This document shows, one piece after another, positions 1 through 64,000 of a stretch of 64,000 nt of DNA. Under the pieces are notes generated by a model. That model did not search any database and was not told the DNA's origin. It saw only the letters and a list, made by a program, of their open reading frames with translations. How positions within the stretch are numbered: the stretch's first letter is position 1; every line of letters begins with the position of its first letter. Both the position numbers and the translations under genes were made by a program. Source of the DNA: Cyanophora paradoxa CCMP329 (lineage: Eukaryota; Plantae; Glaucophyta); contig QPMI01000666.1 of the NCBI GenBank assembly GCA_004431415.1, forward strand, positions 62,001-126,000. The letters run 5' to 3'.

Positions 1-322
1 TGGCGGGGCCCGTGCCATGGCCATGGCCATGATGGCGCGGCCAGCAGCAGTGGCAGATTCAGAACTCCCCGCGAGCTTACTGACGTGCTTATTGGTATCA
101 TATGCATGATCATGAATATTACTAAGTTACTATTTACGTTACTAGCTGGCACGTTGATAAAGTCAAGATGTTGTCGGTCGCGTCTGAAATGCATATACCC
201 CGCTCGTTACCGATTTTTCAGCTAATTACTAGTTCAACCAGGCTAACTCTAGATCTAGGGCCACATACTATGATAGGTCAGTATAGAACCGATTTCTGGG
301 CTACAGGGGGCTAAGCATACAT

Positions 323-1749
323 CTACACTCTTGCGGGCATGTCGAGGGACTTGCGGGCGACCGACCGCTCCTTGGCGTTGGTGCCAGCAGTGGCCGCCGG
401 GCGTCGGGATCCGCCAGCTGTCATTGAAAGGGTTCGAGGTGTAGACACCGCGGTGGCACTCGGGACGGGGCTCTCCCCATTGCCGTCCCCGGCGCGGTCG
501 GCGGGGGCCGGCGGTGCATCGCATTCGAGGACTACCTTCGACGGGTCCACTATGACCTCGGGGCCCTCGCCGCCTTCCCCGCCGCCATCCGCGGGAGGTG
601 GGTGGCGCCCTTCCGCTGCTGCTGCTGCTGCCGCCGCAGATGCTGCCGCCGCAGATGCTGCCGCCGCCGCAGATGCTGCTGCCGCCGCCCCCGCAGTGGC
701 TTCTGATGTGGGCTGCGCCCCTGAAGGAGACGCCCCGGGGGGGGCGGGGCTTGCGGATTGCAGGGGGTCGGCGTCGGACGAGGGCATGGATGAGGGGGCG
801 GAGGAGGGCCCGGCAATCTGGGCGGGGGTGGCCGAGCGGGAGGCGCCGTCCGAGGTGGAGGCGGTGGCGGCGGCCTTGACGGCTTCGCCGCGCGTGATCT
901 CGATCGAAGTCCGCTCTACACTCCGCGCCCCACTTTTGTTGCCCCCACTGCGCGACCCACGTCAGATCGCCCCGCGCCGCCTGGAGCGGGACTCACTTTT
1001 TGTACGACGCCGTCTCAGGGTCTGCGGGGAAAGGCGTGAGGGGCAGAAAGATTCTCGAGGGTGCGCGCGAGGGCGCACTGATGGCGGGCAGCTCCTGCAT
1101 GGGGACCAGCTTGTGGAACTTGTCCACGCTCTCCGAGAGCTGCTTGTCGTAGTCCGACGCTTTCTTCATGAAGAGTGGCGAGAACGTCCTCAGCCAGAAC
1201 GACCCACGCTGCAACGACTGGTTCACGTCCGCCACCCCTTGGCACATCTCTGCAATTGGCAGTCAGCAGCCGCCGCGCGAACGATCAACCCACGCGCGCC
1301 TGTAACCACGCGCTTCACGTCCAACGACACCCTGCGCCCCATGCCATGAGACTACGCGGCACGGGCTAGCAGGAAGGGCCACCATTCCGCCTTGGTCATG
1401 AGGAGCAGTATTCGTCGGACCTGTCGCGGTCGTGAGCTTGACGTATGCGCCAGCGGAAACTGTCTGCACACCTTTTCAAGAGTTGCTAGCATAGGCAGCT
1501 CCAGTTTTCCCTTCCGAATGCGGCTGATTTCGTGCACGATCTGCGGCGACAGCGTTTCGACCCTCGACGACGGGAGGCCGGATCGATCGGGGTCGCCAGG
1601 AGCCGCGCACGGAGTACAGGTTGTCAAACGCATCTCCAACACGGCCTATGAAAGCCGAATCTGTGCCGAGAAGAGCCCGTGAGCACAAATGCGAAGCCGC
1701 AGGCCGTGGCGCGCTGAGGCTTGAAAAGTGACGTCGGCGGCGCACCCAT
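323..1749 (-). CDS. Multi-exon hypothetical protein with Ala/Ser/Pro-rich C-terminus
   Basis: Coding-like fragments (DSAFIGRVGDAFDNLYS; IVHEISRIRKGKLELPMLATLEK; GSFWLRTFSPLFMKKASDYDKQLSESVDKFHKLVP) separated by short GT/GC..AG intervals; candidate ATG at 1749, last exon in ORF 323..787. No family recognised. Confidence 0.45.
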
Positions 1750-2021
1750 CGATATGCAAGGCTGCCGCCTCCGCCGGATCGCCGAAAAGCTCGCGGGCCG
1801 ATCGGTCCAGCACAGTTCAGAGCACTAGTGCACCTTCGGGCCGAGCGCTCCGACTAGCGCATTCAACGAACTAATGCGAGATTGCTGAGAATGCCTCGAG
1901 GTGCTGCCGGTACTGGGTGCTGCAGGATGCTGCTTGGGCGCAGAGCGTGGGGGTACAGCGGCATCGAACTACACTCAGCGCAGCGAACTCCACTCGAACT
2001 CTGAATTTCTTGAGCTCGCCA

Positions 2022-5000
2022 ATGACGCACGCGAACGGAACCGGCACCAGCGGCGGCGCGCTACTGAAGAAACGCAAGGTCGATCTTAAAGACCTCCAGC
2101 GGAAAGACAGTAGCTCGTCGTTGGAGAACTTCAAGATCGCCCACGGGGTGAGCCCTGAGCCCCCCAGTTCTGTGCCGGGCCGGGCGCCGAAAGGGCGCCC
2201 CGTGGGGCGGTCCCGCGCGCGGCCGTCCTCGGCCGCGCGTACGGTCGCTGGTCGCTTGGCCTTCACGCGCTTTACGTCGGCTGCGCCTCGAGGGCCCTCG
2301 CCAACCTTTCGCCGCCTCCTGCCGCGGCATCGCCGGCGACGCGCTAACGAGCACGCGCTTTACGCAGGATGTCGTGCTTGGCGCGCTCGCGCTTTGTGGA
2401 GGGGAAGAGGGGAAAGCGCAACGCGAGTTCATGCAGGCGGCAGGTGTCTAAATTTTATCTCCAACTTGAAGGTCGTTTGTCTAGCTATAACAAACTTATC
2501 TTTTTCGAAATAAGTGTGCGAGGCGCTGAAGAAGTCGGAGCTCGGGTCGATCGACCGTGCGGCGAAGATTGACCCAAGGTGCGGGCCGGGCGCTGTCCCG
2601 TGCGGGCCGGGCGCTTCCCTGCGCGTGCCGGGCGATGTTTCATTGTATGGGCTCATCGCATGTATACTGTTGTATAAGATGTTGATACGTTGACAGGGAC
2701 GTCGTCTGGGCGAGCGACGATCTGTGCTTCATCGGCTGCGGCTCTCAGACGAATTATCCCGGTGCCCCTTGAGCCTGACCGCACCGCGCCCGCGGGGAAC
2801 GAGGCAGGGCGCAGGGATACGGTACGCGCTGGGCCAGGACCTCTTCAAGTCCCGGCGCATCGCCGTAGTGCGCGACATTTTCGACCGCGACCCCGAGGTG
2901 CCTCGTCAGGGGCAAATGGTGACGTGCAGAGCGTGACCGGTCACGCGCGCGCAGCACGAGACACTTGACCGGGTGCTCCGGCTGGTGCGCCGTCTCGGTC
3001 ACTGCCCTACCTGCGCGGCTGAAGGCAGTCGGGCGGCAGGTGACGGACGACGTGACGGTGGTCCTCGCGGTGGCGTTCGAGGAGCTCACCCGCCGCCTCG
3101 TTCGGCCGCCCCCCCGGCCCCCGCCCCGCCTCAGGCCCTGTGCCCCGCCGCCCCTCATGCCCCGCCCCCAGGTCAACGAGTACATCACGTGCGTACTCTT
3201 TCAGGGGAGGGTTCGGGGGCGGTGGGGCTGGTCGAGCGAAGCGCAGGGGGGAGGATGGCTCCTACGCGCTGCACCGTCACGACATCAATCTCGTGGCGTT
3301 CCTGCACGAGAACGGGTTCCGGGTCGTCGAAGCCGCCAGCGTGGCCCGCCTGCGCTCCTTCCACCCGTCCGACGTACCTGTTCAGCAGTCCACCAATCAC
3401 GTCATGTGCCCGCCCCGCCCGCCACGCCCTCCCCGTCCCGCCTGACGCCGGTGCCGAGGCAGCATGGTGGCACCGACGGCGTTCGAGGCGGCGATCGAGC
3501 GGGCTAAGGAGCAGGGCATCCTGCGCGCGCACCCCGCCTACCGTGGCATGACCGTCCCCCAGATCCAGGCTCGCCCGCCCGCCCCGCCCCGCCCGAGCTG
3601 CGCGGCGCGTGCGATGGCTCGCGCAGTCGCGGGTGCTGCAGGAGTTCTCGAACCTTGTGACGCTGGTGCGGGAACGGGCCGGCGTGCAGGTGCACCTGTT
3701 TTCTCACGAGCGCTACCACGACACCCCCGACGCCGTCTTCCCCAACAACTGGTTCTCCACCCACGTCCGCCCCGCCCCGCCCCGCCCCGCCCCGTCCCAC
3801 CCCGGGGCGCAAGCGGGGCGGGCCGGCTGCAGACGAACCTGGAGGTCGGGGAGTGCACACTGGTGATCTACCCGCTCTCGAAGCCGGAGCGTCGCAAGGA
3901 GCGGCGACCGGAGTTCCGCAACCGCCTGAACGGCTTCCGCCGGTACACGCACGTGCTGGACCTCACGGGCCTGGAGGCGGAAGGCCTGTTCTTGGAGGGC
4001 ACCGGCTCGCTCGTTCTCGACCGCATCCACCACGTCGCGTCCGCCCCGCCCGCCCCACGCCCCACGCCCCGCGCCCCGCGCCCCGCGCCCCGGCTCACCC
4101 GCAACCCAGGTACGTCGCCTTGTCGGAGCGTGCCCAGGAGAAGGCGGCGCGGCAGTGGTGTGACGCAATGCAGTATGAGTGCGTGCCCCGTCCCTGTTCG
4201 GCGCGGGGCTGGCCGGCGGGGCGCGGACCGACGCGGCGCAGGCTGGTGACGATGCGGGCAAAGAACGTGCACGGAGAGCCCGTCCTCCACACCGACGAGA
4301 TGCTTACCGTTGGCGCGCCCCGCCGCGCGCGTCCCGCTGGGGTCCCTTTCCCCAGGCGACGCCGGCACAGGGACCTCCGTGGCCATCGTGTGCGCGGAGG
4401 CGATCGAGGAATCCGCGGAGCGCGAAGCCGTCCTCGCCCGGTGACCCCCCCCCTCCCCCCCTCCTCCCCCTCCCTTCCCCCCCCCCCCCCCCCCCCGCCC
4501 CCCCCCCCCCCCCCCCCCCCCGCGCCTCTCCTCCTTCCGCCGCCCCGCCCCGCTTTGCCCCGCCCCGCCCCGCGCTGTCGCCCCAGCGCGGCCTGCCGGG
4601 GAGGCGGACGGCACTGACTGGGCGGTCGGGGTGGGAAAGGCTTGTGCGGACGCACGACGTGGTGCAAATCACGAAGGAGCAGATGGTCCGCACGATCTCG
4701 AGCTCGCCTCCGCCTATATGTGTGAAGGGCCCTCTTAAGCCCTCGGCCCTTGCTTGCAGGCAAGCTTTTGCGGTGCCGCCATCGAGCTCGAGGACTGGCG
4801 CGGCCGTCCCGCCCTTTTCCTTTCCTCCGCCGCCCACGGTGCGCGTTGCACCCGTACCCTGCACCCTGGGCAGCGCCGCAGCCCGGTGCTGCGCGCTGCT
4901 CATGCCGTCCCTCCCGTAGCGGCACTGACGAGCGAGCAACGCGAGAAGCTTGAGCAGCACGCGACAGGGGGGCTGCTCCACACGCCCTTGGACACGCTTG

Positions 5001-5050
5001 AGGTTATTGGTGGTGGTTCTGCCCGCGCCCTGATAGCCGAGCTCTTCTAG
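2022..5050 (+). CDS. Arginine deiminase-like N-terminal domain fused to CtlX-like amidinotransferase (pentein) domain; probably catalytically degenerate
   Basis: Spliced peptide has ADI-like DLFKSRRIAVVRDIFDRDPE..HLDRV..TRRLVNEY, then CtlX signatures QSTNHVMMVAPTAF, HDTPDAVFPNNWFSTH, FLEGTGSLVLDRIHHVAYVALSERA and C-terminal LEVIGGGSARALIAELF*. Start approximate. Confidence 0.8.
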
Positions 5051-5197
5051 CTAATAGATACGATCTATAGCTAGCCTCACGCGTACTGCATACGCATGCG
5101 TATGTGCCTATAGCTAAAGAATTTTCAAGTTTCGGAACCAATTTCCATTTCGAATTCGACATGTATGTGCTTTCGAACTTAAATTCATTTATGCAAT

Positions 5198-6433
5198 GAA
5201 TATCGATGAAATTCGATCGGGAAGGGCCGGGGTATACTAGTACCGAGAACCGGTCTCCGTGATACCCTCGGGTGGCGCTGTTTGGAGGCAATTGCAAGGT
5301 ATAAGGGGACAGGGGTAGCAGCATATGCATTGGCCCGGAGTCGACGTCGACGTCAGGTGGAGCGCCGAACTTTCCCCGACTCGGGAGTACTAGTCAGGTA
5401 TATGCATGGGAAGCAGTAATAGTGGTGTGAGATCAAGATATCGATGAAATTCGATCGGGAAGGGGGTATACTAGCAGACCCGGTGACCGCGCCCGGGCCT
5501 GGCAAGTGCGGCAAGTGCGGGCCGCGCGCGGAGGTGCAAGGGGGGGTACTTGACTCATTGCAACTGCAGGGTATCCGGCCGCGGGCGAGGCGGGCGGGAT
5601 GTCGAGGTGGGCACTGCGGCAGGTGGGGTCGGGAGGTGGGCGGAGGCATGCGCACCAGGCTAGGGGGCACGGGAGCTAGGAGCGGCAGGTGGCGCCGGGC
5701 TCTCCGCATAGCCTGCACAGGGCCGAGGCGTCAGCTCGCCCCAGACATCGGCGGCACGGGGGTGGGGCCCAGCGCTAGCGGCGGCGGCAGGGTGAGCTCG
5801 AGGCCTATATGTATAGCTAGCTAGGTGCGCAGCATTAGCGGCGGGGCGAACCTGGCCCGGCCTGGAGTCGACGAAGCGAGGCAGCGGGCGGCGCGGCGGG
5901 TGGGGAAGCGGACAGAACGGCAGGTGGTGCCGGGCACTGCGCATAGCCTGCGCAGGGCCGATGCGTCAGCGCGCCCTGGAGAGCGGCGGCGCGGTTGCGG
6001 GGCCCAGCGGCGGTGGGCAGGGTGAGGCCTCTAGCTAGGTGCGCAGCATTAGCGGCGGGGCGAACCTGGAGTCGACGAAGCTGAGGCAGCGGGCGGCGCG
6101 GCGGCGCGGGTAGGGAAGCGGGCGCCGGCAGAGCGGCAGGTGGCGCCGGGCACTGCGCCGCGGCGCATGTATAGCCTGCGCAGGGCCCAGCCCGGCGCGG
6201 CGTACTAGGAGCAGCTGCGATTACTGCGACGCCGCCACCATCTGCTACAGAGTGCTGGCCCCGGGTCAAGATAAGCGTACTTGTGCGTGGCGCCCCGCGG
6301 CCGGCGCTGCGAGGCGTGCGCATGCACGAGGCACATGCAAAGAATCGCATCTGAAGAAAATTGCTAACACAGAAAGTACGCCGCACCAATATTAATTCAC
6401 GTACCAGGGGAGGAGGGGGTACCCCCTTTGCAA
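5198..6433. repeat. Intergenic repeat region: duplicated ATATCGATGAAATTCGATCGGGAAGG block, degenerate ~210-230 bp tandem units, possible MITE-like element
   Basis: Block at ~5200 and ~5438; GGCAGGTGG(C/T)GCCGGGC..ATAGCCTGC units at ~5683, ~5918, ~6134; TAGCTAGGTGCGCAGCATTAGCGGCGGGGCGAACCTGG at ~5818 and ~6032; imperfect inverted ends TGCAAGGGGGGGTAC (5535) / GTACCCCCTTTGCA (6419). Confidence 0.55.
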
Positions 6434-6585
6434 GTAGTACTAAGCAGCTTTCACCTGCAGTGCAGCGCTGCGCTGGCTCTAGGCCTTGGCTTTCGGTCAG
6501 AGATCTAGATCTAGAGCGCTAGCTGGTGCCGATCGAGGACGAGGACGGCCGACGCGCCGTGCCACGGTGTGCAAGTGCGACTAGC

Positions 6586-9039
6586 ATGGACCTTCTCTCG
6601 CTCCGGAGAGGGGAGGCGATCCCGGTGCAAACAGCTGCCTTTGCATGCATAGGCCGCACGCACGCGAAGCCCCACGCAGGTTCTCCCCGTGGAGACAAAC
6701 GCGGCGCCCTTTGCGCTCGCTGTGCGGCTGCCGTCGGAGCTGCTGAAGGCACTCGCGAACGCGGGTCTCGACAACCGCGTTTCCATAGAATTTGCAGAGA
6801 CGGCGGATGAGGCGGGGGTGCGCTGCTCGCCGCCGCGCTCGTGCGGGCTCGCCTGAGCCGTCGCAGATTCTGCGCTGCGGCGACGACGAGTACAAGTTCC
6901 GACTGCTGAGGGAGAACACGGTGGACTGTTTCGTTGCCGAAGGGCGGTCCCTCGTCGCCGTGCGCATTGCACCAGCGCGCTCACGCCCTGTCAGCGCCTC
7001 ACGCGACGCAGGTCGGCCCGGTCACGAGCAAAGCTAATATCCAACAGCAGCTGAGTCAGAAGAAGCGCCTGGAGCTGCAGGGCCGCGTCGCGGAGGAGAA
7101 AGAGAAAGACGGCAGGCGGTGCGCCGCGCGGGCCGGGGCTGCGGGCTGCGAGCATATGCGCGCGCGCGCAGAGCGCAGCTGCTGGATGGACCGCCCACGA
7201 GCAAGCCTCCGAAGCCCAAAGGTGCGTCGCGCAGTCGCTCGAATCCGGGAGCGCGGGATGAGCCTGCGGCAGCGACGGGGGCGCCCGCACAACCGCGGAA
7301 GGTGAGTCTCTGGAGCGCTTGGACCCCCCTCGTCCCATGAACGACATTGCAGCTTTCGGCTGCCGCGGCATCGGGACCAACTGGGCGGAAGCCGTCGAAC
7401 TCTGGCGGCCTCGTCCTCGCCCCCGCGGCGGCGCGCGTGAGCCCAACGCCGCCGCTCGACGCCCCCGCCTCGACCAGCTCCGGTGCGGCCTGCCGCCGAG
7501 GCCGCTTCCGCCATGGTCCGAATGGCGCTGTGGCGCAGGGCTGCCGCCGCCGTCGCCGTCGGCGTACACGCAGATGCTGATGAATGTGGCGGGCGTGACG
7601 GAGCCGACGGCGCGGGGCCCCGCCTCGTGGGGGAACCGGGTGTCTGACGGGCGTGCAGGTGCTGAAGGGTCCGGGGGCGACGAAAGTGCCGGCTCTTGCG
7701 AACGGAAAGCACGACATCGAGCGGCACGTCGTCCACCTCCTCGCCCTCGGCGCCCTCACCGTGCCCGCCCCCCGCCAACCCTCCCACCCATCCCCCCCCC
7801 CCCCTTCTCCCCCCCCCTCTTCCCCCCTGCCCGCCTCTAACGCCGCGCAGTCGGCGGTGCTGAACAAGATCATGCACAAGCTCACCGGCGCGTCGGACAG
7901 CGTGACGACTTTCACCGTGCTGAAGAGCGTTGCCGACTGCTTCGCCCCAGGCCGCTACCGCCTCAAAGCCGACATCGCCGCCACCGCCGTCCGTTGCGAC
8001 TGGCCTGACTACACGCGCGCCGCCCGCCCCGCCTACCGCATTGCCCCTCACGCCCCGCAGAGCCGCCGACCGCGAGCGCGCGCGCGCGGTCGTGCGCGAG
8101 GCGCGCCTGGCGACGGGGCGCGACCCCGACGCCGAGGTCGCGCCCCCGGCGCAAACCGCCCCGGAGCCGGCTGGCCCCTCCAAGCGCGCCGCCGCCTCCA
8201 AGCGCAAGAAGGAGGCCCCCTCTGCGCCGGCCGCCGCGCCCGCCGGCCGCAAGGCCGCCGACGGTGCCGCGGGGGAGCAGCCGGACGCGGCCTCCCCGGG
8301 GCCGGAGACCGCGGGGCCGGCCCTCGAGGAAGAGTCTACGCGCGCAGCGGCCGCGCCGGTGGAGGCAGTGCGCAAGGCGAAGCGGGAGAGGCGGAGGAGC
8401 GGGGAGGATGCAGCGGGGGAGGATGCGCCGGCGGGGGAGGAGGCGGCGCGGGCGAAGAAGAAGCGGAGAAAGGGCGTCGAGGTGGCTGCTACGCCTGGGG
8501 TCCCCGAGGAGGTCCCCGTGCAGGGGGCGCCCGAGGAGGACGAGGAAATGTGGTCCCTGCCGGCGGGCTACACGCCCCTCGGAGAGGAGGAGCCCGAAGA
8601 GGGGGACGACGCCGGGCCCGAGGGGTACCTGCGGCGGCGGGCCACGTTCGAGGTGCGCCCCGCGCGCCGCCGACGGGGCGCGCGTGACGGGGCGGCAGCG
8701 CCTGTATGCACACTACGAGCGGATCGACGAGCGCCTGACCGCCTGCGCCGGCGTGTTCCAGCGCCTCTTCGCCGAGTACTCCGCCGTCCGCCCGCTCCGC
8801 TCCGCTTCTCCGCGCTTCGCCCCGCCTCGCGCACTGATTTCAAGCAGGCCGAGGAGGGAAGCGCGGGACGGGAAGAGGCGTCGGCGCGGATCGCGCGGCT
8901 GGCGGCGCGGCGGAAGGGGAGCGTGCGGGCGCTGCACGCCCAGTACCTGCTTCTCCACCGCCGCCTCGCCCGCCTCAAGGCCCTTCTCGCGCCCTCGCCC
9001 TCCCCGACCCTGCCCCGGCGCGTCCCGCAGCACAGCTAG
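6586..9039 (+). CDS. ELL: RNA polymerase II elongation factor ELL-like protein (ELL winged-helix region + Occludin/ELL C-terminal domain)
   Basis: IERHVVHLLALG...LKSVADCFAPGRYRLKADIAATAVRCDWPDYT resembles ELL VIHLLAL...Y.LK...DWP.Y; C-terminal helical YLRRRATFE.RLYAHYERIDERL...YLLLHRRLARLKALL resembles Occludin_ELL; multi-exon. Confidence 0.7.
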
Positions 9040-9281
9040 CCCCTGGCCCCATCTCCGCCTCACCCCGCAGCCCTTCTATAGAGAGATCTACATGTCCCTA
9101 TAATATCGCCACCTACCGTGACCTACGTTTGTGTGTTGCAGGCACGGATGATAGGAACCATTGCGAATCATCGGATTGCTGTCCAGAGAAACGGCGGAAA
9201 ATAGAGGCGGGGGGAGGGGGAAGGGGGAAGGGGGGTGGGGGGAGGGGGATAGGGTGCGTGGCCCGGTGCGTGCGAGGGCGG

Positions 9282-11743
9282 CTAGAGCTCCTTGTCCCGG
9301 AAGTCGGTGAAGTGGTCGAGCATGTCGAAGGACTCGGCGATCTGGTTCTCGGTGAGGGTCGTCAGCGGCTGCCGCTTGATCTCGTCGCCCCGCTTGCGCA
9401 GCAGCAGCAGCATCTTGAGGGACTGCGGGGAGCGGTACGGGTCGAGGAGGCCCTCGATGCGGGAGAACCAGGAGACGAGGGCGCGGAAATTGGAGTCGGA
9501 GGCGTGCATGACGACGCGGTCCAGCAGGCGCTCGCACACGGCGAGGATCTTCACGCGCACCGCCTCGCTCATTGTCTCCGCCCAAGTTCGCTTCAGCACG
9601 TTGATCGTCTCCAGGGTCACCATCTTGTTCAGGCGACACGAATGGAAGAGCCGCTCCATGTCGTAGATGCTCTGCGCCTTGTCCTCCGACGTCAGGTTCT
9701 TCAGCACCTGCCGGCGCGAGGTCCCGCCCCGTCACGCCCCGCCCCGCCCCAGGCCCGCCACCCGGCCGGCGCGCCTGGAAGAGGTCTTGCGTGTGCGTGA
9801 TCCACGAGTGCTCGCTCTGGCTTAGCTCCCGCAGGACCGTCATTCGCGTCGCCTCGAGCTTCTGGTGCTGCGACGGCGTCGAGGGCGGCCCCGCGGGGAG
9901 GGGGGCGGGGGCCGGGGCGGGGCGGACGAGGATCTCCTCGATGTACGCGTCCTCCATGTAGGGCTCCTTGCCCGTGAGGTCCGTCAGCGCCGCCGTCAGC
10001 TCGCTGATCTCCCCTTCGTACACCGGAAAGAACTTGAAGACCTGCGTCGCCTCAGTCGAACCGCGCCGCGCCGCACCGCTCCCCACGCCGGGCGGGCCTG
10101 GCGGGTGTGGAAGGAGATGTAAAAGGATGCCGTGCTCTGCACGCGGCCCCACGTGAACTGATTCACCTCCGAGTACCTGCCGCCCCGTCACGGCCCGCCT
10201 CGCCCCGCCCCGCCCCGACCCGCCGAGCGCGCCGGAGGGAGAGCGTCGCCTCCTCGCCGCCGCGCGCCTCGCCGGCGGCCTTCTGCGCGTGCTGCCGCGC
10301 CTGCTCTTGGTCGATCTGCGCCGGCGTCGCCCACTGCGAGGCGAGGTGCGGCGGCGAGGCGGGGCGCGCCGTCCACGTGACGCGGTCGCCACGAAGCTCA
10401 AGCCGCCCGGGGGCGATGGACGTAAAGATCTCCTGCGGGGGCGTGAGGGTTGCCCGGGGCGGGCGGGGCGGAGCGCGGGCGCGGGCCTCGAGACACTCTT
10501 CCTGCTCGTTGGCATGGTAGATGAGGCGATTGAGGACGGGGTCGACCTGGAGCCAGATCTCTCCGACGACCGCCACGAGAGCGTCCGCCTCCACGCCGCC
10601 CCCGAGGGCCTCCGGGTGGTACCGCGCCGAGAGAGCCACCGCCGGCGACTCGGAACGCTCGGTCACGCCCGCCGCCCCGCCTTCCCGCCCCACCGCCTTC
10701 CCCTCGCCGAGGGAGGAGCCCGAGGCGACGCCGTTCGCCCGCGGGGCTTCGGGGGCGACCTCGGGGGCGGCGTGCAGGGGCCCCGGGAGGTGGAGGAGTG
10801 CATGGGCGAGGGCGGCGTCGAGACGTGCCACGCGGGCCGCCAGCTCCGCGTAAAACTGCGAGCGCTCGTTCTCCTCCGACTCCGCGATCGCCCGCACCTG
10901 GCCCTGCGTCAGCCCTGTACGAGGCCGGCGGCGGGCGGGGGGCAGCGCGCCTCGGTGTAGGCTTGCTTGAGGCGCAGGAGAAGGGGCGGCGGCAGCGGGT
11001 AGGGCCCGAGGCTCTCCTGCGTGAGGGCGAGGAGGCTCTCGACGCGGGCCTGGAGGACAGGGTCCGGCCCCTCCAGGCGGCTAGCCTGCACCGCCTCCAG
11101 CACCAGCCGCGCCGCGCCGATGTACGCGTCCGTCCGTGTCCGCACCTCCCGCAGAAACGGCCCCGCCATCGCTAGCTGCCCCTCCCCGGCCGCCCATGGC
11201 AGCGAGTCGACGTGCTGCCCGCCGCTCAGGGTCCAACCTCGCCGGCACGGCGCGGCGCTACGCGGCGGGACGCACCATGAGCAGCTCCGCGTGGTGTGTG
11301 CCGGCAGCTTCGGCCATCTGCCAGAGGAGCTGCGGCTGGCAGCCCTGCGGCACCATCAGGCACCGCAAAGAGCAAGCGGGCGGCACGCAGCCGCACGAGT
11401 GTGCGCAGAACGTCAAAGGAGGGGAGTCCAAGGAGCACGCGCTCCCACAACTGGTTACGCTCCGGCATGCTGCGCGGCGCAGTCAGCTGCACCGCTGCGC
11501 CGCGCGGAGAGGAAATTCACATGAGCAGGACCGATATGATGCGGAAGCGAGTAATCACGCTCTCGGCGGCTAGAAACTGGGGGTCCTCCTCCATCCGTTC
11601 GGCCACGGTTTGCAGATGCTTCGCAACCTCCGGGCCCGCGGGGCTGCCTCGTAACGCCTGAAAAACCGAGTCATGAGGAGGCACGCACACGGGCGCGGGC
11701 TGCGGCCTGCGGCGACCTCGAGGGCGCCGAGTATGTCCGCCAT
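9282..11743 (-). CDS. Multi-exon hypothetical alpha-helical protein
   Basis: ATG at 11743 (MADILGALEV); exons matching ORFs 11517.., 10909..11169, 10163..10897 and 9282..9707 joined by short introns; no family recognised. Confidence 0.6.
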
Positions 11744-12310
11744 GGCGCCTCCTGTCGGTACCGCGCTGCCGCTCTTCTGCTGTTAACGCTGCACTCCAGC
11801 TAACGCACGCCAGAACAGCCGCCGAGACCGCAGCAAAACGAGGCCTGCTATTCTGGGGGGCTCGCTCAATGTGTGCCAAGCCGTAGTTGTAGGTACTACA
11901 GGTGGCTAGTCCTAGGCTGGGGCGTGCGCGTGGCAGGCTCACGAGCTGAAAAACGTTAACAATGCGGCCTCCGGGTACGGCCTCATCTGCGAGCTACTAG
12001 ATCTAGATCTAGCTATAGAGCCCTAGGTCAGCGGCCGGCTCCCGCGTCTGCAGCTGCCCCCGCCCTCAGCGCCCGCCACGATGAATACGCGGATGAAGGC
12101 CCCAGCACTGGAGAAACGCCATGCATATATATGGGCCAGAGGGATTCCCCCGGCGGGCCAACCCCGCCCCCCAAGCTGCGGCGCAGGCCGCGTCGTAGTT
12201 TGGGCAGGACCTGCCTGCGTTGCCCGCAGGCTTGTCGCCCCCGTAGGTGGCACAGACCCAGCTAAGCTCTTTGCGATGTCCGCAGCTAGCATGCCTGTGT
12301 TATCAATGCG

Positions 12311-14870
12311 CTATAGAGCCCCCCCGCCACCGCCGCGCCCCCGCCGCCTCCGCCGATAGCAGCCCGGCGCCGGGCCGGCGGCAGGAACCAAGCTGAAGCT
12401 TAAGCAGAAGAATGCGCATGCATTCGCATATATGTGGTACCGATGTCGATCATCGGATGTACTATTTTGCGAGCCGGAGGCCTCCGATGGAAGCCGACTA
12501 CGAGGGAGGAGGTGGGGGCTGGCCATGGGCGGGCGTCTGCGCGGCGTACCACTGTGAGTACTGCGCGTAGGCAGCGGCGTACTGCGCATAGGCTCCCGCG
12601 GCGGCCGCTGCCGCCGCCCCCGCCCCTGCCGCCGGCGCCTGGCTCGACGAGGCCGATGTCGGCGAGGGCGAAGGCCCAAGCGGCGGGGAGCTGGAGGGCA
12701 GCGGAGGCGGCGGCGGGGGCGGTGGGGGCGGGGGCGAGGCGCCGGGGGGCGGGGGTGAGGCGCCGGGGGGCGGGGAGCTCGAGGGGGCGCCCCCATCCTT
12801 GAGACCGTAGAGGGAGAGGAGGAAGTCTGCGAGGGCATGAGCGGGGCGAGGTGGTATAGAACGGGGTGGGGCGGGCCCTCGGTGGCGGAGCGGATGCGGG
12901 CGGCGTCATTCTTCTGCTCCTCCTTGCGGGCGAGGATCTTCTTCAGGGAGCCCGAGCTCGACTGCTTCAGCCGCCTTAGCGCCTCGTCCGCCGCCGTCCG
13001 GCTCTTCTTCTCTCGCCGCCGCGCCCCGCGCTCCTCCTCCGCCTTCTGCTGCCTGCGCCCCGCCTCACGGTCCGCCCCGCTGCAACGTACACACGCCGCG
13101 ACGACGCACGCGATGACCCTCCCGAGCACTGCGCGGCGCGGCGTCGGCGGGGGCCGCGGGGCGGGCTGGGGCCGCTGGGCGGGGCGGGGCGGGGCGGGCG
13201 GGGGCACCGTCGGTGTTGGGGACAAGGCGCTGGCCCCCGCGGATGGCGGCCTGCGGGGAGGTGAGCGGGCCGGAGCGGGGCGGGGCGGGACGGCGCTGGC
13301 CAGCTCCTCCCGGGAGAGCTCCTCGACAGCGCGACCGAACTGCCTGGGGACTCCCACCTGCTCCGGCCGCAGGTCTGCGCCCCGTCAGCGTTGGGCCCCG
13401 GCACACCACGCTCCAGGTGGCACGCACGAACAGTGCGGTGAGGGATGGCGGCGCGCTCGGCGCGGGAGAGCTTGGGCTTCTTCTGCGGGGGCGTAAGGGG
13501 CGGGTGGAAAAAAAGCAGGCGGGGTGGGGGCGCCTTGGCGGGTTTGGGCTCGTCAACGAGGACCGGTCGCCCGACGCGGAAGGCGACCCTCAGCTCTGTG
13601 CCCCCAAACCGCAATACGTCCCCGAATTTGACGGGGCGGCCTTCCGTCGACGCCTGGCCCCGCTTCAGGCCCCCGCGAGGCCGGCTGGGTGGGGCGTGGG
13701 AACGGGCCTTGCGCTCCTCTGTGAGGCGCTCGCCGTTGAGAAAGGTGCCGTTGAGGGAGCCGAGGTCGCGAAGCTCGTAGCGGGGCCCCGCCTGCACAAT
13801 CCGTGCGTGCTGCGACGAGATGTCTGGGTCCGGCAGGTGCAGCTGCCACCCGTCAGCTCGCCCCGCTCGCCCCCGCTCCTCCCGCTCGCCCCGGCTCCTC
13901 CCGGCTGCCCCGACCATCGCACCTCTCGCACATGCTTGTGGTGCGCCGCCACCAGCCCCGACCGCTTTATCGTCACACCCTCCGGGGGCACCTCGAATCG
14001 CTCCCCCTGCATCACCCTCAGCCCCGCGCAAACGTGCCATTATACCCATTCGCACCTCGTGCCGTCCTTTGACTGCTCGAGGCAGGGGTCTCAGCGCGGC
14101 GCCGCGGAGCGCAGGGCGGGTCGGCGCACTGGCGTAGAGGCAGAGGATCAGGGACTTGCCCTCGCTGACAGCATAACTCCCGTCGGCATCCCGCGGCAGG
14201 TCGTCCGTGAGCGCCGCCACTTCCGCATGGAACAGCTTCAGCTTCCGCTCCTTTTCCGCCTCCCTGCGCCCCCGGCCACAGTCGGGCCGTCATTCGGGAA
14301 GCCTCCCGCGGGGGCCCCGAGGCAAAGCTGTGCACACGAATCGGAGCTAGAGCTCGATGACGATGACAGCGACCTTTGCCGCCGCCGCCGCCGCTCCCAG
14401 TAATCCTGCCGAACGCGTGGTCGCTCGTCGGCAAAACGCAAGAGCTGCGGGCAGCAGCGGGCAGGCACGCACCTCCTCATCCTCGGAGCTGTAGGCATCG
14501 TGGAAGCCGTCGTGTTCCCATCTGCAGGCGCGTACGGATGAGCACTGTGTAGCTTGACGGCTCGCACTGGATGAACGTACCGGCGCTTCGCATCAATCTC
14601 TTTCGCGCGCCGCCGCCGACGGGCTGCTTCCTTCCTTCTTTCCGCAGAGCTAGAACATGAGCTCGAACGGGAGCGACTCCTGGAGCGGCTGCGCCTTCTT
14701 GACCGACTCCGGTTCCTGGACCGCGCTCGGCGCTCTTGTGCGCCCGGAGATCGCGACTTCGAGCGGCCTTTCCGCAGGCGCCGCGGCGATGGAGAGCGTG
14801 CGCCGGGCCTGCGAGGCGGCGAAGCAGAATGCTCGCGCTGACGAATCCGCACAGGACTGCGGTCCGCCAT
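12311..14870 (-). CDS. RS-rich, FHA-domain protein
   Basis: MADRSPVR..RSRSRRRSRSRSRSRS N-terminus; FHA motif LHLPDPDISSQHARI..YELRDLGSLNGTFLNGERL..VKFGDVLRFGGTEL. The 3' end is uncertain (about 12.0-12.6 kb). Confidence 0.7.
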
Positions 14871-15160
14871 CGAGAAGGCGCTTTGTGATGAGTCCTCTGC
14901 TGCCGTTCGCTGTGAACGCTTTGTGAGCGACGAGCCTTGTCTCAACGCTCCGACCGATGAGCCCTGTCTGAACGATGACTGCCGCCGAAGCGCGCGCTAA
15001 ACCTGGCTTTAATGCGGTGCGCTGCTGTCTGTATGTGCAGCAAGAGCTCTTGGAGTATGCTGGAGCAACAGGAGCGACGGCCCCCCCGCCCGGCGCCCCG
15101 ATGAACTGGGGTAGAGGTGTCTTCGTTCGCGACCCCGTTCGCTCGTCTCGAGAATCCGCA

Positions 15161-17189
<2,029 letters not shown>

Positions 17190-17350
17190 TCCTCCTAGCT
17201 AGTTTCAGCTTCGCTTCTTTCAACACCTTTTTTAGCTGTCGCAAACCGCAAACCGCAAAACTGTGCTTCGAATTTAGCTTCCGGTTTTGAACTTCCGCTT
17301 CCGCGTTTCATTCGGGTGTAGGGAAAAACACCAGAACTGACTTAGATACA

Positions 17351-17462
17351 AGTCGGGTTACAAGTGTGGGATGTACACTGCAGTCGTTGCAGCAGCGGGC
17401 CCAGCTGCAGCCCACTATCGAGCTGGCCGCGGCTGGGCCTGCATGGCCCTGCGGCCCTTTAA
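17351..17462 (+). repeat. Diverged copy of dispersed ~140-bp repeat (family R1)
   Basis: CGGGTTACAAGTGTGGGATGTACACTGC..GCGGGCCCAGC..CGAGCTGGCC matches copies at 21.8, 26.3 and 44.4 kb. Confidence 0.65.
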
Positions 17463-17879
17463 CGCTGGTTGGACGCTTCCGGGGTTAACGTTAACGCACC
17501 ACAACAGTAAATGAAACTCAATTGTGCAATTGCATTTCAAGTTTGCATTTGTGCTTTTGCATTTAATTTGCAATTGATAGCTATAGTGACACGTGACATT
17601 TGTTAGCAGCTAACTAGCAGCACATATGCATCTGTCATCTACGTATATATATACGTATACGTATACGTATACGCCAAGCGACAATGAGTACCCTGCTGTC
17701 GAAATCGAAACCGAGATCGATTTTGCACTATCGGTTGAGTGCAGCCCTTGCAATTACCTTCTCCCGCCAAAGGCTCGGCTGTTCAGCCACGGGACCTTAA
17801 GAAGGAGCAGCGTGACTACAAGGTTTTGAGAACAGCAATGAGCAGATCTATGTACAGTACACTAATTGGAGCTGGGTCT

Positions 17880-19066
17880 CTATGTTTCCGTTTCGAAATT
17901 TGCACCCTCCTGTGTTGTTTCCCACCCTGGAACACGGTTCCAAACCGCTTCTCCTCTGGATTTGATGGTTTCCTCGTAAAAATTCTGCCCAATAGTATAT
18001 GCCTGGTTCCAAAGGCCGCCGATAGAGAATGCCCGATATCTTGTGAACGAGTTCCCTGCCAGAAAGAACGTGTCACGTGGCTGCTCGAAAAAATCCAACT
18101 CGTGATCGCACCATACGAAGTCAAGTACTTCCCGGCTTTGTCAGTGCCCTTCCACGCAAGGTATATCTAAAAACAACAAGTTTAGAAGAGTGTGATGAAG
18201 GTTGGGAGAGGCTGAGGACCTTGGGATCACACTTCTCCAATACACCAGTTGTTCCGCACTGCGATGCCGGGACACCGCAGTTGCCACCTGAGCCGTCTGC
18301 TGATTTTACACAGTTGTCGATGGCGCATGTGTCACAGCTGTCATCCCAGTTAATGTTGACGACACGTCCATTCTCAAGCTCAACAATCGCTGTCCAAAAC
18401 TGGACCTGCATCACGGAAGCGACGTCATCAGAAACATATTGAGAGCAGATGATACGAAACTTACTCACTCGAACGTTGGACGACGATGCATACACTCGAG
18501 GCTGGGACCTGAAACCAAGCACCTCGATTTGGATGGAAGAACCAACTCTGAGCCCTGCAGCAACTGCGACGAAGGGCGATCTATCATCGGAGAGCCTGCG
18601 AGTCGGGAACCAAATTTCGTGCACCTCCAGTGATCTCCAGGTTGGCAAACACGTCTGCTTTTACGCAGAAGACGGCTTGGACGTACGAGACTTTCGGCTG
18701 GTAACCAGTGCAGGTGCAATCTGCAGTGAATGTTTCATTGTTGCCGGTAGGGCACGTGAAGTTCACGCAGGTGTAGATAGACGAGTTCGCCTTCCGAATG
18801 CTGAGGTCACTGATGGGGATGAGGACGCGAGCGTAGGCCTCGTCGAACCGCGAAAGCGCGGGGCAGATAGCAGTCTTTCCTGTGGCCGCCAGACCGTTGA
18901 CATCGAAGTACGTCATGTTGCTCCCGCCGGGATAGCGGCAAGCGTTCGTGCACTTTACGCGCGTGAGAGTCTGTGCATTCGCTCCGCAGGCCAAGCCGGC
19001 TAGCAACAGGAAGAAAGACAGGGCCCGTGCACTTGGCGTCCAACAGGACCCCCTGCGCGCGGCCAT
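17880..19066 (-). CDS. Secreted Cys-rich uncharacterised protein
   Basis: Signal-peptide-like ALSFFLLLAGLACGANA; many Cys; C-terminal VVNINWDDSCDTC..NC..CDPK|IYLAWKGTDKAGKYLTSYG|NSFTRYRAFS assembled across GT-AG introns. Confidence 0.65.
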
Positions 19067-19963
19067 GAGAAGACGCGGCTCGGAAAGCAGCTCGGAAGGT
19101 AGCTCACATGACCGGTCGCGGAGCTCGTGCGCCCGCGCCGAGCAGCGTTCACGGTTTGTGAGCGCAGAACGCTGTGCACAACGAGGCGAGTTGCGCCCGA
19201 GGTCACTGCAGGCCCGTACCCGAGCGCTCTGCTGAGCCCGAGCAAGAGCGTCGCTGCTGCGTGCCGCCTGAATTCGTGCCGAGGCGACGCTGTAAAGCTT
19301 CCAGATCTGCCTGTGGGATGCTCACAAGACGACGTCTACGGTCTACGTTCAACGTTTGCAGTTCAAGACCGCTTGTTTTTCGGCGCAGCCGATTCTGAGT
19401 CGTTGATCATGACGGAAATCCGCCGCGCGGCGTGGCCGGATCCTAGGCCTAGGCCTATAGCTATATAGCTAGTCCGATATATATATAGCTACTCGGAAGC
19501 CCGGAAGTTAAGATCATGATCAGTGCGATGCTGATTGACTCGAACATCATGGCATGTACGTACGCGTATACGTATATATACGTATACGCGTATACCGTAG
19601 TACGTATACGTACACATGCATATGTGGCCATGCATATGGCCATGAACGTCGACACGTAATATAACTAGCTATAGTAACGCAAAAAGACGCCCAACCTTAA
19701 GCCGTCCTACTCGTAATCGCAATCAAAGACGTCGACGTCCTACCTAGCTTCGCCGACCCCTGGGAAAGTCTGGATCCCTTTCCTTTTCCTGCGACTGACG
19801 CACTCGGAAGGGTCCCATAATAAAATCGGGGATTTCTGGGTTGGTTAAGACTTCAAGTATTTTTGCTGCAGATTAATTGTTCGATGGTGGATTTATGAAA
19901 TACAGCGGAGGGGGCAACGTTTCCAGAAAGAAGGGGCAGTTTACAGTAAAGGAGAGACCATGA

Positions 19964-21249
19964 TCAGTTGTTGGCGTCCGTGTCCCTGGACATTGACCTG
20001 CTCGCACGCTCTCTCCGCTGCCGACGAGCAGCTCGCGCCTGCTCCCTGCGCTCCACGGCCTCAACCTCTTCAATGGCAAACTGCTTCACCAGCACAGAGG
20101 AGATCCATGCGAAAACGGCAGCGTTGAAGGCCGTGTGAGCCCCAATCGACACTGCGAGGCTCTGTCCTTGTGTGTCGTATAGGACGGAGAGATATGCGGA
20201 GATGCCCATGCTGAGAAGTGCTCCTGGAAGTGTTCCCATATACTCCAGGGCGGCAACAACGATAGCAGTCCCGCCAACTCCCTGCAACATGCGAGGCGTT
20301 TGAAGGCCGTCGAAACTGAAGAAAGAACAGACGCACCCCCACCCAAGAGAGGTCCTGAGAGAAGCTGTTTTGCAGGAACCCACGATAAAGAATCTCCTCG
20401 CCAACGCCAAACACAAGCCCAAGTGCAGCACAGTAAAGATAGCCGAGCACGCTGAGATTGGAATACTGTCAGCGAGGACAAAGCTTGAGAATACAACAAA
20501 AAAAGCGCGCACTCCATCCGATCGGGGGCAAACATCGCCCACCGGCTCCGGCACGCACGCACGAAGCCAGCCAGCGGGCCGTTCTCGCCAGACTTTGCAA
20601 GCGCGAGGACGAGGCCCATAAGCGGGAGGGCGCCAACCACGCCCTTGCCGAAGTCCGCAGAGTTCATCAGGACAGTCTGAACGAAGGCGAGCGGAAGGTC
20701 CGCCATCCGCTCCAGAGGCGCCACACGAAGCACAGAGTCCCAGTCGACTTTCCCGGGCGTTGCAGCCTGCATCAGAAGCGAAGCACCGCGCATTAGCGCC
20801 GGCCAGCTAGCCAGGCCGCACCGCCGCACCTTTGATACACTGATGGCAAGCTTGTCAACAAGAACCCAAGCAAACGGCATGGCAAAGAGCTGCATCGCCC
20901 GCCCGCCAATATCTTGCTGACCGAACTGCGAGGTATCGATATCGGCCGCGCGCCGCTGCGGCCGCAGATCGTCGTCGTCCTCGACAATATCGAGGTTCAG
21001 TTCGCTAGCGATCGGCTGCGGCGAAGAGCAAGGCACAAAAGAAAAGGCCTTGCTACAATCGAACTGCCGCCGGCAGCGCGCAAGCCCTGCGGACGAGCTG
21101 CAGCCGAAGAACGTGCGTGCCGTGCTGACCGCGACGCGCGCGGTCTCCGTGGCCGCTGGGAGGCGACACATGCATTTTGCCGTGGCACACGCATGCCGGG
21201 CAGCAGCCGACGTTGAAGGGAGGGACGGCGCGGGGGCCACGAAAGCCAT
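19964..21249 (-). CDS. Plastid-targeted CPBP (CAAX protease type II/Abi) family intramembrane metalloprotease
   Basis: Transit peptide MAFVAPAPSLPSTS; motif GVGEEILYRGFLQ and C-terminal SIGAHTAFN; several TM segments. Confidence 0.8.
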
Positions 21250-21799
21250 CTTCCTGGGGTACTGGATCTGGAGTTCAGCTTGGGGTACGGCTGGGCTAAT
21301 GCTCCTTCGCATTTGGACACGCATTTGGACTCGGGGGACCTTCATGATCATGATCAGCTTTGATGGGCTCGAGCTCCTCAGGGACTTCAGCATTGATGAG
21401 CGCATACTACTAGGCTATGATATGCCATGATGCGAACTTGAAGAAGTGAGCCTTAAAAAAAATCCTTGTTGAGCTCATGCTCATGATCAAACCAAAAACG
21501 TACGCGTTAACCGCACGCTTTTGATCAAACCGCAAATCATGATCAAAAAATTAAAGCGGCTTTCCACTTTAATTTGAAGCTTCCGGATCCTCCTCCCGAG
21601 TCCGCTCATAATTAAGCTTTCGACTTGATGGCTAACGTTTGCATCATTCTTCTGCTCAGCGGCTGCTGGCCTTCCAAAGTTCAAGCTTTCGAATTCCGAA
21701 GTTCAGCGAGAATCCAGGTTCTCCTATGGTGAATAACTTAGTAATGAAAGTGATGATGAAAAACAAGAAGAAGAGTAATTCAGCCAGCTGTACGTATAC

Positions 21800-21875
21800 G
21801 CATTTGGACACGTACTAAAACGCAGGTCCGGGCTACTAAGTGTGGGAATGTACACTGCGGCCGCCGCGGCCGCGA
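21800..21875 (+). repeat. Truncated copy of dispersed repeat R1
   Basis: GCATTTGGACACGTACTAAAACGCAGGTCCGGGCTACTAAGTGTGGGAATGTACACTGCGGCCGCCGCGGCCGCG. Confidence 0.8.
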
Positions 21876-22111
21876 CAGAGGTGTACGTATGTACGTATAC
21901 GGTTTTGACGAAAGGCGAAGGACTCGAAGGCCCCAGGCACAATCGATCACGACAGTGAAGCAGCAAGACAAGGGGCGGAGCAAATTGAACGCCTTACGGT
22001 CTAATATCACAGGATGGTGTATCTTATACATACTCTTCTTCTTCTTATGGACTGAGTCATACATGCAGACACGGAACGCCGGCCTCACGGAGCATGCTCG
22101 TTCATTTAATT

Positions 22112-25100
22112 TTACGCTGAGATGACACTGGCGAAAGCCTGGAAAGCATCTCGGATGCGTGTATCAACGTCGCTCGTGAAGAGCAGGTTCTGGAGCGTCG
22201 ATAGGAATGGCTTCAGCTCTTCTGCATGCTGCAGAGGTACATAAAAGCATGAGTTGCGAGTCACAGAGAGCAGAAGATGGGGCAGACCCTGCGGCCTGTT
22301 GCTTTCAGAAAGCCAAGGATTGTGGAGAACAGGTGCTCAGTCTCCTCTTCTGCGCTTCCTTGCCCGTTCTGAATGCAAGTTAGGGGGAAATGCCAAATAG
22401 TGCTGAAGTGGTGTCAGGAAAAGAGGGGCACACCTGAGCAATTTGATCCGTGAGGACAAGAACAAAGCGCTGAACATGCACGTGAGTAAGAGTCAACAAA
22501 GGTGTGGCTGTCATGAGAAGCAGAACCTGGAACAAGATGAGGAACATAGCCTTCTGTTCACGCAATACAGCATCCAATGTCTCCCTCATTTGCCTCACCC
22601 TGATCTAGGACAAAGGTCAGCAGGGGCATTTGAGGAATACTGATGACAAGAACAAACTTCCGGAGCTTGCTTGGATGAATCTGCTGCGGAGCCTGATGCG
22701 AGCTCCTCCTCTGCTTTCTGAAAGTCTGCCCGAACCTGCATTGCGAGGACAGTTAGATGCAGTCAATCCAGACACACGAAGGGGCTCACTGCTGCTGTTC
22801 TTGCAAGCGTTTTTGAAATTGTGTTGTGCAAAATCTCCCACACGTGGCCAGAGCACATTTGTGGGACAGAGCGATCGGAGAAAAGATGGTTTATGATAGC
22901 TGAATTGTCCACGACACGATACGTCATGAGCTTCTCAAGCAAAATTACTTGCTGCTGCTTGCAATTGCGCCAGAACGACGACACAGCACTTTGAGTGACA
23001 GCAGAGTATCAGAGGGAGAACTCGAACAAAAAGGCAAAAAAAGACGACAGACCGGCAGACAAGGGTGCGTGGCTCGGCTGAATCCTTAGTCAGTGCCTGA
23101 AGCACGGAAACATACCTGATGGAAATTGTTAGCTAGAAAAGTATCTCAGAACGCGAGCCGGCCAGATGTCATACCTTTCAGTTATAGCAAGCATGTGCGA
23201 AAAAGACTTTGATCCGAGGGAGAACATTGCGTGCAACAGCACATCAAGTCGCTGCTGGCTTGTTAGCACAGAATCCTCAGACTTCGTCAACTGCACAGCG
23301 ATCTCTGGAATTTGAGGTGGGATTGACTCTGTCAAACGTGATTCTCTGACCTTGGACAGGAACACATCGGCACCCAGACGAGACCGCATGGCCTCTGTGA
23401 TCTCTTGGAACAATGCACATGCTGCCTTCCATGATGACTCCTCCAAAGCTGCCCCCGCGGGACCTTCCTGCAGACGAGATCGGGAGAAAAGATTAGATGG
23501 GAAAAACCAGAGTTGAGCAGCTGCGAGTGACCTCGTTTGCACTTTGTGCATCTTGGAAAGTTATGGTGTACTTCGGGAATGGTGTGGGGCGTGCTGGCAC
23601 CAAGGGCAAAAACTCCTCCGGTAGTGTTTTTTCAATTCGCTCGTGATATGAGAGCCGCACCATCCTCTCAATAACCTGTGTTGAAGAGATTCAGGACGCG
23701 GGCATTCCACGAGAGGGCACACATAGATGCACTTCTTGCAAGAAACGGCGACGTGAGGGGTGCTGGCCAGAAGCCAGTGCGTAGGACCAAACATTCCAGT
23801 TCCACTGCAAGCCGGTTTTTTGGAATCAACAAGACTGGAGTAATGTAGTGTCTGCACCGTGAAGTCCACATTGGAGAGGTGATGGGCAAACCACTCCGCG
23901 AGGCGCATTGAAAGCTGCGGGTTGAAATCAGCAGGTCCGTTGTGCTGCAGCAAAAGTTCACATGGAACCTCTGCATCAAGAGTGGGCAATCGCTCGAAGA
24001 GGTTGTCCATGGCGTCACACAACACTGGAGAAATCGTGCTTGCTCCCTTCACGAGGTTTACAAGGACAGCACTGTAGTACACAATCTGCCGAGAGTCGGC
24101 CAACACACAATCGCCAAACGAAGACTTGGAAAAAAACCTTGTGTTGCGGAAAAGGAAGGCGAAGGATGTGCACAAGCAATCCTTCCACCAGAGCATGCTC
24201 GTACGCAAATGAAACAGGGATTGCAGCAAGCTGTTTTGCAGTCTCTCGGTGGGACCCTGCAAACGCGGCAAGGATGTCTCCAACATACTCGTCCAGAATA
24301 GTCTGCTCCACTGGGCTAGCCTCCCGCTTCTGGTCGCGGCCCTCGAACAAACCAAGCGCAATCGGAGGGAAGAACTGAATTCGCCCCCTGCGGCCCTCCA
24401 CACGGATTCCTGCATGCAAATGAGTCCAAAAAAATGAGAGACACAAGCAGTCACGCGAACTTGGCATCAAATGCGGAGATGCGACAGTGAGACGGTTCAT
24501 GAACGGCTTGTACGGGTTCAGAATAACTTTGCATCCCATGCTATTGCCACAGTAAGAATTGCAAGAATGTGAGACAGGAAGGGCACTAGATTGCCCTTAC
24601 CCATCATCACGCCAAGCGAGCAACCTTGACCAGGCAATTTCTAGCCAGTCTTCTCGATTGTCCCTGCTTAAAAAATCAGGAGAAATCTCTTCCACAGAGG
24701 TTGCAGGTGTTCCAGTGTGCTCACGAAGTCGATTGGAATGGCTGGATGGCCCGGGTGTCTGCCCGTTGACGATGATCCATATAACGAGTGAGACGTCCGA
24801 AGAGTTCTCTCCACTGACCATCCTCGGCAGCTGGTAGGCATGCTTGATTCCGCGGCAACACTTCAGACGCACATAGCGTACCAGCAAGCTCCCGGCCACA
24901 CCAGGGAATCGTCAGCATCACGATGTACGCAAATGCATCTTGCCGAACCGCCGATGGGCCCGCCCCTCGCCCGTCTTCTCCGGCAGTTTCACTGACCATA
25001 TCCTAAAGAAAGGCGTCAGGGAGGGAGGAAGACGACACAGCAAAGTACGCACCTCAAAGAGATCGAAAAGCGAGTGCATGTGGAGGGCGTGGCCCTTGAC

Positions 25101-25754
25101 CAGCTCGCCTGTAATATATCGTTCAAACGAGCGCCATGGGCCCCGACGAGGATGGGCTGCACCCGCGAAACGAACAAGAAGCTTTAGCTTCTGATACTCG
25201 TTACCATCGAATGCCTCCTGAAGCGCGCCCTGGAGGCGAGAGACGAAGCGTTGCCCGAACGTGGGTTGGCGCGAGTTCAGAAGGCCCACGAGCGCCCCGT
25301 AGACGGGAGTCTTCGTTGGAAGGTAGGTTGCGCATTCCAAGATCGTCGTGAAAATAAGCGCTTGATGCTTTGCGAGATCACCCTCGAGCGCTTCAGCGAG
25401 GCCCTGCATACGCTCACACAGTTGCGCGTTCCGTGTGGTAAGAGCGGGCTGCGGACCTCGAGCATTTCACTCATGGAAGACGTCGCGGACCGATCCCCGA
25501 CACGTACGATGAGCGAGCGGAGACGCTCCTCAAGATCTAAGCATATTTAGCTATCATACACTGGGTCTGCGGGACGCTACGCGGAGACTAGCATGTCTCG
25601 CGGAGACTAGCGCACCGCCTGTTTCGTCATGACGTGCGCGCTTCACCCCGCGTTCCCCCGGGTCTGACTCTCGCCCACGACGAGGGGGCCCGCCTCCGCC
25701 GCCGTCGGGCCGAAGCTCGCGCGCCGAGTCGTACGCACGCCGGGGTCCTTCCAT
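22112..25754 (-). CDS. NCBP1: Nuclear cap-binding protein subunit 1 (CBP80), MIF4G domains, many introns
   Basis: LEERLRSLIVRVGD..LAEALEGDL..TILECATYLPTKTPVYGALVGLLN; RLAEWFAHHLSN; SKSFSHML..ERY; FWRNCKQQQVILLEKLMTYRVVDNSAII; HVWEILHNTISKT. Confidence 0.9.
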
Positions 25755-26264
25755 GTCGATGTCACGGCGCGCAATAAGCTAACGAGCTCCCCTGTATTTT
25801 TTTGGTACCCGGCTCGTTCGTTTGTGACGGTTTGTCCGGACGGCCGCGCTGTGTACTCGATCTTGGATTCATCCTTGCCTTCATTGTCACCTGGCGTAGA
25901 CCACAGATGTGCTGAGAGCGAGCCGCTAGCGAACAAAGAAGAGGGTGCCACGGTGAGATCGAAACTTGACTAGCCTAGTAGTACTCCGAGCTCGAGGCTC
26001 AGTAAAAGCCCTGATCATCATGCATATATATATGGCATCGATATCGGACCCGGCCGCGGGATTTCGCGATCGCAATCGATCGCGACGGCGAACTCGCGAT
26101 CGGAAGCCAACTCAGTGACTTGCAATCATTTTTGAATTGGCAATGCCATCCTGATCATGATGGAACGCACTCGAGCTCGATCGAAAACGACGTTCCTCCA
26201 ACCAAATCAATTGCAAGATCTACGTATACGTACTACGGTATATATAAAAATAATATTCGGGGTT

Positions 26265-26404
26265 CGCATTTGGACAAGCACTAAAACGCAGGTCCGGGCT
26301 ACAAGTGTGGGAATGTACACTGCAGCTGCGGCCGCCGCGGCCGCCGCGGCGCGGGCCCAGCCCACCAGCGAGCTGGCCAGCCGGGCCCTGCGTGGCCCCC
26401 TAAT
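26265..26404 (+). repeat. Full copy of dispersed repeat R1
   Basis: CGCATTTGGACAAGCACTAAAACGCAGGTCCGGGCTACAAGTGTGGGAATGTACACTGC...GCCCAGCCCACCAGCGAGCTGGC..CCGGGCCCTGCGTGGCCCCCTAAT. Confidence 0.85.
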
Positions 26405-26529
26405 CTAGATCAAGGACGCCCCAGCTAATCGTAATCGCAGACAGATCAAAGCTTAGACGTCCTAATTACGATCGTAATCGCAGATCTAGATCAAGGACGC
26501 CCCAGCTAATCGTAATCGCAGACAGATCA
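26404..26529. repeat. Direct repeat, 45-bp unit at 81-bp spacing
   Basis: TCTAGATCAAGGACGCCCCAGCTAATCGTAATCGCAGACAGATCA at 26404 and 26485; related motif (GACGCCC..TCGTAATCGCA.TCAAAGAC) at ~19686-19740. Confidence 0.75.
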
Positions 26530-26857
26530 TCGTTTGCTCGTCTCACAGCTTCAAAACGCTGCTGGAACCTGTAAATCTCGAAGTGAGAAGTTTCGATTTC
26601 GAAATAATCTGGCCCGTGATCATGATCTGATTAATATTTCGCGACCCTGCATCTAGGTGCCGGGGAGGGCGCACTCCCCCCCTCAAGGGGGCCTTTCTGG
26701 GCCCGGCTGACCGAAGCCGCTCCGGCGGTGGATGGCGGGCTGTGCGCTCTTCGTGGTCCAATCTTTGTGCATGGTCGCATCAACTTGGGAATATACTCTT
26801 TTAAAAATACGGAAGGGGATGGGGCGGAGGTCAGGGATCGGAGAAAAGCGAAGAGGT

Positions 26858-27578
26858 TCAATTAAGCTTCTCAATCAGGACCTCGGGGGAGATTTCCTGC
26901 TGGTCACCCACGAAGTCGTTGTCGGGAGTCAAGAAGAGCTGGCATACAGCACGTGTCAGCTCACTGGACGCGCGTGTCTGCGCGTGATATAGTCTCGTAG
27001 CGCACCATGCAGTGGCACTCTTTGCGCTCGCGCATGGGCACGCAGGGGCAGTTCCAGAAACCGTTCTTCACCTCCGCCTCCTTATCCTCGTAGTGCCGGC
27101 AGGGGCACAGGGGCGAGCCCAGTGTATCCTGCAATGCTAGCGTAAGTGGCAGAAACAGCGAAGAACTTGGCAGGCAGCACCTTGTGCTCAGCTAAGCCAC
27201 GAATGACGACCGCAGTTACAGAAAGGTCGGAGCAGAAGTACGTCCCGGTCCGCTTGGCATACTGTTCAGAGAACTTCCTGCGCTTGACAACATGAGAGTC
27301 GGTTGTTGCGGGGGCGTGGCGACGATCCGACGGCGGACCGCATGACTTCGAGGCTCTCGGGCGTCGCTGCGGTGCGATCAGGGGTTGTGAAGGCAAGAGA
27401 ATGAGCGACAGAGCTCCGGAAACGGCGAACCATCCTCGGCCCGCGCCTCGAAACGAATCGGCTGCGCGCTCCGGATCGAACGCAGCGGACGGATCTTCGA
27501 CGAGCCGGCCAGGAAGCTGCTCGAGGCCAGCGCATCACCGCCGCGCAGGGGAACGCAGCCGCCGACGAAAGCCGCCAT
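26858..27578 (-). CDS. FTRC: Ferredoxin-thioredoxin reductase catalytic (beta) subunit, nuclear-encoded, plastid-targeted
   Basis: Transit peptide MAAFVGG..; SLEVMRKFSEQYAKRTGTYFCSDLSVTAVVIRGLAEHKD..LCPCRHYEDKEAEV..FWNCPCVPMRERKECHCMLFLTPDNDFVG (CPC/CPC/CHC Fe-S motif). Confidence 0.95.
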
Positions 27579-28028
27579 TCTGATTATGCGCACTTCAATC
27601 CCCCTGCGGCGCGCGGGTACCCCCGCACATGGTACCCCGCACGCACATATGCCGCAGTGCGCGCATACTATGATACTACGCAGTACGTACACATGCTCAT
27701 TCGCATGCGCGCGCGCGCACGGCGTAAACGTATATATTCGTTAAGTTGATTATAATGTAAGTTCATGATCATTAGATATTATTGCAATTATCGACATCTG
27801 ATCCCATTCCCGTCGACATCGTGAATTCAGGCTTGTAGTTGTAGTAGGGTCCACACCCACCCCTCACGAGTCCCACCCCTACTCCTCGAGCAAATTTGTG
27901 TTGAAGGCCCCACATGCTATGTCAGGGCGTAGGGACTTTGAGAACCTGGTTAAATATTGTTGCAATTGTATGCATAAGATACGTATATATATACATATAC
28001 GTATACGAATACATATACGCATATGAGC

Positions 28029-29401
28029 TCAGCAGCTCGAGGATGCTGGTGTTGACGTTGCAGACCCGGCTGGTGTTGTATAACTCGGGCGGGTTGTAGT
28101 GGATCCCGAATGAAGATCACGGGCCCGGGGTCGCAAGTACTGCCCTGCGATCTGCTTCTCGATGTGGCGCTCCCTTGCCGCCTCCCGGGGGGGGTCCTTT
28201 GCAGGCAGGTAGCCTCCTTTGCCACCCCAGCTGCACAAGATCCCGTGCTGCCAGTCGTCGACCTCGACCACCACCACACGGTTGGGCCAGACGATCAAGC
28301 TTAACATGTCCGTCCATGCACGTTGGACGCTGATGCACATGACTTAGTGCGGCCGCAGGTCGACCGTGCAGTCGTAGAAGACAAATAGGAACATGGATGC
28401 CGGCAGCGTCGTGAAGAAGGCGGTCAGGAACGACAGCGGCAGCGTGGTGAGGAAGGCGGTCAGGAACGCCAGCAGTGGAGAGATCTCGAGGAGAAGGAGC
28501 TCGAGAGGACAAGGCATCGTCTCGAGATAGATCTAGAGGAGAGTCTGGAGGCTAGAGGTCTGGGGTCAGTGGCCAATCTCGCGCCTCCCTCCTCTGGCGG
28601 GACCCCGCGGCCGCGCGCCCGAGCTTGACACATTGATAGGCTCAATGTTCATCCTCGACCAGCTGGCACAGACAATGTCCAGCCCAAGAGATCAGACAAG
28701 GTCTACCACAGCTGAGCACAAGATCAGCTCCGGGGGGCGATGGGTCTCCCACGGCACATCTCCCACTTGAGGTCTCGGATTCTGGCCTCGGCCTCGGCTG
28801 CGGCCTCCCGCTCACGCTCCGCCTGCTTCGACCATGACCATGACCATGACCCTGAATCGAATCAAATGAACTGACCATGTAGGGCCTGTGTGGGAAGAGC
28901 TTGAGCTTCTCGGGCAGCGGCTCGTAGCCCTCGTAGCACAGCTCCACATACTCGCACTCCGGGGGTGCGCCGTCTCCAGGACGCGCTTGAGAGCCGTGAT
29001 GAGAGTCGCCGTGTCGGGGCGTTGGGGCTGCGAGTCGGGCGTTGCGAGTCGAATCATGCACATGAATGTAATTTGTTGGCTTCCCGTAGACCTGCTCGTC
29101 TGCCTCTGTGCTCGGACTCAATCAGGAAGCCTGCGAGCATGAATCGTACACGATCCGCAGGACCTGCAAGACATTGCCCGCGCCGTGCGCGAGCGCCCAA
29201 CGGTGCGCCCACTCGTAAAGCTCGTGGCGAACAATGAGCTCGTCCGACGCGCCGCTGCCGGGCGGGGGCGTGCGAGCGGGGAGGCCGGGCGCGGGCAAGA
29301 GATCGACGATGCCCTGGGGGAAGGAGCGCGGCGAGCGCTTCCCTCCTCTGCTCGGGCCCCGCGCGCCCGAGCTTGATGTAATTGATGGGCGCGATGTTCA
29401 T
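28029..29401 (-). pseudogene. Two tandem degenerate copies of a PD-(D/E)XK (EVD-x-x-x-H type) nuclease-like gene family
   Basis: Copy starts MNIAPIN (29401) and MNIEPIN (~28652) share DNA; 29072-29372 is near-identical (inverted) to 53238-53536; downstream DMLSLIVWPNRVVVVEVDDWQHG..EAARERHI..PVIFIR with a stop and a frameshift. Confidence 0.55.
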
Positions 29402-29743
29402 TTTTTTCCACCGGGCTACACGTGAAAGAGTGGAAGTTAGTGGCCAAGTACAAGCAGGGGTATTCAGTTCTCGGACGAAAAAAGAGGTGCGTGTGAACTC
29501 CCGCCTCGTGCCATGCCCCTGCGCTCTGGATAGGCCGGAAGGTTGGAAAAGCGATGCGCGCCGTGCGGCGGGGCACAGCTAGCGGGCAATCTCAGCCGCA
29601 CCCGTCGATGCCGCGCTGCTGTGGGCTGAGGCCGTCCCAATTCTGGATGTCGCTCGCTAGTAGCATAGAGCTGCGGGCCTGAGCGGTCGCACAGCCACGC
29701 CGGCCGCCGCCAGGGTCTCACGATCGCATGTGGTTCGTGCAGA

Positions 29744-30533
29744 ATGTCGTCCGACGAGGAGCATCTTGATGAGGTGCGAAAGCCACAGCGATCTTTCTGC
29801 CCAGACGTTCGCGAATCGGCCCTTACGGCCGTTCTAGGCGCACGACTTCAACGCGGAGCGCGCCGATGCGGGCGCGTCCACGACCATACCGCAGCAGGCC
29901 GGCACCATCCGCAAGGGCCACTTCATCGTGCTGAAGGGCCGCCCGTGCAAGGTCAGCAACGCGCGGGAGGAATGGAGCGCCTGTCGCCAGCTCAAGCGCT
30001 GTTCCATTCCAGGTCGTCGAGACCAGCACCTCGAAGACCGGCAAGCACGGCCACGCCAAGGTCAACTTCACCGGCATTGATATCTTCAACGGCAAGAAGT
30101 ACGAGGATATGTGCCCGACCTCGCACAACATGGACGTCCCGATCGTCAAGCGTGACGAGTTCGACGTGCGCCCGCTCGCGTGGGGCACCCAGCGCCAACA
30201 CGAGTTCGATCTGCGCGTAGGTTGTCGACATTGACCACGATGGCTTCGTCAGTCTGATGGACAAGAAGGGTGAGATCAAGTCTGACCTGAAGGTGAGCGG
30301 GCGATCTCAAATGCGATCGCCCGGGACGTGTGGTCTGATCGGGCGCCTCAGCTTCCCGACAACGAGATCGGCCAGCGCCTCAAGGCTGCGTTCGAGGAGG
30401 GCAAGAACCTGATCGCTGTCGTTCAGGAGGCGATGAACGAGGAGGCGATCATTGATCTCCGCGAGGTGACCTTCCCGGCGCGGGCACTACCGCACCCCGC
30501 CGACGGATCGTTTGCGCGCAGGCCACTAAGTAA
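29744..30533 (+). CDS. EIF5A: Eukaryotic translation initiation factor 5A; 5 introns
   Basis: [48 protein letters not shown] (hypusine motif)..PTSHNMDVP; stop TAA at 30533. Confidence 0.97.
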
Positions 30534-30587
30534 GCAACTCGCGCGGCATGAGGGGCAGCATCGACACCCTTCCACTGCTCCAGCTCA

Positions 30588-35652
<5,065 letters not shown>

Positions 35653-35849
35653 GAGGCCGGCCGCCGTGCGAGAGAACTCTCCCCCCAGTCTGAATCTCCG
35701 CCAGCGGGATCCGAACTCGTGTCACGTACGTGCATCCGGCCCGGGTACCGGCGTCGCACCAGCTCGACGTCTGCCGGGCGCCGCGGCGCCGGCCCGCCGG
35801 CGCCCGGCCCGGCCCGCGGCCGGCCGCACCGCGCGCGCGCGGCGCTCTC

Positions 35850-36403
35850 AGCTCAAGAATACTGATCCGATGCTTGCCTCCGCACTCGTGCCCGTCTACC
35901 TCCGCGTGGCCGAAGACGACGCCGAAGCGCGCAGCCTCGACGATCGTCCGGGCACGTATCCGCGACTTTGGGTCCTCCAAGGCGTTGCCCCGCAATCGCT
36001 CGAACGAGACCTGATCCGAGCGCTCGACCTCGACCCCCGCCGCGCCCCCCGCACGGCCAAACGCGTACGTCAGATGCTAATCGAACGCGCGCGTCGACTC
36101 TGGGCCAGCCGGTGCGAGGTCAACGCAGCGTGGGAGCGGGACTGTCGCATCTCTCAAGTCTCCAAACGACGCCCGCGCCCGCCCCGCACAGGAGCTCGAG
36201 CTAAGGAACGCGTCCGCGGCCCCCGCGCCCCGATAGAGCTATGCACCACCTGCGGCGGACCCATGCACCTCCACAACGACCTTCGCGCAGCCCAGAATGC
36301 AGACTGCCCGCAGGAGTACTTCGGATGGAAAGCAGCACCACAAGCCCAAGAGATCTACGACATCACCAAGGTTCGCCCCTGGAGTTCGTCCCCCCTCGAT
36401 TAA
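35850..36403 (+). mobile_element. 5'-truncated non-LTR retrotransposon (LINE) ORF C-terminus
   Basis: Intronless ORF with LQGVAP..LWASRCEVNAAWERDCRISQVSKR (resembles the IW..RC....WE..GI...KR tail of non-LTR RT polyproteins, from memory) plus a CTTCGGPMHLH..C zinc-knuckle-like motif; no RT domain present. Confidence 0.5.
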
Positions 36404-37568
36404 CTAGCTAGCACCCGTGGGGGAGGGGGGGGGAGGGGCTACAACTGGAGGAGACGCGGAGACTCCATCACCAAGACCCACCTGTGACGACCTCACTCTT
36501 AGCCTATCACCTACGGCCGCTCGCCGGGCCCTCGCGTCCGCCGCCGACCCGCCGCTGCCTGCGCGACATGCGCTGTCATACCGCTCCCGCTCCCGCCGAC
36601 AAGCTCGCTTCACGCCGCCGCCGCCGCTGCCGCCCACTCTGCCCCCTCTCTTCCGTCACCCTGGATGCTCGACCCCTCGGCCGCACCCCTCCCCCCCTGC
36701 CTCTGCCCGACCTGCTGATTTCCCGCTGCGCCAGGGAGGGGACGGGCTGCCGGACGGAAGGTCGTCTGTCGGCCGCTGAACCCACCTGTACCTGCCCCGG
36801 CCACGAGCCAGGCCGGGGCGGTCAGACCGCCGCGGAGGGGGGCTCGTCATTGCCCGTGGCCGGGGGGAGTCGGTCGGCGGGCGGCTGGAAGCCCGGCGGA
36901 ACGCAGGCGCCACTGGAACCTCCCTCTCCTCGACCGCGGCCGCCCGACCCGGTCCTCCCCCGCCCCTTCCCACCGCCCCACGCCCTCCCATGCCGTATCC
37001 CCCGCCCCCCTCCCCCCGACCAAATCTTCCCCGATGCTCTGATCCTGGCGGCTCCACCAGGCTTGCTCTCTGACAAGCGAGCCCCCGGCCCGCACCCGCC
37101 ATGCCGACGACATGGCGGGCCGTACCCTAGCGTGTACAGAGTGGTTTAGATTATAGAGTGCCTTCCCGGAGGCCCTAGCTAACTATGCAATTAGCTAGCC
37201 GCTGAGCTGAGTCTTGCAATTGATATCGACCGTCACGGCGTTCCGAAGTTCAACGGTTCCAGTTGCAAATTGTCACCATTACGTGTGACTCAGTGAGCCA
37301 CTGACTCAGTGAGCCTCGGAGCCACACATTGAATTCGAATTCAAATTCGAATTCGAACTCGGAAGCCGTTGCTCATGATCTGATTATGAGCAGCAGTGCT
37401 AGCCAGTGCAGCTCCAGACATGCTATTTTGTGCATCAAAATAGATGGACATGATAGGATCTGAAATATTCCAGTATATTAAAATCTGTCCAAATCAATTA
37501 GGGGGCTGGTAAACTAACTGAAACACGATTCACTTAAGCGAAAAGCAAAAGATGCTCAGCGACTGTAG

Positions 37569-40248
37569 CTATCTGTCCCGCCGAGATGCAGTCCGGGGTC
37601 CAGCTGCGGAGGTACCGGTTGGGGTGCTGCGGCCTGCGGAACGGGAGCCAGCTGCGGACGCGGGGGTGCTGCGGCCGACGGTAGGGGTGTGGCGGCCGCC
37701 ACGCTGAGGCGTCTTGGGGCGGGGCAGCAGCTCATCGCCGCTCGCGGAGCTTGCGGAGCGACCATAAGACCCTACCCTGCCGCCACCCGCCCTGTGGGCA
37801 TCCCGCGAGGCGGCGTCTGATTCACTCCCCTCGACAATCTGGCTCTCCTCATCGCTCCCCGCCCGCGTTCGGCGGGCCCGCGCCTTCACCGGAGTCTTGA
37901 TCGGCGTCTGGCGCCCCCTCACAGCGCCCACTCCCCCTCGCTTCCCTGCCCCCGGCGACGGGTCAGCAGCCGCAAGCAGATCGACGTGCAGGCGTGTTCG
38001 TCACCTCCCGAGGGTAAGTCCTCCTCCTCCTCGTCCTCGTGTTCTTCTTCGTCCTCCAACTCGGGCGGCCCCCGCTGCTGCTTCCGTCTTGGCCCCTTCG
38101 ACTTGGAACGGCCTCGAGCCGCATCGTCCCCCTCGCTCTCCTCCTCGTCCCGTTTGCGTGCTGCAGCGGCGACGCCCCGCCCGCCCTTTCCACAGCGCTC
38201 CTCCTCCTCCGTGTCTCCATCCTCGCTCCCGTCGGCCTCCTCACCTTCGTCGCTGTCCGTCCCACGCCAGGTAGCCCCTTGGGCCCTCCCGCCAAGCTTT
38301 TCGGGCGCCAGCCTTCTCCGCCCTGGCGCCACGCCGGAGCCCTCGGCGGGCGGCTCGCGTTTCGGGCGCCAGCCTTCGCCGCACTGCGGGGCGCGGGTGT
38401 CGGAGACGGGGAGCAGGGTGGGCGGGCGAGGTGCGCACGGAGGGCCCGAAGATGGCCTTGAGGAGGGGCAGCGGGGGCACGGAGCCCGGCGGCGGCGCGG
38501 CGGGGGCCTTGGGTTCCTTGATCTCCTCGTGGACGTGAAGGAGGGAGAGCGGGGCGAGGGCAAAGGGGTCGACCTGCAGGGCCGCCCCCGCCGCGGAGGC
38601 CGGCGACGCGAGCAGGTCCTCCGACGCCACCACCGACGCCCCCTGCGCCCCGCTCGACCCCGCGTGGCGCGGCGCGGGGGGCGGCGGGCCTGCGAGCTGT
38701 GCCACTGGCCGGAGAGAGCGTTGAGCTTGCGCAGCACGCCCACCGGCACCTGCGGCGGGGCTCGGCGGAGTCCGGCGGGCGACGGAAGGGGCCCCGCACG
38801 GGCTTCTCCTCGACCTCGTCGGGCCGGATCGAGAGGAGGAGCTGCTCGATCTGCAGCGTCGAGAGGTGCGGGCACACGCTGTCCCGCACGTCCCGGTCCA
38901 CCTGCCGCCCGCTTGCCCTCCGCACGCAGACGTGTGGGGCAGCGAGAAGTCGCACGAGCTTGGCTCGCTCCAGGATGAGAACGTTCAGGCTCTCCCAGGT
39001 CCGCGTAAGCCGGGCCCTGCGGCCGCCACTAGGGCTCGGACTCGCGCGGGGGCGCGGGGGGAGGGCGGGGGTCCGCGGCTGCGCACGCAGGGGCGTCCAG
39101 GTCGAAGGCATTCTTCTGGGAGCGGATCCCTGCGGTGCGTGAGCGAGGCCGGCGGGGCGGGGAGTCCCGGCGCACAGTCAAGGATGAGGGAGACGTTCAG
39201 GCGGGCGGTGAAGGCGGAGGCGGGGGAGCAGGTCTTGCCGCCCCGCGTGAGGAGCGCGTTGAAGAGGGAGGCGTCGAGGAAACCGAACAAGGCATGGAAG
39301 AGCTGTGCGTTGTCCAGGGGTCAAAAGGCGCATAGGAAGATTTGAAAGGGGCGCCACCTGCCGCAGCACCGAGCCCGGCAGCCGCCCCTTCTTGCACGCC
39401 TGCAGCACCGCCCCGAGCAACTTCAGCAGCGTGCGCCGCACCGTCACCTCTGCCCGAGGTGCCTTCCCCTCCCTGCCGGCAAAAGGCCTAGCTTAGCGCT
39501 TGGCGCGCGCGGACGAAGCCGGGGCATGGGCGGGGCGGGCCGCACGAGGGAAGGTCGAGCACGGCGTACTCTCCGCCCTCCTGCTCGAAGACGCACTCGG
39601 CGAGCATGCCGGAGAGGCCGAAGGTCACGTTGCGGGCGAGGGCGACGTACGCCCGCCCGCACGCCCCCGTCACCTCGCGTATCGCCGCCCACAGCGGCTC
39701 CCCGAACCCCTCCTGCGCCCCCCAGTCGCGAAACCGGCCCCCAGTGGCGAGGGCACCTCGCCTTGGGACCTGCCCCGGGGGCGTCGTCCGGTGGGGGCCC
39801 GGCAGCGTGGCGGAGGAGGGCGACAAGAGTGACAGTGTGCGCTAGCCAGTACACCAGCTCCTGCGGCGGGACCCGCTCGCCCGGCCCGGCACAGGAGCCG
39901 GCTGCGGGCCCCTCGCACCTGCGTGTCGTAGCAAGCGCGCTGCGGGCGGAAAGCGTCAGGACTGGCGTGCATGGCACGGGGTGAGGGCTCGCCTGCACGG
40001 CCTCGTCGATTGCCCCAACGGCACCCAGCACGAAAGGCTTGAGCGGAGCGGCGCCCGTCTGCAGCTTGCTGGCACACCCCGCGGGGTGCCGGCTTTCCTG
40101 CGCAGCGCACCTTGCTCACGTGCGCGATGCTCCTCGCGAGGAGGGCAGCCGAGAGCGGCACGGTCCCCGCCCCCGCCCACCTGCTCTCTTTGGCGACGCG
40201 CAAGGGTTGGTGCAAGGGGAAGGTACCGGTCGGGGGAAGGGGGAAGAG

Positions 40249-40280
<32 letters not shown>

Positions 40281-40410
40281 CGAGAATGCGGGCAGGGGTC
40301 GCGCGAACCGGGACCGAGGACTAGGGCGCGCGCTGCCTCCCGCGCACCCTCCTCGTCCACCAGAGGTTTCCCTGCACCAACCCGTTACGTTCAACCTCGG
40401 CTGGCCCCAT
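37569..40410 (-). CDS. Dilute (DIL, myosin V/XI cargo-like) domain protein with low-complexity C-terminus
   Basis: LVYWLAHTVTLVALL; LFHALFGFLDASLFNALLTRGGKTCSPASAFTARLNVSLILD; LERAKLV..VRDSVCPHLSTLQIEQLLLSIRPDE. Start uncertain. Confidence 0.65.
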
Positions 40411-40544
40411 CGGTCTCGATACGCCTCCGCTTGTCCCGTTAGAGCAGCCCCGCCCTGCTAGCGCTCTCCCGCTGGCCGTTCACGTATGGGTCTGATGTGG
40501 ATTGTGGGGTACAGAGCGATTGAGTCTGGAGCGGGGGTTGGCCC

Positions 40545-42290
40545 TCAGCCCCTGCCACGCAGGCGAAGGCGGCCAAAGAAACCGGCTGCGTGCCTAATGA
40601 GCGCTCGCAGGGCGTCTACCGTTCTCCCGGCCGCCCACCCGCCCCTCGCGCACCGATCGATTTGCCTGTAGCGGATGCCGCAGGCGGGTTGCTGCTGCGC
40701 GCGCCCGATCCCGCCCGCGCCAGCGGTCGCGGCGCCTCGCTCAGCCCCTCCTCGTCCTCATCATCATCATCATCCTCGTCGTCCTCGGCGTCCTGCGGGG
40801 CGAATCGGCCGGCGTCGGCAAAAAAGGGCGGGAAAGGGGCGGGACGGGGCGGACGTCGACGCCGCGGGCGACGTGCCAGAGGGTCTCGATGAGGGAGAAC
40901 GCCTCGTCCCGGAACAGGAAGGAGGTTAGGAAGTGCTGCGGGCCCCTCAGAGGCCGCCAACGCCCTGGGCGCGGCTGCCCTCGCCTTGGCGCCGTCGGCC
41001 ATCGTGATCTCGATGGCGTTAGGTACGATGAGCGCCGTGTTCTTCTTCTCCACCGCCGTCACCTCCCGCAACGCCATCGTCTCCTGCGAGCGCCCCTCAG
41101 CGCCCCCCCCTCATCTCGCCGGGGCGGCTGCGGCGGCAGGCGCGCCGTGGTGTCGCCGAATACGGTGGAGCGGAAACCGAGGAAGTTCTTGAAAACGAAG
41201 AGCTTGCCATGCAGAAGCACCTTCTTCTGAATCGCACAGCTGTACTCTGCGCCGCCCCGTGTGAGCACCGACCGCGCCGCCCCTCTTTGAGCCGCCCGCC
41301 TGTCGTCAGCCGCTCTGCGACGGGGAGGTTGAAGATGCGCTGAAAGTTGGCGTCCCGCTCCTCCTCCGCCCGTTTTTCCTCCTACCGCCGCACTCGTCAG
41401 CCGCGCGAAAGGGGAAAGGGAGAAGAGGGGAAGTTGGACCTTGGCGTGGCCGAAGTGGTCGTCGATGCGCCTGATAGCGTTCTCGGCCCGCTCCTCCGGC
41501 GTCGCGAAGACCTCCAGCACGTCAATCGCCTGCGCGCCGCCCCGCTCATCTCCCCTCCCGCCGCCGTCGGCCGTACCCCGGGTCACCTTCACTGTCTTTG
41601 TTCCAATCTGCAACCACAGTAGTTTCTTAGTCTTAGCAAGGGGCTTCCCCAGGTGGCCGAACCCGCGCACCTCAGATACTCGCTGAGCGGTTTTGATGCC
41701 GGCGTCCTTCACGGCCTGGGCCGCAGTATTCACAGCCTGCGGAGAGTGAGGCGGTGAGACGGGCAATGTGTTCATCGCTTGCGGCTGCGGCGACGGTGGC
41801 AGGCCTCGACAGGGATCATGACGGCGTTCCTCGCCATCACCAGCTTGTCCCGAATCGAAGAAGCCGCTCGCGCAGGCGGCGCAGGCCTTGAAGACGCTGC
41901 CGAATCACTGGCCGCGTCTGATCTCTGATCTGCAAGATACTCTCCTGGGCTATCCGGTGGGGGAGCCGCCAGCACTGGTTGTGAGGCGTCGTCCTCTGCG
42001 GCAGCGCTCCTCGTGCCCCCTCTCCTAGCTGTCTTCGAGGTCTTTGCGGCAGTACGCGCCCGCGTCTTCTTCGGCGGCCCGTCCTCCTCAGGCGCTGGAA
42101 GGCTCTCCAGTGCTGCGCGGCCCTTTGGAGCAGGCGCGGCCCTTTCGTCTGCATCGTCGTCTCGGGCCGCAGCTCTTCTGCTGGAATGTCGAGCCGGCGG
42201 CGGAGGGCTCGAGTCGCTGCCGTCGTCCTCTCGAAGCGCAGAGCGACGCGGCCTCTCCGGCGTAGCGCGCGCCTTCTGTCGCAACGACAT
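40545..42290 (-). CDS. GRAM-domain protein
   Basis: FQRIFNLP.AERL..EYSCAIQKKVLLHGKLFVFKNFLGFRSTVFG..VTAVEKKNTALIVPNAIEI..HFLTSFLFRDEAFSLI; plausible stop after ..AGFFGRLRLRGRG* at 40545. Confidence 0.8.
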
Positions 42291-42444
42291 GCGCTAAGTG
42301 GATGCTCCTGCGCTCCTCTAAATCCGCGCTGCCGCTGCTCGAAACGACTCCGGAGAGACTGTACCCCCCGCTCAGCGGGTACAGTCCCAAAAGCGACAAA
42401 GCGGCACGTCGCCAAAGAGCGACAAAGCGGCACGTCGAATCACC

Positions 42445-42675
42445 ATGTTCAACACGCCCATCGGATTCGTGATTCGTCTGTACAGCCCCAAGAAGGTCGA
42501 TTTCGCAGCGGCCGCGCGCTGGGGCACTCTTGGTGGGGGTCTGGCGTTGTGGTGCGCCGTCTCCTGCGCGTGCATCGGCAGTGCTATCAATTGCTGAAGC
42601 ATTCTCAGGTACATCCAGCCGTGGGACTTTCTTTCGAACCTCGTGGGCGCCAAGAAGGAGGGCGACAAGGCGTAG
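42445..42675 (+). CDS. QCR10: Cytochrome b-c1 complex subunit 10 (QCR10, plant-type 6.7 kDa), 57 aa, one intron 42552-42608
   Basis: MFNTPIGFVIRLYSPKKVDFAAAARWGTLGGGLALW|YIQPWDFLSNLVGAKKEGDKA*; AAAxWG..LWxIQPWD motif; 57-nt GT-AG intron. Confidence 0.8.
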
Positions 42676-42823
42676 GCCGATCGTCCAGGAGCCCAAACTA
42701 GCGCGGCGCGGCCTTCTCTGCCGGCCGGCTAGAGTAGCGTAGCTCGTAGTACTTCTCAATTCACTCAATTCAGTAACTCTTATTATCTCTCGTTATCCTC
42801 TCTCGCATCCCCTTGCGTCAACG

Positions 42824-44090
42824 ATGTTTATGGACATGTGCGTCAACGCCTCGGGCGAAGCCGAGCTACGCCTGCGGGATACCGTCGCTCTTCTCGTGAA
42901 ACGTGCGCTTTTGGCACCTCCGCCGCGCATGTTCGTGCGTTCACTGCGCACACTTCGTGCAGTTGGCTATGACGGCTGCGCTCTGAACACAACTGTAACT
43001 GGCAAGATCGGCCCGCAGCATGTTCGTCTCCAGAGAAACTTGAACGCGTATTTCATAACAGTACATGTGCTCAGATATGCAACCTCGCGCCCGTCCTGGT
43101 TGGCGACGCTGGCAGAGCAGCGCTTGCTGTCAGCGGCGGCCAACCGGTCGCTGGGTTCCGGCAGCTGACCCGCATTACTGTCGTTGTTGATCAGCCTGCT
43201 GATGTGTACCAGTTGGTACGTATCCTCCCAGGTAGGCCTGCGTTGCACCCCGCCAACCCCCACTGCAGAACCCCGGCAATCAAGCCGTGCGTTCGTACGA
43301 TCTTGTGGCAGTCCGACCCACGTCCGAAAAAGCTTTTCAGGTCAGCATATGTCTTCTTCAGATTTGCGTTCCTTTGCGTCACACGATCTCCCAGCTCGCG
43401 TGTGCGTCAGCTGACGTGGATATCATTTCGCTCGACATGTCAGCTCGCCTTCCATTCACTCTTCGGCACCAGATTGTATCCCAGGTCTGTTCCCATCGAC
43501 GTGTAGCTTCGTGGCTGGTTCTAAATGTCATCCCAGGCTATCGATCGAGGTGTCTTCTTTGAGATCACAACAGCACCCGCCTTGAAAGGTGGGACATACG
43601 AGACCCTCCAGCAGTGTGCTGCGACGATTACTCATTTCTCTCGATAGATGCAACCGCCCGGCGCTACGTGATCTCGAACGCAATTGCTCTCTTCCGTGCC
43701 ACAAGGGGGAAAAACCTGGTTCTATCTAGCGGTGCAACTCTACCAATCGACATCCGAGGGCCTTACGACCTTATTAACCTGTATGGCCCACTCCTTGTTT
43801 TTTTTTTCTGGTGGCTTTTCGCGCTGCCTTGACACTTCGGTATGTGGCAGGGGCACAGTCATGGGGATGAACCACGAGAAATCGAAGAACGCAATATCCA
43901 CAAGCTGCCGCTCAGCTGTCATTCATGCAGGTGCTGCAAAACACTGTGCTGGGGTTCTGTTTCCCTATCTCACAGCAATCGTTTCCATGCAGAAACGAGG
44001 AAAGTGCATCGGTCCATGGTCCGGGTGGTGGAGTCATCAGCCGCAACGGTCGAGGAGGCTCCATCAAGCCGCAAGCGTCAACGAACGTGA
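42824..44090 (+). CDS. RPP30: RNase P/MRP subunit p30
   Basis: MFMDM..GYDGCALNT..SYDLVAVRPTSEKAFQ..VDIISLDMSARLPF..AIDRGVFFEI..RRYVISNA..TRGKNLVLSSGA..IRGPYDLINL. Confidence 0.9.
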
Positions 44091-44396
44091 CGATTCATAT
44101 TATCGGTTTTGGCTAAGCGATGCTCGTCTGCATAAAAAAAGCTTGAGAGGCTCGCCGAGAGGCCAACGCAGGCACGCATGTGCAGGGCCCGATTGGCGAT
44201 GCTGCACTCGTCATATGGGGAGGCGCATGCATGTTACTCCCTTTGAGGCCACCGCATGCACACATGCACAGGGCCCGGCTGGCCAGCTTGCAATTGCCTC
44301 AGCTATCGTACCAGCTGCAGTGGGCTGTGCGGATGTGCCAGCGCCGGTGTCGGCGTCCGCAGCTGTGGCGACAACGCTAGGCTGCAGTGTATATTT

Positions 44397-44535
44397 CGCA
44401 TTAATATTTGCACACGTGCTAAAACGCAGGTCCGGGCTACAAGTGTGGGAATGTACACTGCGGCCGCCGCGGCCGCGGGCCCAGCCCACCAGCGAGCTGG
44501 CGCCGGCCGGCCGGGCCCTGCGTGGCCCCCTAATG
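44397..44535 (+). repeat. Full copy of dispersed repeat R1
   Basis: CACGTGCTAAAACGCAGGTCCGGGCTACAAGTGTGGGAATGTACACTGCGGCCGCCGCGGCCGCGGGCCCAGCCCACCAGCGAGCTGGC..CCCTGCGTGGCCCCCTAAT. Confidence 0.85.
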
Positions 44536-47266
44536 AGAGTAATGCGCCTCCCCGCGGACACTCTGGCTAGCTAGAGCTACGTGTGCCCGCACGGCGTGGT
44601 GTCATCGCGTCTTGAAGCGGCCGGGGTCATCTCGGGGCGGTGGCGGGAGCCCCTATAGCTACGGGCCCTGGGGAGGGGGGGGGGGGGGGGCCGACATGTA
44701 CATGGAGTCGACGGAGTCGCCGCGCGCCGCGCGCCACGCGCCCGGGGCCCCGACCCGCCCCGCCCGCCGAGCCGCGCCGCCGCGCCGCGGCGCGCCGCGC
44801 CCCCGTCCCACCTGCCGAGCTGCGCCGCCGCCTGTCGCGCCTGGCGAGCCGCGCCGACCGCTGCCCGACCATCCCGCCCGTCACGGCGCCGACCTCGCGT
44901 CGCGCAGCCGGCCGCTGCGCGCTCCCGCGTGCCGCGCCCGGTTAGCACGGCGAGTCGACGTCGACGTCGCGGAGGGCCAGCTAGGACCGCGCGGGCCAGG
45001 CGCGCGCGGGGACACGCGTACGTATACGTATACGCGTACGGGAGCTCGAGGCCTAGGGCGGCGGCGCGCGCGGCTCGCCGGCAGAGCGGCTGCGCGATAT
45101 CGATCATGCTTAGCTGCACGCTGCAAGGCTGTAGGCTGCCGCGGTGCAGCCGCGTCTGCATAGCGCCCTCGCTATCGCTAGATCTAGACCTAGATCGCAT
45201 GCCGCAATGCCGCGCGCCTGGGTTCTGGGCGCCACTTCTGGCATGTTCTGCAAGCCTGTGTTGCCCCGGTGTTGGCGGACTCCAGGCGGACTCCTGGCGG
45301 AGCCGGGCCGGGCTACAGCAAAAAGACTTTTGCCGACGGAAAAAAGACCGACTTGCGAACTGGCCGACTTGGACAGCGTGACAGACAATCCGACGGGCCG
45401 GGTAGCAAGGGGGGTTTGAGCAGTTGACCCCCCCTTGCAATATATACGTACTCACCCAGGAAATTAAAGCCCTGCTTAGTTAACGTTCATCTTCCTGCGC
45501 TCTTGCTTTAATTTGTGAATGAGAATGCGACGCCATCGATATATATCCCGTACCCCTCATGAGCATCATGATCATGATCAACCACCTTGGCCCCCCCCAC
45601 AACTGGCTTGAACCTGCAAATTAATGCAAATTACACAAAGTTAAAGCACTCGCTTTAGAGAGTTGCAATTGGGACATGTACAGCCTGGCAGAGCTCGAGT
45701 AGGTGCGTAGCGCCTTGAAGCTGTACATGTGCAGAATTGAGCGTATTTCCTGTCATTGTTCACCCCCCTACCAACCGCGCGCCACCGGTGGGTAACTTAG
45801 TAACAGTCAGCGGGCGCCGGCCCCGGCCCACCAACCGGTACTGGCCATGGGTGCCCCGGGGTTGAGGTCGACTGCCAGGCTGTGCCCAGCCCTATATATA
45901 TCCATGGCCAGGTTCTTGAAGCCCCTACACCCTGGCATAGCATGTGGGGCCTTAGCCCCAGGTCTGTTCCCATTTACATAATACTTAGCCCAGACGTCGA
46001 CCTTATAATTATAATTAACTTATATTAGAAAGCTTGGCCATGGGCGCCGGCCCCGGGGACGTCGATGTGAATTCATGGCCATGGGCACGTTGACGTCGGC
46101 GTCCAGATATATCGATATCGATATCGATATCGATATAGTAACAATATATTAATAATGCTAAGCTTGAGCTCCCCTTAATTCCAACCTCTAGATCTAATCG
46201 TGCGCTCGTGCTAGCAAGGCCCCGGCCCGGTTATCTTAAAATTGTTTTAGCGCGGCGAATTCGAAACTGGATCACAATCGATATCGCGCTTATCTTAGGT
46301 CAGGGGGGTACAATCACGCGAGACCCGAAGAAGCCGCGGCCGCGGCGCCAGCTGCAGCTGCAGCTGCAGCGAGCCTCAGCAGCTAGCTCCAGATAACGTG
46401 CTACGTGCTCTAGCTACGTGCTCTAGATAACGAGCTAGCTCAGTGCCAGGAACCAGCGCTCGAGCTCCTAGGTCCGGCAAGAGTAACATGGATTCGACAG
46501 CGCAGTCCGTGAGATCGGACGCGCTTGCGAAGTCCTCGCCGCACCTGGCTGGCACGCTCAACATGACGGGAACGCTCTCAGCGAGCACCACTCTCCGCCA
46601 AACCTTTACCGTGCGCCAAATTCGTATCGCCGCTCAATGAAATCACTGAACGCACGGTCAGATCGGAAAAGACTGTAAGCAGAGCTCCGTGCGACTACCT
46701 GTGTTCAATGCGCTCGACTCATTGTCTTCGTAGACGATGCAGCTTTTTTCAAAGAAAGAAGCCTGCGGGGAACAGATCCAGGGCGAGCCCCGGTTATCTT
46801 CAATTTTTTTTGTATATCTAAATCAGATGCAGGAGCATGCTGTCCGCGCCTTACCATGCGCCTCGAGCGGGCTACCGCGGTCTGGCTCAGATTCCGAACC
46901 CATACGAAAGTCTTCCGTGCACATATGCAGGTCGACAAGGTCTGTCGTTCTCCGTGGCCTCGCAACCTGACTGTTTTTTCAGGAACAAAATGGAATCTCA
47001 TGGACTCGGAAGATGTCCGACCTGGTTTCGTTGCTTCGCACCATAGCATTCGTATGTTCGCCCCCATAACTATCCGCACTACATCCTGATGTACCCTGTC
47101 AGCTTGGCACAAAACGATGACACAGCAAATGCGAGAGTTCACCAACGATGACACAAAACCTCTGTAAAAGTTTCCAAACAGTTTCAGAACTGTTCAGAAC
47201 AGTTCCCAAAAGCTTCTGATCTTTCATGCCAAATAGCTAGCTAGGCTACTTGGCTAGAGCTATGTA

Positions 47267-47409
47267 GCTAGTAGCAGCTGAGTTCAAGAGGGGGGGGGGG
47301 GGCGGGGGGGATCAATGGAGGGCGGGGTACATGATCTCGAGCTAGTAGCAGCTGAGTTCGAGAGGGGGGGAGGGGGGGATCAAGCTGGAGGGCGGGGAAC
47401 ATGATCTCA
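47267..47409. repeat. Two-copy ~73-bp tandem duplication containing G-runs
   Basis: GCTAGTAGCAGCTGAGTTC.AGAGGGGGG..GATCAA..TGGAGGGCGGGG.ACATGATCTC occurs twice. Confidence 0.75.
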
Positions 47410-48476
47410 AGGCGGTGCGTGCCCTTAAGCTTGCAAGCTTACGGGGCCGGTGTACAGTGTATGTCCCTGAGGGTGAGGGCCAGGGCTAGCCCTGGCCATG
47501 GGTCGCTGACACAGCACTTCAGCGCCGCGTTTTGCGCCGAGTTTGATTGTCTGGGGCCGCATGATGTCAGCATGATGCCGCAATGATGAAAAGTGATGCT
47601 TGTATGGAAATGGCCGCGTTTTGCGCACCAGGCAAGCGAGAGTCAACCATCTCTCCTGCAGGGAGTCAATCCAAGAAGCTTCGGCCGTCGTCGTCCGACG
47701 GTCACTTGTACCCCGTCGTCGCCGTGCCCCCGGCGTGCTCGGTTGCCAGTCGTGCCTTCTTCCTGCGTTTCTTGTCTCTCTGCGACGGGCGCGATGCAGC
47801 GCAGAGAGGCGCTTGTCGTCAAGGATAAGGTGCGCGTCGCCATTCTGTACGAGCTCGAGCGCTCTTCTGAGGTGCAACAGGTCACGGTCCAGTTGAAGGC
47901 CACTGGAATTCGAAATGCGCCGGCGCCAGCCCTCAAACAGACCAGGTTCAAGATAAATGCGAGTGATAACTTAGTAAGTTCGCCGTGCTCATCGAGTTTG
48001 TCCGGAAACGAGTGCAGCGCTGCAAAAAACGCCCGTGAAGCGCTGTGTGAGTCGGGCCAGGGCGGGGCCTGATGGCGTTAACGTTGGAGATCATCGGATC
48101 TAGATCTAGCATCCGATCGAAGCTAGCGTCACTGGGGTCTAGAGCTCATGCAGCCCACCAGCAAGCTAGCTAGGGCTGTAATTGGTCAGGGCAGCTAGCA
48201 GCTGGCTATGGAGTCACAGTTCCGCCAGCACTGCAGCTGGCCATGGTGTCACAGCCCCGCGCTTTTTCAACCAAATTTAACGACAGCCTGGTGAATGCCG
48301 TTTTCTGCCTTGCGATTCTGAGCAAAGTTGCAGCTCGATCATACAACACGAGTGCTACCATAAGAAAAATTCCCCGAACTGGGAGGACTGGTTTGAGACT
48401 CTACAAAAAGGCTACAGAAAGCCCGTGGTGAGGAAATGACTACCTTCTCTAATAACGCCCTCCGGTCGACGGGGGC

Positions 48477-51400
48477 TTACACGCGGGTGGGCGTGCCCGT
48501 GATGTACGAGCTGCCGCCAGTGTATCCGCCAGTCACGACCTGCTGGCTGGACATCTCGTAGGTCGACTGGCCGGTGGAACCGCCGACGTACACGTTGCGC
48601 GGGCCCTCCGCGGTCGCGCTGTGCCAATTGGTCAGACTGAGAAGACCCGGAGCCCAATTTAATGGAAAGAGAAAAGACCCACCCGCCGGGGGTGTAGACG
48701 CGGAAGAGGCGGACGGACTCGCTCTGCTGGCCGCCAGCAGCACCGGTCGCGACCGCGCCACCCTGGGTGCGGGTCTGCACGAAGCGCGGGGGCGAGCCGC
48801 CAGTCGCGCCGCCAGTGCCAGCGACACCGCCGCGGGTCGACACGTAGACGTTGCGGGTGGTGTTGTCCGACATGTAGGTCGGGAACTGCGCAAGGCAAGG
48901 AATGTCGTCAGGCGCGGGGGCGAGAGTGACAATCAAGGGCCGAGGGAAGAAGCGGACCTCGTCCCAGACAGAGCGGGTGTTGTGGCGGAGGCCGAGGTCG
49001 AGCTCGTACGGCTTCATGATGCCGAAGCGGCGGGTGAAGAAGTGCCACCGGTACATGAACAGGTTGAGGACCAGGATCCAGATGAAGGAAATGATCATAA
49101 GCGCCCAGCTGGCCGGGCCCATCATGAAGTAGTTCCAGTAGGCGCCGGTCTGGGCGCCCGCGCGGATGATGCCGATGAGGATCAGGTCGATCATCTCGAT
49201 GATGGTGTTGGTGATGTCGAGGATGTTGCCGGCGGTGTCAACGTACGGGTTGACGATGAAGAGGTACGCAAGGTCGATGGCCTCGATGATGAGGAGGAGG
49301 GCAATCTGCCACCAGAAGGTCGCGTTGCTGCCCATTGCGCTCCAGAAGGCGCCGAAGACGACACCCATGGCGTACAGCTTGGTGAGCTTGAGCGGGTGGT
49401 ACAGGTACGCCATGCGCTCCTTCTTGAACTTGCGGAAGAGGTAGCCGTGGTTCTTCATGCGCTTGCTCACGGTGCCCTTCTCGGCGCGGGTGTCGATCCA
49501 CTTGCCAACCTTGCGGCAGCACGGGTAGCACTCGGGCGAGGTCTTCTCGATCTCGGGGTCGCGGAGCGCCGGATCCGACGCGTAGGCAACCTCCTTGAAG
49601 TCGATCTCGCGGGAGCGGCCGACGCGCGAGACGAGGCCGGCGAACAGGAAGATGAGCCACAGGAACATGACGATGAGGATGAGGCAGGCGACCGGAGTCT
49701 TGTACGAGTGGCTGACGAGGCCGCGGACCGAGTACCACAGAACGCGCGACGAGTGGGCGACGGCGCCGAAGAGGGTCATCTGGAAGGCGATGTAGAGGAG
49801 CTTCCAGAAGCCGAGGCGGCCAGAGCCGCGCTCGAGGCTGAAGCAGTAGCGGATTAGGATGACGGCGATCGCGGCGGCGATCATGCCGAGGATGACAACC
49901 AGAGTCCAGAGGGCCGAGTTGGGGAACCAGGTGTACAGGTAGTCAACCGGGCAGGACTGGGCCTCGAGGGGCGGCACAGGGTGCTGCCACGAGAAGATGT
50001 GGCCGCCCCATGGGGTCTTGATGGTCTCAGTGGGCAGGGTGAACTCCCAAGTGAAGGGGAAGTGCAGGACGCTCCAGGACAGGCCATCACGGAACTGGTG
50101 CCACTCGAACGGAGTCGCGATGTCGAGGGCCAGGAGAAGGGCAAGGAACTGGACGAAGAAGATGAGAATCTGCAGAGCCGGCGTGAGTAGAACGCGGGTA
50201 AGGTGGGCCTGACAGGAGAAAAGAAGAACGGGCGCACGAACTCGTTGCCCGACTTGTAGCCGATGATGGTCATGATGATCGCGCAGAAAATGGAGATGAC
50301 GATGAGAACGGTGGCGATCGCAGCAAGAATAGTGGAGAGGGTCCAGCGCTCCCACTTGATGTTCCAGCGGGTGTCGACGACGCTCTGGAGGTCGGTCGTG
50401 GCGAAGCTGTACATGTACGCGCCAACGTTGCCGGGGCACCAGTCCTCGTTCGGGTCGGTCGGGGCGGTGCGGCGCAGGTAGGCGTTCGCGGAGATCTCCG
50501 GGGTGTTCGCATCCAGGACCGGCGCGTCCGAAATCTGGGCGATGTTGGCCGCCATGGTCTTGGGCATGAAGGGGTAAACGGTGTGCTGCCACTTGCGCCA
50601 GTAGTAGGTGTTGAAGATCGCGGGGAAGCGGCGCATGTAGCCGTACACGCCCTGGGTGGTCGACTCGAACTCCTTGAGGCGGACAAACTCGGGGATGTAG
50701 GTGTTGTAGCCGACCGCGGCCTGGCTGATTTCGGTGTCGGTCCAGCCGCGAACCGAAGCGCGGATGTCGCCATCGCTGAAGCCATCGACGGCGCTGCGGG
50801 TCTTCGCATCGTTGTTGCACTTGCACTTGGAGCCGTCCTCCTCGCACTTGGCCTGGGCAGTGTCGTCGTCCTTCTGGCACTCGCCGCACTTCTTCATGCA
50901 CTCGTCCGGGTTCGGGTACGGGCAGATGCACTGGGCCTTCGGCGGCGGAACGCAGTGGGTGGCGTAGATCGAGGCCGACTTGTCGGGCTGAAGGGCGAGC
51001 GCGTGAGATCCTATCACGCGCGGCTGCGCCGACCGAAACACCGCACCAGGATGAAGCCCTGGAAGCAAGCGCCGCAGACGGCGTTCTTGCCCTGGTTCAC
51101 GCACTCGCGGTTGACGCACGGGTTGCGAGCGTCGCACGGCTTGACTGCCCGGACAAGTGAGCGGCGAAATAATGTGCCGCGGTTGAGCGCGGCTCACCCT
51201 CGACGACGGTTGTGCCGTAGTGCACGTAGCTCTCAGTGTGGGTCTTCGACGACACGATGATGTCACCGGGGCCAGTGGTCGTGCCCGGGCCGGCCGTGAT
51301 GGTCAGCGAGCCGGGGGTCGCGCCGTCGGAGACGGACGCGCGCCAGCCCTGGACGGAGACCCAGTCAACATCGCCGGCGCCAGTGTTGAGGTTGTTGCCC

Positions 51401-53142
51401 TGTGCGTAACAGTCAATAAGCGAAACAAACATTTGCGAAAAGAGGTAGTAACGTACGGTAATGACGACGACGTCACCCTTGATGATGGAGAGAGCACCAC
51501 CCTCCTGAACGCGCTCAGTGGAGACGGACACGCCAGTGATCACACCCTGGGCCACGATATCGACGACGTTGCCGACGTTGTCAATGGCGAAGAGGTGGCC
51601 GGACGCGCGATGGAGCGCGAGACCGATCGGGCCGTTGAACGGCAGACCGGAGGCGAGGACCTCCTGCTTGCCTGCGGAGCGTTCAGGGTTCGGCTCTTGC
51701 TGCTCTCTAGACGCGAGCGGACACACCGCTGCGGAGAACGCGGTAGATCTTGTTCTCGCCAGGGGCCGCAACGTAGACGGTGCCCGAGAACGAGTCGACG
51801 GCGATGCCGTGGGCACCGTTGGTCGTCTTCAGAATCTCGCGGTCCTCGCCTGTGCGTGCGGAGTATCAGACACGCGCGAGGGCGGACGCCAGCGGCGTGG
51901 GCGAACCCGCAGTGAAGGTCTCCACCGGGGTCTCAACCAGGCGGCCAGAGCCGTCGAAGCTGTAGGAAACGAACAGGGCGCTGGTGGCTGTCGCCGAATG
52001 CTGGTGAGAGGGGGCAGGGCAGAGCAGGTCCCTTCGGGGCGTTGGGCGGGCGAACCCTGGCCGGTGTTAAGCGCGAACACCTTGTCGTGAGTCGCCTCGT
52101 TCGGGTAGTTCGCGGTGTACAGCAGGATGTTGCGCTTGAAGTTGTACGCCATCGAGGTGATGGTGAACGCGCTCTTCGCGTAGTCGGCGGACAGGTCCTT
52201 CAAGAGGACAGCGCGCTCTGCAACGCTATCAGAAGACCTGCAAAGGCTCTAAACAGAGCACATGCGCACGCTGGGTGTCGATCATAACGATGCGCGGGCC
52301 GTCGGCGACGAACACAAGGCCGCGGGCAAAGCCGATGGCCATGCCATCGATCTTATCGAACTTCGCGCTGGTGGCCGGAACGCCAGACGCGGAGGGCACG
52401 GACGAGCCGCCGCCACCGTACGCGGATACGGTGTTGGCTGTCGTGGTCCCGGGAGTTAGCGACCGCTGGTAGGTCCAGCGGCGGGAGACGCGAACGCACT
52501 GTCGGTATCGATCTTACGAATAAGCTTCGTGCCAACATCAGCGACGAAAAGGTCCTTCCCGTACGGGAAGAAAGCCAGGTACGTCGGCCTGGTGAGAACC
52601 GCAGCCGTTACACCGAGCTGACAGCACAGAGCGCGCTAATCGGGCGCACTTGTCGAAGGTAGCCGAGTACAGCGCGCCGTTGCTGGAACCAGAGGCACCA
52701 GTGCCGGCGTAGTCCTTCAGCTCCTTGGCTGACAGGTGCAAATCCGTTAATATCAAAGAAAACGCCCGCAGCGACGCCTCGGCGCGTCCCGCACGCACAG
52801 ATGAGGTTGAAGCTCTTAATCTTGTTCTCCTGGGGCACAGCGACGAACAGGGTGGTCCCGGTGGCATCCGGGGTCACCCACGTCGCACCTGCGACGAGCC
52901 GCGCGAACCGGGCCGCAAAACATCAGCACGGCGACTGCAAAGGAGTGTTCGAATGCTTATATTTAAATCGGAGACGCTGCGGCAAGGCCGACGCCGCGAC
53001 GAAGGCCGGACGGGCGGAGGTTCGCACCATCGACCTTCCCGGCGCTGTTGATGGTTCCGATGGGCGAGTCATCGGCCAAGACCAAGGGCAGCACCAGGGC
53101 CAGGGCCGCCAGCGCGGCGACCGCCCGGAACCGCGCCATCAT
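48477..53142 (-). CDS. Large membrane protein: signal peptide, beta-propeller-like repeats, IPT/TIG-like and Cys-rich/EGF-like modules, C-terminal TRP-like (Flc/Pkd2-type) multi-TM domain
   Basis: MMARFRAVAALAALALVLPLVLA; VLASGLPFNGPIGLAL; ITGVS..VVVIT.GNNL..VSVQG; KPCDARNPCVNRECV; ILIFFVQFLALLLALDIATPFEWHQFRDGLSWS; HGYLFRKFKKE..QIALLLIIE..LFIVNPYVDTAGNIL. Confidence 0.72.
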
Positions 53143-53210
53143 CTTTTTTTCCGGTCGAACTTAGAGCACTAACTTATTTGGTCCTACCCCCATTGCTCCG
53201 GCGAGTCACA

Positions 53211-54175
53211 ATGCACACCTCCGGCAACATCAAGTACACGGGCGCGCGGGGCCCGCGCGGAGGAGGCAGGCGCTCGCCGCGCTCCTTCCCCCAGGGCATC
53301 GTCGATCTCTTGCCCGCGCCCGGCCTCCCCGCTCGCACGCCCCCGCCCGGCAGCGGCGCGTCGGACGAGCTCATTGTTCGCCACGAGCTTTACGAGTGGG
53401 CGCACCGTTGGGCGCTCGCGCACGGCGCGGGCAATGTCTTGCAGGTCCTGCGGATCGTGTACGATTCATGCTCGCAGGCTTCCTGATTGAGTCCGAGCAC
53501 AGAGGCAGACGAGCAGGTCTACGGGAAGCCAACAAAGTTCAGCAAAGATCGAAAGCGCCCGGGTGCATGCTTCTTTCGCGTTTGTCCTGCTCGCAGACTT
53601 CCTGAGCACTTCGTCGCAGACTTCCTGATTGAGTTCGAGCACTTCGTCCTTGTGGTGGAGGTGGACGAGCGCGGCCACGGGCGCACCAACGTCTTCGCTC
53701 GGCGCATCATGAGCGCCGCGCTCCGTTACAGGCGCTCCGCGGAGCGCGTTCGGATGCTCAAGCTCTACGAGCAGATCCTTGAGGTTCGTCTGGTAAGAGG
53801 CGCAAGCGGGAGGAGGAGATAATGCGGGAGAGACGCAGGCGGGAGGAGGCCAAGGCCGCAGCCGAGGAGCGCAGGCGGGAGGAGGCCAAGGCCGCAGCCG
53901 AGGAGCGCGAGGCGAAGAGGAGGAGGCGGGAGGAGGCCAAGGCCGCAGCCGAGACCCGGGCCAAGGCCGAGCCAAGACCCGAGACCCGAGACGCGGAGCG
54001 GGAGGCGGAGCGGGAGGCGGAGCGGGAGGCGGAGCGGGAGGCGGAGCGGGATGCGAGGAGGCGCCGCGCGCGGGAGAAGCAGTGGCAGCGGGAGGCGGGG
54101 GCGGGAGGCGGGAGGCGGGGGCGGGAGGCGGGAGGCGGGGGCGGGAGGCGGGAGGCGGACCGTGGCAACCCATAG
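53211..54175 (+). pseudogene. Intron-containing PD-(D/E)XK nuclease-like gene copy (disrupted) with E/R/A-rich repeat tail
   Basis: Removing the 57-nt GT-AG intron 53563-53619 gives KRPDFLIEFEHFVLVVEVDERGH; in-frame stop at 53486 lies in an internal duplication; 53238-53536 matches 29072-29372. Confidence 0.6.
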
Positions 54176-54871
54176 GGGCTCGCTGAGTTGTGGTAGACCT
54201 GTGGATCCTACACTGTGGAAAGAAAAAACGCGCCGCTCCCTGTAAAGAACTAGTTTGCGTCCGCAATTGCGGTCCGCAATCAAAATCGGTGCGCTCCGAG
54301 GCCCCGCCATAGTGCTGGACCGACGCATGCGTGTAATACAACGGTGCGGGGACCGGGGCGCCCATCACTGCACTGCGCATGCGCATGCGGCAGCCGCTGA
54401 GCTGGGCCAAGCCAAGTTTGAATTCGAATTCACCAGTGACTGCCGCAGTGCGCGCGCGCGCGGCGCTGGTACAGCTCATTTGCATGAGCATATGCATGCA
54501 GCTAACGCTAGTGCGTGCGAACTAGTTAAAGTGCGGCGGCTGATCGCCGAGTCGGTAGCTTCACACCGATATCGATCGCGAGTCACATGCATGCGCATGC
54601 GCACTGCAGGGCCGCATGCCGCAGTGCGCAGGGCACCGATTCAGGGCCCGGGGGCACTGCAGTGCCACGGTGAGCAGGGCACCGCAGGGAGCTCCTACGG
54701 GCTCTGCAGCTGGGGACTGGACCCGATCGCGACCAATTGCAATTCACGCAAGGCCTTCGAATTGTAGATCTAGATCTAGATGGCCACCTCGCCCAAATTA
54801 AATCCCATCCAACCAAAAACAACCCTCGCATCGCATCTGGCATTCAAGCTCTAGACATCTAACGGAATGCT

Positions 54872-57230
54872 TCAAGGATTGCTGGTGTTCGTTTTCCGCG
54901 AGCGGCGGCCCTTCGCAGATTCCTTGACCTCCTCAACCACCTCGTCAAGCTGCTCCTCAAGGGTTAGAGGGGCGCGATTGGAGCGGGCTCCCATGTGAAG
55001 AATGCCTTGCTCGTCCTCCAGTGCCCAAACCTGCTGACTGGTGATCAATCATGAAGGGAGCACGAGTCTGCCATACAGACCTGATTGTGCGCAATGAAAG
55101 ACGCAGCAGATGAAAGCATGAGGAAGCCAAAGCCAGCATAGACTAGCGGAATGCCAGGGTCATCTTTGATCTGTAGCTTCTTGTTAGATTATGTTCGTAC
55201 TTTGATGCGACGTGCAGACCTGAAGGCCTGTGGCACCAATCATCTCCTTGAACTGCACATTAATACCATCGAGCTGCAAGCAAGAAGTCACTATTGCCGA
55301 AGCCATTTACAACGGTTGGGCTATGATATTGCACCTCGAGATTCATGCCAGGGCGGATGACGCTGTTCATCGACCCCTGCAGCCGCGAATCATTTCCATG
55401 ACAGTCCGGAAAAAGATGTCAAAGAGAAACTGACATCTTTGTTGTACACAAAGATGTTGATCATGTCCTTCGCCACGATGGGATAGCCTTCTGACATGTC
55501 AGGCTGAACAGCGCTAGTTAGAGATAGCCAAGACGACTTCAAGACTTCAAAGCCCCTTTTCACCTTCGTGGGCAGGAAGCCTCCCCACACTTCGGCCTTT
55601 TTCCCAAGAGCCTCGAGGCGGGCCATGGGAATGAGAAGGTCGGGGGAGTTGTTCAATTTCACAACGATTCCATAAAGGCTCCAGCTTGTCTGATAGAAAG
55701 TCATGCCCTGGTACCTGTTAAGGAAACAATTAATCAGTTTGATGCCGCAGAGGTAATGAGGCCGTACCGCATGGGTTTGTTAACGTGAATCTCTTCCTGG
55801 CGAACTTCCTTTCCATCCTTGTCGAGGGCAGAAATAATCGAGTGGAATTGGTCCACACGCCCATCGTCGGCATAATCGATCCAGAAGCGGTTGGCTCGCA
55901 TGATGAGGCCATTCGGAAGCCGACCCTCTGCAAGCGGGCCCGCGCTTACGATGTTATCAATGGTGAAATCCAGACCGGCAGGGATAAGCTCTGTGGCTCG
56001 GGTCAGACGTCCAGCACAACAGACCAGAGATGCAGTGCTGAGCGCACCCTGTGCCATCCAGCCGAAAACAGACCCGCCGATGGCGCCAGCAAGGACGAGG
56101 AGCATACTTATGTGCACAAAAATTGGAGCGACCTTCCCGATGACTCCCTTTGTACCATACAGCACGCTGCCTTCTTGGTGCACCTCGTACCCGCGCTTCT
56201 GCAGAGCTGCGGCAAGGTCCTCTTTCGCGCCGTTCTCGATGCGAGCCGCCAGCGGGTCTAATCGCCTGAACTGCTCAGGGCGTGTGTAGTACTTCCACTT
56301 GCGGGCGAGCCTGCCCATAGTATGAAGGCTGTGGGCCCCTTCCAGGCGGCAAAAGGAGTCTCACTTGAGAGCCGGAAGCTGTGTAGTGAAAGAGCAGGCA
56401 GTGAGGGAGGAGCCGAAGAGGATGAGCAGACCGAGGAACCACCATGTGCTATAGACGTGGTCCAGCCCCGCACCAAGGACCACCTACGCTCGAGGAATGC
56501 AATGAGGAAAGCAATCTATTTTGTAAATAGACAGTTGTGAGAGATAGGTACCTTCCAGGTCAGGAAGCCGTACAGGGCCGGCGACTCGGGGAAGTTCTGC
56601 ACGTAGAAGTCTGCTGCTTGCTCCTGCACGCAACGCGATTCGGTATGCCATACGCAAATCGATACACAGTACGCGCGACAATCCCTGCACCTGCGTGATG
56701 ATGGTGCCTAAACTGCTGCATGCCGCTATGAGCACCAGCTCAGCGATGGCGAGGCGGAGATCCGCAAGGCGCGGGACGATCTGACGTCGACCAAACGATA
56801 CAAATTTCTCAAGAGGCGATTCCTGCGAATTTTGGGGGTTAGCCGGCCACAACGAGAGAAGTAGCTAAAAACACGGCCAGCGAACCGAGGACGGGGAGAC
56901 GCAGAAGACGGACGGCAGCGCCAAGGAGCCTCGCTGTGTTCGCATCCTATGTAAAGCAGGCTGCAATACCGCGAACTTTCGGAACGACAGCCGGGACCCG
57001 TGCACCGCTTGCCGCCCGAACCGCTCGCTCTTCTGAGAACAACTGGGGACGGCGCCGATAACTCTGTGATCCGCGCCGGTGAGCACAACATGCGCCGCTG
57101 TCGCTGGTGCGCAGTGCGCCCGCCAGCTCCCTGCCGCCCGCGCTGAGGCAGCCAGAGTGATTGGTGCGACGGCGAACGCCGAGGCGCGCCGGCGCGCGGC
57201 CGCCGCATGACTCGACTCCGCGAACGACAT
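54872..57230 (-). CDS. CCS1: Cytochrome c biogenesis protein Ccs1/ResB (system II), nuclear-encoded, plastid-targeted
   Basis: [26 protein letters not shown]; [34 protein letters not shown]; [22 protein letters not shown]; FWIDY..VDQFHS; IHVNKPMRY; TFYQTSW; [18 protein letters not shown]. Confidence 0.92.
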
Positions 57231-57795
57231 CGCGCGGCACACTAGTACTGCAGCTGTGGCAGATCTAGATCACAGCTGCAGTCGACGTCGACGTCGACGT
57301 CAGGCTGCAAGTTAGATTTTCTGGGGTACACAGGCCAGAAAATGTTGCAGTTCCACGAACTATAAGCCTTCCTATATACGTGGGCCTTTGTGAAGCGTTG
57401 AGCTCTCGAGCTTGCCCCTTCGCTGTCAATGCATTGTTAACCCTCGGAGGTTGCATGAGTCACGCGTCGCGGAGGTTTGGGTGTTATATTGCGATCAGGT
57501 ACACGCTGCACTAACAGGGGGGCTAGCACTAACCGACGCGGGGAGTAACAGCCGGTGTACCCCTCGGGGGGCCTCCCGGCCTCTAACGATGCTCAGGCTC
57601 TAACTGAATGCTGTACCCCCCGCTGTTACTGCCCGAACCTTCCGAACTTGCGTAATTCGGCCTCGCCCTGTACCCAGTGGCTGGTGTCGTCCATCCATTC
57701 GCGTACCTCCCTCTGACGCTTGAGTGACTCACGCTGCTCGGGGGTAGGGGAGGGGGGCCTTCGAGGCGGGTGGGGAAGGGGTACGGTGGCAAAAT

Positions 57796-58361
57796 TCAGC
57801 CACTCGGGGGTATGCCGAATTCGCCGTGAACGATCCTCTGCGGTGTGAAATACCGGTCGCTGCTCACGGCCAAGTGGAAGAACGCGCTCCTGAGCCCGGA
57901 GAGGAAGCGTGGTTGCATGAATGGCTGCTGGAGGGACTCGTCGCGCCAGGGGGCTACGAAATCAATGATACGCTGCTGTACCTGCGCGGGCAGGGCAAGG
58001 ATCTGGCTCTTGCGGTTCGCAAAGGCCGTCCACAGCGCTTGCAGGTCGGCCCAATCGCCGTTCAGATCCCTGCGTTCGCGCCTCAGGTACGATCTCGGGT
58101 TCTCTGTCATACCCATCAAGCCCGCGGCCCTGATCATCTCCCTGTCCGGGAGCTCTCGCTCGTCGTGGAATTCGTCTCTAATCCAGCGCACAAGGTAGAG
58201 CACGCGCTCCATGAAGTTCTCCGCCGGCGAGCCGCCCCTGAGGACGTGCGCCTCCCCTCCAGCACTGCGTTCGCATCCTCCAAGTCCACGTTCCGCTGTC
58301 GAATCTCCCCGTCCAGGTCGCCGTTGTTGTACAGCACGTCGGACTCGCGTGTTCGCGCCAT
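57796..58361 (-). CDS. Orphan protein B (one frameshift near 58250), paralog of the upstream ORF A
   Basis: MARTRESDVLYNNGDL.. then ENFMERVLYLVRWIRDE..LALPAQVQQRIIDFVAPWRD..FLSGLRSAF. Confidence 0.55.
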
Positions 58362-58395
58362 GCTCGCGGCTCGGTGAGAATTTATACCTGTACCC

Positions 58396-59091
58396 CTACT
58401 CGCGGTCGGGGTACCTGTCGCCGGGCATCAGCCTCGCGCGCTTCCGCATCTCCGCCTCCCCGGGTAGCCAGTTCTTCGGGTCGTTGCTCCACTCCTCCCA
58501 TTCGCGTATGTCCCGTCTGACGTCACGCGGGGCGGGGCGTTTATCGGTGGGCGGGCGGGGCTGGCAGGGCCTGGCGCGGGGGTTGAGGCCCCTGTTCCAC
58601 GAGTACTCGGGGTACTCTTCCCATCCCAGGGGTACCAGATTCATCGGAATTGGCTCAACTTCGAATTGGGGCTTTTTGACGTGATAATCATAGTTTGTGA
58701 CATACGCCGTCACAGCCGAGCGCAAGCGCGAGAGGTCGCGCAAATTTACGTCGTCCCATTGCGAGTCCCTTGCCTTCGCGTACCACTCGAGGATTTGCAT
58801 GCGAATGTGGTCCGGGAGGGTCGAGAGTATGCTGAGCTTGGAGCCCAGGGCGAACCAGATGCGCTTGAACTCGTCGATAATCCTGCCCTCGTCGTGGCTC
58901 CGAACGTAAAGGGCCCCGCCAGAGTTGTAATGCGTGTCTAGCCACCCTGCCCGGGCCAGCTCTAGCACCGGCCAGGGTTGGCGCTGTCGATTCGGTCGCG
59001 AGGCCTGCTCTACCACCCAGCGTCTAAGGTCCTTGACCTGATCTATGAACTGTGCGATCACGTCCCTGGGCGCTTCCTCTGCATCCGACAT
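58396..59091 (-). CDS. Orphan protein A (231 aa), intronless
   Basis: Uninterrupted ORF MSDAEEAPRDVIAQFIDQVKDLRRWVVEQ..; divergent from YqaJ with only 50 bp between the ATGs. Confidence 0.7.
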   Translation of the reverse strand: MSDAEEAPRDVIAQFIDQVKDLRRWVVEQASRPNRQRQPWPVLELARAGWLDTHYNSGGALYVRSHDEGRIIDEFKRIWFALGSKLSILSTLPDHIRMQILEWYAKARDSQWDDVNLRDLSRLRSAVTAYVTNYDYHVKKPQFEVEPIPMNLVPLGWEEYPEYSWNRGLNPRARPCQPRPPTDKRPAPRDVRRDIREWEEWSNDPKNWLPGEAEMRKRARLMPGDRYPDRE

Positions 59092-59141
59092 TTGCAATTG
59101 CACACATCAAGAAATTCTAAACGCTACTGCGAGGCTACGCT

Positions 59142-59798
59142 ATGCATACCGATACAAATTGCGAGACTTTGCAACAGGGGAGCGCAGCGTGGCACGCGGC
59201 GCGCCGTGAAAAACTAACTGCATCTAATTTTGCGGCTGCGTGCGGCATAAACCCCTGGAAATCCAGGGCCCGCCTGTGGGCGGAGCTAAGCGGGATAGCG
59301 GAGGAAAACAACTTTGACAACCCTGCCCTAACCTATGGGCATGACTATGAGCCCCTCGCGGTCTCTCTCTACAAGGCACTGAACGATAACGTGGACATTC
59401 AACACACTGGACTGCACGAACACAAAGAAATGCCGTTCCTCGCCGGGAGCCCCGACGGACTGATAGGAAATGATAGGATTTTAGAGGTGAAATGCCCTTA
59501 CAAGGGCGAACTTTACGATAGCGTTCCTACCTATTACATGACTCAACTTCAGGGCCTGCTGGACATAACGGGCCGCGAGTGGGCCGAACTTTTTTGCTTC
59601 ACTCCTCTGTGCGTGCAAACGTGGTACGTCAGACGGGACGAGAGGTACATCGAGCTCATGCGGCGGTGCTTACATCTATTTTGGATGCACGTGAAGGCTG
59701 GAACTCCGCCCGAGCCCTACAGCGATCGAATGAAGTCAGAGAACCTCAGCGAGGAGCAGGCGGCGCTGCGCGAGTTTAAGTCGTACGCCCTCCTCTAG
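59142..59798 (+). CDS. YqaJ-like viral recombinase / lambda-exonuclease family nuclease, intact
   Basis: QQGSAAWHAARREKLTASNFAAACG; YGHDYEPLA; FLAGSPDGLI; LEVKCP; YYMTQLQGLL. Confidence 0.93.
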   Translation: MHTDTNCETLQQGSAAWHAARREKLTASNFAAACGINPWKSRARLWAELSGIAEENNFDNPALTYGHDYEPLAVSLYKALNDNVDIQHTGLHEHKEMPFLAGSPDGLIGNDRILEVKCPYKGELYDSVPTYYMTQLQGLLDITGREWAELFCFTPLCVQTWYVRRDERYIELMRRCLHLFWMHVKAGTPPEPYSDRMKSENLSEEQAALREFKSYALL

Positions 59799-60135
59799 TG
59801 TCCCGACCCTCTCAGATATTAATTTAAAGATCTGGGAGGGTCGGGACACGTCTCTTGGTCAGACTACTTATGTACGCCCTCCTCTAGTGTCTCGACCCTC
59901 TCAGATATTAATTTAAAGATCTGGGAGGGTCGGGACACGTCTCTTGGTCAGACTACTTATGTACGCCCTCCTCTAGTGTCTCGACCCTCTCAGATATTAA
60001 TTTAAAGATCTGGGAGGGTCGGGACACGTCTCTTGGTCAGACTACTTATGTACGCCCTCCCTCCTCTAGTGTCCGGACCTTTCCAATAATCTATAAAGAA
60101 AGTAGGGAGGGTCCGGACACGTCTCTTGGTCGGAC
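59783..60135. repeat. Tandem array of 89-bp units, each with a 20-bp-arm palindrome around an AT-rich spacer (three near-identical units + one diverged)
   Basis: Units start at 59783, 59872, 59961 and 60050; GTGTCCCGACCCTCTCAGAT-ATTAATTTAAAG-ATCTGGGAGGGTCGGGACAC. Confidence 0.95.
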
Positions 60136-60415
60136 TCACCGTAGCTTGGTGTAGCTCAGGCCCAGGCGGGGAAGGCGAGTCTGCAATGAATCAGACCCCA
60201 CAGGATTTGGTTGAGCTGCTCTTTGCAGGGGGGCAGGAAGGCGGCCGCAGAGGGCTAGGGAGACTAGATCTAATTAGTAATCCCACACCGCGCATGTGCA
60301 AGCGACAGAGAACGAAGTGAGTAAATGCAGATCGATGATACGGCAATCATGAGTTGTTCAGAAAAGGTCGGGACACATAGAGAGTGCATGCCCTCACTCT
60401 CGTCCGCCCTCGCAA

Positions 60416-60465
60416 TGTCCCGACCCTCCCAGATCTTTAAATTAATATCTCAAAAGGTCGAGACA
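60416..60465 (-). repeat. Inverted solo copy of the array palindrome (plus a half-site at ~60365-60376)
   Basis: TGTCCCGACCCTCCCAGATCTTTAAATTAATATCTCAAAAGGTCGAGACA is approximately the reverse complement of the unit-2 palindrome. Confidence 0.9.
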
Positions 60466-60566
60466 TTCATTGATCATATGCATGACGTCACTTGAATTCG
60501 CACGTTCGTATTTACACACTGGCACGCGCATCCCGTTCGCGAAGTCCACACTGTGACATCCGACAA

Positions 60567-63500
60567 TCACACGCGCCTGTGAATGAGAGCATAGCAGTCG
60601 GAGAAAACGTTGTAAACCTCTGGGAAGCTTGGCGCCATGCCTGCCCTTGCCTGCTTAGCCTGGCGCTCTACTGCGTCGTCGAGCATGTCTTCCTCCCACG
60701 TGATGTAGCGTCGCTTTCGGCTGCCCATTTGCCCTCCGTCCGCGTCGGAGAAAGCGCGTCTCACTCCGAGGTACTTCTCCAGCAGGTACTTGATGACTTG
60801 CCAAGACTGCTGCGAGAGCCGCTTCTTCTCACCGTCCGCTGCATCGAAGCGGGGCGCGCGCTCGTCCAGACTCTGCAGAGCCGCGTACGCCTCCCGACCC
60901 TCCGGCGACGCCAGGGCCGCGTAGGCTTCGTCCGACCACAGAGCACGCCCCGCGAGCTTTCCATACCCCGCCAGCCGAAGAGTTTCTTGAACAGCGCGAC
61001 GACCTTCGATACCTTGAGGCGCTCAGCAGTAGGCACGATCTCGGCAACGTCCGCGCCATGCTTCAGCACCAGCGTGACCACGGCAGTGAGCGGGATGGAG
61101 TAGAACGAATCCCACATCCAGGCGACGTCTCCTTCGGTCAGCTCGCTCGGATCCTTGGCCAGGAACGCGGCGATCGACGTGCGAGCAAGCGAAGCAACCT
61201 TCTCGATGTCCAGCTTAGCGAGAGACTCGCGGGACTGCCTCCAGGCCAGCACCGTGCTCCACAGATCGACGGGCTCCAGCGCGCCCGCCTCCAGCACGCT
61301 CCTGATCTCGCGCAGCCGCTGCTCCTTCTCCTGCTTCGGTCCGCTCGGGTTTTGATCCTCCGTGACTTGCACGTTCATCAGCGCGCAGGTCGACATCAGC
61401 CGCAGGCGCGCTGCCACTGCGAGGCGCCGAGTGGGCATGCCGGCGCGGCGGCTCCCGCGGTGGCTAGCCTTCAGGTCCAGGTAGCGCTGCATGTCGTCCG
61501 AGCTCTCGTCGTCGTCGCTCTCACGCCAGTGCGCAGCCGCCGCGCCGACCGCAACCGAGGGCGTCCGGTTCTTGCGCACGGCGACGAGCAGGTGCTCCCC
61601 GTCGGGCGTGCTGCGTTTGCGCAGCCTTCTGACTCGAAACAGCAGCTGCACGATGTCGTCCGCCTCCAGCTGCGCGGGCTCCGCCTGGAACACGCCGTAG
61701 ACCTTGTCAAAGTGCGCGTCCGAAAAGTCCACGCCTGCCCCGAGCGCGGAAGTTGCGATGAGCACGTCGCAGGCCTTGTACGCGCCCTCCTCAGACACAT
61801 CGATCGACACGATGCCCACAGATCGACGGGCTCCAGCGCGCCCGCCTCCAGCACGCTCCTGATCTCGCGCAGCCGCTGCTCCTTCTCCTGCTTCGGTCCG
61901 CTCGGGTTTTGATCCTCCGTGACTTGCACGTTCATCAGCGCGCAGGTCGACATCAGCCGCAGGCGCGCTGCCACTGCGAGGCGCCGAGTGGGCATGCCGG
62001 CGCGGCGGCTCCCGCGGTGGCTAGCCTTCAGGTCCAGGTAGCGCTGCATGTCGTCCGAGCTCTCGTCGTCGTCGCTCTCACGCCAGTGCGCAGCCGCCGC
62101 GCCGACCGCAACCGAGGGCGTCCGGTTCTTGCGCACGGCGACGAGCAGGTGCTCCCCGTCGGGCGTGCTGCGTTTGCGCAGCCTTCTGACTCGAAACAGC
62201 AGCTGCACGATGTCGTCCGCCTCCAGCTGCGCGGGCTCCGCCTGGAACACGCCGTAGACCTTGTCAAAGTGCGCGTCCGAAAAGTCCACGCCTGCCCCGA
62301 GCGCGGAAGTTGCGATGAGCACGTCGCAGGCCTTGTACGCGCCCTCCTCAGACACATCGATCGACACGATGCGCACTGGGCCCTCGTTCGTGAAGCGCAC
62401 GCTCTTCTCCTTGGCCTGCCCAACGATGAGCCCGATCGTGAACGGTGCGCCGCTGCCGTCCTCGGGCCCTGCCTCGAGCTGAGTCACGTACTGAGCGCCG
62501 CCCAGGCTGAGCTGCTCCAGCGCCTGCTTCGCAATCTTCTCCTGCAGCTCGATCGCCTTGGCCGGCGTCTCCGCGATGATCATGGCCCGCGAGCGCCCAG
62601 GTCGGCACTGCACCATGATGTCCGCCTCGACGTGCGCCGGGCTGTCTGACACGCGCATCTTCCAGTCGCAGGTGCGATGCGAGTTGTACAGGAGCCCCAG
62701 GCGCGCCCCGACCTCCTGCGCCGACTCTGCCAGGTACGCGAGATCGACCGACCGAACGAAGCCGTCCATCGCCACGATGCGCGATGCCTTCATCACGCCG
62801 CGCCATAGGCCCACGCAGCGCGCGTTTCGAGGCACTGACCGCATACCTAGGTGCAGGCCGGTGGGCTCGAGGGTGCCGCTCGAGGTGAGGTGCTTCGTGA
62901 GGGAGGAGAGCTCGTCCAGCACGACCAGTAGCGGCGCCGTCGACCAGCCCTCCCAGTCCTCGAGCACCTTGTGCAGCGAGTCCCATGTGATGACGACGCA
63001 CCTGCACTCCTCATGGCGGAAGCCCCACTTGCCATGCGATCCCTTTGAGCTCTCCGGTGGCTTCTTGATGTCCATGTAAAGCACGGCGTCCTTTGACAAC
63101 TCCGCAGCATCAATGCGACGCTTGAGGTCGCGGGAGAAGGCCCGGCGGCAAGTCACGAGGATCACTCGCCAGCCGCCTGCGAGGGCCGGGTCCAGGTACG
63201 CATCGATCAGCGCCTGCGTCTTCCCCGTGTTGAGTCCCGAGCAGATGACGTCGACCTGCGGCTGAGCGGATCTCGGGTTCTGCTCCAGCGCCCCGAATGC
63301 GGAGGTAAGGATCTTGCACGAGAGGTGGCGTTCATCCACTGCATTGACGCAAGCCTCCAGGCCCGTCGACTCGAGCGCGATCAGGAGGGAGGGGAGGGCA
63401 ATGTCGAAGGCGACAGGCTGCGAGGGATCGGTCACATAGCGGGTCTGTGCCACGCTGCCCGACTCCCCTCCGGTCCCCTCCCCTCGAGCTCGACTTCAAT

Positions 63501-63995
63501 ACCGTGCGCCTGGATGGAGATTCGAGCCGCCGGCGCCCCCGGCTGACTCCCGCCCAGGACGAGGGTGATGGACCCGTCGGGCTCGACTCCAAGGTGCTGA
63601 ACGCGGCGGGCGTCGTGCAGGCCAAGGTCCGCGCGCAGCTCTGCCCCCGCCTTCCAGATCTCGTCCCTCACCGCCTTGTTCTTGCGCAGGCGGTCCAGGA
63701 GCCGCTCCAAGGCCGGCAGGCTTGGGCTCGAATCCAGGAGAGCGCCCGGCTCCGGGATGGGCTTAGCGCGGGGCGCCGAGCTTCTGGATGGAGTGGGGAG
63801 GAGCTCCGCTCGCGGCCCGGGCGCCGGCCCCGCAGAACGTAGCCCCCGTGCCATCCACACCGAGCTCCAGGCCGCTCGAGCTCCCAAAGAACCATGCCAT
63901 GAGATCGCAAGCCTCCGGGCTCTGTAGGACGTAGGCAGCCTTGAATCCATTATCCAAGGGGCGAGAGAAAGTGAAGCCTCCGAACTTGGTTGCAA
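60567..63995 (-). pseudogene. Replication origin-binding protein-like (herpes UL9/NCLDV-type) SF2 helicase, disrupted by frameshifts and a 557-bp duplication; N-terminus probably beyond the window
   Basis: Walker A CSGLNTGKT; RVILVTCRRAFSRDL; VITWDSLHKV; Walker B LVVLDELSS; RIVAMDG; DVLIATSALGAGVDFSDAHFDKVYGVF; DIVQLLFRVRRL. Confidence 0.8.
61259..62372. repeat. Essentially perfect 557-bp tandem duplication inside the helicase ORF
   Basis: 61259-61815 is repeated at 61816-62372; the same peptides appear twice in the ORF track; 557 is not a multiple of 3. Confidence 0.95.
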
Positions 63996-64000
63996 AGGCG

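Follow-up and report, generated by a model that had tools for sequence, protein, structure and literature searches.

A repeated, integrated DNA element of Cyanophora paradoxa encoding a UL9/CyRepA1-type helicase and containing candidate palindromic replication origins

The genome of the freshwater alga Cyanophora paradoxa contains some 30-45 copies of a mobile DNA element, and one end of it lies in the 64,000-nucleotide stretch of DNA analyzed here (the window). The gene cassette at the right side of the window is the left 6.6 kb of this repeated, integrated element. Copy number, a sharp end, gene linkage, the helicase family and the presence of palindromes are established. As a whole, the element is best read as an integrated mobile replicon with a UL9-type initiator and palindromic origins, which is likely capsid-less (probability about 0.45). 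The origin-initiator part of this reading is quite probable, while the odds on the capsid-less part are about even. Both a virus and a capsid-less self-copying element stand as readings; the latter is favoured and the former is nearly as likely.

Boundaries, Copy Number and Integrity of the Element

The features of the element and its neighbour are listed in Table 1. The gene order and strands proposed in a sequence-only reading of this DNA, namely orphan B (-), orphan A (-), YqaJ (+), palindrome array and helicase (-), were confirmed using PF09588, PF02399 and TRF, and so was Ccs1 as the neighbouring gene using PF05140.

Table 1. Coordinates of the element and adjacent features in the window.
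Feature	Position	Strand	Comment
Ccs1 exon (ResB family)	55,734-56,318	-	PF05140, E=1.4e-23; single-copy host gene; left neighbour, outside the element
Left end of the repeated element	57,371-57,373		Depth step; ~430 bp upstream of the likely Ccs1 start
Non-coding terminal region	57,373-57,625		First 80 bp also found in further subfamilies; 57,540-57,635 forms a weak hairpin
Orphan B	57,626-58,361	-	246 codons with X at breaks; paralogue of orphan A
Orphan A	58,396-59,091	-	~231 aa; repeated with the element
YqaJ/lambda-exonuclease-family nuclease	59,142-59,798	+	PF09588, E=1.7e-28; intact
Two introns of the transcript antisense to YqaJ	59,607-60,139	-	CT..AC joints
Palindrome array	59,783-60,136		TRF period 89, 3.9 copies; candidate origin
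Half-site and inverted palindrome	~60,363-60,377 (half-site); 60,416-60,465 (palindrome)		Beside the helicase stop; arm motif scan
Spliced transcript antisense to the helicase	60,500-64,000	+	Probably non-coding; GT-AG joints
UL9/CyRepA1-type SF2 helicase with a predicted origin-binding-like C-terminal domain	60,567-64,000	-	>=959 codons; begins outside the window; PF02399
Exact tandem duplication in the helicase (557 bp)	61,259-61,815 = 61,816-62,372		557/557 bases identical

In short-read contigs of the DNA runs X1 and X5, depth rises at the left end from 18.7 to ~670 and from 121.7 to ~5,070, respectively, which places the start of the element here and not at 57,300, as had been suggested. 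In the read-depth check proposed in the earlier reading, the six long element contigs of each run had 27-49 times (X1) and 31-43 times (X5) the depth of the Ccs1 contig. Integrated copies by themselves would account for these values, and no sign of an episome was seen. Multiple copies, a discrete end and differing flanks (one other flank is displayed, that of a second copy at 57,371) identify the repeat as an integrated mobile element. At 57,394-57,453, contig depth was 50x and 58x vs 33x and 38x just inside, i.e., the terminus has ~1.5 times the depth of the interior and not twice, a ratio that fits an element either with or without terminal inverted repeats. No hairpin was found at the left end (fold of the terminal 90 nt, z 0.18), and the fold of 57,530-57,645 had a z of -2.5.

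Contigs of single-copy depth bridge Ccs1 and the cassette, running from 54,147 (X1) or 54,129 (X5) to 57,402, which confirms the contiguity claimed previously. These contigs enter the repeat by ~30 bases and contain zero letters differing from the window in both runs, and 20 of 20 runs containing the stretch represent one organism. In the window copy, single-base gaps in G/C runs interrupt both orphans and the helicase, the latter with four single-base breaks. The frameshifts are probable long-read errors, since they are absent from the short-read contigs of the repeat; at 10 of the 12 listed positions, every X1 contig placed there has an extra base, which indicates that the family is intact. 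The 557-bp duplication is skipped by an X15 contig and left almost uncovered by X5; it is specific to the window copy or an assembly error.

The proteins nearly identical to those of the window come from gene models of C. paradoxa. Models of the two genes, helicase and YqaJ, are adjacent at eight other loci, and for nine of the 14 listed YqaJ accessions the helicase has the next accession number; the linkage of the ORFs thus holds in other copies. At two loci, YqaJ is 95.7% identical to that of the window, while the adjoining helicase is only 65-67% identical. Back-jumps within the cassette match three gene models, one of which (62,476 -> 58,549) is also seen in a contig of X17. Of four tandem junctions considered, those of the window and of P0012 exclude the palindromes, so the rearrangements do not single palindromes out as origins.

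No HUH Rep of the Helitron or Replitron type was matched by the window ORFs scanned, which represent only the left part of the element. In this part, no recombinase was seen in a Pfam scan, and no capsid, polymerase or ssDNA-binding protein was seen; A32 ATPase, VLTF3, RuvC, HUH endonuclease and MCP were likewise absent from the window.

The Helicase

The helicase matched PF02399 with E=7.1e-9 and 34.8 bits (cut-off 20), over residues 64-191 of the window frame only; P0002, P0006 and P0011 were above the cut-off and P0009 was below it. The frame is stop-free when the breaks are read as X. A sequence search of the PDB returned UL9 chains as the top four of six matches (whole-sequence E 0.0014). 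Chain and family alignments showed motifs I-VI with the UL9 variants, namely C-R-R in Ia, GxxF-HFD in V and QxLxRVR in VI; the UL9 motif residues, including C-R-R of Ia, are as described (PMC12543377). The matches to PF02399 and UL9 chains uphold the proposed membership in the UL9 family. The Walker A motif, given earlier as GxGKT, reads SGLNTGKT. The recognition motif RVKNL (PMC12543377) was absent from the aligned sequences, which distinguishes the protein from orthoherpesvirus UL9.

Helicase models were present on 26 named contigs and formed four subfamilies, ~99.8, 75-78, 65-67 and 50% identical to P0086; all motifs were kept in these diverged subfamilies. No relatives outside C. paradoxa were found by phmmer and none in viral contigs. 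The CyRepA1 model NF042913 gave 32-59 bits in six of six motor-containing sequences, which is below the curated cut-off of 200, and hhalign against the CyRepA1 motor gave 97% (319 columns, 27% identity). In a quick tree, the helicase grouped next to sequences of giant viruses (SH-aLRT 78). By the profile comparisons, the motor is just as close to the cyanobacterial plasmid initiator CyRepA1, and the tree gives no choice between the two affinities. The herpesvirus/giant-virus framing proposed earlier thus agrees with the UL9 matches but is too narrow.

An N-terminal primase-polymerase was looked for and not found in sequence-level scans: there was no Pfam, PHROG or NCBIfam match in P0009, P0011, P0014 and P0098 where scanned, and the N-termini of the subfamilies have no acidic motif in common, so that at this level the protein does not qualify as an AEP primase-helicase. 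The modeled fold of the N-terminus is not confident, and a degenerate primase domain may be present there. Among 48,161 chains, the best match of the C-terminal model was HSV-1 OBP 580-827 (9hgi_A; Z 6.9, rmsd 4.1, 140 aligned), the sole chain at Z >=5 (next 4.6), although the model is modest (mean pLDDT 53.6) and a Z <8 can also arise from a common arrangement. With Foldseek, no match of the C-terminal domain had an E below 0.18. The structural comparison lends moderate support to an origin-binding-domain fold of the C-terminal domain. The helicase can be described as UL9-type in its motor, on the evidence of sequence, and, according to the modest model, probably also in its C-terminal domain.

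The YqaJ Nuclease and the Orphan Proteins

The PD-(D/E)xK catalytic motifs of the nuclease family (GHDYE, GSPDG, LEVKCP and YMTQLQ) were present in YqaJ, and the near-identical P0015 scored 99.3 bits with TIGR03033 (cut-off 68.05). The nearest relatives lie in capsid-encoding viruses (IMG/VR), with best matches of 33-45% for the top 46 loci. Genes for NCLDV-type capsid, A32 ATPase, VLTF3 and RuvC are located nearby, at least one such marker being found in 74 of 80 loci; the alignment used to find these loci was dominated by that viral family. Their gene set is that described for gamadviruses (PMC11253617). The window YqaJ is on a long branch (1.36).

Orphans A and B are 25% identical over 210 residues (pairwise E=2e-12). 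Orphan A gave nine clusters, which share one source and cover 18 named contigs, and no usable Atlas match; orphan B had no Pfam or PHROG family. The orphans and the N-terminal pieces of the helicase matched nine profiles built from the viral YqaJ loci no better than shuffles did.

Palindromes and Antisense Transcripts

Each 89-bp unit of the array contains a 52-bp imperfect palindrome with GC-rich arms and an AT-rich asymmetric centre. The YqaJ stop codon marks the beginning of the first copy, and in the fourth copy both arms are changed in step. The folds of three copies had z values of -9.9, -5.1 and -3.4, and 0 of 200 shuffles were as stable; the palindromes are beyond chance. Three long hairpins were found in the element vs none in each of 20 resampled sequences and one in the window's other 57 kb. 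The inverted palindrome beside the helicase stop, the fifth, is 94% complementary to the array copies, and contigs of three runs place a matching palindrome ~330 bp beyond 64,000 (joint 60465 to 64000), so that the helicase has palindromes on either side. The palindromes are likely to be the replication origins of the element.

The cassette had been described as intronless, which is true of the sense frames and not of the opposite strands, which are spliced. Antisense to the helicase, 11 GT-AG joints are listed in X15, ten of them of 49-65 nt, and six of the 11 also occur in X17; none was found in the DNA runs X1 and X5. The contigs of X15 and X17 are probably RNA. Each spliced frame contains 11-20 stops. 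In the transcript antisense to YqaJ, the joint 59606/59674 was found in both X15 and X17 and the joint 59715/60139 in X15 only; its 423-nt intron removes the palindrome array. Such splicing may be ordinary read-through, the genome being gene-dense with overlapping transcripts (PMC6704402).

Discussion

In the proposed mechanism, the UL9-type helicase would bind the arms of neighbouring palindromes, its C-terminal domain reading the arm sequence, and would melt the AT-rich centres, after which replication would be started by host polymerases. Host primase as well as polymerase would be relied upon because the element seems to lack its own primase. End resection by the YqaJ exonuclease would feed strand-annealing recombination; both the internal tandem junctions and the exchange of helicase subfamilies among copies would follow from this, and the enzyme might also perform the insertion. 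The spliced antisense RNAs may damp both genes. The paired arms and AT-rich centres on both sides of the helicase argue for this mechanism, and the related CyRepA1 is required for replication of the plasmid pSYSA (PMC9978351). The earlier mobile, multi-copy, replicon-like interpretation is supported, and the C-terminal match to an origin-binding domain moderately strengthens it. As to the capsid, a published table (PMC12220804 Table S6) records PF02399 in 15 of 34 streptophyte elements anchored on a capsid gene and in 0 of 156 such (Polinton-like) elements of glaucophytes; this zero could stem from a weak match to the Pfam model and from broken gene calls. Against a capsid-less element, C. paradoxa carries 366 capsid genes (PMC10120064 supplement) and giant-virus insertions (PMC12344493).

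Alternatively, the cassette could form the left arm of an endogenous DNA virus, 15-45 kb long, that encodes a capsid and is mriyavirus-like or belongs to an undescribed group; viral replication would then depend on the same origin-initiator module, with virion genes beyond the window. We regard this as a serious possibility, somewhat short of an even chance. It is consistent with the virion genes around the best YqaJ matches, with the UL9-like helicases of some mriyaviruses and some Polinton-like elements, with the quick tree and with the intronless sense frames and paralogous terminal orphans, which are common in viruses. However, the YqaJ evidence is tempered by the viral bias of the alignment and by the long branch, the orphans and N-terminal pieces fit the viral-locus profiles no better than shuffles, PF02399 is missing from the glaucophyte Polinton-like elements, and the helicase has no relative in viral contigs. 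In addition, the AEP primase is intact in the SF2 helicases of mriyaviruses, and the helicase of gamadviruses is of the SF3 type; neither such a primase nor an SF3 helicase was found here. A dead giant-virus or plasmid fragment spread passively by host segmental duplication would fit the frameshifts and internal duplication of the window copy, the giant-virus insertions in this alga and the antisense transcripts on both genes, but it is very unlikely given an intact family, four diverged subfamilies with all motifs, a sharp left end and differing flanks.

It is improbable, on balance, that the palindromes are recombination or resolution sites and not origins, bounding the helicase as an invertible or exchangeable cassette for an enzyme encoded elsewhere. 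Inverted copies do bracket the helicase, their centre is asymmetric and oriented, and helicase subfamilies are swapped beside near-identical YqaJ genes; with paired binding arms around an asymmetric spacer, they would resemble recombinase sites. Nevertheless, no recombinase was seen in the window, the adjoining helicase appears from the model to keep an origin-binding-like C-terminal fold, and tandem arrays of four sites would suit iterated origins better. The two roles are not mutually exclusive. Finally, several assembly-type errors in the cassette region might point to a contaminant or mis-join, which has a negligible likelihood in view of the single-copy contigs of X1 and X5 that cross from Ccs1 into the repeat unchanged and of the single organism in all 20 runs.

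If the replicon model with its own origins is true, C. paradoxa, a harmless alga that can be cultured, contains an initiator paired with its origin in herpes style, on a branch that lies deep between the initiators of giant viruses and those of cyanobacterial plasmids, and an origin-binding domain and its palindromic target travel together outside herpesviruses. It would also permit a direct test of a primase-less UL9-type replication start with host enzymes and might yield a replicating vector for glaucophytes. If capsid and transposase are lacking as well, the element would represent a eukaryotic mobile DNA of a new kind. We tentatively suggest, as a doubtful proposal, an undescribed class of small capsid-less plasmid-like nuclear replicons with a primase-less UL9/CyRepA1-type initiator, their own palindromic origins and a lambda-type exonuclease, in which multiplication and insertion proceed through recombination and not through a transposase, helicases are swapped between palindromes and spliced antisense RNA acts as a restraint. 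Either way, a family of 30-45 copies with spliced antisense transcripts has been missed by capsid-anchored surveys.

Comparison with Known Systems

The yeast Y' element, which is repeated in the nucleus and occurs in tandem and circular forms, has an SF2 helicase and an origin of its own; in contrast, the helicase found here belongs to a different family, and there is no evidence of telomere linkage. Baculovirus hr regions, in which imperfect palindromes form arrays at dispersed places, function as origins, but no baculovirus genes accompany the present element.

Endogenous Polinton-like viruses of protists (PMC10120064, PMC12220804) are likewise multi-copy, intronless, integrated and abundant in C. 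paradoxa, and some elsewhere contain PF02399; unlike the element, the 156 tabulated glaucophyte ones, none of which lists PF02399, use rve integrase (85) with pPolB, D5 or Pif1. Mriyaviruses (Yaraviridae SF2_hel; gamadvirus PD-(D/E)xK nuclease; PMC11253617) include some with a UL9-like helicase and provide the closest YqaJ-like sequences found. Like the part of the element in the window, they have no DNA polymerase, but their SF2 helicase carries an AEP primase, as do the mimivirus R8 and ASFV pF1055L primase-helicases. The mriyavirus capsid, A32, VLTF3, RuvC and HUH genes are not in the window, and the orphans match 0 of 9 gene families.

Herpes simplex UL9/OBP with oriS (PF02399; PDB 9hgi; PMC12543377) shares with the element an SF2 motor with the same motif variants and no primase, a similar predicted C-terminal fold, and a candidate target in which paired arms enclose an AT-rich spacer. 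The differences are ~23% identity in the first motor domain, the missing RVKNL and an extra 300-residue N-terminal region; unlike a herpesvirus, the element shows no polymerase, ssDNA-binding protein or capsid in the window and is integrated in tens of copies. The CyRepA1 plasmid initiators (NF042913; pSYSA Slr7037; PMC9978351, PMC10899382) differ in their bit score (59 bits for the element helicase vs 200), in having a predicted primase domain, which was not found in the element helicase, and in setting, which is eukaryotic and nuclear here. Antisense RNA occurs nearby in both, although that of CyRepA1 overlaps the upstream ssr7036 and not the Rep gene, whereas that of the element runs antisense to the helicase. 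The motor cores are alignable, and in CyRepA1 plasmids one Rep with an adjacent cis region supports replication, an arrangement that the element resembles.

Organization and copy number of the element

The analysis revealed an integrated element of 30–45 copies with a sharp left end, twin orphan genes, YqaJ, flanking palindromes and an intact family of UL9-type helicases. The order and orientation of its five named parts (orphan B, orphan A, YqaJ, palindrome array and helicase), as given by the sequence-only reading, were confirmed. The left neighbour is Ccs1, which matched the ResB/Ccs1 profile (E = 1.4e-23). The suspicion that the cassette might be a contaminant or a mis-join next to Ccs1 was largely dispelled by a single-copy contig that runs through this gene into the element in two DNA runs. 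The stretch is present in 20 runs, all of one organism. EukProt gene models of Cyanophora paradoxa are 95–100% identical to the proteins of the window; all 14 helicase matches in the word search were such models, in clusters named Cyanophora paradoxa and of a single source. EukProt models of this species likewise make up all nine orphan A clusters and the two YqaJ clusters of highest identity. These identities suggest that the window comes from this glaucophyte.

In the two DNA runs, the long contigs of the cassette were 27–49 and 31–43 times deeper than the single-copy contig. Summed contig depth is a rough copy measure, and the estimate agrees with the counts of gene models (helicase on 26 named contigs, orphan A on 18). 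Linkage of the helicase and YqaJ, which had been expected in other copies, was found for 9 of the 14 listed YqaJ accessions, each followed in accession order by a helicase model (eight loci); with four accessions shown per protein, this count is a lower bound.

Coordinates of the element and of other features in the window (bp)
Feature	Position	Strand	Remarks
Single-copy contig through Ccs1	~54,140–57,402		zero differing letters
Depth step	57,371–57,373		different flank in one other copy
Diverged YqaJ subfamily	59,393–59,549		about half of DNA depth, most of X17 depth
Helicase	60,567–64,000	-	start beyond window
Further palindrome copy	~330 bp past 64,000		contigs of three runs
Lower-copy repeat left of Ccs1	53,200–54,200		depth ~2–10x
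Partial copy of this repeat	29,072–29,379		97.7% identical
VVVEVDDWQH fragment	near 28,240–28,320	-
Membrane-protein gene	48,412–53,172	-	long, multi-exon
Host intergenic, hexamer-dense	54,200–54,800		88 per kb
Host intergenic, hexamer-dense	57,000–57,370		62 per kb
Short dispersed intergenic repeats, 73–89% alike	17,354–17,449; 26,295–26,398; 44,433–44,528
Short dispersed intergenic repeats, 73–89% alike	27,904–27,949; 45,908–45,953

Integrity of the helicase gene

The helicase of the window copy is divided over several frames and contains an exact 557-bp tandem duplication, neither of which was mentioned in the sequence-only reading. At least 21 single-base differences in G/C runs were found, and at 10 of the 12 listed positions every covering contig of the DNA run X1 has an extra base. 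With X placed at four breaks and one duplication copy skipped, 959 codons can be read from the window edge before a stop is met. The extra base in the X1 contigs and this open frame show that the helicase family is intact. The breaks are probably long-read errors, damage private to the window copy being the possible alternative, and this choice is limited by the fact that contigs drop rare variants. The duplication is passed over by a contig of the putative RNA run X15 and is almost uncovered in the DNA run X5, and this coverage fits either an assembly error or a single-copy event.

Family, fold and relatives of the helicase

Membership of the UL9 family, proposed earlier from motifs, was borne out: the helicase frame matched PF02399 (E = 7.1e-9, residues 64–191). 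The top four of six PDB sequence matches were UL9 chains (E 0.0014–0.0016) with motifs I–Ia and V–VI aligned, and the Atlas features pointed to PF02399-bearing clusters at 0.97–0.98. The C-R-R of motif Ia corresponds to residues discussed in the text of PMC12543377. Modelling of the full-length protein gave a poor structure (pLDDT 41.9), and searches with it led to generic SF2 folds, among which OBP was tied at Z 10.1 yet top in identity (23%). For the C-terminal 276 residues, a moderate model was obtained (pLDDT 53.6). Among 48,161 chains, the C-terminal domain of HSV-1 OBP matched it best (Z 6.9; 140 residues at rmsd 4.1) and was the sole chain at Z >= 5. A Foldseek search of the C-terminal model against viral models gave nothing significant (best E 0.18), several giant-virus origin-binding proteins being near the top of that list. 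The RVKNL motif was not found in the helicase.

The motor also resembles CyRepA1, an initiator of cyanobacterial plasmids, which according to PMC9978351 and PMC10899382 is required for pSYSA replication. Six plasmid records were matched by tblastn and hhalign gave 97% over 319 columns; the NF042913 (CyRepA1) profile, whose cut-off is 200 bits, scored 59. The helicase grouped with CyRepA1 in an 11-row tree (86/91) and with giant-virus rows in a 23-row tree (78), where the four Cyanophora rows formed a long branch between the giant-virus and the plasmid/phage rows. By the AU test, the grouping with CyRepA1 remained acceptable (p 0.226). The trees were built without herpes or mriyavirus rows, and L108 and L110 were excluded as non-helicases; on these alignments either placement may hold, and neither is shown or rejected. 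Because the trees do not decide, no claim of a plastid-endosymbiont origin is made. A phmmer search with the helicase protein P0006 over 1.84 billion representatives found zero relatives outside the family; its five matches were four proteins from the word-search list and a 91%-identical fragment. No helicase relatives were found in viral contigs, GTDB genomes or phages. The foreign N-terminus of the gene model P0001 was considered as a possible virion gene and matched nothing.

YqaJ and the orphan genes

YqaJ matched PF09588 (E = 1.7e-28) and retains the catalytic motifs. Its nearest outside relative, the metagenome protein P0016 on a 1,912-bp contig, is 64% identical over the whole length, pointing to a relative of this element in a different host or in the form of a free virus. 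The next relatives (33–45% identical) come from contigs that also encode an NCLDV-type capsid, A32, VLTF3 and RuvC; at least one such marker was present in 74 of 80 viral YqaJ loci, many of the weaker ones with A32 only. The top group can be read as gamadvirus-like by the gene table of PMC11253617, and the window YqaJ pair formed a long-branched sister lineage to it (FastTree 0.96), the sampling being weighted in favour of that group. A single-sequence YqaJ scan of viral contigs gave no match, and a JGI metagenome scan gave 19 loci, mostly 29–42% identical and none close. A UL9-like ORF was absent from the 99 YqaJ loci searched, and PF02399 was present in one of nine whole records examined.

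The 67-kb viral contig G005 contains the YqaJ relative L056 and a UL9-like helicase frame of 1,729 codons (L107:4313-9499). A gamadvirus-like block (capsid, YqaJ-like nuclease, SSB-like gene, A32 and VLTF3) is common to many IMG/VR contigs (L001-L054, L061), of which L021 and L030 are of one source.

The depth shares of the diverged YqaJ subfamily hint that the subfamilies differ in transcription, contig depth being no proof of this. Origin-centred amplification was considered and is unsupported, the YqaJ depth dividing between subfamilies. Orphans A and B are paralogues; profile searches assigned neither to a known family, and orphan A had no usable Atlas match.

Palindromes and rearrangement

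The palindromes are far beyond chance expectation. Four copies form the array, and next to the helicase stop there are a half-site and a further copy in inverted orientation; together with the copy past the window edge, they bracket the helicase gene. Other inter-copy spacers occur among contig joints and loose ends and may belong to a right-hand array or to other subfamilies. The pattern was found in none of the viral contigs. One sub-threshold Rfam miRNA match to the hairpins was judged to be chance.

Three gene models map to back-jumps within the cassette, one of which agrees with a joint in a contig of X17, and at two loci the YqaJ shares 95.7% identity with that of the window, whereas the adjoining helicase shares only 65–67%. 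The element may thus recombine and exchange its helicase gene; differing rates of change are the alternative. 

Antisense transcripts

The runs X15 and X17 are RNA by guess only, but their contigs skip short GT-AG-ended segments that are retained in the DNA runs. Over the helicase, the polarity of 11 listed joints is that of the plus strand, which is antisense to the gene; six of them occur in both runs. Two joints over YqaJ and the array are of minus-strand polarity. At least 34 further joints exist besides those listed. In the spliced plus strand over the helicase, each frame is broken by 11–20 stops and stays open for at most 305 codons, so this transcript is probably non-coding. According to PMC6704402, Cyanophora paradoxa genes in general have short introns and overlapping transcripts, and a regulatory role is thus only conjectural.

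Other features of the window

The lower-copy repeat left of Ccs1 encodes the motif VVEVDExGH in a short frame, and the VVVEVDDWQH fragment is similar to this motif by eye; the frame had no Pfam or PHROG match. We take both motifs to be like those of viral restriction-fold endonucleases. Palindromic hexamers are dense in two host intergenic stretches compared with 12–36 per kb in genes and the element. The membrane-protein gene had a weak, sub-cut-off TRP-channel match (E 0.0056).

Comparison with known systems

Endogenous viruses of Cyanophora paradoxa are described as contributing 366 capsid genes to it (PMC10120064), and giant-virus insertions are also reported in this species (PMC12344493). 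In Table S6 of PMC12220804, with columns counted by hand, PF02399 occurs in 0 of 156 glaucophyte elements, and elsewhere in 15/34 streptophyte, 9/1,393 rhizarian, 3/89 ochrophyte and 2/126 chlorophyte elements. The main text of a 2026 preprint on a Polinton-like virus framework does not contain UL9, SF2, YqaJ or Cyanophora. A description of the element was not found in the literature searched, subscription journals and preprint supplements being outside reach. Giant-virus and mriyavirus relatives of the helicase are reported to retain an AEP primase (PMC11253617; bioRxiv 10.64898/2026.08.29.747986), whereas searches of the N-terminal regions in sister subfamilies of the Cyanophora helicase revealed none.

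The element is best read as an origin-plus-initiator replicon, in which the helicase would recognize the origin, replication would depend on the host, YqaJ would serve recombination and antisense transcripts would exert control. Yeast Y' elements, baculovirus hr repeats and recombinase sites can be compared with it. That it represents a new class is a tentative proposal, to which we give a probability of about 0.3; the element is not assigned to herpesviruses, CyRepA1, AEP primase-helicases, mriyaviruses and Polinton-like viruses.
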